A DNA stretch of 64,000 bases. It comes from Christensenella sp. UBA1214. GTDB taxonomy: Bacteria; Bacillota; Clostridia; Christensenellales; CAG-138. Positions 1 through 64,000 of the stretch are shown here, piece after piece. Position 1 is the first letter of the stretch. Each line of letters starts with the position of its first letter. Below the pieces are notes generated by a model. It ran no database searches. It saw only the letters and a list, made by a program, of their open reading frames with translations, and had not been told where the DNA came from. The DNA lies in the NCBI GenBank assembly GCA_002309375.1, contig DBXK01000012.1, forward strand, positions 84,009 to 148,008. The letters are read 5' to 3'. Position numbers and translations under genes: made by a program.

Positions 1-627
1 CAGTATGCGATCAGCACCAAGCAGGATCTCTGGTTCTCCACGAAGGACACCATCTCCAAGAAGTATGACCATACCTTCAAGGATATCTTCCAGAGGATCT
101 ACGATGAGAAATATAAGGCGAAGTTCGAAGAGCTCGGCCTGACCTATTTCTACACCCTCATCGACGACGCAGTTGCCCGTGTTATCCGCTCCAACGGCGG
201 CTTCATCTGGGCTCTGAAGAACTACGACGGCGACGTTATGAGCGACATGGTCGCGACCGCCTTCGGCAGCCTCGCGATGATGACCAGCGTTCTCGTTTCG
301 CCCGACGGCAATTATGAGTATGAAGCGGCGCACGGCACCGTCACCAAGCACTACTACAAGCACCTTGCCGGCGAATCCACCTCCACCAACTCCATGGCGA
401 CGATCTTCGCATGGAGCGGCGCGCTCCGCAAGAGGGGCGAGCTGGACAACCTGCCGGAGCTCATCAACTTCGCGAATATGCTTGAGAAGGCTTCGCTCGA
501 GACCATCCAGGCCGGCTTCATGACCAAGGACCTCGCTCTGCTGGCGGATATGGAGAACAAGACCATCTGCACCACCGACGGCTTCATCAAGAAGATCCGC
601 GAGAGGCTGGAGCAGCTGCTCGCATAA
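1..627 (+). CDS. icd: NADP-dependent isocitrate dehydrogenase, C-terminal ~208 aa (5' end lies outside the window)
   Basis: Frame 1 is open from base 1 to the TAA at 625-627. The translation ([24 protein letters not shown]...[12 protein letters not shown]...[11 protein letters not shown]...[11 protein letters not shown]) resembles IDH1/2-type NADP-IDH. The ORF track shows only the internal Met at 238. Confidence 0.85.
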
Positions 628-651
628 GATCAAACGGAACGGAGAAAGCAA

Positions 652-1155
652 ATGAGTCTGTACGATCAGTGGCGAGCCCATACGGAAAGCAAGGACGAAG
701 CAGCTGTCCATGCTTTCTGGAACAGGTATTTCGCCGAAGAGACCGAAGCATACAGGAAGATCCTTGCGGAACCCGAAAAGAAGATCGCCGGCAAAGCGAG
801 CGAGCTTGCGGCTTCCTTCGATATGGAGGAATCGATCTTCGCCGGCTTCCTCGACGGCATCAATTCGAGCCTCAAAACGCCCCTTGACATCGACAGCATC
901 GAAGCGGACAGCGAGATCGAGCTCGATATCGATTTCGAAAAGCTGTATTTCAATATGCGCGATGCAAAGGCCGAGTGGCTGTTCAACCTCAAGGAATGGG
1001 ACGGCGTCCTTTCCGAAGAAAAGCGGCACGAGATCACCAAGAATTGGCGCATCTCCAAGCAGTTCATCGCCGGAGCAAAGGTCGGCCCGAACGATCCCTG
1101 CCCCTGCGGAAGCGGCAAGAAATACAAAAAGTGCTGCGGAAGGTCCGCCGACTGA
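652..1155 (+). CDS. SEC-C motif domain protein, function unknown
   Basis: 167-aa ORF ending in [15 protein letters not shown], the SEC-C metal-binding motif. An RBS-like GGAGAAAG lies upstream. Confidence 0.6.
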
Positions 1156-1172
1156 CAGCCCGAATAATGCTC

Positions 1173-1203
1173 CCGCCGTTCGCTCCTGCGGACGGCGGTT
1201 TTA
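1173..1203 (+). terminator. Rho-independent terminator after the SEC-C gene
   Basis: Stem CCGCCGT / ACGGCGG (1173-1198) followed by TTTT. Confidence 0.6.
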
Positions 1204-1222
1204 GTTTCCGAAAAAAGCCCGC

Positions 1223-1250
1223 TTGCTTTTTTTGCCGCCTCGTGTATAAT
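1223..1250 (+). promoter_or_regulatory. Candidate sigma-A promoter for lplA
   Basis: TTGCTT, 16 nt, TATAAT (1245-1250), about 30 nt upstream of the ATG at 1280. The RBS is GGAGG. Confidence 0.4.
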
Positions 1251-1279
1251 TGGTTTGACCGAATGGATAGGAGGCGCGC

Positions 1280-2281
1280 ATGGCGAATTATATCTGCATC
1301 TCGAGATCGGGCGACGGCTTTCTCAACCTCGCACGGGACGGCTTTTTCCTCGATAACGTCAAAAAGGGCGACGTGATCCTTTACTTTTTCGTCAATAAGC
1401 GCGCGGTGATCATCGGGCGGAATCAGAACGCCTGGAAGGAATGCAGTCTGCCCGCTCTCGAGAGGGACGGCGTTCAGCTCGTGCGGCGGCATACGGGCGG
1501 CGGAGCGGTCTACCACGACGAAGGAAATTTGAACTTTTCCTTCATCATGCATGAGAGCGATTATGATCTCGACCGGCAGATGCGCGTCATCGTCTCCGCT
1601 GTGGAGAGCTTCGGCGTGAAGACCGAGCTTTCGGGCCGCAACGATGTTTTGATCGACGGAAGAAAATTTTCCGGCAATGCCTACGGCCTTGCGAAGGGCA
1701 ACCGCTCCCACCACGGGACGCTGCTTGTGAACGCCGATCTTTCGCGTATCGGCGATTATCTGAACGTATCGCAGGCGAAGATGCGCGCAAAGGGCGTTGA
1801 GAGCGTCCGCTCGCGCGTCTGTAACCTTTCGGACTATGTTCCCGGTATTTCGGTCGCTGCCGTGCGAAAAGCCGTTCTGGAGGCATTTAAGGCCGAATAC
1901 GGCGGCGCGGAGAATTATGCCTTCACGGATGCGAAAAGGGCGGAGATCAAAGCGCGCAGAAAGATCCAGCAAAGCTGGGAATGGCGCTTCGGCAAAACCC
2001 CGGAATTCGACTATACGCTCGATCATCGCTTTCCCTTCGGCGAAATGCAGCTGCACTTCAATCTGAAGGAGGGCAGGGTGCGGAATATCAAGGTCTATTC
2101 GGACTGCCTCGATACAGGGCTCGTTTCCCGCGTTGAAGAAGCGCTTGCGGGCTGCCGTTTCGAAAGCGAAGCGCTTTCGGCGGCAATGACCGACTATATC
2201 GGCAAAAACCCGGATCAAAATAAGGCGGAACTTGCACAAATTTCCGACTATTTGAAGGAAAACGGACCGGAAAAAAGCTGA
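1280..2281 (+). CDS. lplA: Lipoate-protein ligase A
   Basis: 333 aa with LplA-type motifs (RRHTGGGAVYHDEGNLNFSF; KFSGNA) and the typical C-terminal accessory domain. Confidence 0.85.
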   Translation: MANYICISRSGDGFLNLARDGFFLDNVKKGDVILYFFVNKRAVIIGRNQNAWKECSLPALERDGVQLVRRHTGGGAVYHDEGNLNFSFIMHESDYDLDRQMRVIVSAVESFGVKTELSGRNDVLIDGRKFSGNAYGLAKGNRSHHGTLLVNADLSRIGDYLNVSQAKMRAKGVESVRSRVCNLSDYVPGISVAAVRKAVLEAFKAEYGGAENYAFTDAKRAEIKARRKIQQSWEWRFGKTPEFDYTLDHRFPFGEMQLHFNLKEGRVRNIKVYSDCLDTGLVSRVEEALAGCRFESEALSAAMTDYIGKNPDQNKAELAQISDYLKENGPEKS

Positions 2282-2418
2282 AAAAAGCGGAACGATCGCG
2301 AATGATTTATTACTGTAATAAAATAAATGTCGATATTGTAACAAAGATGCAAACATTCGGCGCGGCAGGATAAGCGCCGAAGGCGGTTGAAATTTAAAAA
2401 TCTGTTAAAACCTGCAGG

Positions 2419-2447
2419 TTGAGAAATACGTTATAATTATGTATAAT
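2419..2447 (+). promoter_or_regulatory. Candidate sigma-A promoter for lon
   Basis: TTGAGA (2419-2424), 17 nt, TATAAT (2442-2447). The leader contains a GC-rich imperfect palindrome (GGCGGGGGAGAGCGAGCTCACTCCGCCC). Confidence 0.55.
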
Positions 2448-2500
2448 CACGATGAACGGCGGGGGAGAGCGAGCTCACTCCGCCCGAAAGGAACGAAGAT

Positions 2501-4897
2501 ATGGAAGAATTGAAAAAGAACGAAGAATACATAATGATCCCCGTTGTGCCGCTGCGGGGCCTTGTTGTGCTGCCGTATTCGGCGATGAGCTTCGACGTCG
2601 GCCGCGAAAAGAGCATGGCCGCAATCAACGCCGCCGCCGCGCAGGACGGCTATGTGATGCTTTGCGCGCAGACCGATGCGAAAAAGACGGAAGCGGATCC
2701 CGAAGAGATCCACAGGATCGGCTGCCTCTGCAGGGTCAAGGGCAGGGAAAAGCTCGACGGCGGAACGCTCCGCGTGCTCGTCGAGGGCGTCTCCCGCGCC
2801 GAAGCCGACGAATTCATCCCGTTCACGAGCCTTGAGTTCGGCGAATACCTTGCCGCGAACCTGCACCTTCTGACGGAGGAGGAACCGACTCCCGCCGAAA
2901 GGGAAGCGCCTTTCCGCAAGGAGATCAACGATAAATGCACCCAATTCGCCGAAAAGATCGGCAACGCGCAGCTCAAAACGACGCTCGCGTTCGTTGCAAG
3001 GTCTTCCGGCGAGAATGAATACGTTTTCCGTACTGCGAATATCTTCCTGCAAAAGCCGGAGGATCGCCAGACGATCCTTGAAGCTGCGACCTATACCGAC
3101 CGCTGCCTGACGCTCATCCGCATCATGACCCGCGAATTCGAAGTGCTGGAGCTTAAGAAGAAGCTCGAGGAAGCCGTCAAGGAAGCGATCGACCGCAACC
3201 AGAAGGAATACTTCCTCCGGGAGCAGATCAAGGCGGCGCAGAAGGAGCTCGGCGCCGACGAGCAGTCGGAAGCGGAGGAATTCCGCGAGAAGCTCAACAG
3301 CGGCAAATATCCCGACGATATCCGCACAAAGCTCGAGAAGGAGATCACGCGCTTCGCGTCGTTGCCTGCGGGTTCCCACGAGAGCCCGTCGATGCGCACC
3401 TATATCGAAACGATGCTGGAGCTTCCGTATTACGAGATGAGCGAGGATAATCTCGACGTCGACAACGCAAGGAAGATCCTCGACGAGGATCATTACGGCC
3501 TCGAGAAGGTCAAACAGCGCATCATCGAATACCTCGCCGTCGGCAAGCTGACGGGGAAGATCAACGGCCAGATCATCTGCTTCGTCGGCCCTCCGGGCGT
3601 CGGCAAGACCTCTGTCTCGGCTTCGATCGCAAGGGCGCTCGGCAGAAAGTTCGTGCGCATGAGTCTTGGCGGCATCCGCGACGAGGCGGAGATCCGCGGC
3701 CACAGGCGGACCTATATCGGCGCGATGCCGGGCCGCATCATTAATGCGATGAAGCAGGCCGGCACGGTGAACCCTGTGCTGCTCTTCGACGAGATCGACA
3801 AGCTTGCGCAGGATAACCACGGCGACCCCTCGGCGGCGATGCTGGAGGTGCTTGACAGCGCCCAGAATTTCGCCTTCCGCGACCATTTCCTCGAGGTGCC
3901 GTACGATCTTTCAAAGGTGCTTTTCATCACCACGGCGAATAATCCCGCCGGGATCCCGCGGCCGCTGCTCGACCGAATGGAGATCATCGAAGTTCCGAGC
4001 TATCTTTCGAATGAAAAGATCGAGATCGCCGCGGGGCATCTCATTCCGCGCCAGCTCGAAAAGCACGGCCTGACGAAGAAAATGATCAGCATCCCGCGCG
4101 AAACGATCAGCGAGACCATCAACGGCTACACCCGTGAAGCGGGCGTGCGCAGCCTTGAAAGGCAGATCGCGGCGCTTTGCAGGAAGGCCGCCTGCGATAT
4201 TGCGAAGGGCAAAAAGCGGATCGTCGTAACGAAAAAGAAGCTCGTTGAATACCTCGGCGCGCCGAAGTTCAGCTTCGAACCCGCAGAGAAAGAGCCGGAA
4301 GTCGGCCTCGTCAACGGCCTTGCCTGGACAAGCGTAGGCGGCGAAACGCTGGAGATCGAAGCCGCGGCGCTGCCCGGCGGCGGAAAGCTCGAACTCACCG
4401 GTCAGCTCGGCGACGTGATGCAGGAAAGCGCAAAGGCGGCGATCACCTGCATACGCGAGCGTGCAAACGGGCTCGGCCTTGCGAGCGATTTCTACGGCAA
4501 AACGGACGTGCATATCCATATCCCGGAAGGCGCAGTGCCGAAGGACGGGCCTTCCGCGGGCATCGCGCTTCTGACGGCGGTCACGAGCGCGCTCACCGGC
4601 ATCCCGGTCAAAGCGGCGCTTGCGATGACGGGCGAGATCACGCTTCGCGGCAGAGTTCTGCCGATCGGCGGCCTCCGCGAAAAGCTGCTTGCGGCCGTCC
4701 GCGCGGGGATCACGACCGTGCTCGTTCCCGAAAAGAACAGGAAGGACGTTGCGGAAGTGCCGAAGGATATCACCGATGCGCTGACGATCGTCTATGTGAG
4801 CGACGTTGACGAAGTGCTGCGCGCTTCGCTCGTCCGCATGCCGCAGCGCACGATCCCGATGCCCGAAACGCATATCGGCGTCGGCGCGCCCGCCTGA
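2501..4897 (+). CDS. lon: ATP-dependent Lon protease (endopeptidase La)
   Basis: 798 aa with a Lon N-domain, AAA+ Walker A GPPGVGKTS, Walker B LLFDEIDK, and a C-terminal protease domain containing PKDGPSAG (catalytic Ser). Confidence 0.95.
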   Translation: MEELKKNEEYIMIPVVPLRGLVVLPYSAMSFDVGREKSMAAINAAAAQDGYVMLCAQTDAKKTEADPEEIHRIGCLCRVKGREKLDGGTLRVLVEGVSRAEADEFIPFTSLEFGEYLAANLHLLTEEEPTPAEREAPFRKEINDKCTQFAEKIGNAQLKTTLAFVARSSGENEYVFRTANIFLQKPEDRQTILEAATYTDRCLTLIRIMTREFEVLELKKKLEEAVKEAIDRNQKEYFLREQIKAAQKELGADEQSEAEEFREKLNSGKYPDDIRTKLEKEITRFASLPAGSHESPSMRTYIETMLELPYYEMSEDNLDVDNARKILDEDHYGLEKVKQRIIEYLAVGKLTGKINGQIICFVGPPGVGKTSVSASIARALGRKFVRMSLGGIRDEAEIRGHRRTYIGAMPGRIINAMKQAGTVNPVLLFDEIDKLAQDNHGDPSAAMLEVLDSAQNFAFRDHFLEVPYDLSKVLFITTANNPAGIPRPLLDRMEIIEVPSYLSNEKIEIAAGHLIPRQLEKHGLTKKMISIPRETISETINGYTREAGVRSLERQIAALCRKAACDIAKGKKRIVVTKKKLVEYLGAPKFSFEPAEKEPEVGLVNGLAWTSVGGETLEIEAAALPGGGKLELTGQLGDVMQESAKAAITCIRERANGLGLASDFYGKTDVHIHIPEGAVPKDGPSAGIALLTAVTSALTGIPVKAALAMTGEITLRGRVLPIGGLREKLLAAVRAGITTVLVPEKNRKDVAEVPKDITDALTIVYVSDVDEVLRASLVRMPQRTIPMPETHIGVGAPA

Positions 4898-4993
4898 TCG
4901 AATCAATTTCAAAAAAACGAATAAGCCCTCCGTGAATGCAGGATAATAAGAACGCAGCGAAAACTGCGGACTACTCATCACGGAGGGCATTTT

Positions 4994-5290
4994 ATGCAAT
5001 CAAGGAACTACAACGGCAGCACCGGCGGGAACGATCCGTTTTTCCGTTCGAATCCGACAGGAAGCATGAACTGGAATACGGAAGCGGCGTCATCCGTCGG
5101 AACAATGGACACGAAGGATCTTTCGATCCTTCAGGATGAGATGCACACCGAAGCACTCCTCTATAAGAAATGCTCGGTCTATTCGGGTTATTTCAATGAT
5201 CCGGCGCTCAAGGACGTCGCCAACAGGGCGGCTGAGCACCACCGCAGGCATTTTGATTCCCTGCACGGCTATCTGAACGCAAGCAACTGA
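4994..5290 (+). CDS. Spore coat protein F-like (Coat_F domain) protein
   Basis: 98 aa, RBS GGAGGG. The C-terminal part (DLSILQDEMHTEALLYKKCSVYSGYFNDPALKDVANRAAEHHRRHFDSL) resembles the Coat_F four-helix family. Confidence 0.5.
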   Translation: MQSRNYNGSTGGNDPFFRSNPTGSMNWNTEAASSVGTMDTKDLSILQDEMHTEALLYKKCSVYSGYFNDPALKDVANRAAEHHRRHFDSLHGYLNASN

Positions 5291-5302
5291 GGAGGAAACG
5301 AT

Positions 5303-5578
5303 ATGCAGAATTCATCCATGACTGAACAGGAGCTTCTTACCGATCTGCTCCATTCCGAGCGTGCGGCGATAAAGCAGTACGCCGAAAACTGCACCGAATC
5401 CGGGTGCATGAACCTCCGCAGCCTGCTCATCGACTGCATGAGCGAATGCTCGGAGGACCAGTATGCGATCTTCGATCAGATGAAGCAGCGCAATCTTTAT
5501 AAGACGAAACCTGCGCAGCAGCAGGAGATCCGGACCGCGAAGCAGGATATGACCTCCCTGCAGCAGCAGACCTGGTAA
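5303..5578 (+). CDS. Spore coat protein F-like (Coat_F domain) protein
   Basis: 91 aa, RBS GAGGAGG. TEQELLTDLLHSERAAIKQYAENCTESGCMNLRSLLIDCMSECSEDQYAIFDQM is typical of the CotF family. Confidence 0.6.
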   Translation: MQNSSMTEQELLTDLLHSERAAIKQYAENCTESGCMNLRSLLIDCMSECSEDQYAIFDQMKQRNLYKTKPAQQQEIRTAKQDMTSLQQQTW

Positions 5579-5591
5579 AAGCTTCCGGCGC

Positions 5592-5632
5592 AAAAGGCTC
5601 CTTCGCGAAAAGCGGGGGAGCTTTTCTTTTTT
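5592..5632 (+). terminator. Rho-independent terminator after the CotF-like pair
   Basis: Imperfect long stem (AAAAGGCTCC...GGGAGCTTTT) followed by CTTTTTTC. Confidence 0.55.
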
Positions 5633-5682
5633 CATGCAGAAGAGCGGAATGAAAATATATTATTAAAAACGCAAAATATCAC

Positions 5683-5711
5683 TTGACACATAATACTATG
5701 TGATGTATAGT
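5683..5711 (+). promoter_or_regulatory. Sigma-A promoter of the padR operon with embedded inverted repeats (candidate PadR operator)
   Basis: TTGACA (5683-5688), 17 nt, TATAGT (5706-5711). The spacer holds CACATA-ATAC-TATGTG, and ATACTAT-N7-ATAGTAT overlaps the -10. Confidence 0.55.
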
Positions 5712-5735
5712 ATTATGCGAAGGGAGGCAAGAGCC

Positions 5736-6062
5736 ATGGATATTCAACTCAAAAGAGGTCTGCTCGACGTCTGCGTGCTTTCGGCGGTAAAGGGGCGTGA
5801 TTCCTACGGTTATCGGATCGTGAAGGATATAAAGCCCTTTGTGGAGATCTCCGAATCGACGCTTTATCCGATCCTGAAGCGGCTTGAGGCCGCGGGTCAG
5901 GTCACGGTGCGCTCGGCGGAGCATAACGGCAGGCTCAGGAAGTATTACAGAATCACCGAGGCCGGTCTTGAAAGGATCGAGGCCTTCAACCGCGAATGGA
6001 GCGAGATGATCGCGATCTACAATTTTGTCAACAGGGAGGAAGAAAACAATGCTGAAGAATGA
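5736..6062 (+). CDS. PadR family transcriptional regulator
   Basis: Start moved to the ATG at 5736 behind the RBS GAAGGGAGG, because the track start at 5700 lies inside the promoter. LKRGLLDVCVLSAVKGRDSYGYRIVKDI...STLYPILKRLEAAGQV is a classic PadR winged helix. Confidence 0.85.
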   Translation: MDIQLKRGLLDVCVLSAVKGRDSYGYRIVKDIKPFVEISESTLYPILKRLEAAGQVTVRSAEHNGRLRKYYRITEAGLERIEAFNREWSEMIAIYNFVNREEENNAEE

Positions 6063-7179
6063 ATTTTTGACTGCGCTCAGGGAGAATCTCACATCTCTTC
6101 CGCAGGAGGATCTTGAAAGGGTGCTCGATTATTACAGTGAGATCATCGATGACTGCATGGAGGACGGCATGACGGAGGAGGAAGCGACGGCGGAGATCGG
6201 CTCCGTTCAGGAAGCGATCGCGAACGTGCTTTCAACAAACCCCGAAAGAGCCGTTGAAACAGTGAAAGAAAAAACGATAGTGAGCGCCAACGGCGCTTCA
6301 TACAACGGATCGCCGTTCCGTTCGATCCGCGTCAATGAGCGCGAATGCGATGTGATCATGCTGCCTTCGGCGGACGGGATGACCCGGGTCGAATGGTCCG
6401 AGAAGCTGCCGCATACCGCGGAAGTGATCGAAGGCGTTTTGACCATCCGCCGCGAAGAAAAAAGGAAGCTCGGCTTATTTATGATGAGCTTCAAAAACGA
6501 GGATGCAAGGCTGCTGATCACAATTCCCGCCGGCGAATACTCGGAGCTCGGCATTTCGACAGCGAGCGGCGATGTTAAGATCCCCGGGGATTTTTCCTTC
6601 GGTACGGTAGATGTTCACAGCGCGAGCGGCGATATCGAATTCCGCGCTTCCGTCAGCGGGAGCATGCGCGTCAAATCCACGAGCGGCGATGTGACCGTTG
6701 AAGACACGGACGCCGGATCCGCGGAGATCGGCTCCGTCAGCGGCGACGTTGAGGCGGAGGGCATAAACACCCCCGGCAGCTTCAGCCTCAAAACCATAAG
6801 CGGAGATCTAAGAGTCCGCAATTCCGCCTGCGGTGAGTTCACAGCCAAAACCGTCAGCGGCGACCTTGAGCTTGACGCTCTGCGCTGCGCCGACTGCACT
6901 GGAGAGACGGTCAGCGGCGATCTGAATGCGGAAGGCCTGAACGCGCAAAATACGCTTCGGTTTGTCAGCACGAGCGGCGACATCAGGTTCGGACGCTCCG
7001 ATGCAGGCAGCATCAGCATCAGGACTTTGAGCGGCAGCGTGCGCGGCAGCCTGCGCACCGGGAAGATGTTCCACTGCACCTCGAGAAGCGGCAGCGTGAA
7101 CGTTCCTGCGCCGACCGAGGGCGGCGCCTGCGAAGTCAGCACGATCAGCGGCAGTATCCGGCTGAGCGTTGAAAGTTAA
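6049..7179 (+). CDS. DUF1700 (N-terminal) / DUF4097 (C-terminal beta-helix) membrane protein, PadR partner
   Basis: Start at 6049 (RBS GGGAGGAAG) overlaps the padR stop. The N-terminus FLTALRENLTSLPQEDLERVLDYYSEIIDD is DUF1700-like. The C-terminal half is about 12 periodic SGD(V/I/L) repeats. Confidence 0.7.
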   Translation: MLKNEFLTALRENLTSLPQEDLERVLDYYSEIIDDCMEDGMTEEEATAEIGSVQEAIANVLSTNPERAVETVKEKTIVSANGASYNGSPFRSIRVNERECDVIMLPSADGMTRVEWSEKLPHTAEVIEGVLTIRREEKRKLGLFMMSFKNEDARLLITIPAGEYSELGISTASGDVKIPGDFSFGTVDVHSASGDIEFRASVSGSMRVKSTSGDVTVEDTDAGSAEIGSVSGDVEAEGINTPGSFSLKTISGDLRVRNSACGEFTAKTVSGDLELDALRCADCTGETVSGDLNAEGLNAQNTLRFVSTSGDIRFGRSDAGSISIRTLSGSVRGSLRTGKMFHCTSRSGSVNVPAPTEGGACEVSTISGSIRLSVES

Positions 7180-7203
7180 AGTACCATAGATTTGTTCGCA
7201 TAG

Positions 7204-7250
7204 AAAAACAGCGGAGAATGGCTACCTCCTCCGCTGTTTTCGTTATTTTA
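7204..7250. terminator. Bidirectional rho-independent terminator between convergent operons
   Basis: Perfect 12-bp stem AAAACAGCGGAG / CTCCGCTGTTTT (7205-7216 / 7229-7240). It is flanked by an A-run on one side and a T-run on the other. Confidence 0.7.
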
Positions 7251-7259
7251 ATTGCTGCT

Positions 7260-8486
7260 TCAGTCGATGATGCCGTAGCGCCTCAGGAGCGCGATCCTGT
7301 CCCTGCCGATGCGCACGCTCTCGGAAGCCTTGACATTCTTTGAACGCTTTGATTTAAAAGCGTAGGAGCAGCCGCGCTGCACCCAGGCGACGGGCAATAG
7401 GAAGCGATGCTTTTTGAGATAGCGGTATCTGCCTTCGAGCGACTTTACGGGCAGAAAAACGGAGCGCAGTGCGCCGCCGGAGCGTTTACCCTTTTTGCTT
7501 GCGGCAACGGCGTTGAGCGTCATTGTGCTCGAATGCGCACGGTTTATATCCTCAACACCATAGAGGCCTCCGGAAAGGATGTCCTCGAGAAGCGGCATTT
7601 CATCGGATTCGACCGAACGGAATACTTCGGGGAAACCGAAGCCGAGATGCTTTTCGCCGATCGAAAAGAGTGCGGCGGCATAGCGTTCGATACGAAGAGC
7701 TTTGCATTCGCGGAAGACGCGTGAGTAATCGATCTCTTCGGAGTATTTCTCGGAAAAGATCGCGATATCGCAAACCATGCGTATGCCGAATCCGCCGTGC
7801 AGAAAATGCTTGTAGGCATGGAGGATCAGATAGAGCAGATGATCGGTCGGAGAAAGAGTCCGAAAATCGCAGCCGTTTATTCGGACCGTGACAGTGCGGT
7901 CACCGGCGCCATCGAAAACGGTGTTGCAGTCGCCGTAGGCGTCGGAATCCTTCGGCAGCGGGGTGGAATGAAGCTCGATATAGATCGATCCGTCCTCGCT
8001 CTTGTAGGCCGTCTCATCGGCCTCGGCAGGGTCGCCGATCTCACCAAATGGCACGAGCCCGTAATCGAGCATCGCCTGATGGCAGCGTGCAAGCTCACTT
8101 TTCGGGATCAGCAGATCCTCGTCGATCGAAGGACGCTGGCAAGGATTGGGGTACAGCGCGCGGCAGATGACGCCCTTCAGCACGATCGGCCTGAAGCCGA
8201 GCTTGGTAAGATAGCGGTAAATAAGGATCAGATCGGCAGTGCGCTGAGCCTGAGCAAGCGTCAGACGGCGCGCAAAAGCGCTGAGAGCGCCAGTATTGTA
8301 TCCTCCGGAAAGCGCCGCAGGACAGCAATAAACAGCCTCTGCGAGCATCGGAACAACGCTGTGCTCCGCCGCAAGGCTGAATAATCGATGCTGATCCTGT
8401 TTTGAAAGCGGCTCCCGCCACTGCACATGCTCGCCGTGCACGGCGCAGCGCAGGGCTTCAAGGAGCCGCTCGCACTTTCTTTCCAT
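7260..8486 (-). CDS. Nucleotidyltransferase family protein (PF14907 / NTP_transf_5-like)
   Basis: 408 aa. VLKGVICRALYPNPCQRPSIDEDLLIP...IELHSTP...HAYKHF matches the pattern of the uncharacterised nucleotidyltransferase family that accompanies PqqD and HprK-like genes in RiPP clusters. Confidence 0.75.
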   Translation of the reverse strand: MERKCERLLEALRCAVHGEHVQWREPLSKQDQHRLFSLAAEHSVVPMLAEAVYCCPAALSGGYNTGALSAFARRLTLAQAQRTADLILIYRYLTKLGFRPIVLKGVICRALYPNPCQRPSIDEDLLIPKSELARCHQAMLDYGLVPFGEIGDPAEADETAYKSEDGSIYIELHSTPLPKDSDAYGDCNTVFDGAGDRTVTVRINGCDFRTLSPTDHLLYLILHAYKHFLHGGFGIRMVCDIAIFSEKYSEEIDYSRVFRECKALRIERYAAALFSIGEKHLGFGFPEVFRSVESDEMPLLEDILSGGLYGVEDINRAHSSTMTLNAVAASKKGKRSGGALRSVFLPVKSLEGRYRYLKKHRFLLPVAWVQRGCSYAFKSKRSKNVKASESVRIGRDRIALLRRYGIID

Positions 8487-8494
8487 AAAGAAGC

Positions 8495-8851
8495 TTACAG
8501 TCCTCCGGAAGCTTGGCCGGTCGGGATGATGATCTCGATATCGCCGCCGTTCTCGATGATGCCCGAGCTTCCGTCGGGGGTCGCCTCGGGATCTTCGGTC
8601 GCGTCAGGATCGGGCGTTGCTTCGGGGACGTCGGTTTGCAGAGCGGGATCGTCGCCGACCTCGGGGGTTGCGGTCACGTCATCTGTTTTATTCGGATCGG
8701 CCGTTGCATCGTTGGCCGCCGGCTCGGCGGTATCAGCAGCATCGTTGTTTTCGGTTTTGCCGCCGCAGGCGGAAACAAGCAGAACCGAGGTCAGCGCCGC
8801 GAAAAGAAATGCGGCGATGACAAAGAAAGAAACAATCCGTTTAGTTTTCAT
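8495..8851 (-). CDS. Small acidic Thr/Pro/Asp-rich lipoprotein
   Basis: Start set at the ATG at 8851 (MKTKRIVSFFVIAAFLFAALTSVLLVSAC, signal peptide plus lipobox). It overlaps the PqqD stop by 11 nt, and a GGAGGA lies upstream. The mature part is low complexity (EATPDPDATEDPEATPD) with a short C-terminal IIENGGDIEIIIPTGQASGGL. Confidence 0.6.
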   Translation of the reverse strand: MKTKRIVSFFVIAAFLFAALTSVLLVSACGGKTENNDAADTAEPAANDATADPNKTDDVTATPEVGDDPALQTDVPEATPDPDATEDPEATPDGSSGIIENGGDIEIIIPTGQASGGL

Positions 8852-9143
8852 TTTGTGTTTGTTCCTCCGGGATAATGTAGTTGAGTTCAAGCATTTTTGC
8901 GAGAAAAGCGCGGACCGCTTCCTCGGCAGCGGGGATATCGTCGATTTCGTATTCATCACGAACGGCCTGCATGAGCGCAGGAAGATCCGCCCCGTCGATC
9001 AGTCGGTTCCAAAGGAACGCGGAGGTTTCGTTGATCGTTGTCACGTACGGGCAGAGCTTGAGATTCATCTTCGCGGAAACGAGCACATATTCGCCGCAGA
9101 TCTCCGTCAGCACAACGCCCGGCCTTGTTTTATAGCGTTCCAT
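8841..9143 (-). CDS. PqqD-family protein (RiPP recognition element-like peptide-binding protein)
   Basis: Start set at the ATG at 9143 (MERYK) behind GGAGGTG, overlapping the kinase stop by 14 nt. The 100-aa sequence GVVLTEICGEYVLVS...INETSAFLWNRLIDGADLPALMQAVRDEYEID...AEEAVRAFLAKMLELNYI is a typical PqqD/B1 fold signature. Confidence 0.8.
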   Translation of the reverse strand: MERYKTRPGVVLTEICGEYVLVSAKMNLKLCPYVTTINETSAFLWNRLIDGADLPALMQAVRDEYEIDDIPAAEEAVRAFLAKMLELNYIIPEEQTQNEN

Positions 9144-9891
9144 CGGCACCTCCATCGAGCTCGACGATACGTTTATTAAACGTTTCACGGATCATTTCGG
9201 TTGATTCATCATCGCCGAGATTTATAAGCTTACAAAGCGGCACAGTCGAAAGCAGACAATCCATCAGATCGGAAAGCGATCGGCACTGCTCCTCGGTTTC
9301 CGGCTGGACCATGAATTGGCGGAAGAAAGGGAAGATCGCGTCGCGCGCAGGCAGGGGAGAGAGCTCGTTCTTTTCGCCCTGCTCGAGAAGGACGACGCCG
9401 GCAAGCGGAGCGCAGAGCCCCTTTTTGCCGTAATTTTCCTTGCCGCACCAGCTCGTTGAATGGATCATGATGCTTCCGTCATCCCGCGGCTCGAGCACGG
9501 GCATATCGCCGGTGATCATTTCGACTTCGCCGGGATGCAGCCGCTGCCAGTTCAGGAACTGCGTCGTTTTGCCGACGCCGCTCGGCGCAGTCAAAAGCCA
9601 GGCATATCCGCGGAAGATGAACGCAGCCGAGTGGAAGATGCAGCAGCCGTAGCGGAGCAGTTCGCGCGCCGTTTCGGAGATCATGATGCGGTATTCGACA
9701 TAGCTGTCCGAAGAATCCTCCGGCAGCTCCTTTCGCCCGAGTTCGACAAGCTCCGGCGATATCCGGATATCGTATTCCTCTCCGCCCGCCGCGCGTATGT
9801 AATCGCGGAAATGGAACCTCGTTCCGGGAAAGAGGAAGCTGTACCGCACGGGATGGCCCGCATATTCAACTTCAAACACGCGCTTTGTCAT
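9130..9891 (-). CDS. HPr kinase-like P-loop serine kinase (HprK C-terminal domain family)
   Basis: The P-loop LLTAPSGVGKTTQFLNW sits in a ~250-aa protein. The start is moved to the ATG at 9891 because the track start (9915) lies at or upstream of the predicted transcription start of the 9946-9918 promoter. Confidence 0.75.
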   Translation of the reverse strand: MTKRVFEVEYAGHPVRYSFLFPGTRFHFRDYIRAAGGEEYDIRISPELVELGRKELPEDSSDSYVEYRIMISETARELLRYGCCIFHSAAFIFRGYAWLLTAPSGVGKTTQFLNWQRLHPGEVEMITGDMPVLEPRDDGSIMIHSTSWCGKENYGKKGLCAPLAGVVLLEQGEKNELSPLPARDAIFPFFRQFMVQPETEEQCRSLSDLMDCLLSTVPLCKLINLGDDESTEMIRETFNKRIVELDGGADGTL

Positions 9892-9917
9892 TGGTTCACA
9901 TAACTCACTACTCAACT

Positions 9918-9946
9918 ATTTTATCCGGATATGCATACGATGTCAA
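9918..9946 (-). promoter_or_regulatory. Near-consensus sigma-A promoter of the kinase/PqqD/lipoprotein/NTase operon
   Basis: Minus strand TTGACA (9946-9941), 17 nt, TAAAAT (9923-9918). Confidence 0.6.
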
Positions 9947-9962
9947 GATTATAATATGAGGA

Positions 9963-9991
9963 GGAACCTACACCCAACGGGCATAGGTTCC
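9963..9991. other. 8-bp stem hairpin or palindrome 16 nt upstream of the -35 (operator or terminator remnant)
   Basis: GGAACCTA, 13 nt, TAGGTTCC. No T-run follows on the minus strand. Confidence 0.4.
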
Positions 9992-10049
9992 AATTCAAAT
10001 GATCTATGTGTGCGACCTTATATCACAGTAAGGTTAAACTGTAGTACTG

Positions 10050-10071
10050 AAAAAGCTTTAAGAAGCTTTTC
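10050..10071 (-). terminator. Weak AT-rich hairpin terminator after the 94-aa gene
   Basis: Minus strand AAAAGCTT-CTTA-AAGCTTTTT, starting 12 nt after the TAA at 10083-10085. Confidence 0.35.
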
Positions 10072-10082
10072 AAGCGGGTAAA

Positions 10083-10367
10083 TTACGGTTCCCACTCCGT
10101 TTTCCAGTCCGAAGCATTGTTGCCGCAATCTACCCATTCTTCCATACTGAAACCATTCTCAGCCCACCATGTACCATAGTCATCAAATGTGCCGGAAGGT
10201 TCCTGAAGGTCATACTCACCGCACCAAACAGAGTTTAACCAAGCATTGTAGCTGCAAGGAACAGGATCGGTACCACTCTGACCGGTACCGCCGCCAATAA
10301 CAACGTCATCGGTCGGTGTTACGCCGGTGCCAAGAATATAGGGGAGCTTAAAAGCTTTCTTGCTCAT
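10083..10367 (-). CDS. 94-aa Trp-rich acidic protein of unknown function, coupled to the giant gene
   Basis: ATG at 10367, 6 nt after GAGGTG and 18 nt after the giant gene's stop. The sequence MSKKAFKLPYILGTGVTPTDDVVIGGGTGQSGTDPVPCSYNAWLNSVWCGEYDL...TWWAENGFSMEEWVDCGNNASDWKTEWEP has 7 Trp and 3 Cys and no signal peptide. Confidence 0.55.
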   Translation of the reverse strand: MSKKAFKLPYILGTGVTPTDDVVIGGGTGQSGTDPVPCSYNAWLNSVWCGEYDLQEPSGTFDDYGTWWAENGFSMEEWVDCGNNASDWKTEWEP

Positions 10368-10385
10368 TTCATACACCTCATTTCA

Positions 10386-13300
10386 TTAGTCTGCAGGAGT
10401 GAACGTATCGGTGATCATCATGAGAGACTCATTATTGGAATCGAGTGTGTAACCAATTGAGTCACAGCTCTGAAGACCATTGTAAATACGGCAAGTATTG
10501 CCAGTGACCAGCAGACCGTCGGGAGTGACCCAGAACTGAAGGACACTATTGCCGTTTGCAAGGAGATTGAGTCCGGAGCTGACATTGATGACTTCACGAT
10601 AAGTCAGCAAACCACCGGTAACGCCTTGTGCCCTAAAGACCTTCTTGGCAGTCAGCCTGATACTGTTACCGCCGTTAGAGTTCTGAACAGTTAGAGAGTT
10701 ACAAACAGTAGCTTTCTTGTTGGAGTCAACGATCATGAAACCGGTATTGAGATAGTTGGTATCATCAATATCGGAAATCAACCAAGCATTGGTGATATCG
10801 TTGTAGCCAAGATGGTAAGTATAGTGCAGATAAGGCTGCAGATACTGCCTGGCCGGGACTTCCTTGATGTAGTAGGTCGTGCCTGCGTCGGGGGTGATCG
10901 CCATACCGGTCTCGGCATCCTCGTCAGTGGTCTTGTAAGCATCATCAATACTCCAAGTCACATTGGTACCATCATACTGCTTCGCTCCGGTGCCGTTATC
11001 GGTCTGCTCATTGGTCCACTTACCGTTATTGAGAGCATCGGCGCCGCTGAATGCGGAATAGGTGAGAGCCTTCGCATCGAAGTCGTCGGACTTGCCGAGG
11101 TAGTCGTGGTAGTAACCGCCGTAGAGGTAACCCTCCGAGGTCATGTTAGCGAGGTCGAAGGTTTCGCCGGCTTTAGTGGTGCGGACGATCTTTTCAACCT
11201 CGTTGGTGCCGGAGTGGTAGACGTAGAACACGTCTGCCCAGACTGCGTACATACCGTTATAAGGCATGAGCTCATCAGCAGCAACGTACTCAACAGGTGT
11301 CCATTCGCCTTCAAATTTCGCATAGAACGTGCCATGGAGTGAATCATCGCTCGGCGCTACATACTTGAGGAAGAGATCATCCTCATTGAAGGAACGTTCT
11401 TTAACGTATGCTTCGTCTTCAGGATCATACTCGGGTTTGACCTGACTGCCTGTAGCGCTGTCGCTGATTGCGATCTTTGCCCAACCGAGGAATACGTGGT
11501 CGGTCCAGATGAGGTTATCATCCTCGCCCCAGATGAGGTCATCGACCTTGGCGCCAGTGGAATTGGGATCAGCTTCCGGATACTCGATTTCGATATTCTC
11601 GTTCATGAGAACGTCGACAGAATGCTTGTAGTCGCCGGTGCCGTTGTTGGCGTGCCAGGTGATATGAGTCTTCTCAAGCACTGCCTTCGGGCCGTAGACC
11701 GCGCGGAGAGTAACGGTGTACTGCTTGGTAACGGTCTTCTGGAAGTTCGCGGTTACGATGAGGTCCTCGGTAACGTTGTTTTCCCAAGCGTAGGTATCCC
11801 AACCGGTGAAGGTGTAGTTCTCACGGGCGGGGACTGCGGGAGCGGTAGCGCCGCTGCCTTCTTCAACGTACTCGGTCTTGAGGATCTGGCCGTTCCAGTT
11901 GACGAAGGTTACGGTGTAAACCTCGTTGCCCGATTCGGTAGTGTAATGCGCGGTGAAGGTGGTATCCGCGGTGATGGGCATCGCGTCGACCTGAGCCTTG
12001 GTATAAAGCGTAGTAGAGTCGCCGTCCTTCGCCCAACCATTGAAGATATAGCCGGTGTGCGTGGGATCCGCGGGAGCGGTGGCGCAGCTGCCTTCTTCAA
12101 CAGTCTGAGAATCGAGCTCGGCGCCTTCCCAACCGTAGAACTTTACGGTGTAGGTATCAACGTTGGCGATGAACTCCTTCTTGTAGAGCTGGAGATTAAC
12201 GCCACTGGACGTAGATGCCTGGAAATAGAGCACGGCCTGATTATCAGAATTGATTCGAGTACCGATGACTCTGTCATACTGACTGTCAATAGACGCCCTC
12301 AATCTTCCGTTATACCATGCCCAAGTATTATACACACTTACGGTTGTGGTAGAAGACGGATACAGATCGTTCGGATAAGAGCTCGACGATGTCCTAAGCA
12401 GATAATTATTGTAGACACCCTTGATCGTATATCCGCCGGAGACCTCTGTAAACACCCACTTTACGTGCTCCATTGTACCCGAGATGATACTATCATTGGA
12501 AACTCCGATCACTCTGCCCTCGCTGTCGCGAACAGCAGCAATTGCGTAGCTATAATAGTAGGTACCGCTATAATAAGCAGCGCTTGCATCCGGGTTATAA
12601 CTCATGAGCAAGTAAACAGTGCCATTGGAGCTGATACGTCCGATCAGGTATTCCTCACCGGGCTCGATCGTGGTGACCGGGACCCAGACTTCCGTACCGG
12701 AGGTGGCATCCTTTTCATAGGTAGCGGTAACGGTCTCGTTCTGCTGAACGTTGGTGTAGTTGCCGCTCCAGCCGATGAAGGTATAGCCCTCGCGGGTGGG
12801 GTTCGCGGGAGGAGTCGCGCTGCCGCCTTCGGCGACCTGTTCGGAGCTGAGGACCGTTCCGTCCCAATCCTTGAAGGTTACGGTATAGGAGGCGGCGTTT
12901 TCAACAAGCTCTGCGAATATGAAATGGCTGGCTTGCGAGTCGGAATTATCACAGTCGATGTCCATATAAGTCGTGCTGGCGTACAGATACTTGTAAGTGC
13001 TATCAGTAGTAGCGCTGGTGAAATAACCGTTTGAAACAGTCCAGTCGGTGACGGCTGTGTAGCTTGAAGTTGTTTCTCCACTGTAAACCACGTAACCGCC
13101 CGCGTTGGCCAAGTATCCCTTCGAAGCGTTAACGGATTTGAAACGCCAATAGTTCCCGTTTGCTTCGGCGGTAAACAGAAGATCGGTGAGCGTGTAGCTG
13201 GAACTGCTGAACGAATAGGTACCGTCACTGTTGGAAGACACGGTTATCGCGCTGATCTTCGGCTGGCGTCCACCGAAGTCAGAATCATGGTAATCGGTGG

Positions 13301-16300
13301 TGACCACATAGGCGGTACTATTCGCGATATATATAAGCAGGTACTTCTTGCCGGCAGTGGGAGCGGAGACTTCATTGTACTTCTCTCCGGCCCTCATTCC
13401 GCCGGTAACGCCCTTGGAACCGGTGGGGGTCACGTCGGAAACGACCGCGTCATTATAGTCGACCGTGAAGTTCTGGCCGGGGTAGACCCTCTTACCGGAG
13501 GGGGTGCCGTCGGCATTCATGATCTCATAGTAGAGGAAGACGTAGTCGTCGGGGCTGTCGGGTGCGGACGCCGTACGGCCGATAGCGTATGCGCCGTCGG
13601 TATAGGGCAGAGGATCAGTCCACTCCGTAGTGGTGCCCTCATAGTGACCGGGAATGCTGTTGCCGGGAGCCTGGATATATGAGACAGCGTTATAGAGGAT
13701 CGTGATTCCGCTTGCGCCGGGCAGAGAATAGCGCCACTTGGCGTAGAGATGGAGCTGACCGGTTACCCAATAGCGGGGTATATCGGAATTGACCCTGTCG
13801 GAATCGGGATAATCCTTCATACCGTCAGTGTTGTCATACAGCTTGGTGTTGAAGTTGAAGGAGTTCTTCATCTCGGCATCGGTGTACCAGCCCACGAACT
13901 CGTAACCGTCCCTGGTGATCTGGACGTCTTCGCCGTTGGAAATCATATTGCCCTGATCAACACGGAAATCGGGATCCTGTCCCGGAGGAAGAGTGCCGTC
14001 GTTCTCGTGAAGGAATACGCGGTACTGGATGCGCTGCCACTTCGCATAAACGGTGACGCCGCCCTCGGGCATCTTGTTGAAGTTCGCGGCAACGGTACAG
14101 GTCTTGTCAAGGTACCAACCCTCGAACATATAACCGGAATAAGCGGGCTTGAAATAGTTCGCGCCGTTCTTGTTGTAGGAGGTGATATTATCCTCATAGA
14201 GGATATCATTCGATTCACCGAGATAACCGCGGTCGGGACCGTCCGCAATCATGATCTGGTTGCCGTCGAAATAGGAACCGTCCTGATAGAGGATTTTGTA
14301 GGAGTTGCGGGTATAGTACAGCTTGATCGAGTAATCGTACGTCGAAGTCAACTCGACTGTGCCGTCGGTGCCATATGCGGGATAAGCATCACCCTGGGTA
14401 AATCCCGTGATGTCATACATATCCTCGGACTTTGTGGATTGAACACCCGGCTGGCCCTGGATGGTAATCGTCTGGTGAAGAGTATAATTCTTACCGCCGT
14501 AGCTGACTGTATTCGACGTGCCGGGAAGAGCTTCGATATAGTAGTAGAAATTGTAATCGATTTCAACACCGTAGTACAGCATACGGAAAGTTGTGCTTTC
14601 GGCAGGCATGGTCTCAAGTGCGGGGACGTCATGTTCCGAATCGAAGATCGTACTGTTCTGCGGATTCCAGAGAACGCCTTCGGGAGCGCCGTCTATGGGG
14701 AATTCGGAGGAAATATCCTGGCCGTACAGTGCAGTGATAGTATCAGCGGTTTTCCAGGTATTTACAACGTATCTTCTGTTATTGCTTACAGATACATAGT
14801 TACTACCGTTATAGTAATATGCGGTACTTGCAGATGTGCTGCCGTCAAGAGCATAATAGTTCCCATCGCTTCCCATGTAGAACAGCATGTAATAAGTACT
14901 GCTATTGCTGGGCTTGTACCAGTTACCGTAATTGCTACTCTGAGTATAAGTATTAGGTATCTGGAACGTCAGCGTATACTCATTACGGTCAAAGTACACG
15001 TTAACGACCGTGGTGCCCTTGCAGTTGATCGTCTTGCCGGAGGCGTCATTGTGATCATAGTGGAAACCGGTATACGAATAATTGGTGCCGTTGATCCTGA
15101 CGTATGCGGAATTGCCGCTGCCCTGCGGATTGATCGTAGTGATCGCGGAGTCGGAATTGCCGATGAGCTTGATCGACTGAACGAAATCGTAACCGTCGCC
15201 GGCAAGGTTCTGCTGCCAGATCAGAATGGTATACGCAGCGGTGGCGTTCTTGGTCCACTTCGCGTAAGCCGTGGTGTTCGCGCGGATAGTCTGATTGAAG
15301 TTGAACTCGGTGGTGAAGTTCGCATCGGTGTACCAACCGCCGAAGGTGTAACCGGGAAGGGTGGGATCGGCAGGCTTTACAGCGGGAGTGACGACGCCGT
15401 CCTCGCAGAATACGGGAGGATTGTAGGTCGCGCCTTTATGATCATCATCATTATACGGGTTTTCCTCGAAAATGAGCCAACGACCGGCCTGGACCTTTGC
15501 ACGGAAGGTGGTGTCGCCCATGATGGTGATGGTGGTCTTGTTGGGATAGACCGTATCGGTACCTACCATCTGCCAGCCGACGAAACGGTAACCGTCAAGC
15601 TCGGGAGTGTAGCTCTGGTCGATCGTGTACTCCAGGGAGTTTTCCTTGGTGTAAACAGCCTCGGCAAAGCGCGTTACGTCGCCGTTCTCGCTGAGGAAGG
15701 AAACGATGTAGTAATTGAAGAACATTGCATAGACCTTCATTACATCGCCTTCCTGGACGGGGTTCTCGGTATCGGTGAGACGATCCACAACTGCAGCACG
15801 GACGTAGTTGATGGTATGATCGCCGAGAACGTCGTCGGAATCATAATCGGGCTTGCCGATGATCCAACCGCAGAAAACTTTGGTATCGCCTTCAGACTGA
15901 TTAACGGTGGGGTCGGGGATGATGTTGCCGACCAGATCGACGTTCGCAGGAGTGATGTAGGCAGTGTCGATAACCGTCTCGCCGTTATAAAACTTTACGG
16001 TCAGACGGGCACGTTCACCTTCTTCACCATCGCCAATGACTGCATAAACCGAGAAGTCGCTTGCTTCGAAGGTGATGGTCGTTCCGCTGAGGTAGAAATC
16101 TTCGATTACTTCCATCTCGACAGAACCGAGCTCGCTCGCGCTGCCCTTGAAGTGGACGAGCTGGAGATCTTCGAGATCTGCGATCACGTCGTTTTCAAGT
16201 GTGACGGTAACGGGGTTGCGCGGCTCGACTTCGTTCTTGCCCTGATCGAGGAAGTTGATGTCGAGAGCGGCGTAAACATGGCCGCGCTCCGAAGAAGCGG

Positions 16301-16619
16301 CGTCGAATGCAGCCTGGACATTGCTCAAATCGTTGATCAGTGCAACATCGAGAGCGGTATCCGCGGGCAGCGCGCCCTCGGGGGCGTCGACATAGACCGA
16401 TGTTCCGCCATGGGAATCATAGGACATGGTCTGCGCCGGATAGCTGGGCTTCGGATCGGGACGGGGGAAGAAGATATCCCACCAGCGATCGAACCAGCTG
16501 CTGAGCACGGTGGTACCGTTGTCGTCAACGACTCTTGCAAGAGCCGCCTGCGGCAGAACGGAAAGCGCCATGAACAGCACCAGCACAATGGAAAGGATCT
16601 TTGCTAAGCGCGTTTTCAA
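10386..16619 (-). CDS. Giant secreted surface protein (2077 aa) with multiple Listeria-Bacteroides (Flg_new / InlB B-repeat) domains
   Basis: TTG start at 16619, 7 nt after AAGGAGG, giving the signal peptide (M)KTRLAKILSIVLVLFMALSVLPQAALA. There are at least 8 repeats of the G(Y/F)xFxGW type (GYTFGGWYTD, GYMFEGWYLD, GYEFVGWYTD, GYTFIGWSG, GYIFNGWAKD, YTFTGWDT). No LPXTG, SLH or choline-binding anchor was seen. Confidence 0.85.
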   Translation of the reverse strand: MKTRLAKILSIVLVLFMALSVLPQAALARVVDDNGTTVLSSWFDRWWDIFFPRPDPKPSYPAQTMSYDSHGGTSVYVDAPEGALPADTALDVALINDLSNVQAAFDAASSERGHVYAALDINFLDQGKNEVEPRNPVTVTLENDVIADLEDLQLVHFKGSASELGSVEMEVIEDFYLSGTTITFEASDFSVYAVIGDGEEGERARLTVKFYNGETVIDTAYITPANVDLVGNIIPDPTVNQSEGDTKVFCGWIIGKPDYDSDDVLGDHTINYVRAAVVDRLTDTENPVQEGDVMKVYAMFFNYYIVSFLSENGDVTRFAEAVYTKENSLEYTIDQSYTPELDGYRFVGWQMVGTDTVYPNKTTITIMGDTTFRAKVQAGRWLIFEENPYNDDDHKGATYNPPVFCEDGVVTPAVKPADPTLPGYTFGGWYTDANFTTEFNFNQTIRANTTAYAKWTKNATAAYTILIWQQNLAGDGYDFVQSIKLIGNSDSAITTINPQGSGNSAYVRINGTNYSYTGFHYDHNDASGKTINCKGTTVVNVYFDRNEYTLTFQIPNTYTQSSNYGNWYKPSNSSTYYMLFYMGSDGNYYALDGSTSASTAYYYNGSNYVSVSNNRRYVVNTWKTADTITALYGQDISSEFPIDGAPEGVLWNPQNSTIFDSEHDVPALETMPAESTTFRMLYYGVEIDYNFYYYIEALPGTSNTVSYGGKNYTLHQTITIQGQPGVQSTKSEDMYDITGFTQGDAYPAYGTDGTVELTSTYDYSIKLYYTRNSYKILYQDGSYFDGNQIMIADGPDRGYLGESNDILYEDNITSYNKNGANYFKPAYSGYMFEGWYLDKTCTVAANFNKMPEGGVTVYAKWQRIQYRVFLHENDGTLPPGQDPDFRVDQGNMISNGEDVQITRDGYEFVGWYTDAEMKNSFNFNTKLYDNTDGMKDYPDSDRVNSDIPRYWVTGQLHLYAKWRYSLPGASGITILYNAVSYIQAPGNSIPGHYEGTTTEWTDPLPYTDGAYAIGRTASAPDSPDDYVFLYYEIMNADGTPSGKRVYPGQNFTVDYNDAVVSDVTPTGSKGVTGGMRAGEKYNEVSAPTAGKKYLLIYIANSTAYVVTTDYHDSDFGGRQPKISAITVSSNSDGTYSFSSSSYTLTDLLFTAEANGNYWRFKSVNASKGYLANAGGYVVYSGETTSSYTAVTDWTVSNGYFTSATTDSTYKYLYASTTYMDIDCDNSDSQASHFIFAELVENAASYTVTFKDWDGTVLSSEQVAEGGSATPPANPTREGYTFIGWSGNYTNVQQNETVTATYEKDATSGTEVWVPVTTIEPGEEYLIGRISSNGTVYLLMSYNPDASAAYYSGTYYYSYAIAAVRDSEGRVIGVSNDSIISGTMEHVKWVFTEVSGGYTIKGVYNNYLLRTSSSSYPNDLYPSSTTTVSVYNTWAWYNGRLRASIDSQYDRVIGTRINSDNQAVLYFQASTSSGVNLQLYKKEFIANVDTYTVKFYGWEGAELDSQTVEEGSCATAPADPTHTGYIFNGWAKDGDSTTLYTKAQVDAMPITADTTFTAHYTTESGNEVYTVTFVNWNGQILKTEYVEEGSGATAPAVPARENYTFTGWDTYAWENNVTEDLIVTANFQKTVTKQYTVTLRAVYGPKAVLEKTHITWHANNGTGDYKHSVDVLMNENIEIEYPEADPNSTGAKVDDLIWGEDDNLIWTDHVFLGWAKIAISDSATGSQVKPEYDPEDEAYVKERSFNEDDLFLKYVAPSDDSLHGTFYAKFEGEWTPVEYVAADELMPYNGMYAVWADVFYVYHSGTNEVEKIVRTTKAGETFDLANMTSEGYLYGGYYHDYLGKSDDFDAKALTYSAFSGADALNNGKWTNEQTDNGTGAKQYDGTNVTWSIDDAYKTTDEDAETGMAITPDAGTTYYIKEVPARQYLQPYLHYTYHLGYNDITNAWLISDIDDTNYLNTGFMIVDSNKKATVCNSLTVQNSNGGNSIRLTAKKVFRAQGVTGGLLTYREVINVSSGLNLLANGNSVLQFWVTPDGLLVTGNTCRIYNGLQSCDSIGYTLDSNNESLMMITDTFTPAD

Positions 16620-16719
16620 TGTACGTTCCTCCTTATGGTAGTAGATTGAAAAGATTAACGTTTTTATTGGGTCGGCCGCGGTAAGTCCATACCTAGGCAT
16701 ATTAACCCACATATTCATA

Positions 16720-16748
16720 ATAATAGCACAAGTCAATGTTTCTGTCAA
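16720..16748 (-). promoter_or_regulatory. Sigma-A promoter of the giant-protein operon
   Basis: Minus strand TTGACA (16748-16743), 17 nt, TATTAT (16725-16720), preceded by an A8 tract (UP-like). It lies inside the track's N-terminal extension of the ORF. Confidence 0.55.
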
Positions 16749-16950
16749 GATTTAAGAAGCCAATTTAACAAGTTTTTTTTCGATTTTTCGTGCAGCAGAG
16801 GAGGCGGCTTTACCGAAGAGATCGAGAAGCATAGACAAGATAAGGAAAAATGAAAAGAGGAAGGTAACATATATACAAGAATTGCGGATGGAAAAGACCA
16901 AATATAAACTGATTTGGAGTATACTTCGTCCTCGTCAAACGTGAAAGATA

Positions 16951-16979
16951 TTGCAATTCCTAATTATATGTTGTATAAT
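16951..16979 (+). promoter_or_regulatory. Sigma-A promoter at the head of the glycan super-locus
   Basis: TTGCAA (16951-16956), 17 nt, TATAAT (16974-16979). The first ATG (16988) lies only 8 nt after the -10 and has no RBS. Confidence 0.55.
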
Positions 16980-16987
16980 TAAACATA

Positions 16988-18769
16988 ATGAAGACAATGG
17001 GAGAAAACCGGGCTCTTTTCGGTTCGCTGCATACGCTCCGCGAAAAGCGGCGCGACGGCGGCCTCAGGGAGATCATCGACGACTGGCGCTGGATCTTCAC
17101 TTACACGAAGCGCCACAAATTCGCCGTGCTGTTCTATACCGTGCTCGGCATCCTCAGCACGACGCTCACCCTTGCCGCAAGCGTGGCGGGGAAGTACGTC
17201 ATCGATATCATCACCGGGCACAAGACCTCCGAGCTCGGAGTGCTGATCGCGATCATGCTCGGCAGCGCCGCGGCAAGCCTGCTGTTTTCAAGCCTCATCA
17301 ACAGGCTCTCGGCGAAGATCGGCATACATATTAATAATGATATCCAGGCCGACATCTTCGACAAGATCATCGACGTCGATTGGAAGGCGATCAGCGAATA
17401 CTCGAGCGGCGATCTTCTGAACCGATTCAACAGCGATGTTCAGACCGTCAGTAAAAACGCGATCAGCTGGCTGCCGACGATCATCATCGCATTGTATAAC
17501 TTCATCGTGACCTTCGGCCTGATATGGTATTACAACAAGGTCATGTCACTGCTGGCATTCGCGGCCGCGCCGGTCATGCTGCTGATGAGCAAGTACTTCA
17601 TCCGGAAGCAGCGCGACTACGCGAGGAAGGTCAAGGAGACCGGCAGCAAGATGATGGGCTTCGAGGTCGAGACTTTCTATAATTTCGACACGATCAAGTC
17701 CTTCGGCGTGATGGAGAATTACGGCCGCAAGCTCCGCTCCTGGCAGCAGAAGCTGAAGAATATCAGCCTTGAGTATAATCTCTTCACGATCAAGACGAAC
17801 ATCTTCATGTCCGTGCTCGGGCTGATCGTTCAGTATGCGGCGTTCGGATACTGCCTGTACCTGCTTTGGGGAAAGGAGATCACCTACGGCACGATGACGC
17901 TGTTCCTCGAGCAGCGCGTCCGTCTTTCGTCGGCATTCAACAATGTTGTGGGCATCGTGCCCCAGTTTTTGACGAGCTCGGTCTCCGCACACCGTATCCG
18001 CGAGCTGATCGATTTGCCGAGAGAGAAGCATCTCGAGCAAAGCGAGGAGCTCAAAGCGCTTGCGGACAAAGGCCTTGAAGTGCGCATGGACGGCGTAAGC
18101 TTCTCCTATATTGAGGATAAGCAGGTCATCACCGATTCGTCGTTCCGCGCGGCTCCCGGCGAGATCGTGGCGCTGATCGGTCCTTCGGGCGAAGGAAAGA
18201 CGACGATGATCCGCCTGATGCTCGGCCTCATCCATCCGGACAGCGGTACTGCCCTGATCCGCGCATGCGACGGAACCGAAGTCGAGATGAACGCCGACAG
18301 CCGGTGCATGTTTTCATACGTTCCGCAGGGGAACACGATCCTTTCCGGAACGATCGCGGAGAATATGCGCCTCGTGAAGGAGGATGCTTCGGATGAAGAG
18401 CTCATCGAAGCGCTGAAGATCGCCAGCGCATGGGACTTCGTGTCCAAGATTCCGGACAGCTTCAACAGCAAAGTCGGCGAGCGAGGCAAGGGCTTTTCGG
18501 AAGGCCAGGCGCAGCGCCTTGCAATTGCGAGGGCCGTGCTGCGCGATGCGCCGATACTGCTGCTTGATGAAGCGACCTCCGCTCTTGACGTTGCAACGGA
18601 GCGGCAGGTGCTTCGGAATATCCTGATCCACAGGCCGAACAAGACCTGCATCGTGACGACGCACCGGCCGACCGTGATCAATCTCTGCAAACGTGTTTAC
18701 CGCGTTGAAAACAGAAAGGTCACGGAACTGAACGAAGAAGAGTCAAGCGCCGCGGCGATGGACTTCTGA
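16988..18769 (+). CDS. Type I ABC exporter (fused TMD-NBD, MsbA/PglK-like)
   Basis: 593 aa with six predicted TM helices, then Walker A GPSGEGKTT, an atypical signature FSEGQ, Walker B ILLLDEATSALD and H-loop TTHR. There is no N-terminal C39 peptidase domain. Confidence 0.85.
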   Translation: MKTMGENRALFGSLHTLREKRRDGGLREIIDDWRWIFTYTKRHKFAVLFYTVLGILSTTLTLAASVAGKYVIDIITGHKTSELGVLIAIMLGSAAASLLFSSLINRLSAKIGIHINNDIQADIFDKIIDVDWKAISEYSSGDLLNRFNSDVQTVSKNAISWLPTIIIALYNFIVTFGLIWYYNKVMSLLAFAAAPVMLLMSKYFIRKQRDYARKVKETGSKMMGFEVETFYNFDTIKSFGVMENYGRKLRSWQQKLKNISLEYNLFTIKTNIFMSVLGLIVQYAAFGYCLYLLWGKEITYGTMTLFLEQRVRLSSAFNNVVGIVPQFLTSSVSAHRIRELIDLPREKHLEQSEELKALADKGLEVRMDGVSFSYIEDKQVITDSSFRAAPGEIVALIGPSGEGKTTMIRLMLGLIHPDSGTALIRACDGTEVEMNADSRCMFSYVPQGNTILSGTIAENMRLVKEDASDEELIEALKIASAWDFVSKIPDSFNSKVGERGKGFSEGQAQRLAIARAVLRDAPILLLDEATSALDVATERQVLRNILIHRPNKTCIVTTHRPTVINLCKRVYRVENRKVTELNEEESSAAAMDF

Positions 18770-18783
18770 CGGAAACAATAACG

Positions 18784-19536
18784 ATGATCGATATCCATTC
18801 CCACATCCTGCCGGGCGTTGACGACGGATCGGACAGCATGGAGACTTCGCTCGAAATGCTTTCGATGGCTGCGGAAAGCGGCGTCAAAGTCATTTTCGCA
18901 ACGCCTCATGCAAACAGTCCGGGAGAATTCGAAAACTATTCTTCGGACAGGCTGAGATTCGCCCTTATGGAGCTGCGTCAGGCGGCTGCGGACGAAGGCA
19001 TCCCGCTGAAGATCTGCCGGGGAATGGAACTTTTCGCGACAGATGATCTGCCCGAACTGCTCCGCGACGGGATCGTTTGGACCATGAACGGGACAAAATA
19101 CTTCCTGACGGAGTTCGCGTTCGACGAAGATCCGGATTTCTGTTTCGAAACGATCGAGCGTTCGAGAAACTACGGCTTTCGGCCGATCATAGCTCATCCG
19201 GAACGATACTTCTTCATTCAGGAGGATCCGCAGATCGCCTACGAGCTCTGTATGGCAGGCTCGGCGCTCCAGCTCAATAAGGGCAGCCTTCTCGGACGGT
19301 TCGGTCCCGATGTACAGGAAACGGCAGAGCTTCTGATCGAGCATCGCCTTGCCGCATGTGTTGCGAGCGACGCTCACGGCGTTGAAAGCCGAACTACGGA
19401 TATGTACGAAGTGGCGGAGCTTATCAACAGACGTTGGGGAAGCCGCCTTACAAGGCTCCTGCTCCGCGAAAACCCCGCAAAGATAATCGCAGGCGAACGG
19501 CTGCTCGGCTATGAGCCCATCCCGTTCGAAGACTGA
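18784..19536 (+). CDS. cpsB: PHP-family protein-tyrosine phosphatase (CpsB/YwqE type)
   Basis: MIDIHSHILPGVDDGS...ATPH...AHPERY...SDAH are the CpsB metal-binding motifs. Confidence 0.9.
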   Translation: MIDIHSHILPGVDDGSDSMETSLEMLSMAAESGVKVIFATPHANSPGEFENYSSDRLRFALMELRQAAADEGIPLKICRGMELFATDDLPELLRDGIVWTMNGTKYFLTEFAFDEDPDFCFETIERSRNYGFRPIIAHPERYFFIQEDPQIAYELCMAGSALQLNKGSLLGRFGPDVQETAELLIEHRLAACVASDAHGVESRTTDMYEVAELINRRWGSRLTRLLLRENPAKIIAGERLLGYEPIPFED

Positions 19537-19560
19537 GTCTCAATAAGGAAAGGAAACTGC

Positions 19561-20457
19561 ATGAAGAGACTGCGCATATTGATCTTAATATTTTTCTTCG
19601 CGGTAGCCGCATTTTACGGCGCTTACTATCTGATCGATAAACTCACCACCGATAAGATCGCCCCTGTCATAAAAGCCGACAGCGACGCCATCGAGGTCAC
19701 GATCGACGCGACAGAAGCGGATCTGCTTGCCGGGATGTCTGCAACGGATAATGTGGACGGCGACGTTACAGACATGCTCGTTGTGACGTCCAAGAGCAAG
19801 TTTATCCGTAAAGGCACATTGCGCGTCAATTATGCTGCTTTTGATCAAAGCAGGAACGTTAAAACCTATTCACGCGAGGTTACATATACCGATTACGTTT
19901 CCCCGCAATTCAGTCTCAAAGCTCCGCTGCGCTTTGCATCGAGCAGCTCAAATCATGATTATCTAGCAAATATCAAGGCATATGACTGCCTTGACGGTGA
20001 TATCTCGAAAAAAATAAGGATCAGTTACGGCGATACTGTTGCAGTAAGCGATACGGTTACAGAACAAACGATCGATATCATCGTTACCAACAGCTACGGC
20101 GATTCAACGAGCCTTCAGCTCACAGCAAGTCTGGAGGATTTTGCAACATATAACCGTCTGTGCCCGGCTTTATCGGAATACCTCATTTATACAAAGACCG
20201 GAGTGATGCCGGATTTTCGTTCCCTGATCATCGGCGTTTGGGCAAATGGGAAAACTACCGAATTCAGCAGCGGCGATACAAATTTCACCGAACAAAATGT
20301 TTCCGTCTACAATATTCAAAACAGCGGCGCTTACAATACCGACGAGCATGCACTGAATATCAACGTACCCGGTGTTTACTATGTTAAATATTCGCTTGCC
20401 AATGAGCTCGGCGAAGCGCTCGGCACAACGACGCTGATCGTTATAGTGGAGGAATGA
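19561..20457 (+). CDS. Membrane-anchored protein with Ig-like (DUF5011-type) domains
   Basis: N-terminal TM helix (LRILILIFFFAVAAFYGAYYL), then repeats containing ATDNVDGDVTDMLVV and AYDCLDGDISKKIRI. Confidence 0.6.
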   Translation: MKRLRILILIFFFAVAAFYGAYYLIDKLTTDKIAPVIKADSDAIEVTIDATEADLLAGMSATDNVDGDVTDMLVVTSKSKFIRKGTLRVNYAAFDQSRNVKTYSREVTYTDYVSPQFSLKAPLRFASSSSNHDYLANIKAYDCLDGDISKKIRISYGDTVAVSDTVTEQTIDIIVTNSYGDSTSLQLTASLEDFATYNRLCPALSEYLIYTKTGVMPDFRSLIIGVWANGKTTEFSSGDTNFTEQNVSVYNIQNSGAYNTDEHALNINVPGVYYVKYSLANELGEALGTTTLIVIVEE

Positions 20458-20459
20458 GT

Positions 20460-22031
20460 ATGGAAAACAAGCAAAATACAGACTCATTACTCGACAGACT
20501 GGATCTATACAGCATATTCAGAGACATTATCCGCAACCTGTGGGCAATACTCCTCGGCGTCATTGCCGTTTGCCTGATCGTCAATATGATGAGCAAAGAA
20601 AAGTATGAGAGTACTTATTCGACAACGGCAACATTCATTGTCACTTCGCGTACGGGCGGAAGCTATGCAAACGGCAATCGGACAGCTGCCTCGACAATGG
20701 CGAGCAGTTATTCAAACATCCTCAACAGCAATCTTCTGAAGAAAAAAGTATGCGAAGATCTCGGCGTTTCGAGCTTTAATGCGAAAATGTCTACATCGGT
20801 CGTTAAGGACACTAACCTGATGCAGCTTACGATCACTTCCGACTCGCCGTGGAATACCTATAAAATAACTAGATCCGTTATGGAAAATGTTAAGGAGCTG
20901 ACCGGATACGTATCGAACGATATGGTAATGGAAGTGCTCCAACAGCCTGCCGTACCGTTAAAAGCTGACGGAATGTATTCGTCACGCAGACAAACGAAAA
21001 TTGCTATTGCGATTTCTTGTGCTGCTCTTACACTTGCTTTTATTTATCTTTCTTACCGGAAAAATACAATTAAAAACGAAAACGATATTGCAGATAAGCT
21101 TGAAACGCGTTCACTTGGAGTTCTTTATTATGACGGAAAACACAAGCTCAAGTCGCTTTTCAATTTCGGTAAGAAAAAGAAAAAACAAAAGCTTCTTGTT
21201 TCGGAAGTCACGGCAAGCTTTGAATTCGTTGAAAGAAACAAAAAGATCGCCGCTTTGATAGCGGCTCAGGCTAAGAATATCGGCGCAAAGGTCATTCTCG
21301 TTACAAGCGTTATGGAACACGAGGGCAAATCCACCGTTTCGGCAAACCTTGCTCTCTCGCTCGCTCAGCAGTCGAACGATGTGCTGCTTATAGACGGTGA
21401 TATGCGCCGCCCGACTTTGAATTCGCTGTTCCTTGATAAGGACGAAGGCAGCGACGAGACGAGCCTTGCAAAACTCCTGATGGGTGAGACCAGCATGAAA
21501 AGGGCAATGCGGTATGATGAGAAACGCGGCGTCTACCTGCTGCTAAATTATAAGAACTATCCCAATTCGACCGATATCGTTTCAAAGGATACGACAGCTC
21601 AGCTTATCGACGCCGCAAGGAACACCTTCGATTACATCATAATCGATACTCCGCCTATGTCGCTGATGGCGGATGCGGAAGTCCTTGCCGGCCTTGCGGA
21701 TATGAGTATCCTGGTCGTCAGCTATGATTTGGTATATGCTCAGGACCTGAACGATGCGATCGATTCGCTGAAGGACTGCCGGGCGCAGTTCGCGGGCTGC
21801 ATCCTCAACCAGGTCCGCACGCTGCCCGGAGAACGGAGGACCGTTGTGGGCCAGGGCGGTTACGGCAGATACGGTCACTACGGCCGGTATGGGCGCTACG
21901 GCAGATACGGCAAATACAGCAATTATGGGCGTTACGGCAATTACGGCAGATACGGAGCCTACGGATACTACGGTCACTATGCTGAACAGCCTGCAGAACA
22001 GACCGAGGAAGCGGAGAATCCGGAGGAGTGA
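20460..22031 (+). CDS. Fused Wzz-like transmembrane activator plus BY-kinase (Wzc-like), paralog 1, with an extended GRYG tyrosine tail
   Basis: Wzz N-terminus with 2 TM helices. The kinase core has Walker A VTSVMEHEGKST (atypical), A' LLIDGDMRRP and B IIIDTPP. The C-terminus is GGYGRYGHYGRYGRYGRYGKYSNYGRYGNYGRYGAYGYYGHY (15 Tyr). Confidence 0.85.
   Translation: MENKQNTDSLLDRLDLYSIFRDIIRNLWAILLGVIAVCLIVNMMSKEKYESTYSTTATFIVTSRTGGSYANGNRTAASTMASSYSNILNSNLLKKKVCEDLGVSSFNAKMSTSVVKDTNLMQLTITSDSPWNTYKITRSVMENVKELTGYVSNDMVMEVLQQPAVPLKADGMYSSRRQTKIAIAISCAALTLAFIYLSYRKNTIKNENDIADKLETRSLGVLYYDGKHKLKSLFNFGKKKKKQKLLVSEVTASFEFVERNKKIAALIAAQAKNIGAKVILVTSVMEHEGKSTVSANLALSLAQQSNDVLLIDGDMRRPTLNSLFLDKDEGSDETSLAKLLMGETSMKRAMRYDEKRGVYLLLNYKNYPNSTDIVSKDTTAQLIDAARNTFDYIIIDTPPMSLMADAEVLAGLADMSILVVSYDLVYAQDLNDAIDSLKDCRAQFAGCILNQVRTLPGERRTVVGQGGYGRYGHYGRYGRYGRYGKYSNYGRYGNYGRYGAYGYYGHYAEQPAEQTEEAENPEE
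21855..21980 (+). repeat. Imperfect 12-nt (GRYG codon) tandem repeat tract encoding the Tyr tail of kinase 1
   Basis: Reiterated TACGGCAGATACGG / TACGGCAATTACGG units are visible directly in the DNA. Confidence 0.8.
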
Positions 22032-22040
22032 TAAACGCAT

Positions 22041-23588
22041 ATGAGTGAAACTGCGGCAAATACGAATCATAATACTCAAAGGGATAACTTCAGCTCTCTT
22101 GCAAAAGATTTCCTCTTCAGCTTTAAGCGGCTTTGGTGGTTGGTCGTTCTTTTGACAGCATTCTTTGCGTTCATACTGTATTACAGAAAAAGCGTCAATT
22201 ATGTACCGCAGTATGTGCTTGAGAGGACATACGCTGTTGAGCTTGTAAACGGCGGTTCTTATGCCAACCGGAACACCGCCGAGCAGATGAGTAAAATATT
22301 CCCGTCCATTACGAAAAGCGGTGCGCTTTCCGATATCATTTCCGATGAGCTCGGAACAAACGGCGTCCCCGGAACAGTGAGCGTCAGCTGTATCAGCGGT
22401 ACGAATCTGCTGACGATAAGCGTCACTGCTTACGGGCCCGGCGTAGCTGCTCAGGTGATGGATTCCGTTGTCAAGAATTATCCGGATGTTGCACAATATG
22501 TTGTCGGCCAGACAAAGCTAATCGATGTCGATGTCAACGGAACCGCTTCGGTCATCGGCAAAACGAGCGTTACACGCGGATCGCTGCGTACCGGCGCACT
22601 GATCGGATTTGCGCTCGGCATGCTGATCGTTATTATCCGTTCGGTCGCATTCAGAACGATCCGCAGCGAGAGCGAACTCCATTCGGTGCTCAATCTATCT
22701 TGCCTCGGCACACTGCCCGCATGCCGCAGCCGCAGTAAAAGCAAGAATGAACGCAGCGAGATCAATATTCTCTTTGACAATAATCGAAGCAGCTATATCG
22801 AATCGATGCGCTTGATCCGCACAAGGCTCGAAAGGCAGCTTCAAGGGAAAAAAGTCCTGATGGTCACAAGCTCTGTTGCCGGCGAAGGCAAATCGACAGT
22901 AGCCGCCAACCTTGCGATATCCATGGCGCTCAAGGGCAAGCGCGTGATCCTTGTCGACTGCGACCTCAGAAATCCGACAGTCGGGAAGATATTCAACCTG
23001 AATGAAACGTATCCCGGCCTTGCTTCGGTGATCAACGGAAAAACAAGGCTTGAAGATGCGCTCGTTAAGATCGAAAGCGAAAAGCTGACGAACGGCATAA
23101 CGCTGCTTCCGGGTTCCGATAAAAAATCCCGTTTTGTCGAGATCCTGAGCAGTGACGAGATGGGCCGTGTTATCGAAGCCATGCGCACGAAGGCAGACGT
23201 TATAATACTTGACACACCGCCTTCGGCAGTGCTTGTCGATGCAATGATGCTTGTCAAGCATGTTGACGCGATCGCATATGTCATCATGAGCGATTACGCA
23301 CGCCGCCGCAGTATAATCGACGGTGTTGAAGAGCTTTCCGCAGGCGGCGTCCCGATTGCCGGCTGCATACTGAACGGCGGAAGAACCCACTCCGGCAAAT
23401 ACGGCGGCTACTACGGCAAATACGGACGCTATGGATACGGCCGTTACGGTTACGGCCGGTATGGCTACGGTTACGGTCACTATGGCGGATATGGCTACGG
23501 CAGCAACGGCGGTTATGAATCGGCGTCGAATTCCTCTTCGGAGCACAGAAGCAGCCGGTCGAAGAGAAAGCATTCATCCGGCAAATGA
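22041..23588 (+). CDS. Fused Wzz-like transmembrane activator plus BY-kinase (Wzc-like), paralog 2, with a Tyr/Gly tail and a Ser-rich basic extension
   Basis: Canonical Walker A VTSSVAGEGKST, A' VILVDCDLRNP and B VIILDTPP. The tail is GKYGGYYGKYGRYGYGRYGYGRYGYGYGHYGGYGYG (15 Tyr including a following GGY), followed by SNSSSEHRSSRSKRKHSSGK. Confidence 0.85.
   Translation: MSETAANTNHNTQRDNFSSLAKDFLFSFKRLWWLVVLLTAFFAFILYYRKSVNYVPQYVLERTYAVELVNGGSYANRNTAEQMSKIFPSITKSGALSDIISDELGTNGVPGTVSVSCISGTNLLTISVTAYGPGVAAQVMDSVVKNYPDVAQYVVGQTKLIDVDVNGTASVIGKTSVTRGSLRTGALIGFALGMLIVIIRSVAFRTIRSESELHSVLNLSCLGTLPACRSRSKSKNERSEINILFDNNRSSYIESMRLIRTRLERQLQGKKVLMVTSSVAGEGKSTVAANLAISMALKGKRVILVDCDLRNPTVGKIFNLNETYPGLASVINGKTRLEDALVKIESEKLTNGITLLPGSDKKSRFVEILSSDEMGRVIEAMRTKADVIILDTPPSAVLVDAMMLVKHVDAIAYVIMSDYARRRSIIDGVEELSAGGVPIAGCILNGGRTHSGKYGGYYGKYGRYGYGRYGYGRYGYGYGHYGGYGYGSNGGYESASNSSSEHRSSRSKRKHSSGK
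23394..23516 (+). repeat. Imperfect GYG/GRYG codon repeat tract encoding the Tyr tail of kinase 2
   Basis: Reiterated TACGGCCGTTACGGTTACGGCCGGTATGGCTACGG units. Confidence 0.8.
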
Positions 23589-23658
23589 TCACTGCCGAGA
23601 AAACGGCATTGGCTGATTATGCGGTTCAGTGCTGCAGTCAGAGCCTTGGGGGTAACTG

Positions 23659-24336
23659 ATGAGCGAAAAAAAGACGGACAAACAAAAAAGACCCGCATCG
23701 ATGGGCTTTTATAACCGTGTAGTCAAACGGACGGCCGATCTGCTGATCTCCCTGATCGCTCTTATCATTCTAAGCCCGACCATCCTTATTGCGGCGATCC
23801 TTGTGAAGCTGACCTCAAAAGGTCCGGTGATATTCAAACAGAAGCGCATCGGCAGAGGAGCACGGGAGTTCACGATCTATAAATTCAGGACGATGTATGT
23901 GAACAGCGAACACACCGGTTCGGGCGTTTACAGCGACGATAACGATCCGCGCATGACCAAGGTCGGGAAACTCCTGAGAAAGACTTCCATCGACGAGCTC
24001 CCTCAGCTTGTGAACATCCTGAAAGGCGATATGTCGCTGATCGGGCCGCGTCCGCCGCTGACGTATCATCCCTGGCCTGTATCGGAGTATTCCGAAGAGC
24101 AGCTCCGCATGTTTGAAGTCCGTCCCGGCATCACCGGCTGGGCGCAGACACATGGCCGGAAGGATGTTGAATGGAATAAACGTATCAAGCTGAATATCTG
24201 GTATGTGGATCATGTTTCCTTCATGCTGGATCTTCGAATATTTTTCATTACGATCGGCAAGGTTTTTACCAATGCCGACAACGAGAATAAAGGCGCGACT
24301 GTCACGGAAGAAGAAAAGGACGAGGCCGAAGCCTGA
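23659..24336 (+). CDS. Initiating undecaprenyl-phosphate sugar-phosphate transferase (small monotopic PGT, PF02397)
   Basis: One TM/re-entrant helix, then KGPVIFKQKRIGRGAREFTIYKFRTM...DELPQLVNILKGDMSLIGPRP. Confidence 0.9.
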   Translation: MSEKKTDKQKRPASMGFYNRVVKRTADLLISLIALIILSPTILIAAILVKLTSKGPVIFKQKRIGRGAREFTIYKFRTMYVNSEHTGSGVYSDDNDPRMTKVGKLLRKTSIDELPQLVNILKGDMSLIGPRPPLTYHPWPVSEYSEEQLRMFEVRPGITGWAQTHGRKDVEWNKRIKLNIWYVDHVSFMLDLRIFFITIGKVFTNADNENKGATVTEEEKDEAEA

Positions 24337-24357
24337 AAACATACAGGAGAGATTCCT

Positions 24358-25188
24358 ATGCTTAAACTGATGTTTATCACAAATAACCCGAAAACTGCAA
24401 TGAGCGCTGAAGCAGCGGGGGTAGACCGCATCTTTGTTGACATGGAGTACATCGGCAAGGACGAGCGGCAGAAAGGCCTGAATACGGTGATGTCTCACCA
24501 TACGATCGAGGACGTTGCCGCTGTAAGGAAGGCTGTCAAAAAGGCTGAGCTGCTGGTCCGGGTGAACCCGATCCATGAAGCGACTTCCGACTATACGTCT
24601 TCGGAGGAAGAGATAAACGCCGCGATCGAAGCCGGCGCGGATATCGTGATGCTGCCGTATTTCAAAACCATCGATGAAGTCCGGCGCTTCATCGGGATCG
24701 TGAATGGCAGAGCGAAAGCTATGCTCCTTCTCGAAACTGAATCGGCGATGCAAAACGTGGACAGGATCCTTGAAATCGAGGGCATCGACGAGATCCATAT
24801 CGGCCTCAACGATTTGAGCATCGATCTCGGGAAAAAGTTTATGTTCGAGCTTCTTGCCGACGGCACCGTTGAGAAGCTCTGCCTTAAATTCCGCAAAAAG
24901 GGCATCCCGTACGGTTTCGGCGGCATTGCTTCGATCGGCAACGGCGCCGTTCCCGCCGAATACATTATCAAGGAGCATTACCGCCTCGGTTCGCGCGCGG
25001 CGATCCTTTCGAGAAGCTTCTGCAATACCGCCATGATAACCGACGAGGATATAATCAAGAGGGCTCTGCGCAAGGGCGTTGCGGAGATCCGCGAGCTTGA
25101 GGGTGAATGCGAAAAGCACAGCCGTTTCTTCTTTGAAAACGAGAGGAAGTTTATCTACCTTGTGGATCGGATCAGCAGGGGAGAATAA
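24358..25188 (+). CDS. HpcH/HpaI aldolase / citrate-lyase-beta superfamily protein embedded in the glycan locus
   Basis: 276 aa, TIM-barrel-like. AEAAGVDRIFVDMEYIGK...GADIVMLPYFKT...LLLETESAMQNVDRILEIEGIDEIHIGLNDLS matches the HpcH family pattern. Confidence 0.7.
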   Translation: MLKLMFITNNPKTAMSAEAAGVDRIFVDMEYIGKDERQKGLNTVMSHHTIEDVAAVRKAVKKAELLVRVNPIHEATSDYTSSEEEINAAIEAGADIVMLPYFKTIDEVRRFIGIVNGRAKAMLLLETESAMQNVDRILEIEGIDEIHIGLNDLSIDLGKKFMFELLADGTVEKLCLKFRKKGIPYGFGGIASIGNGAVPAEYIIKEHYRLGSRAAILSRSFCNTAMITDEDIIKRALRKGVAEIRELEGECEKHSRFFFENERKFIYLVDRISRGE

Positions 25189-25190
25189 TT

Positions 25191-26111
25191 ATGAACCTTC
25201 TGATCACAGGCGCATGGCAGGGCGCGAAAGAGCATCTGCCGGAAATCGAAGCTCTCGGCCACTCCGTTGTTTTCATGCAAATGGAGAAGGATGAGCTTCC
25301 CTGTGATCCGAAATGGGTCGAAGGCGTTGTCTGCAACGGCCTTTTCCTGCATCACCCGATCTCCGTATTCCCGAACCTTAGGTTCATCCAGCTCACCAGC
25401 GCCGGTTACGATCGTGTGGACATGGATTACGTCCGTGCCCACAGCATAGAGATCAAAAACGCAAGAGGCGTTTACAGCATCCCAATGGCGGAATTTGCAG
25501 TTTCCGGCGTGCTGCAGCTTTATAAACAAGCGCGGTTCTTTTATGATAACCAGAAGACGCACAGATGGGAGAAGCATCGCGGACTGATGGAACTGCACGG
25601 CAAAACAGTCGTGATCGTCGGCTGCGGAAGCGTCGGAACGGAGTGCGCAAAGCGCTTCGGCGCTTTCGGCTGCAGGATCGTCGGCATTGATATCATCCAA
25701 AGAGCTGACGAGGCATATGAACGCATCCTGCCGCTCGAAAAGCTCGACGAGCTGCTGCCTTCTGCGGATATCCTGGTTCTGACCGTCCCGCTCACGCAGC
25801 AGACCGAAAACCTGATCGACCGCCGTCGGCTCGGGCTGCTGCCGGCAAGAGCTGTCGTCGTCAATATCGCCCGCGGAAAGATCGCCGATGAAACCGCGAT
25901 CGCCGATCTCCTCACGGAGGGTCGACTTGCCGGCGCGGTAATCGACGTTTTCGGGAACGAACCGCTTCCGGCGGATTCGCCCCTGTGGGATGCACCCAAC
26001 CTGATCGCAACCCCGCATAACAGCTTTGTCGGGGAAGGGAATGCACATCGATTGAATATGTGCATTATTAAAACGGTTGTTGAGGGAGATTGTTGCAATG
26101 ATAGGCATTAA
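25191..26111 (+). CDS. D-isomer-specific 2-hydroxyacid dehydrogenase (NAD-binding)
   Basis: GKTVVIVGCGSVGTECAKR (Rossmann fold), VVVNIARG, ATPHNS. The last ~20 codons fall inside the low-GC island sequence. Confidence 0.85.
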   Translation: MNLLITGAWQGAKEHLPEIEALGHSVVFMQMEKDELPCDPKWVEGVVCNGLFLHHPISVFPNLRFIQLTSAGYDRVDMDYVRAHSIEIKNARGVYSIPMAEFAVSGVLQLYKQARFFYDNQKTHRWEKHRGLMELHGKTVVIVGCGSVGTECAKRFGAFGCRIVGIDIIQRADEAYERILPLEKLDELLPSADILVLTVPLTQQTENLIDRRRLGLLPARAVVVNIARGKIADETAIADLLTEGRLAGAVIDVFGNEPLPADSPLWDAPNLIATPHNSFVGEGNAHRLNMCIIKTVVEGDCCNDRH

Positions 26112-27183
26112 AGGAATCATATCAGGTTCTATTAATAGGATAAGCGAGAATCATTTGCGAAATGTTCATAGCAGAATGGCTTTAGCGAGCTTGAATGAAC
26201 ACGGGAAACAATGCCGTCTGACAAAAGAAGAGAATGATGCCATTAGTTGCCTTTGGAAGCAAATCGGTTATAGAGACAGAAATGAATGGCATCGCCTTTA
26301 TAAAGCCGTGAACAGTTTTGACGCACGATATGTACCGAATGACGTCTACGGCTTAGAACTTTTGCCGAGACTGAATTCAACGAAACTATTGGCTGCATGG
26401 GATGATAAAGCTTATTACCAAAGATTCTTTCCCTATATAAGGCAACCTTCCACTGTTGCATTTGTCATTGACGGTGCTTTTTATGATAAAAAGTATTCTG
26501 CTGTAGATGTTAGTTCTGTATCTATGATGCTTATAGACAGCTACGACAGGGTTATTATAAAACCATCTTACGGATTGGAAGGACGAGGAGTAGAGCTCGT
26601 TGAGACTAAAGAACATGACTGTTCTTCTTTAAAAGAAAAACTCTTATCATATGGAAGGAACTATGTTGTTCAGGAAGTCATCAGGCAGCATAAATCATTA
26701 GCTGTTTATAATAATAGTTCTGTTAATCCGATTCGAATAATGACATTAAGAATGAATGGTGTTATCCACTACCTTCATTCGACACTTCGGTTTGGTATTC
26801 CAGGTTCAAATACTGATATAAGTTTTATCGGCAAAAAAGAAATTGCAAGAGTTTGTGCAGTAAGCAATCAAGGAGATGTATCGAAGGTTTGGTTTGATAC
26901 AGATGGGAAAAAGCATTCAATATCGGACTTGAGGGTTTATGAACAAGAAAGGATTCCCGGATTTGGGAAAATAATTGATATAGCGACATCCGTACACGAA
27001 GGCCTTCAACATTTTGACTTAGTAGGTTGCGATTTCACGATTGACCAACATGAGGAGCCAATACTGATTGAATACAATGTATTCTGGCCCGGTATTATTT
27101 TCCCTCAGTACTGCCATGGTCCTCTGTTCGGCGAATTAACAGATGAATTAATCTCATACCTTGAGAATAAGCCAAAGAAATGA
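26098..27183 (+). CDS. Sugar-transfer-associated ATP-grasp family protein (1)
   Basis: Start at 26098 behind GAGGGAG. IIKPSYGLEGRGVELV...YVVQEVIRQH...CDFTIDQHEEPILIEYN is an ATP-grasp core pattern. GC is about 35-38%. Confidence 0.65.
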   Translation: MIGIKGIISGSINRISENHLRNVHSRMALASLNEHGKQCRLTKEENDAISCLWKQIGYRDRNEWHRLYKAVNSFDARYVPNDVYGLELLPRLNSTKLLAAWDDKAYYQRFFPYIRQPSTVAFVIDGAFYDKKYSAVDVSSVSMMLIDSYDRVIIKPSYGLEGRGVELVETKEHDCSSLKEKLLSYGRNYVVQEVIRQHKSLAVYNNSSVNPIRIMTLRMNGVIHYLHSTLRFGIPGSNTDISFIGKKEIARVCAVSNQGDVSKVWFDTDGKKHSISDLRVYEQERIPGFGKIIDIATSVHEGLQHFDLVGCDFTIDQHEEPILIEYNVFWPGIIFPQYCHGPLFGELTDELISYLENKPKK

Positions 27184-27212
27184 TTTAGATGTGACTTCGG
27201 GAGAACGAGAGA

Positions 27213-28193
27213 ATGCAACTTTCTGATATTACAAAAATCAAAGGTTATTATGATGATTTAATCAAAGCAGGAGACGGTTTGCTTCTGGAAAAGCATATCG
27301 GCGCTCAAGCTTTCACAATTAAGGCAATTATCAGTTTCGTAGTCTACGGAACCAGCTTTTCAGAGTTTGCCGGTTACGGATTCTATGGTAAAAAACGTAA
27401 AGAAAAAAGAAACTATATGACCAGACGGCATATGTTTCGTTTTTTTGATAAATACAACCCTGTGGAGTTCAGAAACAGAATTGGCGACAAATCACTGGCA
27501 GCACAGTATTATTCTGATTTCATGAAAAGGGAACAGTATGTGAAGAATGAAGGCTATGAAAAGTTCATTGAATTTTCATCACGCTATCGAGAGTTGTTTA
27601 TAAAAAAAGCAGTTGGATGGGGTGGCGAAGGCGCAAGAATTGAGAAAATTGAGTGCGCTGATGATGCCAGACATGTTTGGGAGACTCTCACTGACGAGGT
27701 TGTTGTTGAACCTGTGATTAAGAATCATGACGCCTTAAAAGAAGTGTACCCTGAATCTCTGAACACTATTAAACTAACGGTACTGCAAACAAAGAGTCAA
27801 CCGGTTGTTGTAACCGCGATTATTCGCTTCGGTAATAACACAATAGTTGACAATGTACATTCCGGAGGAATGGCTGCAGGCATCAATGTTGGATCAGGAC
27901 TTATTGAAACACCGGCAACGGATAAGCATTTTACAGAGTATAAGAATCATCCGATAACCAACAAAGCCATTTTGGGTATGACAATTCCGAAGTGGAACGA
28001 AATCAAAGAGCTTGCTATAGACGCTTCAAGAGTAACCCCTCAATTGCGTTATACTTCATGGGACATTGCTTTGACAAACGAAGGCCCTGTAATGATTGAA
28101 GGAAACTGGGACGCAGAGTTTTATATGGAACAAAGGCTGTATAACAGGGGACATAGAAAACTGTTTACAGGTATTCTGGAAGGAAGAGTATGA
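27213..28193 (+). CDS. Sugar-transfer-associated ATP-grasp family protein (2)
   Basis: FIKKAVGWGGEGARIEKI...VVEPVIKNH...DNVHSGGMAAGINVGSG...SWDIALTNEGPVMIEGNWDAEF matches the ATPgrasp_ST-like pattern. Confidence 0.7.
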   Translation: MQLSDITKIKGYYDDLIKAGDGLLLEKHIGAQAFTIKAIISFVVYGTSFSEFAGYGFYGKKRKEKRNYMTRRHMFRFFDKYNPVEFRNRIGDKSLAAQYYSDFMKREQYVKNEGYEKFIEFSSRYRELFIKKAVGWGGEGARIEKIECADDARHVWETLTDEVVVEPVIKNHDALKEVYPESLNTIKLTVLQTKSQPVVVTAIIRFGNNTIVDNVHSGGMAAGINVGSGLIETPATDKHFTEYKNHPITNKAILGMTIPKWNEIKELAIDASRVTPQLRYTSWDIALTNEGPVMIEGNWDAEFYMEQRLYNRGHRKLFTGILEGRV

Positions 28194-29740
28194 CCGATTG
28201 GAGCCAGAGTTTATATACCTTTGGATATCTGCTCACTGATGATGAGGAGACGGCTTTGGGTTGCCTTCCAATCCTGCTTGATTGGCAAACGGAGCATATT
28301 TGCAAGTATACTCTGTTTGTACATCCTGAACAGAAGTATCATATCCACTCTGCATCAGATTGCGTTTATTTGCTGGTCGGACATGCATATGATCCTTTTT
28401 CAATGATATCTGATGAGCGCATTATTCTTGAACATCTTGCTTCTATGAAATCGGAGTCGGAAGAGTATCAGAACAGCTTCGATCAATTGACAGGTGTTTT
28501 TTTCTACGCGATTATACGTAATAATGCTATTGATGCCACTTGTGATTGCGCTGGGATGCTTGGGGCTAATTATGCATTGATAAACGGAAAAACATGCTTT
28601 TCTGCATATAGTCAGATGATTGCGGAAATATATAGCCTTAAAGAAGATCCGTACGTAACAAAGCTTAAAAAATCAAAGCTGTTTCACTGGTATGGGTGGT
28701 ATCTTCCGGCAGACTCGACCTCATACGCCGAAGTAAAACGCATAGTCCCCAATACTGAGGTTAGAATCACGGATGAAGTCCAAATCCGTAGGTTCTATCC
28801 GCGTAAGGCATATTCTGAAGTCGATAGTGAAACTTATAATACTCAAGTTAAAACGATCAGCAGGATTATGAATAATAACATGCGGCTGATTGCGCAAAAA
28901 TGGGATCGCCCTTCGATCTCACTTACTGGAGGAACCGACAGTAAAACAACACTGGCATGCGCAAAAGATGTTCAAGACAAATTCGCGTATTTCAGCTATA
29001 TTTCGCTGCCACGTGAAGAAGTCGATGCGCTTGCAGCTCGTAAGATTTGCGAGGCATTGGAACTTCAACACCGGATTTTCAGCATAGACACAAATCCTAA
29101 GAAGTATCCGGACTATGATGATGTATCTGCTTTGCTTGAACGTCATTATGAGTTTTTAGGCAAGGCAAACTCAAACGATATTTGTAAAAGGATCGTACTA
29201 AAAGAACAATTCGAATACGATGTAGAGGTGAAATCCTGGGTATCGGAAGTAGCACGTGCAAGCCGCTATAGAAGATATGGTAAAAAAAGATTCCCGAAAA
29301 AGATTCGTGCAAGAATGCTGACATCCATGTATAAAGTCTTTATAATAGACCGAGGGAATGCAGTCCGAACTGATAAACGATTCAGAGATTACCTCAACAA
29401 TACGGGACTAAGGCAGGCAATAAAGGATACAGGATATCCTTGGACTGAATTCTTTGTTTGGGAGATCGTTTTTGGAGGTTGGGGAGGGCTCGCTCTGACA
29501 GGTGAGCACATGCTTACGAATGAAATAACCGTTCCGTATAACAACCGTGCCTTATTGGACCTTATGCTGCGTACTCCGTTGGAAAAGCGGATGAATGATC
29601 AACTGCATAAAGACCTGATCCATGTAATGGACATACGAATCGAACAGCTTGGCATTCATGTTGTTAATGGAAATGAAACCAAGCAAAGAGAATTGTTTGA
29701 GCGGATTTATTTCCAGATTAACAACATCCTACCATGGTGA
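28190..29740 (+). CDS. Asparagine-synthetase-like PP-loop (adenylating) enzyme lacking the N-terminal catalytic Cys
   Basis: 516 aa. ISLTGGTDSKTTLACAKD (SGGxDS-type PP-loop) sits at about residue 240, as in AsnB-fold enzymes. The N-terminus is MTDWSQ, with no Cys2 nucleophile. Confidence 0.5.
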   Translation: MTDWSQSLYTFGYLLTDDEETALGCLPILLDWQTEHICKYTLFVHPEQKYHIHSASDCVYLLVGHAYDPFSMISDERIILEHLASMKSESEEYQNSFDQLTGVFFYAIIRNNAIDATCDCAGMLGANYALINGKTCFSAYSQMIAEIYSLKEDPYVTKLKKSKLFHWYGWYLPADSTSYAEVKRIVPNTEVRITDEVQIRRFYPRKAYSEVDSETYNTQVKTISRIMNNNMRLIAQKWDRPSISLTGGTDSKTTLACAKDVQDKFAYFSYISLPREEVDALAARKICEALELQHRIFSIDTNPKKYPDYDDVSALLERHYEFLGKANSNDICKRIVLKEQFEYDVEVKSWVSEVARASRYRRYGKKRFPKKIRARMLTSMYKVFIIDRGNAVRTDKRFRDYLNNTGLRQAIKDTGYPWTEFFVWEIVFGGWGGLALTGEHMLTNEITVPYNNRALLDLMLRTPLEKRMNDQLHKDLIHVMDIRIEQLGIHVVNGNETKQRELFERIYFQINNILPW

Positions 29741-29743
29741 CAC

Positions 29744-29796
29744 GTCTCGAACATGAAAAGCAAATATAGCTTCAGAATTAAACGTTGTGTTCGAGA
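29744..29796. repeat. 10-bp perfect inverted repeat at the low-GC/high-GC junction
   Basis: GTCTCGAACA (29744-29753) and TGTTCGAGAC (29787-29796) with a 33-nt AT-rich loop, 4 nt after the stop of the AsnB-like gene. Confidence 0.6.
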
Positions 29797-29830
29797 CTGA
29801 ATTAATAACGAGAGAGACTGGACACTCAAA

Positions 29831-30973
29831 ATGAAGATCCTTTACACCGCAACCGTTCTGTCGCATATCTGCCAGTTCCACCTGCCGCACATGAAAGCGC
29901 TGCAGGAAGAGGGCTGGGAGGTCCACGTTGCCGCGCACGACAATCTTGCGGTCAAGAACGGACTTGCACTCAAATACTGCGATAAGTTCATCGAGATGCC
30001 TTTCGACCGCTCGCCGAAGAGCCCAAGCAATCTTAGGGCGAAGAAACAGCTCAAAAAGCTGCTTGAGGAAGTGCATTACGACGTGATCCTCTGCAATACG
30101 CCTATGGGCGGCATTATCACCCGCCGGGCCGCAAAGAAAACGCGCAGACAGGGGACGAAGGTCATTTACATGGCCCACGGATTCCACTTCTTCAAGGGCG
30201 CGCCGAAATCGGGCTGGCTCATCTACTACCCGATCGAGAAGCACATGGCGAAGCTTTGCGATCTGCTTATCACCGTCAATGAGGAGGATTACGCTCTCGC
30301 AAAGGAGCGCTTCGGAAAGCGTACGAAAGTCGCCCATATCCACGGCGTTGGCGTCGACGAAGAGCGCTTCCATCCCTCGACGGCGGAGGAGCAAAGAGCA
30401 ATGCGTAAGGCTGAGGGCCTCGACGAAGATGATTTTGTGATCCTCTGCACCGGCGAGCTGAACGAAAACAAGAACCAGAGCACGCTGATCCGCGCGGCGG
30501 CCATGGTGCGGGACAGGATCCCGAAGCTGAAGGTCCTTCTCGCGGGCAACGGTCCGAAAGAGCAGGAGCTGCGCGATCTGACAGCCTCTCTCGGCCTCGG
30601 GGAAGTCGTGAAGTTTCTCGACTATCGTCCGGATCTCGAGCGCGTCACCCCTGCAGTCGATCTCGTCGTTTCCTGCAGCTTCCGCGAAGGTATGCCGCTG
30701 AATATTATCGAAGCGATGCTTTGCAAAAAGCCCGTTGTCGCTTCGCATAACAGGGGGCATGACGAACTGGTGACGGAAGAAACCGGAGTGTTGATCGATC
30801 CGCTTGATGTCGAGGGTTTATGTTCGAATATAGCCAATCTTGCGGAGAATAAAAAACGGATGAAGATCATGGGCGAAGCTGCATTTGTGCGCGCCCGATA
30901 TTATTCTGTTGGATATGTAAAGCAAGAGCTTTGGGGCGTCTTGCTTGATGCTATAAAATTCAAAAGGTTATAA
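29831..30973 (+). CDS. Glycosyltransferase family 4
   Basis: 380 aa with a GT-B fold and the C-terminal motif SFREGMPLNIIEAMLCKKPVVAS. Confidence 0.85.
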   Translation: MKILYTATVLSHICQFHLPHMKALQEEGWEVHVAAHDNLAVKNGLALKYCDKFIEMPFDRSPKSPSNLRAKKQLKKLLEEVHYDVILCNTPMGGIITRRAAKKTRRQGTKVIYMAHGFHFFKGAPKSGWLIYYPIEKHMAKLCDLLITVNEEDYALAKERFGKRTKVAHIHGVGVDEERFHPSTAEEQRAMRKAEGLDEDDFVILCTGELNENKNQSTLIRAAAMVRDRIPKLKVLLAGNGPKEQELRDLTASLGLGEVVKFLDYRPDLERVTPAVDLVVSCSFREGMPLNIIEAMLCKKPVVASHNRGHDELVTEETGVLIDPLDVEGLCSNIANLAENKKRMKIMGEAAFVRARYYSVGYVKQELWGVLLDAIKFKRL

Positions 30974-30975
30974 CC

Positions 30976-32091
30976 ATGAAGGTTGGCATACTGACACACT
31001 ATAACGTGTACAATATGGGCGCTCAGCTGCAGATGATGTCTCTTGAAGCGTACCTAAAAGAGCTTGGGCATGAAGTCTCAATACTCACTTATGAAAAGAA
31101 TTTCGACTTTTTAGAGGGCGAAAAGGATCGCAACAGCGCATCATGGAAAGCGCTGCCGTTCTACATTAAGCACTATCTTTTTGAAAAAGGCCCCGGTCTT
31201 ACGTTGTTTAACTACCGCAAGGTTAAGGCGATCAATCGTTCATTAGCATCACATAGTTTTGCGCCTTTTGACAAAAGCGGATGCGATGCTGTCATAATCG
31301 GCAGCGACGAAGTGTTCAGCATAGACGTTGGTCTTAACAAAATGATGTTTGGTTATGGCCTTGGCGGCGTCCCGGCTATAGCGTATGCTCCGGCATTCGG
31401 AAGGACCACTGAAGACATTCTCAAAGAGCATGATTGTTGGCAGCTTGTCAGCGATGGACTGAAAAGCATGTTTATGCTATCAGCCCGGGATTCACATACC
31501 CGCGATATGATAAAAAACATGGCAGGACGAGATGTGCCGCTTGTATGTGATCCTGTACTGTTGTATAATGGAAGTGCTTTCGAAGGCACGGTCAAGCCGA
31601 TAGGCAAGCCCTATTTGCTCGTGTATTCATATGATTCGAATATGACCGATAAGGACGAGATACGAGCTATCCGCTCTTATGCCGAGAAACACCACATGAT
31701 TACAGTCTCGGCCGGGACTTACCATTCCTGGTGTGACAGGAACATCGTTTGCGGTCCCGTGGAATGGTATCGGTATTTCAAAGAGGCGGAATGTGTGGTG
31801 ACAGACACATTCCACGGCAGCGTTGTCGCAATGAAAAACCACTGCAATACCGCTGTATTCATCCGTAAGAGCATCAATGCTTTTAAGCTTGAGTCATTGC
31901 TTGATGTGACAGGAATGAACGAACGGCGGTTGAGTGCAATTACAGAACAAGAGCTTGAACGAGTCTTGTCTGATTCAATTGATTATACTGAAACAGACAG
32001 ACGAATTCGTGAACTTGCCGCTCGAAGCGCCGCTTACCTTACGGATGCCTTGGAACGTTTAAAAAATGGAGAATGCAACAAAGAAAACTGA
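30976..32091 (+). CDS. Polysaccharide pyruvyl transferase family protein
   Basis: MKVGILTHYNVYNMGAQLQMMSL...VVTDTFHGSVVAM matches the PF04230 pattern. Confidence 0.8.
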   Translation: MKVGILTHYNVYNMGAQLQMMSLEAYLKELGHEVSILTYEKNFDFLEGEKDRNSASWKALPFYIKHYLFEKGPGLTLFNYRKVKAINRSLASHSFAPFDKSGCDAVIIGSDEVFSIDVGLNKMMFGYGLGGVPAIAYAPAFGRTTEDILKEHDCWQLVSDGLKSMFMLSARDSHTRDMIKNMAGRDVPLVCDPVLLYNGSAFEGTVKPIGKPYLLVYSYDSNMTDKDEIRAIRSYAEKHHMITVSAGTYHSWCDRNIVCGPVEWYRYFKEAECVVTDTFHGSVVAMKNHCNTAVFIRKSINAFKLESLLDVTGMNERRLSAITEQELERVLSDSIDYTETDRRIRELAARSAAYLTDALERLKNGECNKEN

Positions 32092-33286
32092 ATATCCGTG
32101 CTCTGGCTGCGGGGCATGCGCTGCAGTGTGTTCAAGCAAAGCGATAACTCTTGAGCAAGATGACGCCGGATTCCTTATTGCTTCTGTTGATGCTGCCAAA
32201 TGTGTGAACTGCGGAATATGTGTAAAGGTCTGCTATAGGTTTTTCAACAACGATGCCGGAGCTGACCTTCGTAAAGCAAAACTATATGCGGTTCAAAGCA
32301 CTGACGGCGAAACATTAAAGCGTTGCTCATCCGGCGGCCTTGCACATGAACTTGCGTTGGATGCAATACGCGGCGGCAGCAAGGCGATCGGAGCCGTATA
32401 TGATACAGCGACCGATCGTGTCTTTCACCGGATAGTTGTTGACGAATCAGGCGTTGCGGAACTCGACGGTTCAAAATACCTACAAAGCGATACGCAGGAA
32501 GCGTTTTCAAAAGCGATACACGAGGCAGTACGGGACAAAGCTGCACGCTTCATCGTATTCGGCACACCTTGCCAGATCGCGGGTATAGCCAAAGCCGGCG
32601 ATTTGCTCGACATTCGGGAGCAGTTTCTGCTCACGGAGATATTCTGTCACGGGGTGCCGCCTTATGGACTTTGGCAATACCAGCTGCAGCGGATGCGAAA
32701 AAAGCTGCGCGCTCAAAGACTTGAGAAAGTGCTTTTCCGCAGCAAAAAAGATGGATGGCACAGCTACTGCATACGCGCGGACGCCAACGGGAAAAGCTTT
32801 TTCGGCTCTCGTGAAAGAGAACCTTTCTGGCACGTGTATTTCGAGAACGTGCTATTGGGCGACGCCTGCATGACCTGCCGCTTGCGCAAGGAGATTTCAC
32901 TCGCAGATCTAAGGATCGGTGATTATTGGGGAGTACGCTACCAAAATCGAAACGACGGCGTTTCAGCAGCTTTTGCCTGCACTGTTCGCGGTAAAGCAGC
33001 TATCGATAGACTGCTCGCGGACGGGCGGCTTACGGAATTGGATCCGGGAACTCCGGATGAAATGCTGCGTGCGCAGAATATGGAGGGATACTCCGTTCAA
33101 AAGCCGCATGATGAAAGCATGCAGTTGCTGCGGCATGGAGCATCCATACCGGAAGCGGTGCGTGCATATCGTCGGCATGATTCCGTAAAACGCAGGATGA
33201 AAAGGACTGCTTTGCACATTGCCGGCATTTTGCCGGGCGGGTTGCGAGGACGGCTAAAAAGAACAAAAGGCAAAATAATGCACTGA
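32066..33286 (+). CDS. FrhB/FdhB-like (coenzyme F420 hydrogenase beta family) Fe-S flavoprotein
   Basis: N-terminal 2x[4Fe-4S] ferredoxin motifs CSGCGACAAVC and CVNCGICVKVC, then an FrhB-like core (VFGTPCQIAG). It overlaps the pyruvyl transferase gene by 26 nt. Confidence 0.8.
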   Translation: MENATKKTEYPCSGCGACAAVCSSKAITLEQDDAGFLIASVDAAKCVNCGICVKVCYRFFNNDAGADLRKAKLYAVQSTDGETLKRCSSGGLAHELALDAIRGGSKAIGAVYDTATDRVFHRIVVDESGVAELDGSKYLQSDTQEAFSKAIHEAVRDKAARFIVFGTPCQIAGIAKAGDLLDIREQFLLTEIFCHGVPPYGLWQYQLQRMRKKLRAQRLEKVLFRSKKDGWHSYCIRADANGKSFFGSREREPFWHVYFENVLLGDACMTCRLRKEISLADLRIGDYWGVRYQNRNDGVSAAFACTVRGKAAIDRLLADGRLTELDPGTPDEMLRAQNMEGYSVQKPHDESMQLLRHGASIPEAVRAYRRHDSVKRRMKRTALHIAGILPGGLRGRLKRTKGKIMH

Positions 33287-33305
33287 TTCGGGACAATAAG
33301 AGACT

Positions 33306-34190
33306 ATGGCGCTGCTGACCGTTGTTACACCAACATACAATAGGGCGGATTGCCTGCAGTCATGCTGCAAGGCACTTCTTGCTCAAACGGTTTTTTCCTT
33401 TCAATGGCTGATCGTTGATGATGGCAGTACCGATGGTACAGATATGATCGTGCGGGAAATGCAGGCGAGTACGGATCGGTTCCCGATAGACTATGTTAAG
33501 AAGGAAAACGGGGGAAAACATACGGCCTTAAATGCAGCGCATCCGTACATAAAAGGCGATTACGTTGTTGTTCTGGACAGTGACGATGCGTTTACTCCCA
33601 ACGCGGTAGAGAGTATCCTAAATGCATGGAAAAGCTTTGAAAACGATGAAAGTGTTGGGCGGATAATATTCCTCAAAGGCACTTCTGCCGATTCGCCAGT
33701 TTGTTGGGTTGCCCATCCAGGCATTCCCCTTGACACCCTAAAAGAGCCGAGGATAGGTTCAATTGGTCGGGATTGCTGTGATACATTCCGTGCGGAGCTG
33801 TTTAAAAAATACAGATTCCCGGAGTTCGAAGGAGAAAAATTCATTGGCGAAGGAGCGGCTTTCTTCCCGATGGAACTCGAGTCAAAAGGCGTCTACTATA
33901 ATGAAGTGATTTACCTTTGTTCCTATCGTGAGGATGGCCTTACAAAGGCCGGACGTGGAATGAGGGTAATGAACCCCAAAGGCGGAATGTACAATTCCAA
34001 GACCTATATGCACCCTCGCCTGCCTCTGAAAACCAGGGTGAAAAAGGGGATCCTGTATTCCTGTTATGCAAAGTTTGCGGGAGTCGGATTCAAAGAAATG
34101 ATGAAGGATAACCCGTATCGTTTTATGACTGTAACGACCTATTTGCCCGGACGCGTCCTTGCGGCATATTGGAAAAGAAAACACCTTTGA
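33306..34190 (+). CDS. Glycosyltransferase family 2
   Basis: LTVVTPTYNRADCL...WLIVDDGSTDGT...VVVLDSDD. Confidence 0.85.
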   Translation: MALLTVVTPTYNRADCLQSCCKALLAQTVFSFQWLIVDDGSTDGTDMIVREMQASTDRFPIDYVKKENGGKHTALNAAHPYIKGDYVVVLDSDDAFTPNAVESILNAWKSFENDESVGRIIFLKGTSADSPVCWVAHPGIPLDTLKEPRIGSIGRDCCDTFRAELFKKYRFPEFEGEKFIGEGAAFFPMELESKGVYYNEVIYLCSYREDGLTKAGRGMRVMNPKGGMYNSKTYMHPRLPLKTRVKKGILYSCYAKFAGVGFKEMMKDNPYRFMTVTTYLPGRVLAAYWKRKHL

Positions 34191-34206
34191 CCGAAGGGGG
34201 AATCCT

Positions 34207-35199
34207 ATGTCTGAACCGATGTTCAGTATTATTGTTCCGGTATATAATACCGAGAAGGAACTGGAGCGATGTGTTAACAGCGTGACCTGCCAAACATATC
34301 GTGATTTTGAGTTGATACTGGTGGATGACGGCTCAAAGGACAACAGCGGCGCCTTGTGCGATGTGCTCGCAGAAGCGGACACCCGTATTGTAGTTGTGCA
34401 TCAGCAAAACAGCGGTTCTTCTGAAGCAAGGAACACCGGTATTCGCATTGCAAAAGGACAGTATCTGATCTTTGTTGACAGCGACGATATGTGGGATGAC
34501 CCGGATGCTTTGCATGGAATAGCGGATGTGATAGAAAAGAACCCCGGAGTGGATGTCGTTTGCTTTGGGGTGAAGATTTTCGACGATGACGGGACATTTG
34601 TTAAAGCAAGGATCCCCGCGAGCTTGAAAGAATCGGAAAAGTCAAAAGAAGCAGTTTTGCGGCAATTGGTTTACTCCAACCAGTATTTCAGCGCTTCATA
34701 CGTAAAGGTGCTCCGCAGAGGCTTTTTTATTGATAACGATCTGTTCTTTGTTAAGGGCCTTATAAGCGGTGAAGACGGCGAATGGTCAGCTCGTGTTATG
34801 GTTTGCTGCAACTCAATTGATGTTTTTTCCAATGGTTTCTATAAGCGAATACGCCGCAAAGAGGGTGGGATCACTTCGTCGATCAAAAAAAAGAATATTC
34901 TCGATGTGTTTCAAGCTATAGATAACGGTATTCAGTTTATCGATAAAAATGCAGAAACTGATGCTTTAAAAGAGATTTATAGGGAGTACTGGGCATACCA
35001 ATACGCCATGCTCTTCAGTCTCGCATACCGTTTACACAAAGATCCGGGATATGCTTCGATAATTACACTGTTTCGAAAATACAAATGGCTGCTTAAGTAT
35101 GATCACGTAAGAAAAGTCAAAGCTGTGCGCATCCTTTCTGCTTGTGCTGGAATACGCGGCGCACTTTATACCCTTGCAGTGTTTAATCGCTTGAGATAG
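34207..35199 (+). CDS. Glycosyltransferase family 2
   Basis: Start at 34207 behind GAAGGGGG. FSIIVPVYNTEKEL...LILVDDGSKDNS...IFVDSDD. Confidence 0.85.
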   Translation: MSEPMFSIIVPVYNTEKELERCVNSVTCQTYRDFELILVDDGSKDNSGALCDVLAEADTRIVVVHQQNSGSSEARNTGIRIAKGQYLIFVDSDDMWDDPDALHGIADVIEKNPGVDVVCFGVKIFDDDGTFVKARIPASLKESEKSKEAVLRQLVYSNQYFSASYVKVLRRGFFIDNDLFFVKGLISGEDGEWSARVMVCCNSIDVFSNGFYKRIRRKEGGITSSIKKKNILDVFQAIDNGIQFIDKNAETDALKEIYREYWAYQYAMLFSLAYRLHKDPGYASIITLFRKYKWLLKYDHVRKVKAVRILSACAGIRGALYTLAVFNRLR

Positions 35200-35208
35200 G
35201 AGACATGT

Positions 35209-35796
35209 ATGGAAACCGGCCCCAAAACTTTGCGAGAACTTAAGCATTATATTAGAAGAGATCTACGCTACGTAAACGGTCATCCATATCGGGCTTTCTT
35301 TAGCAGACTCCTGTTCGAACCGGGCTTCAAATACTGTTTTTGGCTCCGCTTGACGAGATACTTCTTCCTGAAAGGCAAAAGCGCAATGCTTATGTTTCTG
35401 CTTTGCAGAATGATCCTGAAGCATTACGGCTATAAGTTCTCGTTCGATATATCTTTTAGGGCACAGATAGGTCCTGGTCTGACAATTGCTCACTATGGCT
35501 ATATTATTGTTACAAGTTATATGACAATCGGTTCGAATTGTACGCTTCGTCCCGGAGTAGTGTTCGGTAAGAAACTCACATCTCGAACAGGGAATGCATT
35601 TGTGGGGGATAATGTGGATTTCGGCGTAGGAGCCAAAATAATAGGTGATGTTTCGATCGGGGGAAATGTAGTTGTAGGAGCGAACTCGGTCGTTACAAAG
35701 GATGTGCCTGATAATTGTGTTGTTGCGGGTGTTCCAGCAAAGGTTATCAAGTACCTGGAGGAGCAGCAAAAGCAACCGCTAAGCAAAACAGTATGA
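35209..35796 (+). CDS. Left-handed beta-helix (hexapeptide) O-acetyltransferase
   Basis: VGDNVDFGVGAKIIGDVSIGGNVVVGANSVVTKDVPDNCVVAGVPAKVI. Confidence 0.8.
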   Translation: METGPKTLRELKHYIRRDLRYVNGHPYRAFFSRLLFEPGFKYCFWLRLTRYFFLKGKSAMLMFLLCRMILKHYGYKFSFDISFRAQIGPGLTIAHYGYIIVTSYMTIGSNCTLRPGVVFGKKLTSRTGNAFVGDNVDFGVGAKIIGDVSIGGNVVVGANSVVTKDVPDNCVVAGVPAKVIKYLEEQQKQPLSKTV

Positions 35797-36791
35797 AGTA
35801 CTCGGTAATAATTCCTGCATATAACGCCGAGAAAACACTCCGACGTTGTCTCGACAGCATCGTCTGCCAGCTTCCGGCAGATGTGGAGCTGTTGCTTATT
35901 AATGACGGCTCCGACGATGGGACGGATAAGCTTTGCGACGAATATGCGAGCAGGTATCCGAACATACGCTTGTTTTCAAAATCAAATGGCGGAGTATCAT
36001 CAGCCAGGAATATTGGGCTTGAAAACGCGGTTGGAGACTATATCCTCTTTATAGATGCAGATGACGCAGTCTGCACAGGTTACTTTTCGGTACTCGATGA
36101 AGCGCTTCGGGATTCGCCCGATATGCTGCTCTTCAAAAAGCAGCCGATAGATAGGAAAATTCAGTGCGTTGACGACTGCGGAAGCATTATGCGCTGTTCA
36201 GATGCGCAGCACAGCAGTCGATTTCTTTCGAAGTATATGCGAAGACAGGCACTTAATCTGATCACAACCAAAGCATTCCGCAGAGAACTCATTGAAGAGC
36301 ATCATCTGCGGTTTGACGAACGATTGGATATCGGCGAAGATAAAGTGTTTGCATTTGCATTTGCAATCTTTTCCAAACGGATAGATTCGATCACGGCGCC
36401 GCTGTATTGCCTTTCAGAGGATGATCCGTCCTCACTGTCGCGCAAAAAGAGGGACACGCTTTGCGAGAGCATTCTTTTGGAGCACAGGCTGATGGACAAC
36501 ATTCTGAAGAATTCAGATATTTCGAACGATTGTAAAAAGTATTATCAGAATGCACTCAATTATTCATTCTATCGAAGTGCCTATACTGCTGTAGGAGAGC
36601 TGCAGAAATACGATCTGTCCGGGAAAGAACGCAGAATAAAAGCGAAAGATATTTTAACTGCGTTTTCACGAGAAACCGAGTTTCGTGCGAAGGAACTCTC
36701 ATGCAGATGCATTGCATTTCCGGTAAACAAGAGAAAAGCGGCGTTTGTTGACTTTGTAATGCGTTGTTCTCCGAAACGAGGCTGCCCATGA
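35793..36791 (+). CDS. Glycosyltransferase family 2
   Basis: Start at 35793 (ATGA overlap). YSVIIPAYNAEKTL...LLLINDGSDDGT...LFIDADD. Confidence 0.85.
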   Translation: MKYSVIIPAYNAEKTLRRCLDSIVCQLPADVELLLINDGSDDGTDKLCDEYASRYPNIRLFSKSNGGVSSARNIGLENAVGDYILFIDADDAVCTGYFSVLDEALRDSPDMLLFKKQPIDRKIQCVDDCGSIMRCSDAQHSSRFLSKYMRRQALNLITTKAFRRELIEEHHLRFDERLDIGEDKVFAFAFAIFSKRIDSITAPLYCLSEDDPSSLSRKKRDTLCESILLEHRLMDNILKNSDISNDCKKYYQNALNYSFYRSAYTAVGELQKYDLSGKERRIKAKDILTAFSRETEFRAKELSCRCIAFPVNKRKAAFVDFVMRCSPKRGCP

Positions 36792-37870
36792 AAAAGATAC
36801 TGATAATCGCTGGAGCGCTGTATATAGGTGGGGCAGAAAAGATCTGCAGTGATATTGGCCTTTTCGCGAAAGGCCGATACGATGTGCATTACTTGGTTTT
36901 CGGAGATCGTATTGGCGAGTATGAAGCCGAATTGACAGATGCGGGATGCAAGATCATCCATGCATTGCCTCCTTCCGATGGATACATGGCATACTATAGA
37001 TTCCTGGTGCGCCTCATGCGCAAGGAACGCTATGACGTTGTCCATTCTCATACTATGTTCAATTCAGGCTGGGCAATGCTTGCTGCCAAACGCTGCGGTG
37101 TTCCGATTTGCATTGCTCATTCTCACTCAGCGCTTGATGTACATATGCCCGTATATAAACGATGCTACGAAGCCTGTATGCGGCAAATGATCTTAAAGAA
37201 TGCAACAGTATTTGCTGCATGCAGTAAGAAAGCCGGCGAGCGGCTTTTTGGGGAAGCATTTAAGACTCGTGGGACATTAATCATTAACGGGGTCCAAACA
37301 TCTAAATTTGCGTATGATGATGAAGCACGAAATCGTATGCGAAGGGAACTCGGAGCGGAAGATCGTTTTGTTATAGGCCATGTTGGACACTTGGCTGAAG
37401 TTAAAAACCAGAGCTTTTTAATCCGCCTTATGCCAAGATTGCTGGAGAAAAAACCAAATGTTTTTCTTATCCTGCTGGGTGATGGTGATGAGAGGGAAAA
37501 GTTGGAAAAGCTGATTGACAACCTTGAGCTTTCGGAGTACGTGAGGATGCTTGGCAATGTACTTAATGTAAACGAATACTTATCCGCAATGGATGCATTC
37601 GCGTTTCCGTCTCTCTACGAAGGCTTGCCGCTCTCAATAGTAGAGGTGCAGGCAAACGGGCTGCCCTGCATCATTTCCGACCGCGTTCCAAAGGATGTGT
37701 TTGTGACGGATCTTCTGACACCGCTGCCGTTAGAGAACGAGGACGCCTGGATAAATGAACTATGCAATGCACGGCGAGCAGACAGCAGCAGTTACTGCAT
37801 AAAAGTTCGGCAATGCGGAATGGACGCTCAGGATTTTCTGGAAAAGGTTTATTCGCTCTATGGGACTTGA
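36788..37870 (+). CDS. Glycosyltransferase family 4
   Basis: Start at 36788 (ATGA overlap). KKILIIAGALYIGGAEK...PSLYEGLPLSIVEVQANGLPCIISD. Confidence 0.85.
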   Translation: MKKILIIAGALYIGGAEKICSDIGLFAKGRYDVHYLVFGDRIGEYEAELTDAGCKIIHALPPSDGYMAYYRFLVRLMRKERYDVVHSHTMFNSGWAMLAAKRCGVPICIAHSHSALDVHMPVYKRCYEACMRQMILKNATVFAACSKKAGERLFGEAFKTRGTLIINGVQTSKFAYDDEARNRMRRELGAEDRFVIGHVGHLAEVKNQSFLIRLMPRLLEKKPNVFLILLGDGDEREKLEKLIDNLELSEYVRMLGNVLNVNEYLSAMDAFAFPSLYEGLPLSIVEVQANGLPCIISDRVPKDVFVTDLLTPLPLENEDAWINELCNARRADSSSYCIKVRQCGMDAQDFLEKVYSLYGT

Positions 37871-37900
37871 GTGCGCTAAGACGTGCATTAAGGGTATAAC

Positions 37901-38830
37901 ATGGAATTGATGAATCGCGGGTTTGTCACAATAGCAACCGGTAAGGAGCATTATTATAGGATCGCGTACAATCTGCTGCACTCGTATCGTCTTAATGCAG
38001 GCAGATATCCGTTTGCGATCATTTGCGATCGGATCAACAAATACACAGCCGCTTTTGACAAGACCGTGATCATGGAAGAGCCTGCTCACAGCTATATGGA
38101 TAAACTCAGGCTTTTCGATTGCCTCCCTTTTGATGAAACGATTTTTATTGATGCAGATTGCCTTGTGTACGGCGATATAGATTGCTGGTGGGCGCTTTTC
38201 GAAAATGCAGACGATTTTTCGGTGTTTGGCTGCGCATATGAAAATCTGGATACAGATCGCGGTTGGTTTCGCGCCGAAGGAATGGGAAAGTATCGCGAGT
38301 CGATCCGATTTGTCCCGAGTTTCAGCGGAGGCGTCTATTTCCTCCGTAACACAACGACCTGTTCGGGGGTGTTTGAGGTCGCCAAGGATGCAGCAGCACA
38401 CTATCGAGAGTATCCTTTTGCAATATTCCGAGATCCTGCGGACGAACCGGTTATTGCACTCGGAATGGCGGTCATGAATTGCCGTCCGGTTGACTGCGGT
38501 GATGTGGGCTTGTATACGTATAAACGCTATACACGTGCAGATATCGCTGTACCCAACGCGGAATGGTATTGCAATGATGCATGGAAGCAGATAAAACTGA
38601 TCCATTTTGGAAATTTCGGGACGATGAAGGCATTCTATCTTTTCGAAGCTGCGACAGCTAAACGGAAGCTTGCAGGGAAACCGTTGGACAAGGGAATCGT
38701 AGGGACGGTGTTCTTCCGTTGTAAACTGCTGTACGGTATACTGCATGTGTGCGATTTAGTAACGCTATGGAAGCGTGCCATTCGGAGAGTCAAAAAAAGA
38801 TTGAGAGCCGGGAGGTGCAGAGCATGCTGA
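37901..38830 (+). CDS. Putative GT-A fold (GT8-like, DxD) glycosyltransferase
   Basis: GFVTIATGKEHYYRIAYNLLHS...TIFIDADCLVYGD (DxD). In-operon orientation, and the competing antisense ORF has junk composition. Confidence 0.5.
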   Translation: MELMNRGFVTIATGKEHYYRIAYNLLHSYRLNAGRYPFAIICDRINKYTAAFDKTVIMEEPAHSYMDKLRLFDCLPFDETIFIDADCLVYGDIDCWWALFENADDFSVFGCAYENLDTDRGWFRAEGMGKYRESIRFVPSFSGGVYFLRNTTTCSGVFEVAKDAAAHYREYPFAIFRDPADEPVIALGMAVMNCRPVDCGDVGLYTYKRYTRADIAVPNAEWYCNDAWKQIKLIHFGNFGTMKAFYLFEAATAKRKLAGKPLDKGIVGTVFFRCKLLYGILHVCDLVTLWKRAIRRVKKRLRAGRCRAC

Positions 38831-39939
38831 AGGTACTGTTCTTTATAGAAACACTGGGCGGCGGCGGGGCGGAAAAAGTACTCTGCGACCTTGTCAATCA
38901 CATGGATCAATCTAAATTTGATATAACCGTGCAGACGCTTTGGCCGTCGGATTACAGAAAGAAACTGGCTGAATGGATTCATTATCGAAGTGTTTACGCT
39001 TCAAATAGCCGCTGGAATCAGTATCGGATGCGGTTGGAGAGTGCGCTTGGGCTGATTTACCGCATGCACATGAGAGATAATTACGACATCGAGATTGCGT
39101 ATCTCGAAATGGGATCCACAAAGATTGTCGCATCGTCAACAAATAAAAAAGCTGTGAAGATCGCATGGGTGCATTGTGATCTGGAAATTCACATGGCTGC
39201 GGTTCTGGAGCGCTTTGTTAAAAAAACTGCTCCGATGTATAAGAGATTTGATAGAATCGTATGTGTTTCAGAGGATGTTCTGCGAAGCTATACAGCACTG
39301 TTCGGACAAGTGCCGCAGGCTTGTGTGCTCCATAACACAGTCGATGATAATGATATTATCAAACGCGCGAAGCTTCCTTTGCCGAACGATGCAAGTAAGC
39401 GCAGGACTACAGTTGTGACATTAGGACGCTTGACACGACAAAAAGGTTATGACAGACTGCTGCAGGTTCATAAACTGTTGATGACGCAGGGATTAGAATA
39501 TGACCTTTGGATACTCGGAGATGGAGAAGATCGGCTAAAACTGGAGACTTTCGTAAAAGAGAACAGATTGCAGGACTCTGTGCGTTTTTTCGGCTACATA
39601 AACAACCCTTATCCGTTCATCAAAGCAGCAGATTTGCTGGTATGCTCGTCTCGCTTTGAGGGCTTCAGCACCTTTGTTACCGAAGGTCTGATACTGGGGA
39701 AACCTATTGTCACTACGGATTGTACGGGTATGCATGAGCTTTTAGGCGATTCGGAGTATGGCTTAATCACGGAAAACAGTGTTGATGGGTTATATAAAGG
39801 CATGAAGAAGTGCCTGAATGACAGTACGATTCTGTCAGAGTATTCGCAGAAAGCCTTGGAGAGAGGAAAAGCGTTCGCGACAACAAAACTTGTTGATACA
39901 ACGGAACGTTTTCTGGAGGAGGCTGCAAGACTCAAATGA
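38824..39939 (+). CDS. Glycosyltransferase family 4
   Basis: Start at 38824. LKVLFFIETLGGGGAEKVL...SSRFEGFSTFVTEGLILGKPIVTTD. Confidence 0.85.
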   Translation: MLKVLFFIETLGGGGAEKVLCDLVNHMDQSKFDITVQTLWPSDYRKKLAEWIHYRSVYASNSRWNQYRMRLESALGLIYRMHMRDNYDIEIAYLEMGSTKIVASSTNKKAVKIAWVHCDLEIHMAAVLERFVKKTAPMYKRFDRIVCVSEDVLRSYTALFGQVPQACVLHNTVDDNDIIKRAKLPLPNDASKRRTTVVTLGRLTRQKGYDRLLQVHKLLMTQGLEYDLWILGDGEDRLKLETFVKENRLQDSVRFFGYINNPYPFIKAADLLVCSSRFEGFSTFVTEGLILGKPIVTTDCTGMHELLGDSEYGLITENSVDGLYKGMKKCLNDSTILSEYSQKALERGKAFATTKLVDTTERFLEEAARLK

Positions 39940-40027
39940 TCCGTTATCTATCAGCGAAAACAGCATCATCGAACAAAAGTGCTATGATACGATTTGCCCG
40001 TAAGGCTTGCAAAAGGAGAATGACGAT

Positions 40028-41155
40028 ATGAATACAAGTATTCATCTTTTCCTGCTTTTTGCAGTTTTGCTTGTCGCGCTGCTTTATACATTGCGTCCAA
40101 CACTCGATCGTAAAAAAAGAGTCGTTCGAGCCATTACTGTTATTATGACTCTTTTCAGTGGACTGCGTACCTGGTGGATGGGCGATCTGATAAAGTATTA
40201 CACATTGTATAGAAACTGCAACGGGCCGAATTGGAAAGCGACACTTACGGAAAAATGGTCTAATATGGGTATCCGCTTATTATTTAAGTTATCTGGTACC
40301 CTTGGAATCAGTTACGAAGCCTGCATTTTCCTGATTGCGGCTTTTGCAGCGATCAGTCTCGGCATTATCATTTACAGATATTCAACATCGCCTTTTATCA
40401 GTTATTTGATGTATATAGGTATGGGGTTTTATATCTTTACTTTTTCGGGCCTGAAGCAAACGATCGCAATGGGCTTTATCTGTTTTGCCATGATTTCGAT
40501 TCTTGAAGAAAGACCGAAGAGATTCCTGCTCTGGACTTTGATAGGAGGTTTCTTCCATGCGCCGGCATTGATTTTCTTGCTTGCTTATCCTTTTGCAAAC
40601 AAGAAAGTCGATCGCGGATATATACTGTTCCTTATAACCGCGTTTGCAATTGTGTTTGTATTCCGAAACAGTATTGTCTCTATGCTTTCAACGCTTTATC
40701 AGGATGATGCGGATGCGTACGGTACTGCATCCAAACTTATTGGCGGACGCTTTATTGTTATGTTGTTAATACTGGCCGGAGGATACTATCTGCGTCCGTT
40801 AAACAGCAGCGACAAAACATATTCTAAGACTTTTAACGTAATGGTTTTAGCTGCACTGTTTCAGACTTTCTCTGTATACAATAATGTTTTCACCAGACTT
40901 ACTGACTATTTTTATCAGTTTATCATTTTGTTCCTTCCCATGGTTCTAAGGCCATTCGGAGTTTTGACCAATGAAAAAGCCCAGCTTGAGAGTCCGGGGT
41001 ATTTTAGAACTAAAGAAGTCTATACTATTGCAGTGGTAGCAATAACAGCATATGCAGTCTACTATTATATGGGCTATTTGAACAGTTCGTCAGGTTATCT
41101 CGCAAGCTTCCGCTTTTTCTGGCAGCTGAACGCCCATGCTTTATACGGAGGTTAA
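40028..41155 (+). CDS. EpsG-family polytopic membrane protein (Wzy-type repeat-unit polymerase candidate)
   Basis: Start at 40028 behind AAGGAG. About 10 TM helices with an EpsG-like pattern (LKQTIAMGFICFAMISILE...GGFFHAPALIFLLAYPF). Confidence 0.75.
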   Translation: MNTSIHLFLLFAVLLVALLYTLRPTLDRKKRVVRAITVIMTLFSGLRTWWMGDLIKYYTLYRNCNGPNWKATLTEKWSNMGIRLLFKLSGTLGISYEACIFLIAAFAAISLGIIIYRYSTSPFISYLMYIGMGFYIFTFSGLKQTIAMGFICFAMISILEERPKRFLLWTLIGGFFHAPALIFLLAYPFANKKVDRGYILFLITAFAIVFVFRNSIVSMLSTLYQDDADAYGTASKLIGGRFIVMLLILAGGYYLRPLNSSDKTYSKTFNVMVLAALFQTFSVYNNVFTRLTDYFYQFIILFLPMVLRPFGVLTNEKAQLESPGYFRTKEVYTIAVVAITAYAVYYYMGYLNSSSGYLASFRFFWQLNAHALYGG

Positions 41156-42196
41156 GTGCCGAAATTCAGTTTTGTTGTTCCGGTTTATAACTGCCGGCAG
41201 TATATTGAAGAATGCGTCGAAAGCATTCTGAAACAAACAGTATCTGATTTCGAGATATTGTTGATTGATGACGGCTCTTCTGACGGCAGCGGAGAGTTGT
41301 GCAATCGTCTGGCAGGAACGGACAAAAGGATACGCGTGTTTCACAAACAGAACGGAGGAGCTTCAAACGCACGGAATTTCGGTATCAAGCAAGCTTACGG
41401 ACAGTACATTTTTTTCATTGACGGAGACGATACGATTGAAAAGAACTGCATTGAAACTATTGAACCGTTCCTCAACGGTGATAAATGCCTTGTTGTTTTC
41501 GGTATGTGTTTTGATTACTGGAATGAGGAACGAATCGTTCAAACCGTTACATACAGCATGGCGTTCCCCGGCTCTCATTCGACTGGAGAAATATCAGAAA
41601 ATCTTTCTGAATATTTCAACGACAACGTACTGTCAAGCGCATGCAATAAAGTGTTCCCGGCAAAGCTTTTTTCCGAGTATACGCATTGGTTCCCCGAAAA
41701 TGTGTCCCTGTATGAAGACCTAACGTTCGTTATCGGGTTGCTTCCCTGCTTTGAAAATGTACAGATAATCAATGAAGGGCTGTATCATTATAGAAATGTA
41801 TTAGGGAAGACACACTTGAGTCAGCGCGTAGCAAATCTCAGCAAGATTAAAACAGATCTTATTCCAATGAATCATGCTTTTGCCAAATTCGGTGAAAAAA
41901 CCGGTTATCGTAAAAACGCATCAGCCGTTGCAGCAAGTATTTATTGCATGATGCTCGAACAGCATTTGCTTAATCATTCTGTTGATACAAAGGTTATGCG
42001 CAAAGCACTTCCGGAATACATTCACGAAGAGAGCTTTCAAATATTTTTGAAAGACGGAGTTAACCTTGATTCTGATAAGCAAAGGCTGATTTCAATGATT
42101 GAACAAGGTAGGTTCGGGTCAATTAGGTTTATGTTTTCAAGAAAAAAGCTTAAACGCAGGTGCAGGTCTGTCGTGAAACGAATGCTCGGACGATAA
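41156..42196 (+). CDS. Glycosyltransferase family 2
   Basis: GTG start 5 nt after ACGGAGG. FSFVVPVYNCRQYIEECVESIL...LLIDDGSSDGS...FFIDGDD. Confidence 0.8.
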   Translation: MPKFSFVVPVYNCRQYIEECVESILKQTVSDFEILLIDDGSSDGSGELCNRLAGTDKRIRVFHKQNGGASNARNFGIKQAYGQYIFFIDGDDTIEKNCIETIEPFLNGDKCLVVFGMCFDYWNEERIVQTVTYSMAFPGSHSTGEISENLSEYFNDNVLSSACNKVFPAKLFSEYTHWFPENVSLYEDLTFVIGLLPCFENVQIINEGLYHYRNVLGKTHLSQRVANLSKIKTDLIPMNHAFAKFGEKTGYRKNASAVAASIYCMMLEQHLLNHSVDTKVMRKALPEYIHEESFQIFLKDGVNLDSDKQRLISMIEQGRFGSIRFMFSRKKLKRRCRSVVKRMLGR

Positions 42197-42207
42197 AGAG
42201 GACGATT

Positions 42208-43023
42208 ATGAGGGAAATCGGTTTAAAAGAGATGCAGCAGATTGAGCTGGCAATGCTTATTGAGCTTGATAGAATCTGCAGGAAGCATGATCTGAGATAC
42301 TATATTGACGGCGGCACTTTGCTAGGCGCAATGTGCTATGAGGGGTTTATACCGTGGGATGATGATATAGACATCAAAATGCCACGGCCCGATTACGAAA
42401 GGCTTATTGGCTTTGCCCAAGAGCTGCCGAAGTATATAATGATGCGTGTACCAACCGAAAAAGATTGTGAGTATACTTTCATCAAGCTTATTGATACACG
42501 CACGGTCATGATCGAGAACGCTGGCAGCAGAACAAAACAGTCAGGTGTTTATATTGACATTCTGCCGATGGACGGTCATCCGGATGACGGTCCCGGATAT
42601 GAAAAACACCTCAAAAAACTGAGCCGCCTCAACACACTGTTTCATAATTCGATCGACAACTTCTCGGTAATGAAGCATTCATCATCGATCGTCACTCAAA
42701 CAAAGGGGTTCATTTATTCAAAAGCTTTCACACCGTGGAAACTTATATGCCGTTTGACTGAAACAGCAAAGAAGTATTCCTATGATGAGTGTAGCCGCGT
42801 CGGGCTGCTGATCGAAGGCGATCCGATTAGAGAACGATTTGATAAAGGATGGCTCGAGCCGTCTGCAACACTTGAATTCGAAGGGCATATGCTGCCGGCG
42901 CCTTGCGGGTATCGGCGACATTTGGAGATATTCTATGGCGACCATGTAACAAAACCGGAGTGTTACCATAACTTGCCTCAGTATCCAGGAAATCACGATT
43001 ATACGGTCTATTGGAAGGAGTAA
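42208..43023 (+). CDS. licD: LicD-family phosphotransferase (phosphocholine or polyol-phosphate transferase family)
   Basis: QQIELAMLIELDRICRKHDLRYYIDGGTLLGAMCYEGFIPWDDDIDIKM is the LicD signature. Confidence 0.8.
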   Translation: MREIGLKEMQQIELAMLIELDRICRKHDLRYYIDGGTLLGAMCYEGFIPWDDDIDIKMPRPDYERLIGFAQELPKYIMMRVPTEKDCEYTFIKLIDTRTVMIENAGSRTKQSGVYIDILPMDGHPDDGPGYEKHLKKLSRLNTLFHNSIDNFSVMKHSSSIVTQTKGFIYSKAFTPWKLICRLTETAKKYSYDECSRVGLLIEGDPIRERFDKGWLEPSATLEFEGHMLPAPCGYRRHLEIFYGDHVTKPECYHNLPQYPGNHDYTVYWKE

Positions 43024-43025
43024 AA

Positions 43026-44027
43026 ATGGGATTTAGTATTAAGCATGTTCCGAAATACCTCAACTGGCTGAAAAAGGACCGGGCAGCATATCATGATGAC
43101 TGCAAAGTCTCAAAAGAGCTTGCAAAGATCAATCATAAGCTTAATGTAGCTTTGCTTTTAGGCAAAGCAGAGAAAGCGGAGAATGTATCTGACGAAAAGC
43201 ATAATTGGATACTGCGCTATTTGCAGGAAAAATGCTCCGATACGATAAATAGGTATAAACAGATTGAGTCTCCGATAGATATGCATGTTCCGAACCCCGA
43301 ACTTAAAGTTTGGAGCATGTGGTGGCAGGGCGAGGAGAATGCAGACAAACTGTTTCGCATGTGTATCGACAGCGCCCGAAGGCACACTCACCAAAAGATA
43401 ATAACCCTCGATAAGGATAATTATCAAAGGTTTTTTGAAATCCCTGAATACATCCTGAAAAAACATGACGAGGGAAAGATCGCGTTGCAGCATGTCTGTG
43501 ATTTAATGGTCGTTTCAATACTGGCAGCTGAGGGCGGTTTTTTTACCGGTGCAACAGTGTGGTGGTCACAGGATGCGAGTGAAGAATTGCTGCGCTCTCC
43601 CTTCTGGACATGCCGCGCAGTATCGCAAAGCCGCCTCAATATGTCGCGTTCACGCTGGGTCGGATATGTGTTGGCGGGAAGAAAGGATTTCCCGCTATTT
43701 AGCTTCGCGAGGGACTGCCTGCACGAGTACTGGAAAAACTGCGATAAAGCCGTCGATTATCTCATCCTCGATTATGTTTTCGAGCTGGCGTATCAAAACA
43801 TTCCTTGTGTACGCGAGATGATCGATTCGCTGCCGACACAAAATAACATGCTTCGCAATGAACTTATAATGCACCTTTCTGATCCATACGATCCGGAATG
43901 GTTCAAACGCTATACCGAAGGTGATACATTTATGTATAAACTATCGTGGAAGTTTGGAGAAAAGCGTTTGGAGACAAACGGTGTTCCTACAGTTTATGCA
44001 CATATGCTTTCGGAAATCGAACTGTGA
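43026..44027 (+). CDS. Capsular polysaccharide synthesis protein (Caps_synth / GT32-like)
   Basis: Start at 43026 behind AAGGAG. KVWSMWWQGEENADKLFRMCIDSARRH matches the PF05704-type N-terminal motif. Confidence 0.7.
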   Translation: MGFSIKHVPKYLNWLKKDRAAYHDDCKVSKELAKINHKLNVALLLGKAEKAENVSDEKHNWILRYLQEKCSDTINRYKQIESPIDMHVPNPELKVWSMWWQGEENADKLFRMCIDSARRHTHQKIITLDKDNYQRFFEIPEYILKKHDEGKIALQHVCDLMVVSILAAEGGFFTGATVWWSQDASEELLRSPFWTCRAVSQSRLNMSRSRWVGYVLAGRKDFPLFSFARDCLHEYWKNCDKAVDYLILDYVFELAYQNIPCVREMIDSLPTQNNMLRNELIMHLSDPYDPEWFKRYTEGDTFMYKLSWKFGEKRLETNGVPTVYAHMLSEIEL

Positions 44028-44046
44028 ATGTTAAGGGAATAATCCA

Positions 44047-45357
44047 ATGAGCGCAAGAAGAGAATTGCTAAAGCGAAAACTACCTATTTTGACACGCTTT
44101 ATTCACTATCTAAAGCGACGCAGGAACGAGCTGCCTACAGTTACAAGACATTTAAAAAGAAGAAGAATTCAAAGAAAACGGATTAAAGCAAAGCAAGATA
44201 TAATCAAGGCTGTATTCATATGTCAATACATACCTTCTTGGAGCAAAAACAAAGCACTTTATGATACATTGTCCAATGACAAACGCTTCGAGACAATGCT
44301 ACTATGTGTGCCAAACAGGATTAGTTCTAACTGCCTTATTGATCCTGATGACACTACGAATGATACTTATGAGCATTTCTCATGCATGGGATACTCAGGC
44401 GTCATTAATGCATTGGTTGGGAAAAATAAATGGTTTGACCTTAAGAATTATTCCCCGGATTATGTAATCTATAATCGTTACGATCGGCCAATGCCGTTGG
44501 AGTATACATCGAAAGTTGTTTCTTCGTATTCAAAGATTTGTTTAATTGAGTACGGAACCTCACTACTTAAAATGGTTGATTATTTATTCGACTACCATTT
44601 CATTGCAAACACCTATTGTTATTTTGCAGAAACAGAAGCAAAGAAAAACGAATTCATACGATGGAATAGAGTCCTTTGCAGGCTAGGCCTTAGCAATGGG
44701 ATTTGCTGCGGTATACCTGCTGTTGAGAATGCAATACTAGCAGAGAACAGCGAAGGGAAAGCCTGGCAGTTTTCTCATAATCATTTTCGTATAATCTATG
44801 CACCGCGTTGGACGATGGACCCTGTTTGGGGCGGTTCGAGTTTTTTGAAGTATCATCAGCTCTTTATAAGCATTGCAGATTCTCAACCGACTGTTGATAT
44901 ATTGGTTAGGCCTCATCCTTTAATGTTTGACAACTTCATTAACACCGGTTTGATGACAATTGACGAAGTTAACGCCTATAAGAAATCTTGCGATGAACGC
45001 CCTAATATTAGAGTCGATACGGAAAAGGAATATTTGGCAACTTTTTGGAATTCCAGCGTACTCATCTGTGATTTCTCAAGTATGATTATCGAATACTATG
45101 TCACAAGAAAACCGATTATTTATTTGACTTATGACGATAAAATAGAGTACAATAATTTAATGTCCGCAATGCTGAAAGGATGCTATCTCGTTAATAACGA
45201 TAGTGATCTTAAGAAGACCATTGATATGTTGCTTGCTGGAGAGGATCCGTTAGCTCCAGTACGCTCAGAGGTTTGTGACACTGTTCTCCTGCAAGGAGAT
45301 AATGATAAGGCTAGTGAGAACATGAAACAGATTCTGCTTAACGGATACAGAAAATGA
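44047..45357 (+). CDS. CDP-glycerol glycerophosphotransferase (TagB/TagF) family-like protein
   Basis: IYAPRWT...LVRPHPLMF...VLICDFSSMIIEYYVTRKPIIYL resembles the TagF C-terminal catalytic region. Confidence 0.6.
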   Translation: MSARRELLKRKLPILTRFIHYLKRRRNELPTVTRHLKRRRIQRKRIKAKQDIIKAVFICQYIPSWSKNKALYDTLSNDKRFETMLLCVPNRISSNCLIDPDDTTNDTYEHFSCMGYSGVINALVGKNKWFDLKNYSPDYVIYNRYDRPMPLEYTSKVVSSYSKICLIEYGTSLLKMVDYLFDYHFIANTYCYFAETEAKKNEFIRWNRVLCRLGLSNGICCGIPAVENAILAENSEGKAWQFSHNHFRIIYAPRWTMDPVWGGSSFLKYHQLFISIADSQPTVDILVRPHPLMFDNFINTGLMTIDEVNAYKKSCDERPNIRVDTEKEYLATFWNSSVLICDFSSMIIEYYVTRKPIIYLTYDDKIEYNNLMSAMLKGCYLVNNDSDLKKTIDMLLAGEDPLAPVRSEVCDTVLLQGDNDKASENMKQILLNGYRK

Positions 45358-45397
45358 CGGTTGATTCTTAATTAGATGATTGTCGGAGGTGCTTTAA

Positions 45398-45823
45398 ATG
45401 GAATATAAGATTTTCAATCTGCCTGTACGCGCAACAAATGGTTTGGGAAATCTTTCCTTTTTGGAAGCCGAGGTAGATACGCCTTTCCAGATCAAACGCA
45501 TTTACTATATCTATGATGTGCCTACAGGCACGCAGCGTGGAGGTCATGCTCATAAGCGGCTTCAACAGCTCCTGTTTTGCCCGAATGGCGTGATTGAGAT
45601 CATTTTGGCAGATGGAGAAGAGAGTGCTTCCGTTATGCTGGATCGGCCGAACAAAGCGTTGTTGATAGGACCCGGACTGTGGCGCGAGATGCTGTGGCAT
45701 ACAGGAGGAGCAGTACTTTGTGTTGCCGCTTCGGAGCATTATGATGAGAATGATTATATCAGAGACTACGACGCGTTCCTGGAGTACATTAACGAAAAGC
45801 ATAGTGAGGTAAGTGATGATTGA
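45398..45823 (+). CDS. fdtA: dTDP-4-keto-6-deoxyhexose 3,4-ketoisomerase (FdtA/QdtA, WxcM-like cupin)
   Basis: [49 protein letters not shown]. Confidence 0.85.
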
Positions 45824-46910
45824 GTTCGTCAGCTTAAAACGTCAATTCGACCTTTATTCTTCGGAGTATGAAGAAGCAGCACTGCGTACGCTGCGTTCCG
45901 GTTGGTACATCATGGGGAAAGAGCTCGAGACTTTCGAAACGCAATTTGCCCAATATCTCGGTGTCAAGTATTGCGTTGGGCTCAACTCCGGCCTCGATGC
46001 ATTGACTTTGGCTGTTCGCGCGCTGGGGATCGGTTCGGGAGACGAGGTGATCGTTCCGGCAAACACCTATATCGCCAGCGTACTGGGTATTACGGAGAAT
46101 GGCGCAACACCTGTTTTCGTCGAACCGGATGAATACTTTTGCTTGGATGCAGACAAGATCGAGAGTGTAATTACTCCAAGAACAAAGGCAATACTCCCGG
46201 TACATCTGTACGGGCAACCGTGTGATATGCGAAAGATCTGCACAATAGCGGAAAAGCATGGTTTGTACATTATAGAGGACTGTGCGCAGTCACATGGCGC
46301 GCGATTGGACGGAAAACCGACCGGCACCTTCGGCACAATAGGCTGCTTCAGCTTTTATCCGACCAAGCCGCTCGGTGCTCTTGGTGATTCCGGCGCTGTT
46401 GTTACAAACGATCCTGTTCTTTATGACAGGCTGCGTAAACTCCGTAATTACGGCAGCGGCACAAAGTATATCAACGAACTCGAAGGTGTTAATTCCAGGT
46501 TGGATGAGGTACAGGCGGCTATGCTGCAAGTTGGTTTAAAACACCTTGATTATGGTAATGCATATCGAAGGCACATCGCTGAACGCTATCTTTCCGAAAT
46601 CCGCAGTCCTCTGATCGTTCTTCCGAAAACACGGCAGGGCGCGGAGCATGTTTATCATATTTTCGGCGTACTTGCCGAGAATCGCGACGCCCTGCAAAAA
46701 CACATGGAAGAATGCGGCGTAAAAACGCTTATACATTATCCGATCCCGCCTCATTTGCAGGAGTGTTACGCTCGCTTGGGTCATAAATGCGGGAGTTTCC
46801 CGATAAGCGAATCATATGCAAAGACAGAACTCAGTTTACCGGTTTATGTGGGAATGCCGGAAGAAGATGTCGATGCAGTAATCAAAGCAGCCAATTCGTT
46901 TGGAGTTTGA
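45816..46910 (+). CDS. fdtB: DegT/DnrJ/EryC1 PLP-dependent sugar aminotransferase (FdtB/QdtB-like)
   Basis: ATG at 45816 behind [16 protein letters not shown]...AQSHGA...[17 protein letters not shown] (the PLP Lys context). Confidence 0.9.
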
Positions 46911-46911
46911 A

Positions 46912-48423
46912 ATGAACGTAAAGCTCAGACATCTTGAAAATAAAGACGCTCCATTCATGTTGGAATGGATGCAAGACCCTGAAATTACGCGTTTCTTCAG
47001 GTTTGACGCATCGTCTGTTACCTTGGACTCGTGCCTTAACTTTATCAGAAGCGCTGATTCGCAGCCGGATGCTGCTCATTTTGCAATCGTTGATGAAAAC
47101 GATGAGTATTTGGGTACGATCAGTTTGAAAAACATCGATACCGAAAAGCTCTGCGCGGAGTATGCGATCAGCACAAGAAAAAAGGCGCATGGAACCGGTA
47201 CGGCGATGCAGGCGACAAAGCTGATTCTTGAGTATGCATTCGACACACTTGGCCTTGAACGCGTCTATCTAAACGTTCTTGCTGAAAACGGTAGGGCGAA
47301 TGCTTTTTACCGAAAAGCTGGCTTCAGCTTTGTGCGCGAAGAAACGGATGCAATTGAGCTCCGCGGCGAACGAAAGGCCTTGAATTGGTATGAGATAAAA
47401 GTCGAAGACATTGAAATGAAAGCAGTCAAGAATAATGAGATTGCTGTGAGCGTTGCAGTTATCACATACAATATGCAGGAGTATTTGCCTCAGCTTCTTG
47501 GTAGCATTCTAAAACAAAAGGTCAATTTCCGATACGAGATCGTTGTGGACGATGATCATTCGCCCGATGATTCTCGTACCATTCTTAGAGAGTATTCAAA
47601 TAAATATCCTGATCGTTTTGTGCTTTCACTGAGAAATGTAAATGTTGGCGGAAGCCGCAATATGTATGGCGTGCTAAGGAAATGCAGGGGTAAATACATT
47701 GCAATTCTTGAAGGTGACGACTGGTGGGAAGCCGATGATAAACTGCAGTATCAGTTCGATTTCATGGAATCCCATCCGGAATACATAGGGATGTACTGCA
47801 ATTCTTGGTGCGAATTAAGCAGGACAGAATCCGTGCAGCGAATTCGAAGAGACATCTCCGAGCCAATGGTATTTAGATACAAAGATTTTCTGAGCTTTCA
47901 CTTCTTCGATCGATTGCCAAACAGCACTGACACTGCTTTTTTCAGAAACTTTTTTTCCACAGCATCGGAGAGGGAAATAGATGTTTTCTATAAAGCTCAC
48001 AGAATGGTCTGGGATCAGTCTCTTGCTTTGATCCTATATGGAAAAGGCAATGTTTATGTTGACCCACGGCTGGTGAGTCATCACCGGACAATAGTAGAGA
48101 AGGGTGGTAAGAATTACCAATCTCGTTACGCAGTAGAGGATCACAGGGTCACCGATGCAGCTATGTATGCAGCACATGAGGAGTACATGGAAAAAGTATT
48201 GCACCGACGCTGCACGAAGTTTTATAAAGTCAGAGGAATGATTTTCGCAGAAGCATATTGGATCGCGAAAAAAAGCGGTTTACCCGAAGATAAAGAAAAA
48301 GCCCGCGAAATATGGAATCAACGCAGAAAGAAATGGCCCCTGATTTGGTGGACTTTTGTGTGGGGATGTGGTACAATAAAAAGACGATTAAGCCGGAAAA
48401 AGTATTCCGGTAAAGAAGCTTAA
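46912..48423 (+). CDS. Bifunctional GNAT N-acetyltransferase (residues 1-168) :: GT2 glycosyltransferase (residues 169-503) fusion
   Basis: The N-terminus LRHLENKDAPFMLEWMQDPEITRFF...GTGTAMQATKLILEYAF is GNAT. From the in-frame Met at 47416, VSVAVITYNMQEYL...IVVDDDHSPDDS...ILEGDDWW is GT2. No stop separates the two halves. Confidence 0.75.
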   Translation: MNVKLRHLENKDAPFMLEWMQDPEITRFFRFDASSVTLDSCLNFIRSADSQPDAAHFAIVDENDEYLGTISLKNIDTEKLCAEYAISTRKKAHGTGTAMQATKLILEYAFDTLGLERVYLNVLAENGRANAFYRKAGFSFVREETDAIELRGERKALNWYEIKVEDIEMKAVKNNEIAVSVAVITYNMQEYLPQLLGSILKQKVNFRYEIVVDDDHSPDDSRTILREYSNKYPDRFVLSLRNVNVGGSRNMYGVLRKCRGKYIAILEGDDWWEADDKLQYQFDFMESHPEYIGMYCNSWCELSRTESVQRIRRDISEPMVFRYKDFLSFHFFDRLPNSTDTAFFRNFFSTASEREIDVFYKAHRMVWDQSLALILYGKGNVYVDPRLVSHHRTIVEKGGKNYQSRYAVEDHRVTDAAMYAAHEEYMEKVLHRRCTKFYKVRGMIFAEAYWIAKKSGLPEDKEKAREIWNQRRKKWPLIWWTFVWGCGTIKRRLSRKKYSGKEA

Positions 48424-48435
48424 GGAGGTTTGTAA

Positions 48436-49401
48436 ATGCCGGAGCTGTCGATCATTGTACCGGTTTATAAAGTTGAGCCATATCTGCCGAAATGCATTGA
48501 CAGTATTCTTGCGCAGACTTTTACCGATTTTGAACTGATACTGATCGACGACGGATCTCCTGACAGGTGCGGTGAGATATGTGATGAATATGCTGCAAAA
48601 GACAGCCGAATAGTTGTTATTCATCAGGAGAACAAAGGCGTCAGTGCTGCGCGAAATGCGGGGCTTGACATCGCAAAGGGGGAATACATCGGTTTTGTTG
48701 ATTCGGATGACTGGATCGAGAAGACAATGTATAAGAGGCTTATCTCAATAATGCAAGCCGATGATACTGATATAGCAATATGCGGATGCAAACAGAGAAA
48801 AGAATCGGGCGAGTTTCTTTATAATGATTTTTTTAATGAGGGAAGCTACAATCATGATCAGTTATTAAGAGCAATGATCAGTATTCCGAATCCAATTGGT
48901 GGAGTTTTGTGGAATAAGCTGTTTAAGAGAAGAATAATTGGTTCTTTACGATTCTGTGAGAATATGAAGAATTGTGAAGATGGGTTATTTATTGTGCAAA
49001 CTCTAGTTGAAACAAAATCCGGCAAGAAGATACCAGATCCCTTGTATAACGTTGTTCAACGTGACTTGAGCGCATCTAGAAGCGGGAATGTTCAGCAGGT
49101 TTATCATACAGTCCTAGGGTTTGTTGAAATTAGAAAATTTTTGGTGAAAAATGAGAATAGTCGGGATATTTGTTCACGTTCTGCAGAGATGTTACTTGAT
49201 AACAGCATACGCTTCGGAAATATTATTAAGGAATTAGGCATGAAGACAAAACAGCCATGCACGTATGAACTAAACGGTATAAGAAACATTATGCGTAAGA
49301 CAATCATTGAGTCAGCTGTAAAAGCGCTGCTTCCATTACGTTCAATACATGGATATGTTTGTGAAATGAGAAAACTGAGGCTAACTAACAATGTCAGATA
49401 A
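48436..49401 (+). CDS. Glycosyltransferase family 2
   Basis: RBS AAGGAGG. LSIIVPVYKVEPYLPKCIDSILAQTFTDFELILIDDGSPDRCGEICDEY...GFVDSDD. Confidence 0.85.
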   Translation: MPELSIIVPVYKVEPYLPKCIDSILAQTFTDFELILIDDGSPDRCGEICDEYAAKDSRIVVIHQENKGVSAARNAGLDIAKGEYIGFVDSDDWIEKTMYKRLISIMQADDTDIAICGCKQRKESGEFLYNDFFNEGSYNHDQLLRAMISIPNPIGGVLWNKLFKRRIIGSLRFCENMKNCEDGLFIVQTLVETKSGKKIPDPLYNVVQRDLSASRSGNVQQVYHTVLGFVEIRKFLVKNENSRDICSRSAEMLLDNSIRFGNIIKELGMKTKQPCTYELNGIRNIMRKTIIESAVKALLPLRSIHGYVCEMRKLRLTNNVR

Positions 49402-50233
49402 ACAATTCACAACCGTAATCGTTCCCAAATCGAAATGGTTCGACTTCCACCTCAAAGAAGTGTGGAAGTACCGAGACCTGATTTTATTGTTTGTCAAGCG
49501 CAACTTTGTTTCGCAGTACAAGCAAACGATTTTAGGCCCGATTTGGGCTTTGATTCAACCTTTATTAACTACTGTGGTATTCACAGTGGTTTTCGGCCGC
49601 CTCGCGGGTCTTGCGGCAGAAGGTGTGCCGTCGTTTCTGTTCTTTATGAGCGGTAATGTCGCATGGCATTATTTTTCAAGCTGCTTAACATCGACAGCCA
49701 ATACTTTTACGGGAAACGCTGGAATATTCGGCAAGGTGTATTTCCCGAGATTGGTTAGTCCTATCTCAACGGTCCTGACGAACCTGATATCCTTTGCGAT
49801 CCAGTTCGTAATGTTCCTTGTGTTCCTCGCGATCTACTGGGCAAAAGGCGCTGTGCAGCCCACGCTGTATGCTTTGATGCTGCCGGTCCTGCTTCTCCAA
49901 ATGGCAATGCTGAGCCTCGGCGTAGGTATTATTATCTCGTCGCTGACGACCAAATATCGCGATCTGAAAATGCTTATCGGTTTCGGCGTACAGCTGTGGA
50001 TGTACGGTACGCCGGTAGCATACGATATCGGCATAGTTCCGCAAAAGTTCATGAGCGTGTATATGCTCAATCCGATGACGCCGATCATCAACACTTTCCG
50101 CACGGCGTTCCTTGGACTCGGGAGCTTTGATCTGCCACATTACCTGATCAGCTGGGGTGTGACGATCGTGATTCTCTTCCTCGGGTTGATGCTTTTCAAC
50201 AGAGTCGAGAAAACTTTCATGGATACTGTTTGA
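49391..50233 (+). CDS. tagG: ABC-2 type polysaccharide/teichoic acid export permease
   Basis: 280 aa with 6 TM helices. The N-terminal WKYRDLILLFVKRNFVSQYKQTILGPIWALIQPLL is characteristic of the TagG/Wzm family. Confidence 0.85.
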   Translation: MSDKQFTTVIVPKSKWFDFHLKEVWKYRDLILLFVKRNFVSQYKQTILGPIWALIQPLLTTVVFTVVFGRLAGLAAEGVPSFLFFMSGNVAWHYFSSCLTSTANTFTGNAGIFGKVYFPRLVSPISTVLTNLISFAIQFVMFLVFLAIYWAKGAVQPTLYALMLPVLLLQMAMLSLGVGIIISSLTTKYRDLKMLIGFGVQLWMYGTPVAYDIGIVPQKFMSVYMLNPMTPIINTFRTAFLGLGSFDLPHYLISWGVTIVILFLGLMLFNRVEKTFMDTV

Positions 50234-50241
50234 GGTGAGAT

Positions 50242-51522
50242 ATGGACGAGCTTGCAATCAAAATTGAACATGTATCGAAACAGTATCGGCTCGGTGCTAT
50301 AGGCGGCGGGTCCCTGCGCGGCGACCTACAATCCTGGTGGGCGCGGGTGCGAGGCAAGGAAGATCCGAACTCAAAAGTCGGAACTCGAACGGACATAAAA
50401 ATCGGCGAACGCTTCCTTGCGCTTGATGATATAAACCTTGAAGTCAAAAAGGGCGAAGCGCTGGGCATAATCGGACATAACGGCGCCGGCAAATCGACGC
50501 TGCTGAAGCTGCTGTGCCGCGTAACCGCACCGACGACGGGTATGATCGGCATAAACGGCAGGATCGCTTCCATGCTCGAGGTCGGTACAGGCTTCCATCC
50601 CGAGCTGACCGGTCGTGAAAACATATACATGAACGGCGCCATCCTCGGCATGACCAGAAAAGAGATCGACGCCAAGATGGAGGATATCATTGAATTCTCG
50701 GAGGTGCGGCAATTCATCGACACCCCCGTGAAGCGATATTCGAGCGGCATGTATGTCAAGCTCGCTTTCTCGGTAGCTGCGCATCTCGATTCTGAGATAA
50801 TGATCATGGACGAGGTGCTGGCTGTAGGCGACATGGCATTCCAGAAAAAATGCTTGGATAAAATGCGCGAAGCAGCCAACAAGGAAGGCCGCACGGTGCT
50901 CTATGTCAGCCATAATATGAACACCATCAGGCAGCTGTGCGACCGCTGCATCGTATTGGACCATGGGAAAGTTATTTATGATGGTGACGTTGATGCAGCG
51001 ATTGCTAAATACCTTGGTGAACACCAAGAAACAGCTTTCCCTGTCGCCTATGATTTATCTCAGAATAAAAGGAATCATCACTTTGGGAAACAAATATTTG
51101 TTAAGAGTTTTAGGTTTCTTGAAGCGGAAGCAGCAAGGTTTATGATAGGCCAGACAATCAATATTGAGATTTCTCTTGATTCAAAGATCGAAGTGGATGA
51201 TGCAAGAATTGTTATGCGCATTAAGGATAAGGGCAACTATGTTCGTTATGCAAGCAGCCTATCTAATTGCTTTAGCATTTCCCGCAGCGAGGGACAAAAA
51301 ATAAGACTTAGACTTGATACCACTCAACTGATAGAAGACGAATACTGTTTTAGTTTTGAAGTTATTTCTACTGATTCGATTGGAAACTATCATTCATACG
51401 ATAATCCAATGGCAACCATCTTCGTGTTTATGTATGAGTGTGATGATTCGGATATAAATTGGGCTAAACAATACTGGGGCAATATCCGCTTGCCGGATAT
51501 GAGCGCTGTAACAATAAGGTGA
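50242..51522 (+). CDS. tagH: Polysaccharide/teichoic acid export ATP-binding protein with a C-terminal Wzt-like extension
   Basis: Walker A GHNGAGKST, signature YSSGM, Walker B IMIMDEVLAVGD. A ~170-aa beta-rich C-terminal domain follows the NBD. Confidence 0.85.
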   Translation: MDELAIKIEHVSKQYRLGAIGGGSLRGDLQSWWARVRGKEDPNSKVGTRTDIKIGERFLALDDINLEVKKGEALGIIGHNGAGKSTLLKLLCRVTAPTTGMIGINGRIASMLEVGTGFHPELTGRENIYMNGAILGMTRKEIDAKMEDIIEFSEVRQFIDTPVKRYSSGMYVKLAFSVAAHLDSEIMIMDEVLAVGDMAFQKKCLDKMREAANKEGRTVLYVSHNMNTIRQLCDRCIVLDHGKVIYDGDVDAAIAKYLGEHQETAFPVAYDLSQNKRNHHFGKQIFVKSFRFLEAEAARFMIGQTINIEISLDSKIEVDDARIVMRIKDKGNYVRYASSLSNCFSISRSEGQKIRLRLDTTQLIEDEYCFSFEVISTDSIGNYHSYDNPMATIFVFMYECDDSDINWAKQYWGNIRLPDMSAVTIR

Positions 51523-51527
51523 ATATA

Positions 51528-52694
51528 ATGAGCGTATTAAACAAACTTTCTTTAAGAGCAAAGAGAGCTTATTCTAGAATAGCGCCGATTGATAAAAGCA
51601 AAATCGTGTTTGACAATATTGCAGGTAAAGGCTACGGCGAAAATTTAAAGTACATTGCTGAGGAGATTAAAAAACGCGATTTAAAAGTTAAGATGTACTG
51701 GCTTGTTTCGGATATGGATACTATTCTTCCTTCTTGGATGAATAGAATCCAAATTGGAACTCTACGGGCAGAATACGAACTGCAAACCGCAGGGTTTGTT
51801 GTTTATAATTATAGAAGAAGATGGGAATTCCCTAAAAAGAAAGGCCAAGTTTTTTTGCAAACATGGCACGGCGGTATTGCAATGAAAAAGATCGAGAAAG
51901 ATGCGGAGGATAAGCTGCCGGAATCTTATATAAAGAATGCAGTCTTAGATGGTCAATTAACTGACGGGATTATCGCTGACGGCGAGCAGATTGAAGATAT
52001 CTATAAGCGAGCGTTCTGGTTAAATGATAATTGCGAGATGTTAAGATTTGGCTCTCCGCGAATTGATGTTCTTCTTAACTCAAAGAACACGAATTTAATC
52101 CGTAAAAGGGTAAGAGGCATACTTCAGATTAAAGATAACGCGTACGTTGTTTTGTATGCACCAACATTCAGGAATAGCGGTACTGCCGAGGCATACGTTG
52201 CCGATTTGGATGCGGTCAAGAGAGCGTTTTCGATTACACGTTCTGAGATAGTTATCTTAGTAAGACTCCATCCAAATGTTGCCAAGACTTCGCATAATCT
52301 TAAGTATGACTTTTCAGATACGATTATCAATGCAACTGACTATTATGATCCGCAGGAATTGATAATCGCTTCCGATGCCTGCATAACGGATTATTCTTCA
52401 ATTGTATATGATTTTGCAATGATGGGGAAGCCGGGCTTCTTATGCATGAAAGATTTGGACGCTTATATTGCCGAAAGGGGTATGTATGATTGGTTTTACG
52501 ATCAACCATTCAATATGAATTATGATGAAGAATCCCTTTGCCAAGATATTAGCACATTTGATTATGATGAGTATAAAAAGAAGTTGGATACTTTCTTTGA
52601 GAAATATAAAACATACAACTTGGGAAATGCTGCGGCCCAAACTGTTGATTGGCTTGTTGAACGCGGGCTATCTGAAAAAAGGAGGAAAGCATGA
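51528..52694 (+). CDS. CDP-glycerol glycerophosphotransferase (TagB/TagF family)
   Basis: ATG at 51528 behind AAGGTG. FLQTWHGGIAMKKIEKDA...VLYAPTFR...VRLHPNV...ITDYSSIVYDFAMMGKP. Confidence 0.8.
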   Translation: MSVLNKLSLRAKRAYSRIAPIDKSKIVFDNIAGKGYGENLKYIAEEIKKRDLKVKMYWLVSDMDTILPSWMNRIQIGTLRAEYELQTAGFVVYNYRRRWEFPKKKGQVFLQTWHGGIAMKKIEKDAEDKLPESYIKNAVLDGQLTDGIIADGEQIEDIYKRAFWLNDNCEMLRFGSPRIDVLLNSKNTNLIRKRVRGILQIKDNAYVVLYAPTFRNSGTAEAYVADLDAVKRAFSITRSEIVILVRLHPNVAKTSHNLKYDFSDTIINATDYYDPQELIIASDACITDYSSIVYDFAMMGKPGFLCMKDLDAYIAERGMYDWFYDQPFNMNYDEESLCQDISTFDYDEYKKKLDTFFEKYKTYNLGNAAAQTVDWLVERGLSEKRRKA

Positions 52695-53092
52695 AAAGAG
52701 TGATTACATACGGAACATTTGATTTGCTCCATTACGGCCATATTAACCTGCTTAGAAGAGCAAAAGCATATGGCGATTATCTGATCGTTTGTCTCTCTAC
52801 GGACGAATTCAACTGGAACGAAAAACGAAAGAAATGCTACTTTTCATATGAAAAGCGCAAGGCGCTTCTGGAAGCGATTCGTTATGTTGATTTGGTTATT
52901 CCTGAAGAAAACTGGAATCAAAAAAAGACGGATGTACACGAGTATCACATTGATACATTCGTTATGGGGGACGATTGGGAAGGAAAATTTGATTTTTTGA
53001 AAGATGAAGGTGTAGAGGTGGTTTATCTTCCGAGAACACCGGAAATAAGCACAACCCAGATAAAAAAAGATCTTGAAGGACATAAATCGTGA
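52691..53092 (+). CDS. tagD: Glycerol-3-phosphate cytidylyltransferase
   Basis: MKRVITYGTFDLLHYGHINLLRRAK...RTPEISTTQIK (HxGH and RTxGISTT motifs). Confidence 0.92.
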   Translation: MKRVITYGTFDLLHYGHINLLRRAKAYGDYLIVCLSTDEFNWNEKRKKCYFSYEKRKALLEAIRYVDLVIPEENWNQKKTDVHEYHIDTFVMGDDWEGKFDFLKDEGVEVVYLPRTPEISTTQIKKDLEGHKS

Positions 53093-53101
53093 GATAGAAA
53101 T

Positions 53102-54085
53102 ATGCCGTCAGTAAGCGTTATTGTACCAGTCTATAAAGTTGAGCCTTATCTGCGCCAATGCGTGGACAGCATTCTTGCGCAAACTTTTTCGGACTTCGAA
53201 TTGATTCTCGTTGATGATGGAAGCCCGGATAATTGCGGCGCGATATGTGATGAGTATGCGGAAAAGGATGCCCGTATTCATGTTATTCATCAACAAAACG
53301 GTGGGCTTTCCGCAGCCAGAAATGCAGGCATAGATGTTGCTAAAGGCAAGTTTTTGACTTTCGTTGACAGTGATGATATTGTTAAAACAAAGTATCTTGA
53401 AAGCCTTTACGATATGATAGAATCGTATGATGCAGAAATCGCATGCTGCGGAATGTGCGACTTCGTTGATAATGTAGCTCCGGCAGTTGATTGCTATAAT
53501 GATAAGAAGGAACATACCTACAGAGGACCGGACGCTGCACTTGAACAGTATGCGGAAAGATCTGTCGTTCGCGTGTCTGCATGCGGAAAACTATATTCAG
53601 CAGATTTATATAAGAATGTGCGTTTCCCTGAAGGAATGTTGCACGAAGATCAAGCAACAACACCTATAGTCCTGTTTAATGCTTCCAGAGTTGTTGCTTT
53701 TGATACTCCGCTTTACTGTTACCGACTGCGCGAACAAAGTATTATGCACAGCAGATTTTCGGCAAAACGATACGACGACATAGTTGCTGTTGATAAATGC
53801 ATTTGCTATTTTAAAAATAAAGACGCAGAGGAATTGGTTAAAGCTGCAGTTTGCAGGAAGAATGAATTGATGGCTGTTTATTCATTGCTAGCCAGAAAAG
53901 ACGGCGTGTATTCGGAAGTACCTAAAGAGTATCGCATTAGCGAACACAGGGCACTGAAATGGCTTAGAAAAAACCTTTCGGATGATAAATATACATACCA
54001 GTTGGCAAAAGTTCATCCCAACTGGCTTCGTCCGCATGCTTATTGGCGTAAGATTAAAAAAATTCTGCACATTCCGTGTAAATAA
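53102..54085 (+). CDS. Glycosyltransferase family 2 (paralog of 48436-49401)
   Basis: VSVIVPVYKVEPYLRQCVDSILAQTFSDFELILVDDGSPDNCGAICDEY...TFVDSDD. Confidence 0.85.
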   Translation: MPSVSVIVPVYKVEPYLRQCVDSILAQTFSDFELILVDDGSPDNCGAICDEYAEKDARIHVIHQQNGGLSAARNAGIDVAKGKFLTFVDSDDIVKTKYLESLYDMIESYDAEIACCGMCDFVDNVAPAVDCYNDKKEHTYRGPDAALEQYAERSVVRVSACGKLYSADLYKNVRFPEGMLHEDQATTPIVLFNASRVVAFDTPLYCYRLREQSIMHSRFSAKRYDDIVAVDKCICYFKNKDAEELVKAAVCRKNELMAVYSLLARKDGVYSEVPKEYRISEHRALKWLRKNLSDDKYTYQLAKVHPNWLRPHAYWRKIKKILHIPCK

Positions 54086-54096
54086 GGAGAGATTAA

Positions 54097-54984
54097 ATGA
54101 AAGGTATCATTCTCGCCGGCGGCGCCGGCACGCGGCTTTATCCGCTGACAATGGTTACATCGAAGCAGCTGCTTCCGGTGTACGATAAACCGATGATCTT
54201 TTACCCTCTGTCAACGCTGATGCTGGCGGGAATCAGGGATATTTTGATCATCTCAACGCCGACAGATCTGCCGAACTTCGAGCGTCTGCTCGGAGACGGC
54301 CATGCTTTCGGCGTGCGTCTCAGCTATGCCGAGCAGCCGAGTCCGGATGGACTCGCTCAGGCGTTCCTGATCGGGCGGGAGTTCATCGGCGATGACGCCT
54401 GCGCGATGGTGCTCGGCGACAATATCTTTTATGGAAACGGCTTTGGCAAGCTGCTGCGTGCCGCGACGGCGGATGCGGAGCAGAACGAAAGGGCAACTGT
54501 TTTCGGTTATTACGTGAATGATCCGGAGCGCTTCGGCGTTGTGGCTTTCGATGAAAACGGAAAGGCGGTTTCCATCGAGGAAAAGCCGAAAGCGCCTAAA
54601 AGCAATTATGCGGTCACCGGCCTGTACTTTTACCCTAAAGGCGTCAGCGATCGCGCTGCGGAAGTAAAACCTTCCGCACGAGGAGAGCTGGAGATCACCA
54701 CGCTCAACGAAATGTATCTGAATGACAGCCTGTTGGATGTGCAGCTGCTCGGCCGCGGTTTTGCCTGGCTGGACACAGGAACGATGGAATCGCTCGCTGA
54801 TGCAACGGAATTCATTCGCGTGGTGCAGAACCGCCAGGGAATTGAGGTCTCCGCACCGGAGGAGATCGCGTTCCGCAACGGTTGGACAAGCAAGGAAGAA
54901 CTGCTCAAGGCAGCATCCGCTTACGGAAAATCACCGTATGGAACTCATTTGCGGCTGGTTGCAGAAGGCAAGATCAGAGGATAG
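54097..54984 (+). CDS. rfbA: Glucose-1-phosphate thymidylyltransferase
   Basis: [18 protein letters not shown]...[31 protein letters not shown]. Confidence 0.95.
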
Positions 54985-54993
54985 GAGAACGCT

Positions 54994-56013
54994 ATGACCA
55001 TTATCGTTACCGGCGGCGCAGGCTTTATCGGCGCAAACTTTATCTATTTTGAATTGGAGAAGCATCCTGAAGACAGGATCGTCTGCCTGGATGCACTGAC
55101 CTATGCGGGCAATCTGTCGACGCTGGAGAATGCCCTGAAGAACCCGAATTTCGCTTTCTACAAGGTCGACATCTGCGACAGACAAGCGGTTTATGAGATC
55201 TTCGAAAAGGAACGTCCGGATGCAGTCGTGAATTTTGCGGCGGAATCGCATGTCGATCGCTCAATCGAAGCGCCTGAGATTTTCCTGCAGACCAACATCC
55301 TCGGCACCCAGGTCATGATGGACGCCTGCCGCAAGTACGGCACGAAGCGCTATCACCAGGTCTCCACGGATGAAGTCTACGGTGATCTTCCACTTGACAG
55401 ACCGGACCTTTTCTTCACAGAGGAAACGCCGATCCACACCAGCAGCCCGTATTCCGCTTCGAAAGCAGCGGCAGACCTTCTGGTGTTTGCCTACCACAGG
55501 ACATTCGGCTTGCCCGCGACCATCTCGCGTTGCTCCAACAACTACGGTCCGTATCATTTCCCGGAGAAGCTGATCCCGCTGATGATCGCAAACGCGCTGA
55601 ACGATAAGCCGCTGCCGGTCTACGGCAAGGGTGAGAACGTTCGTGACTGGCTGTATGTTGAGGATCACTGCCGCGCGATCGATCTCATTCTGCGCAACGG
55701 CACCGTCGGCGAAGTCTATAACGTTGGCGGTCACAACGAAATGCGCAACATTGATATTGTCAAGCTGATCTGCAAAAAGCTCGGCAAGCCGGAAAGCCTG
55801 ATAACCTTTGTAACGGACCGTAAGGGCCACGATATGCGTTATGCGATCGATCCGACGAAGATCCACCGCGAGCTTGGCTGGCTGCCGCAGACGAAGTTCG
55901 CAGACGGCCTCGACAAGACGATCGAATGGTATCTCACGCACCGCGATTGGTGGGAAACGATCATAAGTGGCGAATACAGGAATTACTATGAGAAAATGTA
56001 CGGGAACCGATAA
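54994..56013 (+). CDS. rfbB: dTDP-glucose 4,6-dehydratase
   Basis: IVTGGAGFIGANF...STDEVYG...YSASKAA... Confidence 0.95.
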   Translation: MTIIVTGGAGFIGANFIYFELEKHPEDRIVCLDALTYAGNLSTLENALKNPNFAFYKVDICDRQAVYEIFEKERPDAVVNFAAESHVDRSIEAPEIFLQTNILGTQVMMDACRKYGTKRYHQVSTDEVYGDLPLDRPDLFFTEETPIHTSSPYSASKAAADLLVFAYHRTFGLPATISRCSNNYGPYHFPEKLIPLMIANALNDKPLPVYGKGENVRDWLYVEDHCRAIDLILRNGTVGEVYNVGGHNEMRNIDIVKLICKKLGKPESLITFVTDRKGHDMRYAIDPTKIHRELGWLPQTKFADGLDKTIEWYLTHRDWWETIISGEYRNYYEKMYGNR

Positions 56014-56025
56014 CGGGAGGTCCTA

Positions 56026-57471
56026 ATGAAGTATTTTATCACCGGCGTCGGCGGCCAGCTCGGCTTTGACCTTGTTCGCCGCCTGCAGGCAGCGGGGGAG
56101 ACGGTCATCGGAAGCGATATCCGACCGGAAAACGATTTCTGCGCGCAGTATGTAAAGCTCGATATCACGGATCATGAAGCCGTTGCAGACGCTTTGAAGG
56201 AATACAGGCCCGACGTCGTGATCCATTGCGCCGCCTGGACCGCTGTGGACGCCGCGGAGGATCCGGAAAACCGCGATAAAGTCCGTCTGATCAATGTCGA
56301 GGGCACAAAAAACATAGCCGAAGGCTGCAAAACGATCGACTGCAAAATGATCTATATCAGCACCGACTATGTCTTCGACGGCGCCGGAGAAATGCCGTGG
56401 GATCCGGACTGCAGGGAGTATTCTCCATTGAACTACTATGGCGAAACAAAGCTGGAAGGCGAGCTCGCCGTTTCCGGGATCCTTGAAAAATACTTCATTG
56501 TCCGCACTGCATGGGTGTTCGGGGCAAACGGCAATAACTTCGTGAAAACCATGCTGCGGCTTGGGAAAACGCTTCCGGAGCTGCGAGTCGTCAACGATCA
56601 GATCGGAACGCCGACATACACCTTCGATCTTGCCCGTCTGCTTGTTGATATAGCAAAGACCGAACGCTATGGGTATTATCATGCAACGAACGAGGGAGGC
56701 TTTATCAGCTGGTATGAATTCGCCTGTGAAATAATGCGAATGGCGGGGCTCAGTGCAAAGGTCGTTCCTGTTTCAACGGCGGAATACGGCCTCAGCAAAG
56801 CAAAGCGGCCCTTCAACAGCAGGCTCGGGAAGGAAAAACTGACCGAAGCGGGCTTTGAGCGCCTTCCTGATTGGAAAAACGCGCTCGAGCGTTATTTGAA
56901 AGAGATCGGAGCGATAAGAAAAATGAGCAAGATCAAAGTCACACCATGCAAAATCAAAGGCCTGTATGTGATCGAACCGACCGTTCATGGGGACAGCCGC
57001 GGATATTTCATGGAAACATACAACCTTAACGATATGCGCGAGGCAGGGCTCGATATGGTTTTCGTTCAGGATAACCAGTCCATGTCGCGCAGGGGCGTGC
57101 TGCGCGGACTGCATTACCAGAAGAAGTTCCCTCAGGGCAAGCTCGTCCGCGTAATTTCCGGAGAAGTTTTCGATGTTGCCGTGGATCTTCGCCCGGGTTC
57201 AGTGACCTATGGAAAATGGCATGGAGAGATCCTTTCCGCGGAGAACAAAAAGCAGTTTTATATTCCGGAGGGATTTGCACACGGCTTCTATGTTTTGAGT
57301 GAAACAGCGGAATTCTGCTATAAAGTAACCGATTTTTATCATTCGGAAGATGAATGGGGCATCCGTTGGAACGATCCCGATATCGGCGTCGAATGGCCGA
57401 TCATCAATGACATCCCGGTTTTGCTTTCGGAAAAGGACAAGGTTCAGCCTTTCCTTCGTGAGATCAAATGA
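56026..57471 (+). CDS. rfbD-rfbC: Fused dTDP-4-dehydrorhamnose reductase (RfbD, residues 1-~299) :: dTDP-4-dehydrorhamnose 3,5-epimerase (RfbC, ~300-481)
   Basis: The N-terminal half has ITGVGGQLG...STDYVFDG...YGETK. The C-terminal half starts at the in-frame ATG at 56923 with HGDSRGYFMETY...RGLHYQ...KLVRVISGEVFDVAVDLR. There is a single open frame and no intervening stop. Confidence 0.85.
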   Translation: MKYFITGVGGQLGFDLVRRLQAAGETVIGSDIRPENDFCAQYVKLDITDHEAVADALKEYRPDVVIHCAAWTAVDAAEDPENRDKVRLINVEGTKNIAEGCKTIDCKMIYISTDYVFDGAGEMPWDPDCREYSPLNYYGETKLEGELAVSGILEKYFIVRTAWVFGANGNNFVKTMLRLGKTLPELRVVNDQIGTPTYTFDLARLLVDIAKTERYGYYHATNEGGFISWYEFACEIMRMAGLSAKVVPVSTAEYGLSKAKRPFNSRLGKEKLTEAGFERLPDWKNALERYLKEIGAIRKMSKIKVTPCKIKGLYVIEPTVHGDSRGYFMETYNLNDMREAGLDMVFVQDNQSMSRRGVLRGLHYQKKFPQGKLVRVISGEVFDVAVDLRPGSVTYGKWHGEILSAENKKQFYIPEGFAHGFYVLSETAEFCYKVTDFYHSEDEWGIRWNDPDIGVEWPIINDIPVLLSEKDKVQPFLREIK

Positions 57472-58373
57472 GCAAAAATAAGAAGGAAGAACCGCATAAA
57501 AAACATCGGGTCCTCCGAACGATTCTTCTTGTATTCGGGATCCTGCTCCTTTTGATCGGGGCGGAGCTTCTTTATTCAAATTATCATCTGATTGTCAGCC
57601 GTTATTCCGTCCGCGCCCAAGGGGTGTCGGGCGGAATTCGCATTGTATTCCTTGCGGATCTGCACGGGAGGGAATTCGGCAAAAACAACAGCAGTCTTCT
57701 TGAGAAGATCGCAGCGGAGAAGCCGGACATAATCGCTCTCGGAGGGGATATCATCAATTCCGATGCGGATGATGAAGAAGTAACAAGGATGTGCGCTTTC
57801 GTTTCGGAGGCCGCGAAGATCGCGCCGGTCTATTTCGGGATGGGGAACCACGAATACAACTATATTGCGGATCATGACGCTTCGCTTGCGGAAAAACTGA
57901 CCGAGGCCGGCGCGGAGATACTTGACGGAAACTATCTCGATATCGAGATCAACGGCACCCCCGTTCGAATCGGAGGTTATGAAGGCTATTACAGAACGGC
58001 GCATATGAACACGCCGGATAAGGATCGGCAATCGGCGGATTGGCGCTTCTTCGAGGCTTTCGAGGACACGGATCGGGTAAAGATCCTTATCAACCATATC
58101 CCGACCAACTGGCTTGACTGGCATTATAAGGACAGATCGCCCGTGGATCTTGTGCTTTCCGGGCACTACCACGGCGGAGTGATCAGGATCCCGATCATCG
58201 AACAGGGGCTTTATGCTCCGTATATCGGCAAATTCCCGCCCTATACAAAGGGCTTGTTTGAAGGAGAGAAAGCGAACTGCGTCCTCACAACGGGTCTTGC
58301 GGGCTCGAAGGGGATACCGCGTTTTTTCAATCCGCCGGAGATAGTCGTTGTGGATCTGCTGCCCGAAGAGTAA
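57468..58373 (+). CDS. Membrane-anchored metallophosphoesterase (calcineurin-like)
   Basis: N-terminal TM helix, then RIVFLADLHG...ALGGDI...GMGNHE...LSGHYHGG. Confidence 0.75.
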   Translation: MSKNKKEEPHKKHRVLRTILLVFGILLLLIGAELLYSNYHLIVSRYSVRAQGVSGGIRIVFLADLHGREFGKNNSSLLEKIAAEKPDIIALGGDIINSDADDEEVTRMCAFVSEAAKIAPVYFGMGNHEYNYIADHDASLAEKLTEAGAEILDGNYLDIEINGTPVRIGGYEGYYRTAHMNTPDKDRQSADWRFFEAFEDTDRVKILINHIPTNWLDWHYKDRSPVDLVLSGHYHGGVIRIPIIEQGLYAPYIGKFPPYTKGLFEGEKANCVLTTGLAGSKGIPRFFNPPEIVVVDLLPEE

Positions 58374-58498
58374 AACCGAATGGTCGCATCGTGTCAAAAC
58401 AGCCTTCCGATTGTCAAAAAGACTGTTTAGTCAAACATTTTCCCGTGAACAGAAAACAGCATTATCTCAAAAAAACATGAAAACAACAATAAGCATTA

Positions 58499-58527
58499 TT
58501 GAAAACTGAGCACAAACAATGTATAAT
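58499..58527 (+). promoter_or_regulatory. Sigma-A promoter for the lipoprotein/ABC operon, with a ~140-nt leader
   Basis: TTGAAA (58499-58504), 17 nt, TATAAT (58522-58527). Confidence 0.5.
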
Positions 58528-58668
58528 AATATGCAGATGAGGTTTAGAATGCGAAGCTAAAATATATTTTAAAAATGAGCGTGCAAAATCGCAGCTGCGG
58601 ACATTAACTAATGAAGACGTTCTGCGGCAGAACAATGGAGCTGAGCAAAGAAAAAGGAGAAAACTGCC

Positions 58669-60147
58669 ATGAAAAAAACAGTGTTATCGAGCATTTTACT
58701 GTTTGCGTTAATCCTTGCTTTATGCACGGGATGCAGCGGCAATAAAAATCAGAACCCATCGGATTCACCGGACGCATTCAACAGCGGACAATCGGGCGGT
58801 GTGCTTATGGGACAGGCGTTCAATCCGGAAACGGATAACGACAACCGCAATGCAGCGTTTATCGACTGCGCCATGGTCGACACGGAGGACGCTTATTATC
58901 TCTATGTCAATGGCTACATAATGTACTACGATAAGATCATGGAGGACAGCGGCTTCCTCTGCCCGCATCCTGAGTGCGTGCATGATGAAAAGTTCAATAA
59001 TCCGAATTGTGTCGCCCGCGCGAGTATACAGCTTCCGTCGATGACCTATTACGAGGGCAAGCTCTGGTGGGTGGGCAACCCGGATATGCGTCATATAGGC
59101 GTATTCCGTATGAATCTTGACGGCACAAACAAGGAGCTGCTGCACTCGTTTGAGCTTAACGGCGACGATACGCGCTTTCAGGGTATGATGCTCTGGTATT
59201 TCCACCGCGGAAGGCTGTTCTGGTCCTCCCTGAAGCAGGAGGTAGCCAACGGGCAGTATTTTAACACCGCTTATTTCGGATATATGAGCCTTGAAGACTA
59301 TGAGCCGCACGATCTTTGCGAAAGGCGTTCGTTCTTCACGCCTCAACCGACGATCCGCTTCGCCGGGGACAGCGCTTATCTGTTCATCGGTTACGACGGG
59401 ATCGGCCCCGGAGATCAGGAGATCCCCGACGGCGAGGCGGATTTGGACGCCTATTTGGAATGGGCTAAAAACGTCAAACAATATGACGAGGTCCTGCGTT
59501 GGGATCCGACCATGGATGAGCCGGAGACTATCTACCTCAACAGCGAGGATACCTGCTTCCACAGCTTCAACGATTATTACGTTTCGCAGGAGGGCGAGAT
59601 ATTCTTCCGTGAAACCGAACTCGAGGATCCCGATCAGCAATATGACGAAGAAAACAATCAATACATCACTTATATCAATCGAATCAACGGGAACGGCGAA
59701 AAAGAGCGCATTATCGAGCTCACCGACGAGGACGGCGTTCATTACAACATGTACGCCATGACCTGCGGTGTAATTGTCGCCATGGATACAAGATACATCC
59801 GGGGCGTCGGGGACGAGGTCCGCGGGATCTGGATACTGACCTTTGACGGCAGGACCCTCTACCGCGGAGAGCTCCCGATGAAGTACCGCGAAAAGTATAC
59901 GGATAGGGAACGGGTCGACGATAACGGCCTGACCGTTCACATCAGTCACGGTATCAACAAACTGCACAACTGCTGGGCGACCGAAAACGAAGTGCTGTTC
60001 TGTTTTACAGAAACATATTATAAAGATTCACCGACCCACGGCAATTCTAACTATTATGATTTCGTAAAATACGAGATCACGCCGAACGGATTAATCGAGG
60101 TGCCGCTTGCGGAATGCCGGGCGCATTACGGCGACGAGGGCTGGTAA
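58669..60147 (+). CDS. Lipoprotein of unknown function (beta-propeller-like?)
   Basis: RBS AAAGGAG. The signal peptide plus lipobox is MKKTVLSSILLFALILALCTGC. No family recognised. Confidence 0.65.
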   Translation: MKKTVLSSILLFALILALCTGCSGNKNQNPSDSPDAFNSGQSGGVLMGQAFNPETDNDNRNAAFIDCAMVDTEDAYYLYVNGYIMYYDKIMEDSGFLCPHPECVHDEKFNNPNCVARASIQLPSMTYYEGKLWWVGNPDMRHIGVFRMNLDGTNKELLHSFELNGDDTRFQGMMLWYFHRGRLFWSSLKQEVANGQYFNTAYFGYMSLEDYEPHDLCERRSFFTPQPTIRFAGDSAYLFIGYDGIGPGDQEIPDGEADLDAYLEWAKNVKQYDEVLRWDPTMDEPETIYLNSEDTCFHSFNDYYVSQEGEIFFRETELEDPDQQYDEENNQYITYINRINGNGEKERIIELTDEDGVHYNMYAMTCGVIVAMDTRYIRGVGDEVRGIWILTFDGRTLYRGELPMKYREKYTDRERVDDNGLTVHISHGINKLHNCWATENEVLFCFTETYYKDSPTHGNSNYYDFVKYEITPNGLIEVPLAECRAHYGDEGW

Positions 60148-60229
60148 ACAATCGCAGCGAAAGCCGGAAATAACATCGCAGCCGTTAAACTAACGAAAAA
60201 TAAAAACCGAATAAGCAAGGAAGGATAAT

Positions 60230-61051
60230 ATGGAACTGAAACTGACAAATCTCACGAAACGCTACGGCAGCAAGGTCGCGCTGTCGGATTTCTCCTATGA
60301 ATTCCACGAGGGCATTTACGGCATTCTCGGCGCGAACGGCGCGGGCAAGAGCACGATGATGAACCTGATAACGGACAATATCGTCCGAAATGAAGGCGAA
60401 ATCACCTATGCCGGCATGTCCGCCGACGGCGAAACCGAATTCGAGCATACGGATATCCTGAAGCTCGGCAAGGAATTCCGCAAGCTGCTCGGCTATATGC
60501 CCCAGCAGCAGGGGCTTTACGAGGGCATGACGGCCGAAAGCTTTATCGCATATTTCGGAAGGCTGAAGGGCATCAACGGCAGGATGCTCAGGAGCGAGCT
60601 CGACCGAGTATTTGAACTGACGAATCTTTCGAAGGTGCGCCATCATAAGATCTCGTCGTTCTCGGGCGGCATGAAGCAGCGCGTACTGCTTGCGCAGGCG
60701 ATGCTCGGCGATCCGAAGGTGCTGATCCTCGATGAGCCGACAGCCGGCCTCGATCCGAAGGAGAGGGTCAGGCTGCGGAATTATATCTACGACCTTTCTA
60801 AGAACAGGATAGTTTTGCTCGCGACCCATATCGTCAGCGATATTGAGGCGATCGCGGGGGACATCATCCTTCTGAAGGACGGAAAGCTTGTGCATTCCGG
60901 CTCGCCGAAGGAGCTAATGGGCTCGCTCCCGCCGGAAACGAAGCCGCTTATGGGCTCATATTATACGCTCGATGACGTATACCTCCATTACCTCGGCGAT
61001 GAACTCGCGGAGGAGGAAGCAAAGGAAACGGAGGAAGAGCAAAATGAATGA
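60230..61051 (+). CDS. ABC transporter ATP-binding protein (ABC-2 subfamily) with an acidic C-terminal tail
   Basis: Walker A GANGAGKST, signature FSGGM, Walker B LILDEPTAGLD. The tail is ELAEEEAKETEEEQNE. Confidence 0.85.
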   Translation: MELKLTNLTKRYGSKVALSDFSYEFHEGIYGILGANGAGKSTMMNLITDNIVRNEGEITYAGMSADGETEFEHTDILKLGKEFRKLLGYMPQQQGLYEGMTAESFIAYFGRLKGINGRMLRSELDRVFELTNLSKVRHHKISSFSGGMKQRVLLAQAMLGDPKVLILDEPTAGLDPKERVRLRNYIYDLSKNRIVLLATHIVSDIEAIAGDIILLKDGKLVHSGSPKELMGSLPPETKPLMGSYYTLDDVYLHYLGDELAEEEAKETEEEQNE

Positions 61052-63227
61052 ACTGCGAAGGATCCTGTCGGATAAAAAACGGCTGATCATTTATATCGCG
61101 GTTCCTCTGATTTGCATTGCGCTTTTCTTCCTCGAAAGGCTGAACAACGATATAAAAAACGGCTGGAAATGGCTTGAACAGGACACTGCGAAATATCAGC
61201 AGGATGTTCAAAAATATTGCACGATGGAGCCGACGGACGCGCTTGCCGCAATGGAGCAGGACGGATACCAGGCCGGATTCATGCAGGAAACGAACCTCAA
61301 AACCGCAGCCGAGCATGTGCAGTCCTATAAGGCATATCTCGAGGGCGTGCATAAAAACGCGCTGAAGATGGCCAAGTCCTCGATATTCGGCAAGGACAGG
61401 GACAGTTTCACTTATAAAAACATCCAGAAAACGGACGCCGATTTTGTGGCGCTCGACGGCATCGAGCTCGAATTCGGAAACGACCGGGCTGTCGATACAT
61501 GGCTCAAATTCACGACATCGGATATCCTGTATCTTGTTGTGATCATAATCACGGTCATGGCGTTCTTTGAGGATAAAAAGAACGGGCTTTGCTCGATCGT
61601 CCGAAGCACTCCGAAGGGAAGGCTGAACCTCGCTTTATCGAGGCTTTTCATCCTCATAGGCATATCCGCCGTGTTCACTTTATTGATAAATGCGGGCGTT
61701 CTCGGCTCGTCTTTCGCGCTCTACGGCGGAATGGACGGACTCGGACGCGCCGTTCAGTCAATGGAAGCGTTCAAAACATGCACTCTGCACACATCGATCC
61801 TCGGCTGGATTCTGATCTATCTCGGCGCGAAGATCGCCTGCGGCGTGCTGATCGGACTGATATTCTGGTTCGTGCTGAGCTTCGTCAGCAACATCCAGCT
61901 TTCATGGTTTATCGTGATCGCGATCCTCGCTGTTGAATTTGCGGCGTACAAGCTCATCAACGAACAACTCCAATTCAGCTTTTTCAAATACGTAAACCTG
62001 TTCTCATATGTGTACCCGACGGAGATCCTTTCCAAATACCTGAACATGAACGTGTTCAACGAGCCCGTCGGCGTCTTCCCGCTGCTGAGAAGGCTGATGA
62101 TCATCCTGTTCGCCGCGCTGACGGCAGCGGTATTGCTCCTTCAGGTGCGCCGCCATCCGCTCGGCAACCGCAATATCCTCGGCAAATTCGTCGTCTTCTG
62201 GAACAGGATCTGCGACTTCTTCCGCAGAAAAATGCATATCCCCGGCTTCGAAGGATATAAGCTTCTCATACTCGCGGGAAGCATCATCTTCCTTGCCGCC
62301 GGAATCTATTTCGGCGGAAAGCTTCGCTATAAGGGTTGGGAATATCAGGAGCAGGATTACGTCTACCTGCAGTACCTGAAGGACGGCGCCGCCGGCGAAA
62401 TCAACGAGGAAACCGAAGAATACCTTGCAAAGGCAAGGCAGAACCTCGAAGCGCATGAGGACATCGCTTATCAGTTCGAAGGATCGCTGATGCGCATTGA
62501 AAGCGAAGCCGCAAAAGCGAAGGAGAACGGCGAGCAGAAGGGCTTTACGCCGTGGTTGGTGAATCAAACGGACGTCAACAATCTTCTCGGCCAGAAAACA
62601 TGGTCGCTGACCCGTTGGAATGCGATCGTTGCGCTTGCTTTCCAGGTCCTTTTGATCGCGCCGCTCTTCGCGATCGAAAAGCGCATCGGAACGGAGAAGC
62701 TGCTGCGCTCGACTGCGGGCGGAAGAAGCAGGGTCTTCAGAGGGAAGTATGCCATACTGACGCTCGAGACTGCGGCGATCTGGTGCGGCGTTTATTTGCG
62801 CGAATGGCTTGCGGTTCGCAAGGAATATGCCGACGTGCTTGCCTGCCCGATCCAGAATTTCAGGATCTTCGAGAATTTCCCGGTCGTGATGAGCTTTGCC
62901 TCGTTCCTGATCCTGCTGTATCTGCTCCGCTTCGTCGGAATGATGATCGCTTCGCTGATCCTCGCTTATATCAGCTCGCGCGTGAATACCTGGGAAAAAG
63001 CGGTCATGCTCGGCGCGGGCGTGCTGCTGATCCCGGCCGCGCTGCTGTATTTCGGCCAGGAGTGGGCGGGGAATATCTCCGTTCTTCCGAACATCGCTCT
63101 TGCGGAGATCCTTGTTCCGCATATCGCGTTCGGAACAAAGGAGATAATCGCATCAGTAATGCTGCTGATCTCCGCAGCGCTGACCTTCCTCGTCTACAGA
63201 GGCTGGACAAAATCAGTGCGCGATTAA
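61044..63227 (+). CDS. Internally duplicated ABC-2-like permease (727 aa)
   Basis: Start at 61044 (ATGAATGA overlap). There are two halves, each with TM1, a large loop and a TM bundle. Matching segments are FEDKKNGLCSIVRSTPKGRLNL and AIEKRIGTEKLLRSTAGGRSRV. Confidence 0.6.
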   Translation: MNELRRILSDKKRLIIYIAVPLICIALFFLERLNNDIKNGWKWLEQDTAKYQQDVQKYCTMEPTDALAAMEQDGYQAGFMQETNLKTAAEHVQSYKAYLEGVHKNALKMAKSSIFGKDRDSFTYKNIQKTDADFVALDGIELEFGNDRAVDTWLKFTTSDILYLVVIIITVMAFFEDKKNGLCSIVRSTPKGRLNLALSRLFILIGISAVFTLLINAGVLGSSFALYGGMDGLGRAVQSMEAFKTCTLHTSILGWILIYLGAKIACGVLIGLIFWFVLSFVSNIQLSWFIVIAILAVEFAAYKLINEQLQFSFFKYVNLFSYVYPTEILSKYLNMNVFNEPVGVFPLLRRLMIILFAALTAAVLLLQVRRHPLGNRNILGKFVVFWNRICDFFRRKMHIPGFEGYKLLILAGSIIFLAAGIYFGGKLRYKGWEYQEQDYVYLQYLKDGAAGEINEETEEYLAKARQNLEAHEDIAYQFEGSLMRIESEAAKAKENGEQKGFTPWLVNQTDVNNLLGQKTWSLTRWNAIVALAFQVLLIAPLFAIEKRIGTEKLLRSTAGGRSRVFRGKYAILTLETAAIWCGVYLREWLAVRKEYADVLACPIQNFRIFENFPVVMSFASFLILLYLLRFVGMMIASLILAYISSRVNTWEKAVMLGAGVLLIPAALLYFGQEWAGNISVLPNIALAEILVPHIAFGTKEIIASVMLLISAALTFLVYRGWTKSVRD

Positions 63228-63243
63228 TATGATGAATCGAGCG

Positions 63244-63267
63244 GTCCCCGCTTCGGCGGGGACTTTT
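63244..63267 (+). terminator. Rho-independent terminator
   Basis: GTCCCCGC-TTCG-GCGGGGAC followed by TTTT. Confidence 0.8.
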
Positions 63268-63304
63268 ATATTGCCGGGAAAGGGCGGATCCGGTGAAAAC
63301 GCTA

Positions 63305-63333
63305 TTGAAACGGAAGGCAAACGGGTTTATAAT
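63305..63333 (+). promoter_or_regulatory. Sigma-A promoter for citE
   Basis: TTGAAA (63305-63310), 17 nt, TATAAT (63328-63333). Confidence 0.5.
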
Positions 63334-63400
63334 AACTATGTATGTAAAACTTGCAAACACAGCCCGCGGAACGGTTCCGATGGCTGCGAAAGGAGTCAAA

Positions 63401-64000
63401 ATGCGCAGAAGTATGCTCTTTTTGCCGGGCAATACGCCGAACATGATCATCAACGGCGATGCGCTCGGCGCGGACAGCATCATCCTCGATCTTGAAGATG
63501 CTGTTTCCCCGGATGAAAAGGATTCCGCCCGCCTGCTCGTTCGAAGCGCGATGCAGCGCATGGGCTTCGCGGGGGTGGAGATCACCGTCCGCATCAATTC
63601 CATCGACACGAATTACTGGCAGGACGATCTCGACGCGATCATCCCGCTGAAGCCCGATCTGATCATGCCGCCGAAAGCGAGCTGCGCGGAGGATATCAGG
63701 ACCGTCGACGCTTATATCACGAAGGTCGAGGAGCGCTGCGGCATCACCGTCGGAACGGTGAAGCTGATCCCGCTGATCGAGACCGCGCTCGGCGTTGAGA
63801 ACGCATTCAATATCGCGACGGCCAGCCCGCGCGTCACGGCGCTGTTCCTCGGAGGCGAGGACCTGACGGCGGATCTTCGCTGCAAGCGCACGAAGCAAGG
63901 CAACGAGATAAATTACGCAAGGACGCGCCTCGTCTGCGCCGCCCGCGCCGCCGGCATCGACGTTTACGACACGCCCTTCACCGACGTCAACGACGACGAA
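63401..64000 (+). CDS. citE: Citrate lyase beta subunit / citryl-CoA lyase family, N-terminal 200 aa (3' end outside the window)
   Basis: ATG at 63401 behind AAAGGAG, with the frame open to the window end. It is absent from the ORF track because no stop is reached. MRRSMLFLPGNTPNMIINGDALGADSIILDLEDAV...IPLIETALGVENAFNIA...LFLGGEDLTADL. Confidence 0.85.
   Translation, partial: MRRSMLFLPGNTPNMIINGDALGADSIILDLEDAVSPDEKDSARLLVRSAMQRMGFAGVEITVRINSIDTNYWQDDLDAIIPLKPDLIMPPKASCAEDIRTVDAYITKVEERCGITVGTVKLIPLIETALGVENAFNIATASPRVTALFLGGEDLTADLRCKRTKQGNEINYARTRLVCAARAAGIDVYDTPFTDVNDDE

Follow-up and report, generated by a model that had tools for sequence, protein, structure and literature searches.

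Reviews and databases teach that Gram-positive BY-kinases are split from their modulators (PCP-2b), whereas Gram-negative ones are fused to them (PCP-2a). Firmicutes BY-kinases have been reported as 98.7% CD-type (Shi 2014, PMC4007543), BYKdb holds the same split/fused dichotomy, and a 2025 review repeats it (PMC12220298). In the window, the whole 64,000-nucleotide stretch of Christensenella sp. UBA1214 DNA that we analyzed, two consecutive genes each encode modulator and kinase in one polypeptide, and this fused pair does depart from the published rule for Firmicutes, as a preliminary description of the sequence had claimed. What class of kinase are these proteins, and do they act as two regulators or as one?

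Two probable natural CpsC-CpsD fusions in tandem

The first gene, P1 (20454..22031, + strand, 525 aa), encodes a CpsC-like PCP domain fused to a variant BY-kinase; the second, P2 (22041..23588, + strand, 515 aa), joins a CpsC-like PCP domain to a canonical BY-kinase. Only 9 nt separate the two open reading frames (ORFs). The true start of P1 is probably the ATG at 20460 rather than the one at 20454, because a GGAGG lies 7 nt upstream of the former and directly abuts the latter, and because the family consensus N-terminus is MENKQ. The exact 525-aa form of P1 had no match in the protein collection searched; a protein identical to P2 (P0121) is present on two public contigs.

Both ORFs are intact, and each product has two hydrophobic segments, at about residues 25 to 49 and 181 to 205, followed by a BY-kinase domain, which confirms the tandem fused polypeptides that had been proposed. 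With the TIGR01007 model, P1 scores 137.2 bits and P2 137.8 bits, above the curated cutoff of 108.05, and this places both among the BY-kinases. The Walker A, A′, and B motifs stand at the right spacing in P1 (EHEGKST, LLIDGDMRRP, and YIIIDTPP) and in P2 (AGEGKST, ILVDCDLRNP, and VIILDTPP), P1 departing from the BY-kinase pattern solely upstream of the G-K-S-T core. The C-terminal tyrosine cluster of a BY-kinase is also present in both.

The preliminary description took the fusion for the proteobacterial Wzc architecture. A TM domain and a kinase in a single polypeptide is indeed a PCP-2a trait, found in P1 and P2 as in Escherichia coli Wzc and Etk, and neither gene shows the PCP-2b trait of a kinase encoded separately from its modulator. 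However, the Wzc/Etk equivalog models match P1 and P2 in the kinase region alone, with 78 to 90 bits against cutoffs of 1068 (NF008568) and 1248 (NF007350). The ectodomain between the TM helices, modeled as a small alpha/beta domain, is about 130 aa long. Wzc has about 720 aa, of which about 400 form a periplasmic domain that contacts the Wza channel of the outer membrane; among the 46 window ORFs run through Pfam, none matched the OPX/Wza family. With equivalog scores some 1,000 bits short and a small, CpsC-like ectodomain, membership in Wzc was rejected. The CpsC model TIGR01006 aligns with P1 over profile positions 2 to 221 of 226 (E = 1.5e-9, 37.7 bits, below its cutoff of 296) and more weakly with P2 (E = 8.4e-5). 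Two PCP-2b traits, an adjacent PHP-type CpsB and a (YGX)n tail, are present. The kinase domain is closest in sequence to CapB (E = 1.8e-23), and in a fold search the kinase core of the predicted model matched the CapA1B1 structure with TMt 0.91 and an rmsd of 2.3 Å; a full-length fold search returned Wzc at the top (E = 2e-22), with a TM of about 0.5. P1 and P2 are best read as natural CpsC-CpsD fusions, not as Wzc.

Among known systems, CpsB/CpsC/CpsD of Streptococcus pneumoniae (PCP-2b) shares with this locus a short-ectodomain two-TM co-polymerase, a P-loop BY-kinase with Walker A, A′, and B, a C-terminal (YGX)n tail ((YGX)4 is the published term for CpsD), an adjacent PHP-type CpsB, and a Wzy-type capsule locus. 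It differs in that CpsC and CpsD are separate proteins, where the window has one polypeptide in two diverged tandem copies; in that its tail has 3 to 4 tyrosines, against 15; and in the head of the locus, where the window has an Ig-like membrane protein and an ABC exporter, with no LCP (CpsA) gene seen. CapA/CapB of Staphylococcus aureus (2VED, 3BFV, and 4JLV) is the best sequence and structural match to the kinase domain, and the engineered CapA-Ct::CapB chimera mirrors the natural fusion. Another paralogous pair exists in S. aureus, and one of the kinases, CapB1, is inactive. Its genes are split, however, and lie at two separate loci, its kinases are 57% identical, and CapB has 4 tail tyrosines, while P1 and P2 are fused, adjacent, 28% identical, and co-inherited across families. 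Bacillus subtilis, a Firmicute too, has two BY-kinase/modulator pairs, TkmA/PtkA and EpsA/EpsB, whose kinases and modulators are documented to cross-talk (PMC4205851, PMC5035731), but the genes are split, at different loci, and form no conserved heterotypic tandem.

The pair is widespread in Clostridia

Duplicated, long-tailed, fused kinases had been considered unusual unless surveys showed them to be commonplace in this clade, and commonplace they are. Homologs number more than 2,400 for either paralog, full-length among the matches listed, and at E<=1e-30 there are matches to 720 clusters of 50% identity. Close relatives are nearly all fused as well: of the 150 best representatives, 139 have lengths of 440 to 560 aa. 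The ordered tandem, P1-like and then P2-like, occurs in at least 21 species-level loci or genomes, with hosts in Oscillospiraceae, Lachnospiraceae, Blautia, Mediterraneibacter, Vescimonas, and Ca. Merdibacter; the scan used two peptide patterns only, so this count is a lower bound that gauges breadth, not frequency. One carrier of the pair is Blautia schinkii DSM 10518 (L016). Fused, long-tailed, duplicated kinases are thus ordinary and widely conserved among the Clostridia of gut and rumen, a very large and so far unstudied group that breaks the split/fused rule. Fused or paired BY-kinases of Clostridia were nowhere described in the literature covered by a full-text search of limited reach.

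The tandem order, the same domain order, and the similar tails could mean that one copy is redundant or decaying, either newly duplicated or an unexpressed pseudogene, and has no role of its own. But the paralogs are only 28% identical, both reading frames are intact, and for each there are hundreds of orthologs that are about 60% identical and share conserved motifs specific to their group; conservation on this scale shows that the features of the pair are selected rather than due to chance. In the paired loci, the junctions range from −128 to +34 nt and are often 4-nt overlaps, suggesting that P1 and P2 are co-translated. The two groups are equally conserved (identity of 0.466 versus 0.460, p = 0.28), and decay of P1 was rejected because it evolves at the rate of P2 and keeps its catalytic residues in 100% of the group. 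In a neighbor-joining (NJ) tree built on pairwise distances with 30 bootstraps, P1-type and P2-type proteins form two near-clean clades, jointly apart from split and Wzc-type kinases, with moderate bootstrap support for the B clade; the two are, by all appearances, old, diverged lineages. Judged by conservation, decay of one copy seems effectively refuted.

P1 and P2 differ at the P-loop and at the ring interface

We compared the motifs of the two paralogs. The atypical Walker A noticed earlier in P1, VMEHEGKST, is real: the motif reads SVMEHEGKST (residues 285 to 294; 21306..21335, + strand), against a canonical SSVAGEGKST in P2 (residues 277 to 286; 22869..22898, + strand). P1 has Glu at −3 and His at −2, where Pro/Ala and Gly are expected. 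E-H-E is conserved in 120/120 close P1 family members, and Gly at −2 in 120/120 close P2 family members. Across the representatives of P1-like 50%-identity clusters, Glu stands at −3 in 120/145 and Asn or His at −2 in 119/145, which gives a P1-type P-loop of E-[H/N]-E-G-K-S-T. In the paired loci, the P1 group has Glu at −3 in 100% and Gly at −2 in none, with E-x-x-K/R-x-x-A at the interface; the P2 group has Gly at −2 in 90% and E94-x-x-R90-x-x-R88. The ring-interface motif of helix alpha2, EX2RX2R, is therefore degenerate in the P1 group, as E-x-x-K-x-x-A, and canonical in P2. The Walker A Lys and the Walker A′ and B Asp are kept in 100% of both groups.

It had been suggested that P1 is a weak kinase or a pseudokinase serving mainly as a substrate. 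In its strict form, P1 would neither bind ATP nor transfer phosphate and would be only a scaffold and substrate for P2. The missing Gly at −2, the acidic Glu at −3 and −1, and the degenerate EX2RX2R motif fit this, and in S. aureus, CapB1 shows that a paralog can be inactive (PMC2422856). Loss of the Walker A Lys is seen in relatives only: 6 of 145 P1-like clusters have another residue there, 5 of them with 12 to 15 tyrosines kept, and at locus L009 the P1-like protein has Arg in its place and keeps about 17 tyrosines, while its P2-like partner is canonical at the P-loop but tail-less. The P1 of the window, by contrast, retains every catalytic residue (K292, S293/T294, D314, D316, R318, and D398; 94 to 100% conserved across the P1 group, with K292, D314, D316, and D398 at 100%) and so does not show the catalytic-residue loss that defines a pseudokinase. 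P1 has evolved no faster than P2, and its His at −2, which aligns with Gly in CapB and VpsO, aligns with Asp in Etk, an active kinase that likewise lacks this Gly. Another locus, L022, has a lone fused kinase with an E-x-E P-loop, a Tyr tail, and no P2 partner, and the variant may therefore be able to work without one. We consider a true pseudokinase improbable; the interface and the relatives that lost Lys speak for the weak-kinase or substrate part of the earlier claim, and the intact catalytic residues, conserved as in P2, speak against it.

Long tyrosine tails with opposite ends

The 15-tyrosine tails noted earlier hold up on counting: there are exactly 15 in P1 (residues 468 to 509; 21855..21980, + strand), in (YGX)13-like repeats over residues 470 to 509, and 15 in P2 (residues 451 to 492; 23391..23516, + strand), in mixed YG/YGX repeats over residues 454 to 492. 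The BY-kinases of B. subtilis carry short Tyr clusters. The P1 tail is predicted to be disordered, with a pLDDT of about 26. At the DNA level the tails consist of 9-, 15-, and 21-bp repeats with 68 to 86% matches, and because these are imperfect they are old rather than fresh slippage products; a recent duplication or slippage artifact was rejected on this ground and on the 28% identity of the paralogs. Beyond its tail, P1 has an acidic end of 16 aa (AEQPAEQTEEAENPEE, net −7; 21981-22028, + strand). P2 has the basic, Ser/Lys/Arg-rich extension that had been described as Ser-rich and basic (ESASNSSSEHRSSRSKRKHSSGK, net +4; 23517..23585, + strand); across the P2 family this extension has a median of 25 aa, is net positive in 87%, and consists of 25% K and 21% S. 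Going by the sequences of relatives, the long Tyr tails, the unusual Walker A of P1, and the basic Ser/Lys extension of P2 are family traits.

A fixed module upstream of variable biosynthetic genes

Three genes on the + strand precede the pair. The first encodes an MsbA-related type-I ABC exporter (16988..18769, 593 aa, ABC_membrane plus ABC_tran) that matches TIGR02204 MsbA_rel (4.6e-77) and, more weakly, glucan/HepA/PglK exporter models, all below their cutoffs. The second is the CpsB previously placed at 18784..19536, which we confirmed as a PHP-family phosphotyrosine phosphatase (PF19567 CpsB_CapC, 4.9e-60). The third, Ig298 (19561..20457), lies directly upstream of P1 and encodes an N-terminal TM helix and three Ig/cadherin-like domains; its 803 homologs are named hypothetical or DUF5011, and a fold search with its AF2 model (pLDDT of 87.7) gave generic Ig/cadherin matches only and no functional lead. 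Downstream, a priming polyprenyl-phosphate sugar-phosphate transferase (23659..24336, + strand; PF02397, 3.3e-68; TIGR03025, 7.2e-82, with a score just under that model's cutoff) is the beginning of the variable biosynthetic region. We compared 20 other paired loci with 6 kb of flank each. An Ig298 homolog stands directly upstream of the P1-like gene in 20/20, the exporter is adjacent to the pair in 15/20, and CpsB flanks it in 14/20; homologs of the window's first downstream genes occur in only 3/20. By this comparison, the pair, the Ig-like protein, CpsB, and the exporter travel as a fixed module.

These neighborhoods bear on the proposal that two regulators serve two polymers, with P1 and P2 each forming homo-oligomers and each steering a different pathway. 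Two pathways do exist downstream: a Wzy-type set at 23.6 to 45 kb (Bac_transf, many GTs, and an EpsG polymerase) and an ABC-2/TagF-type set at 45.8 to 52.7 kb. The full catalytic motifs and full tails of both proteins leave room for two homo-oligomers, and B. subtilis and S. aureus each have two BY-kinase pairs with partly separate roles. But in organisms known to have two pairs, these lie at separate loci (PMC2422856), whereas here the two genes sit side by side in a fixed order in at least 21 genomes and keep their module while the genes within 6 kb downstream change. ABC-transporter/TagF-type pathways, moreover, go with PCP-3 and not with PCP-2 tyrosine kinases (PMC12220298). The L009 pair divides kinase and tail between two proteins, and in some organisms proteins of about 923 aa, without Tyr tails, join a P1-like and a P2-like half in one chain. 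Independent regulators are thus unlikely, and the comparison does not support the assignment of one regulator to each polymer.

A heteromeric regulator is the favored reading

From the observed architecture, motifs, conservation, pairing, and paralog asymmetry, we infer heteromer formation, a direction of phosphorylation, and an effect on polymer synthesis. We lean toward P1 and P2 forming one heteromeric PCP/BY-kinase unit in which P2 is the main kinase, P1 is mainly the phospho-acceptor, and CpsB resets the system. The complementary motif differences, the ordered pairing, the division of labor at L009, the single-chain fusions, and the adjacent CpsB on balance point to one unit.

In this model each subunit would combine a pair of TM helices around a short extracellular domain with an activator segment next to the membrane, followed by the P-loop BY-kinase and then the (YGX)n tail. 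Unphosphorylated kinase domains would assemble under the membrane as a mixed ring, by analogy with the octameric rings of CapAB and Wzc; CapAB, with its trans-phosphorylation, is the mechanistic template. Within the ring, the tail of one subunit would enter the active site of its neighbor. P2 would be the efficient kinase because its P-loop and its EX2RX2R interface are canonical, and P1, given its E-H-E-G-K-S-T P-loop and E-x-x-K-x-x-A interface, a weaker or differently regulated one whose 15-Tyr tail is a major acceptor. Multisite phosphorylation would turn the cationic Arg/Lys/Tyr/Gly tails strongly anionic and open the ring; CpsB would reset it, and the cycle would pace Wzy-type polymerization of the polymer encoded downstream.

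As for direction, the alpha2 E/R/R residues of CapAB appear to sit in the subunit that receives the neighbor's tail (PMC2422856), a reading that assumes consistent coloring between two figure panels. CapB still autophosphorylated in vitro when its alpha2 interface residues were replaced by Ala, and the conserved EX2RX2R ring contacts are missing from pneumococcal CpsD as they are from P1 (PMC2422856); the interface change in P1 may therefore matter little.

What sets the Clostridial system apart is that two diverged fused copies are kept together in a fixed pair whose active-site and interface motifs are asymmetric. If they do form a heteromer, the roles of enzyme and substrate, which homo-octameric Wzc or CapAB cannot pull apart, would be separated, and this would be a natural system in which to ask how phosphorylation cycling controls polymer length. 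A more elaborate version seems to us possible but doubtful: an obligate heteromeric ring in which the P2-type kinase directionally phosphorylates the P1-type acceptor, the long Arg/Gly/Tyr tail serves as a charge switch of high capacity, perhaps through multivalent, condensate-like tail-tail or tail-membrane contacts, and the unit is wired to an Ig-like stalk and an MsbA-like exporter that replace the classical Wzx/CpsA. The three-Ig-domain membrane protein and the MsbA-like exporter stand out as two uncharacterized, co-conserved partners in capsule loci of commensals that are abundant.

Two adjacent fused kinases of a CpsC-CpsD-like type

P1 (20454..22031, + strand) is an ORF of 525 aa, and P2 (22041..23588, + strand), directly after it, is one of 515 aa. 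Each has two hydrophobic segments, at residues ~25-49 and ~181-205, and both pass TIGR01007, a curated model of bacterial tyrosine kinases (BY-kinases), with 137.2 bits for P1 and 137.8 bits for P2 (cutoff, 108.05). The preliminary description was thus right that two consecutive genes encode fused kinases. P1 also has a Wzz (PF02706) match, and a CpsC-family model aligns to it over nearly the entire length of the model, with a score under the cutoff. We number P1 residues in the 525-aa frame. Public gene calls put its start at 20454, in an ATGA overlap with the stop codon of Ig298, the gene for a 298-aa Ig-like membrane protein. Judging from the sequence, the true start is probably ATG 20460, the one chosen in the preliminary description, since the Shine-Dalgarno spacing favors it, a GGAGG being 7 nt ahead of this codon but abutting ATG 20454, and since the family consensus N-terminus is MENKQ.

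The same description saw in these proteins the proteobacterial Wzc architecture, and this identity was rejected. The Wzc and Etk equivalog models give P1 and P2 78-90 bits, versus cutoffs of 1068-1248; the ectodomain is only ~130 aa, a small alpha/beta domain in the AlphaFold model; and none of the 46 window ORFs searched has a Pfam match to the OPX/Wza family. Wzc does rank first in a full-length Foldseek search (TM ~0.5), a rank owed only to its being the one polysaccharide co-polymerase (PCP) kinase with a full-length structure. Among solved structures, the closest sequence match is an engineered CapA1-CapB1 chimera (E=1.8e-23), on which the kinase core superimposes with a TMt of 0.91 and an rmsd of 2.3 A. 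P1 and P2 are best described as natural translational fusions of the modulator CpsC and the kinase CpsD, in which the (YGX)n tail typical of CpsD is expanded.

The CpsD tail has been published as a '(YGX)4 repeat domain'. The P1 tail, residues 470-509 (GYGRYGHYGRYGRYGRYGKYSNYGRYGNYGRYGAYGYYGHY), is of the same style but expanded, in effect (YGX)13, and in P2 residues 454-492 YG units are mixed with YGX units. As first reported, each tail holds exactly 15 tyrosines; in P1, the 42 residues 468-509 include 15 Tyr, 6 Arg, 2 His, and 1 Lys. Residues 456-525 of P1 have a pLDDT of ~26 in the AlphaFold model, consistent with disorder. The C-terminal end of P1 is acidic (net -7), versus the Ser-rich basic extension noted earlier on P2, a Ser/Arg/Lys stretch with a net charge of +4. 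The tail DNA of both genes consists of imperfect 9-, 15-, and 21-bp repeats with 68-86% matches, which rules out fresh slippage as the origin of the tails. A protein identical to P2 is present in two Logan assemblies (runs SRR5324828 and SRR094926).

The family is widespread in Clostridia

Among 8,000 scored candidates, we found more than 2,400 homologs for each paralog. The best 120 of each are all 475-609 aa long, and therefore fused, and most are ~55-67% identical; those with names are called 'polysaccharide biosynthesis tyrosine autokinase' and come from Oscillospiraceae, Clostridia, or Clostridiales MAGs. When 1.84 billion 50%-identity representatives were scanned exhaustively with HMMER, 720 clusters matched at E<=1e-30, with 139 of the 150 best representatives full-length (440-560 aa). 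The nearest species-level relatives among the matches listed are 59-65% identical and belong to rumen and gut Oscillospiraceae, Ruminococcaceae, or Clostridia MAGs. By these matches, the window would most likely derive from an uncultured, Oscillospiraceae-like Clostridium living in a gut or rumen community.

We counted tyrosines in the best 45-aa tail window of each protein. The median is 10 in the P1 family (range, 7-16), 11 in the P2 family (range, 5-18), and 8.5 among the representatives (maximum, 19), so that the 15 of P1 and P2 are high yet inside the family range. Split CpsD-type kinases of Clostridia reach 11-17, and within the loci retrieved the split kinases have a median of 7, the short fused ones of 9, and the Wzc-like ones of 6. 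The Walker A of P1 is indeed atypical, SVMEHEGKST versus SSVAGEGKST in P2, and its E-H-E-G-K is kept in all 120 close P1 relatives; of 145 P1-like representatives, 120 have Glu at position -3 and 119 have Asn or His at -2, counted upstream of the G-K-S-T core. The basic Ser/Lys extension recurs across the P2 family (median, 25 aa; net positive in 87%). The features first presented as odd are therefore family traits, commonplace in this clade, and the paired fused kinases are real but, for the clade, not exceptional. It is highly probable that P1/P2 is nothing more unusual than one instance of a paired fused BY-kinase module that is conserved and widespread in Clostridia.

According to Shi et al. 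(2014), 98.7% of Firmicutes BY-kinases are split (PMC4007543). BYKdb sets PCP-2a (fused, Gram-negative) against PCP-2b (split, Gram-positive), a rule restated in a 2025 review (PMC12220298). The Clostridial fused kinases break this published Gram-positive rule on a large scale. We found no description of fused or paired Clostridial BY-kinases in the literature searched, and the heterotypic pair with its Ig-like and ABC partners appears to be so far undescribed.

The pair is a conserved unit with its own partners

P1 and P2 are 28% identical over their full length. The genome scan covered a single genome for each GTDB species, and all kinase ORFs of the loci retrieved were assigned to a type. 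A P1-like gene is directly followed by a P2-like gene in at least 20 loci (L003-L008, L010-L021, L024, L027), plus L009, with an intergenic gap of -128 to +34 nt and a frequent 4-nt overlap. The hosts are rumen and gut Oscillospiraceae, Lachnospiraceae, Blautia schinkii DSM 10518, Mediterraneibacter, Vescimonas, and Ca. Merdibacter. In a neighbor-joining tree of kinase domains, the first genes of the pairs fall almost cleanly into one clade and the second genes into another, with moderate bootstrap support and the L020 pair as the sole exception; together these clades stand apart from split CD-type and Wzc-type kinases. The two clades point to one ancient duplication of a gene that would already have been fused.

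Ig298 (19561-20457, + strand) lies directly upstream of the P1-type gene in 20 of 20 loci (L003-L027). In this protein, a TM helix at the N-terminus precedes three domains of the Ig/cadherin-like kind (AF2 pLDDT, 87.7). Its 803 homologs are without exception named 'hypothetical' or 'DUF5011', and it likely belongs to the same machinery as an extracellular part. CpsB (18784..19536) adjoins the pair in 14 of 20 loci: the closest Oscillospiraceae relatives have it upstream of the pair, and several Lachnospiraceae have it after P2. A 593-aa MsbA-related type-I ABC exporter (16988-18769, + strand) is co-conserved beside the pair, in 15 of 20 loci. Since no MOP/Wzx flippase was found in the polysaccharide region of the window (23.6-58 kb), we speculate that this exporter may flip or export lipid-linked units, by analogy with PglK. 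The first genes downstream of the pair in the window, for a priming transferase and HpcH, have homologs in only 3 of 20 loci within the 6 kb fetched.

The two paralogs are asymmetric

In a motif comparison of 51 sequences per group, the Walker A Lys, two Walker A' Asp, and Walker B Asp are present in 100% of both groups. At P-loop position -2, where 90% of the P2 group have Gly, the P1 group has His, Asn, or Ala; at -3, it has Glu in 100%. Etk is an active kinase, and the P1 His aligns with an Asp of Etk, so the missing Gly is not disqualifying. Nor is P1 a decaying gene: in kinase-domain identity to the window ortholog, P1-like proteins average 0.466 and P2-like proteins 0.460 (Wilcoxon p=0.28). 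The ring interface of CapAB is the EX2RX2R motif of helix alpha2 (E23/R26/R29) (PMC2422856). This motif is canonical in the P2 group (E94-x-x-R90-x-x-R88) and reads E-x-x-K/R-x-x-A in the P1 group, with Ala third in 76%.

The idea that P1 may be a pseudokinase serving mainly as a substrate gains partial support from the lineage, but none from the residues of the window protein. The Walker A Lys position is non-Lys in 6 of 145 P1-like representative clusters (3 K-to-R, 2 K-to-T, 1 fragment), and five of these keep 12-15 Tyr. The L009 pair (2299-6019 of that locus) is a degenerate version: its 765-aa P1-like protein has Arg for the Walker A Lys (GEGRTT), keeps ~17 Tyr in its tail, and is extended by ~250 aa of low complexity, and its P2-like protein has a canonical P-loop and no Tyr tail. 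Four homologs each hold two complete PCP+kinase units in one polypeptide, the P1-like half ahead of the P2-like half. In P0272 (942 aa), a K-to-R, tail-bearing first half is joined to a canonical second half; P0288, P0298, and P0308 (3 clusters, ~923 aa) are without Tyr tails. The ~923-aa double fusions are a Rosetta-stone-type hint of joint function. Against obligate partnership, the variant type can exist alone: in locus L022, an ABC exporter neighbors a lone fused kinase (5854-7344) whose P-loop reads E-D-E-G-K-T-T, whose tail is of the (YG)n kind, and which lacks a P2-type partner.

A possible heteromeric ring

In the CapAB/Wzc model, an octameric ring forms when unphosphorylated, with each tail in the neighbor's active site, dissociates on phosphorylation, and is reset by a phosphatase (PMC2422856, PMC12220298). 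The alpha2 E/R/R apparently lies on the subunit receiving the neighbor's tail, if panel coloring is consistent across the CapAB figure legends (PMC2422856). What we infer beyond the observed architecture, motifs, pairing, asymmetry, and conservation concerns heteromer formation, the direction of phosphorylation, and physiological output. By analogy, P1 and P2 could form a mixed ring. Since its P-loop and its alpha2 motif are both canonical, P2 would act efficiently on the P1 tail, and P1 would act more weakly on that of P2; the L009 pair would be an extreme form of this arrangement. The unphosphorylated window tails are cationic and aromatic, and full phosphorylation would make them strongly anionic, a plausible charge switch, with CpsB resetting the system. 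On balance, we lean slightly toward P1 and P2 forming a single heteromeric unit whose main kinase is P2.

The downstream polysaccharide region

The preliminary description proposed that two regulators might serve two polymers. Both gene sets are present. The Wzy-type set, which comes first, comprises the priming transferase, GT2 and GT4 enzymes, a pyruvyl transferase, an EpsG-family polymerase, LicD, and Caps_synth; after it come an ABC-2/TagF-type set and the genes for dTDP-rhamnose. One kinase per polymer is nonetheless disfavored by the fixed linkage of the pair in other loci and because PCP-2 kinases belong to Wzy-type, not ABC-type, pathways (PMC12220298).

Right after the priming transferase, a block of unusual modification genes (24358-29740, + strand) encodes an HpcH/HpaI aldolase-like protein, a D-2-hydroxyacid dehydrogenase, two 'sugar-transfer associated' ATP-grasp proteins, and a 516-aa protein with faint asparagine-synthase similarity. 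A pyruvyl transferase and an FrhB-like Fe-S protein are encoded at 30976-33286, and the combined gene content hints at a polymer decorated with an amino acid or organic acid. GC content is 0.39-0.50 over 26001-54000, 0.51-0.56 in the flanks, and ~0.47-0.55 in the kinase cassette; the drop suggests that the glycosyltransferase-rich variable part is exchanged horizontally and that the regulatory cassette belongs to the core. Beside rmlA and rmlB, a single 481-aa ORF (56026-57471, + strand) fuses RmlD (dTDP-4-dehydrorhamnose reductase) to RmlC (3,5-epimerase). Just upstream of the cassette lies a 2,120-aa ORF (10386-16748, - strand) to which annotation precomputed for the identical contig assigns Flg_new-type repeats; it probably encodes a giant repeat protein of the cell surface.

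Follow-up and report, generated by a model that had tools for sequence, protein, structure and literature searches.

The central regions of cps and O-antigen loci are serotype-specific, low in GC compared with the genome and bracketed by conserved genes, and these variable regions are exchanged through recombination in the conserved flanks. Beta-lactam synthetase (BLS) and carbapenam synthetase (CarA) keep the two-domain AsnB fold, while glutaminase activity is absent; in both, a carboxylate of the substrate is adenylated and joined through a C-N bond to a nitrogen that does not come from glutamine. In the HS:2 capsule locus of C. jejuni, the C-terminal amidoligase of Cj1438 (Cj1438C) is a TupA-like ATP-grasp enzyme which activates a carboxylate on the glycan and joins it to an amine in an amide bond (PMC11800379). 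The AsnB-like proteins WbpS, WbqG and PGN_1234 (eps_aminotran_1) are uronamide-forming amidotransferases of glycan pathways, in which they amidate the carboxylate of a sugar (PMC7468200). In the pathway to E-64, an ATP-grasp enzyme and an amide bond synthetase act one after the other to condense a small acid (PMC12568646).

Here we describe a low-GC block in a surface-sugar gene cluster of rumen Clostridia. The 64-kb stretch of DNA that was analysed is called the window, and all coordinates are positions in it. We propose, with a probability of roughly 0.5, that the block is a variable slot, here filled, within a conserved backbone of four genes for exopolysaccharide initiation, and that it supplies three ATP-dependent ligases which tailor the repeat unit.

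The backbone genes and the low-GC block

The first backbone gene (23659..24336, + strand; GC3 0.63) encodes a small Bac_transf priming phosphoglycosyl transferase of 225 aa (Pfam PF02397, 3.3e-68), and it adjoins the HpcH-like gene in most related loci. The second (24358..25188, +; 276 aa, GC3 0.68) encodes an HpcH/HpaI-like homologue of the class II aldolases, which are metal-dependent and of the pyruvate type (PF03328, 2.3e-14). Its family profile matches the YfaU and HpaI aldolases at 1e-10, and the residues at the positions expected to be catalytic are invariant (R68 and D152) or nearly so (E126). The third (25191..26111, +; GC3 0.65) is a D-isomer-specific 2-hydroxyacid dehydrogenase of 306 aa (PF02826, 2.8e-52). 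The fourth, on the other side of the block, is a GT4 glycosyltransferase of 380 aa (29831..30973, +; PF00534, 1.4e-33; GC3 0.68), whose orthologues (43-78% identity) come after the slot in most loci.

The block between the dehydrogenase and GT4 (26040..29845, unstranded) was defined by GC windows, GC3 and maximum likelihood change points, the latter at 26040 and 29845. Its GC is 40% (40.0%), compared with ~55% in the flanks, and in 300-nt windows the GC passes from 0.57-0.61 to 0.35-0.44 in the block and back to 0.55-0.61. The GC3 of its three genes, AG1, AG2 and PPL, is 0.33, 0.36 and 0.40, and that of the three genes upstream and of the GT4 gene downstream is 0.63-0.68. Among the sharpest GC steps of the window, the left edge ranks third and the right edge eleventh. 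The four 60-nt counts from which an earlier note on this DNA had deduced a sharp drop and recovery (36, 20, 22 and 40 of 60) were all exact on recount, and the sliding-window plot that it had suggested showed the same course. The low-GC island is thus real, and no other stretch of equal length in the 64 kb of the window has GC as low. It is the most extreme low-GC stretch, but low GC is not confined to it, with GC of 38-48% found over much of 31-54 kb. The other variable genes of the window's glycan locus have GC3 of 0.37-0.50.

Neither edge is as distinctive as had been thought. On the left, the final ~22 codons of the dehydrogenase already lie within low-GC sequence, and the tail had been thought short, with its last ~20 codons replaced by the island. 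However, it has 28 residues past TPHNSF, which is normal compared with the 21-31 of ~55 homologues, and it still matches the family consensus VGxGNxxRLxxxI. In nearly all homologues the GC falls over the last ~66 nt of this gene, regardless of the gene that comes next. On the right, the 90-nt spacer between PPL and GT4 does contain a perfect 10-bp inverted repeat (29744..29797, +), but folding and comparison with relatives showed that it is not distinctive. It has a folding z-score of -1.45 (16 of 200 shuffles fold equally well), no T-run is present at the repeat, and it was not found in the corresponding spacer of relatives. It is probably an incidental hairpin, local to the right spacer.

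As for the signs of a genomic island, the block displays compositional deviation with sharp edges, but mobility genes, a tRNA target and meaningful flanking direct or terminal inverted repeats were not found. Three ORFs fill the block, with no integrase or transposase among them, and there is no tRNA in the window. A 12-mer, one copy of which lies inside AG1, is the only repeat spanning the flanks, and by an estimate from block length it is roughly as expected by chance.

Three predicted ATP-dependent ligases

AG1 (26098..27183, +; 361 aa from the ATG at 26098) and AG2 (27213..28193, +; 326 aa) are ATPgrasp_ST ligases by their matches to PF14397 (6.1e-26 and 8.4e-44, respectively), with scores of 91.7 and 150.3 bits against a gathering cut-off of 31.4. 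ATPgrasp_TupA gave no match at E <= 0.01 for either protein; only ATPgrasp_ST matched. PF14397 or ATPgrasp_ST was named in no paper in our literature search. AG1 has a ribosome-binding site (GAGGGAG) 7 nt upstream of its start, and the gene overlaps the dehydrogenase stop by 14 nt. The ATP-grasp apparatus, consisting of the ATP-binding Lys, the Gly-rich loop and the D...ExN Mg ligands, is present in both proteins. In AG1 the motifs are IIKPSYGLEGRG and LIEYN, and in AG2 the residues K131, G137, G138, E166, D284, E296 and N298 are invariant among 29 homologues. In the AG2 model (pLDDT 92), an ATP-grasp core is preceded by a helical domain of ~110 aa at the N-terminus. The model superposes on Ddl and RimK, and Foldseek matched it to Ddl, RimK, D-Ala:D-Lac ligase and LysX at 3e-8 to 1e-6.

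PPL (28190..29740, +; 516 aa), whose start overlaps the AG2 stop (ATGA), is predicted from its PP-loop, model and Foldseek matches to be a Cys-less AsnB-fold PP-loop adenylating enzyme. The PP-loop TGGTDS occupies residues 246-251, and SLTGGxDS is invariant in the homologues (S244, T246, G247, G248, D250 and S251). An N-terminal Cys was found neither in PPL, which starts with MTDWSQ, nor in any of 27 aligned homologues. Hence PPL would not obtain ammonia from glutamine in the manner of AsnB, and another nucleophile is needed. The model (pLDDT 93) shows the two-domain AsnB fold, with full-length Foldseek matches at 5e-16 to 1e-10, CarA being at the top at 5e-16, followed by TsnB9, BLS, human ASNS and E. 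coli AsnB; identity to the best structural matches is just 12-13%, with TM-scores of 0.5-0.6. PPL thus shares an AsnB fold with a Cys-less glutaminase domain with the class of beta-lactam and carbapenam synthetase-like enzymes. It scored 19.9 bits for Pfam Asn_synthase (PF00733), under the 21-bit cut-off, and 29.4 bits for TIGR01536, where the cut-off is 267. In NCBIfam, it had no match to eps_aminotran_1 at E <= 0.01. Its homologues form 605 clusters, none with an informative name.

Pfam, motifs and fold models therefore bear out the earlier description of the cargo as three intact ATP-dependent ligase-type enzymes within a glycan locus: two ATP-grasp proteins and a 516-aa AsnB-fold protein incapable of Cys-based glutamine use, for which motif, start and model agree.

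A variable slot in a conserved backbone

In related loci the gene order Bac_transf, HpcH-like aldolase, 2-hydroxyacid dehydrogenase, slot and GT4 is conserved, and the slot differs between species. It may be empty, or hold PPL alone, AG2-PPL (loci L005, L007 and L008) or AG1-AG2-PPL. In eight empty-slot loci that were checked, the GT4 match begins 5-55 nt past the dehydrogenase match. The full trio occurs in the same order in the window, L015/L086, L169, L170 and a GCA_016648615 contig, i.e., in at least four other rumen or gut Clostridia contigs, with 64-73% identity to the window. L170 carries an additional three-gene Fnl-like block in the same slot. In L089 the backbone is 68-82% identical to that of the window, yet the PPL belongs to another clade (38% identity), and no ATP-grasp was found in the slot. 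The contigs of the same species (3-4 only) all carry the block; other species have an empty slot, a different filling or swapped contents. Over long evolutionary times, the empty slots and the different contents of L089 agree with the accessory cassette that had been suspected. The three genes do not, however, behave as the single unit that had been assumed: PPL occurs far more widely than AG2, which is in turn commoner than AG1, the most sporadic of the three. In the clade closest to the window, AG2 adjoins PPL.

The association between PPL and the backbone is asymmetric. Of the loci found with PPL, 54 extend for 5 kb or more to either side of it; 43 of these have the HpcH-like and dehydrogenase genes within 7 kb, and 11 lack the backbone. 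Conversely, among 44 loci found with HpcH and having at least 4.5 kb downstream, 32 have the dehydrogenase and just 8 have PPL; since these come from the best 80 of at least 573 HpcH matches, and distant ATP-grasps can be missed by tblastn with AG1 and AG2, the slot frequencies are rough. This asymmetry fits a tailoring enzyme that needs the product of the backbone. Loci with the backbone but no ligase are common, so the backbone product can do without amidation.

Age and history of the block

The earlier note had proposed a recently acquired three-gene cassette which amidates uronic acids of the polymer, like the Campylobacter glucuronamide ligase or WbpS. We regard this as very unlikely, in spite of the sharp discontinuity in GC and GC3. 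That note had itself named conservation of the trio across the clade as evidence against its proposal, and this is what was found, with the GC3 dip present in the other trio contigs as well. No close donor was seen: among 5.8 billion proteins, the best non-self identities were 66% for AG1, 71% for AG2 and 73% for PPL, and none was above 73%. The nearest five loci are identical for all five genes compared, block and backbone alike, and the block lacks the signs of mobility described above. PPL distances correlate with those of the high-GC GT4 (r = 0.92) and of the dehydrogenase (r = 0.71), and these correlations owe part of their strength to two outgroup clusters around a star-like clade. Since block and backbone have the same nearest loci and no close donor exists, the sequence comparisons indicate that the block is old, an accessory common to related species and not a fresh import.

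The low GC can also be read as uninformative on origin. The slot genes would then have a gene-specific equilibrium in composition, through weak selection on codons or because accessory genes are under relaxed constraint, as happens in the variable, AT-rich centres of many glycan loci. The dip recurs at the slot genes of every high-GC host and is maintained across ~30% protein divergence, and in 50 loci the GC3 of PPL is on average 0.10 under that of its neighbours. The other variable genes of the locus are low in GC3 too, and in nearly all homologues the tail of the dehydrogenase, which is poorly conserved, is likewise rich in AT. However, the step of ~0.3 in GC3 occurs inside one tightly packed operon, and L089 shows that slot contents are replaced. 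In all four trio loci measured (window, L086, L169 and L170), AG1 has the lowest and PPL the highest GC3; this is the order of rarity and fits a staggered arrival. We therefore hold this explanation to be possible but doubtful.

Under the reading that we prefer, a variable slot filled from outside, the block may have entered this type of locus from a lower-GC source before the lineage of the window split from its known relatives. It would since have been inherited together with the backbone, and over longer times the contents of the slot would have been exchanged by recombination. If block and backbone diverged together, down to ~70% protein identity, ordinary mutational amelioration would be expected to have removed the GC3 gap by now. 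The lasting gap calls for either continued exchange or a gene-specific compositional equilibrium.

Proposed function of the ligases

The ligases probably turn a carboxylate into amide or short-peptide decorations, and the gene neighbourhood suggests that their target is a hydroxy-acid substituent, not a uronic acid. In the putative first step, the aldolase and the dehydrogenase would make a 2-hydroxy acid from pyruvate, which would become a carboxyl-bearing substituent on the first sugars. PPL, working via an acyl-adenylate, would then couple the carboxylate to an amine or amino acid from outside, giving an amide. Finally, further residues may be added via acyl-phosphates by AG2, and by AG1 where it is present. 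If this is true, the decoration grows with 0, 1, 2 or 3 ligases in the slot.

The uronic-acid target of the earlier note draws on the predicted activation of carboxylates by all three enzymes, and uronic amidation is documented for both an ATP-grasp domain, Cj1438C (PMC11800379), and the AsnB-like WbpS (PMC7468200). It found no support at this locus. No UDP-glucose dehydrogenase was found among the window ORFs scanned, which include the whole 17-58 kb glycan locus. In addition, AG1 and AG2 are outside the TupA-like family of Cj1438C, and PPL is outside the WbpS/eps_aminotran_1 family and has no glutaminase Cys.

The ligases might instead act on soluble small molecules and not on a lipid-linked glycan. 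They would make a cytoplasmic hydroxy-acid/amino-acid conjugate or a short peptide, which would be moved onto the polymer by another enzyme or used elsewhere, e.g., in a cell-wall peptide. The closest structural relatives of AG2 (Ddl, D-Ala:D-Lac ligase, RimK and LysX) are indeed small-molecule or peptide ligases, those of PPL (carbapenam synthetase, beta-lactam synthetase and TsnB9) are small-molecule enzymes, and the dehydrogenase resembles VanH-type enzymes, with sub-threshold scores. The E-64 precedent is also a soluble pathway (PMC12568646). Nevertheless, the slot contains no obvious conjugate transferase. In dozens of loci it is found strictly after the module of the priming transferase and before the second glycosyltransferase, and Cj1438C shows that an ATP-grasp enzyme can use a glycan-bound carboxylate (PMC11800379). 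We consider soluble substrates unlikely, and favour tailoring of the repeat unit.

Comparison with known systems

Like Cj1438C, AG1 and AG2 are ATP-grasp enzymes encoded in a surface-glycan locus. However, Cj1438C belongs to the TupA-like Pfam family and is fused to a GT2 domain, whereas AG1 and AG2 belong to ATPgrasp_ST and are free-standing. The target of Cj1438C is glucuronate, for which the window locus gives no genetic support, and at the window locus, unlike that of Cj1438C, two ATP-grasps stand beside a PP-loop enzyme. PPL is an AsnB-fold PP-loop enzyme like WbpS, WbqG and PGN_1234, but differs from them in having no eps_aminotran_1 match, a score below the Asn_synthase cut-off and no N-terminal Cys. 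Its best structural matches, beta-lactam synthetase, carbapenam synthetase and TsnB9, belong to antibiotic pathways, whereas PPL is found in a glycan locus, and they share just 12-13% identity with it.

The E-64 pathway resembles the proposed scheme in that two different ATP-dependent enzymes, both amide-forming, extend a small carboxylic acid in turn; it is a fungal, soluble natural-product route, and this resemblance to the block is mechanistic only. In its architecture, the block is like the centres of cps and O-antigen loci, with lower-GC variable glycan genes between conserved genes. Those centres carry glycosyltransferases or polymerases, whereas the slot described here is small, lies inside a conserved initiation module and holds ligases.

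Composition and edges of the low-GC block

The low-GC block of the exopolysaccharide locus holds three genes, which encode two ATPgrasp_ST (PF14397) ligases, AG1 and AG2, and a Cys-less AsnB-fold PP-loop protein of 516 aa, PPL. Re-counting the sequence reproduced exactly the four values in the earlier note for single 60-nt lines (36, 20, 22 and 40 GC of 60). In line with that note, the GC content in 300-nt sliding windows was 0.57-0.61 at 25.6-26.1 kb, dropped to 0.35-0.44 over 26.1-29.85 kb and then returned to 0.55-0.61, and the change points were placed by likelihood at 26040 and 29845. The block of 3.8 kb has 40.0% GC, which is the lowest of any stretch of this length in the window. Among the GC steps in the whole 64 kb (300-nt windows), the left edge of the block ranks third in sharpness and the right edge eleventh. 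A codon-level signal was found at third positions, with GC3 values of 0.33, 0.36 and 0.40 in the three enclosed genes versus 0.63, 0.68 and 0.65 in the three upstream genes and 0.68 in the downstream gene. However, the block is extreme rather than unique: the variable part of this glycan region (31-54 kb) has 38-48% GC and GC3 values of 0.37-0.53 over most of its length. A low-GC variable segment within a glycan locus is ordinary.

The edges had been described as distinctive, and here the details did not hold. The 2-hydroxyacid dehydrogenase upstream of the block, whose tail was thought to be short, has 28 residues after TPHNSF, compared with 21-31 in about 55 homologues, and this tail still fits the family pattern VGxGNxxRLxxxI. 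Tail length and homology therefore rule out truncation or replacement. In nearly all homologues, irrespective of the sequence that follows, GC over the final 66 nt of the dehydrogenase gene is below that of the 300 nt before them, so a drop that starts within the tail is a family trait and not a private recombination scar. At the other edge, the 10-bp inverted repeat does exist (29744-29797), but about 10 hairpins of such kind occur in the window. It lacks a T-run, 16 of 200 shuffled sequences fold as well (z = -1.45), and it was not found in the equivalent spacer of relatives; hence, a terminator or an element end was ruled out. A 12-nt direct repeat, CGAGACTGAATT (26366 and 29792), was also rejected as an insertion scar; one copy lies within AG1, and by our own estimate from the block length chance alone would give about 0.5 such matches. 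There was no tRNA in the window, no mobility gene among the block ORFs and no meaningful flanking repeat at the block.

Three ligase-type proteins

The three genes are tightly packed on the + strand. AG1 (26098-27183) has an ATG start preceded by GAGGGAG and a 14-nt overlap with the upstream stop; it is followed by AG2 (27213-28193) and by PPL (28190-29740), whose ATG overlaps the stop codon of AG2. AG1 and AG2 scored 91.7 and 150.3 bits against ATPgrasp_ST (cut-off 31.4). Their mutual identity is only 22%, and both retain the Lys/Gly-loop and D...ExN motifs. Since phmmer searches against the PDB with all three proteins gave only noise (DOCK10, TRF1, colicin), fold searches were needed. In the AG2 model (pLDDT 92), the ATP-grasp core was nearest to D-Ala-D-Ala ligase, RimK, D-Ala:D-lactate ligase and LysX, and a helical N-terminal domain of about 110 residues had no structural match. 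PPL fell under the asparagine synthase cut-offs of both Pfam and NCBIfam. Despite these sub-threshold scores, its model (pLDDT 93) showed a complete two-domain AsnB fold, with carbapenam synthetase, TsnB9, beta-lactam synthetase and AsnB as the best matches. The motif SLTGGxDS was invariant across PPL homologues, and none of those aligned had an N-terminal Cys. Conserved residues of the N-terminal domain include G64, E76 and D119. The family scores, motifs and folds thus bear out the earlier description of the three proteins. Our literature search found no paper on PF14397/ATPgrasp_ST, and none of the 605 clusters of PPL homologues was informatively named; the block proteins belong to families without a characterised member.

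A variable slot in a conserved backbone

The window derives from cow-rumen metagenome material, and the exact PPL protein was present in four cow-rumen or related contigs with identical arrangement. In a check for same-species polymorphism, all contigs recovered by exact-protein look-ups of PPL and of the downstream glycosyltransferase (GT4) were arranged in this way, and the look-up of the HpcH-like ORF as delimited here returned no record. A family-profile scan with PPL, using one genome per species, gave 79 loci, mostly from Clostridia (L-numbers here denote related loci in other genomes or contigs). With the window's proteins as tblastn queries, the usual setting was a Bac_transf priming transferase, an HpcH-like aldolase, a 2-hydroxyacid dehydrogenase, PPL and GT4. 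Counting only loci with 5 kb or more of sequence on each side, 43 of 54 had the aldolase and dehydrogenase pair within 7 kb of PPL. The reverse scan started from the HpcH-like gene and covered metagenome contigs. Among the best 80 of at least 573 hits, 44 loci had enough downstream sequence; 32 of these carried the dehydrogenase and only 8 carried PPL. The tie of PPL to the aldolase and dehydrogenase backbone is therefore far stronger than the reverse. Where the position between dehydrogenase and GT4 was empty, the GT4 match started 5-55 nt past the end of the dehydrogenase match (eight loci checked). On these grounds, Bac_transf, the HpcH-like gene, the dehydrogenase and GT4 constitute a backbone, and the dehydrogenase-GT4 position is a variable slot.

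Besides being empty, this slot was found with PPL alone in many loci (among close relatives, L006), with AG2-PPL (L005, L007 and L008), or with AG1-AG2-PPL (the window, L015/L086, L169, L170 and a GCA_016648615 contig). PPL is the only slot ligase in the cultured carriers Terrisporobacter glycolicus (L084), Ruminococcus sp. JL13D9 (L053), Lachnospiraceae bacterium M18-1 (L065) and Faecousia intestinalis CLA-AA-H192 (L020). The backbone of L089 is 68-82% identical to that of the window, whereas its PPL is only 38% identical and no ATP-grasp is present, showing that the slot content is replaceable. The slot of L170 holds an extra Fnl-like sugar-nucleotide block on the opposite strand, which identifies this slot as a hot spot of recombination. 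Its three genes (1062-4414; Polysacc_synt_2, Epimerase and Epimerase_2) lie between the dehydrogenase and AG1 and have GC3 values of 0.79-0.83. Paralogues of the PP-loop gene, 32-37% identical to that of the window, occur in tandem or nearby in L040, L043, L045, L051 and L057; such copies may carry out two successive adenylation-type ligations without ATP-grasps.

Age of the block

The same five loci, L005-L008 and L015, are nearest to the window for Bac_transf, the HpcH-like protein, the dehydrogenase, PPL and GT4 alike. In this clade, PPL distances correlate with the distances for GT4, a high-GC gene (r = 0.92), and for the dehydrogenase (r = 0.71). The top non-self identities in a collection of 5.8 billion proteins were 73% for PPL, 71% for AG2 and 66% for AG1, and no recent donor of the block was detectable there. 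The GC3 dip also recurs: AG1, AG2 and PPL have values of 0.37, 0.38 and 0.54 in L086 (versus 0.80-0.85), 0.38, 0.40 and 0.45 in L169 (versus 0.56-0.62), and 0.49, 0.58 and 0.61 in L170 (versus 0.69-0.73), and the dip is similar in L005, L007 and L008. Over 50 loci, the GC3 of PPL was on average 0.10 below that of its neighbours. Taken together, these sequence comparisons identify the block as an old component of this locus type, common to the clade. The earlier note, correct in the main about the low GC, was wrong in reading it as a recent import, which its clade-wide occurrence contradicts. For genome scans, this is a caution that a sharp GC island in a glycan locus can be an old clade-wide accessory.

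The GC3 gap has been kept through about 30% protein divergence, which fits both a continued influx from lineages of lower GC and a compositional equilibrium specific to these genes. Wherever all three genes occur, GC3 is without exception lowest in AG1 and highest in PPL, and this order matches gene rarity, which mildly favours staggered arrival.

Neighboring genes

Several other features were observed around the block. Just upstream of the glycan region, a 2120-aa ORF (10386-16748, - strand) with at least six Listeria-Bacteroides (Flg_new) repeats probably encodes a large surface protein. Two tandem chain-length-regulator/tyrosine-kinase-like ORFs of 525 and 515 aa (20454-22031 and 22041-23588, +) each terminate in an unusually long tail rich in Tyr, Gly and Arg (YGRYGRYGRYG...), and the doubled arrangement is present in the closest relatives too. 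A polysaccharide pyruvyl transferase and an FrhB-like 4Fe-4S protein (F420-dehydrogenase beta type) are encoded by overlapping ORFs (30976-33286, +), a pair kept directly after GT4 also in L009, L010, L015, L073 and L169. A second sub-locus (40007-54085, +; GC3 0.37-0.61) resembles teichoic-acid, ABC-transporter-dependent systems, so that two glycan systems stand back to back in the window. It contains EpsG, LicD, Caps_synth, two Glyphos_transf, a DegT aminotransferase, an ABC-2 transporter pair and a GNAT-GT2 fusion (46900-48423). RmlA (54097-54984) and RmlB (54994-56013) are followed by a single 481-aa ORF (56026-57471, +) in which RmlD (dTDP-4-dehydrorhamnose reductase) is fused to RmlC (3,5-epimerase). 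In cultured Terrisporobacter glycolicus (L084/L085), a 634-aa PglF/CapD-like UDP-sugar 4,6-dehydratase (5702-7606) is encoded directly upstream of the backbone, which hints at a 6-deoxy-N-acetylhexosamine derivative as its priming sugar; no such dehydratase adjoins the backbone of the window.

Proposed chemistry

All three ligases belong to superfamilies that activate carboxylates with ATP, as an acyl-adenylate in PP-loop enzymes and as acyl-phosphates in ATP-grasps, and then join them to a nucleophile. The catalytic motifs of all three proteins are intact. PPL has no means of drawing ammonia from glutamine through an N-terminal Cys. The HpcH-like protein retains the Arg/Glu/Asp set of class II pyruvate aldolases. 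A PEP mutase/phosphonate reading of this gene was set aside, because class II aldolases were matched by its profile at 1e-10, and PEP_mutase came up only at 9.5e-4, under its own cut-off. The aldolase and the dehydrogenase would produce a 2-hydroxy acid, which could be installed as a carboxyl-bearing substituent at an early stage of building the repeat unit. PPL would then use an external amine or amino acid to amidate this or a different carboxylate, and AG2, plus AG1 if present, would add further residues. Either the lipid-linked glycan or soluble precursors might serve as substrates of the ligases.

The literature search returned nothing relevant on an aldolase, dehydrogenase and asparagine synthase combination in polysaccharide loci, or on ATP-grasps with amide-linked amino acids in O-antigens. 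A precedent is E-64 biosynthesis, in which successive ATP-grasp and amide-synthetase condensations take place on a small acid (PMC12568646).

A more far-reaching reading, to which we give a probability of roughly one in five, is that backbone and slot form a modular builder of glycan-anchored short peptides. A pyruvate-derived hydroxy acid would be attached close to the repeat unit's reducing end, and its carboxylate would be extended by non-ribosomal ATP-dependent ligations, one per slot ligase (0 to 3), so that slot content would determine how long the side chains are and what they consist of in gut and rumen Clostridia. A large family of Cys-less AsnB-fold glycan amide synthetases, so far unannotated, would then have PPL as its founding member, and ATPgrasp_ST would receive its first assigned reaction. 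If the ligase chemistry outlined above is right, it would give a first function to two uncharacterised families, ATPgrasp_ST, which has no sequence-detectable solved relative, and a sub-Pfam-threshold AsnB-fold family of more than 600 clusters. The polysaccharides of abundant rumen and gut Clostridia are almost unstudied, and slot content would offer a simple genetic read-out for their surface-glycan decorations.

Comparison with known systems

Amidoligases that tailor glycans are already known. Campylobacter Cj1438C, a TupA-like ATP-grasp, and WbpS, an eps_aminotran_1 protein, both have uronic-acid targets, whereas AG1 and AG2 are not TupA-like and PPL is not a member of eps_aminotran_1. The uronic-acid target suggested in the earlier note is possible and gained no support from these family assignments or from the glycan locus, where no UDP-glucose dehydrogenase was found. 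To our knowledge, a slot architecture with 0 to 3 ligases has so far been undescribed.
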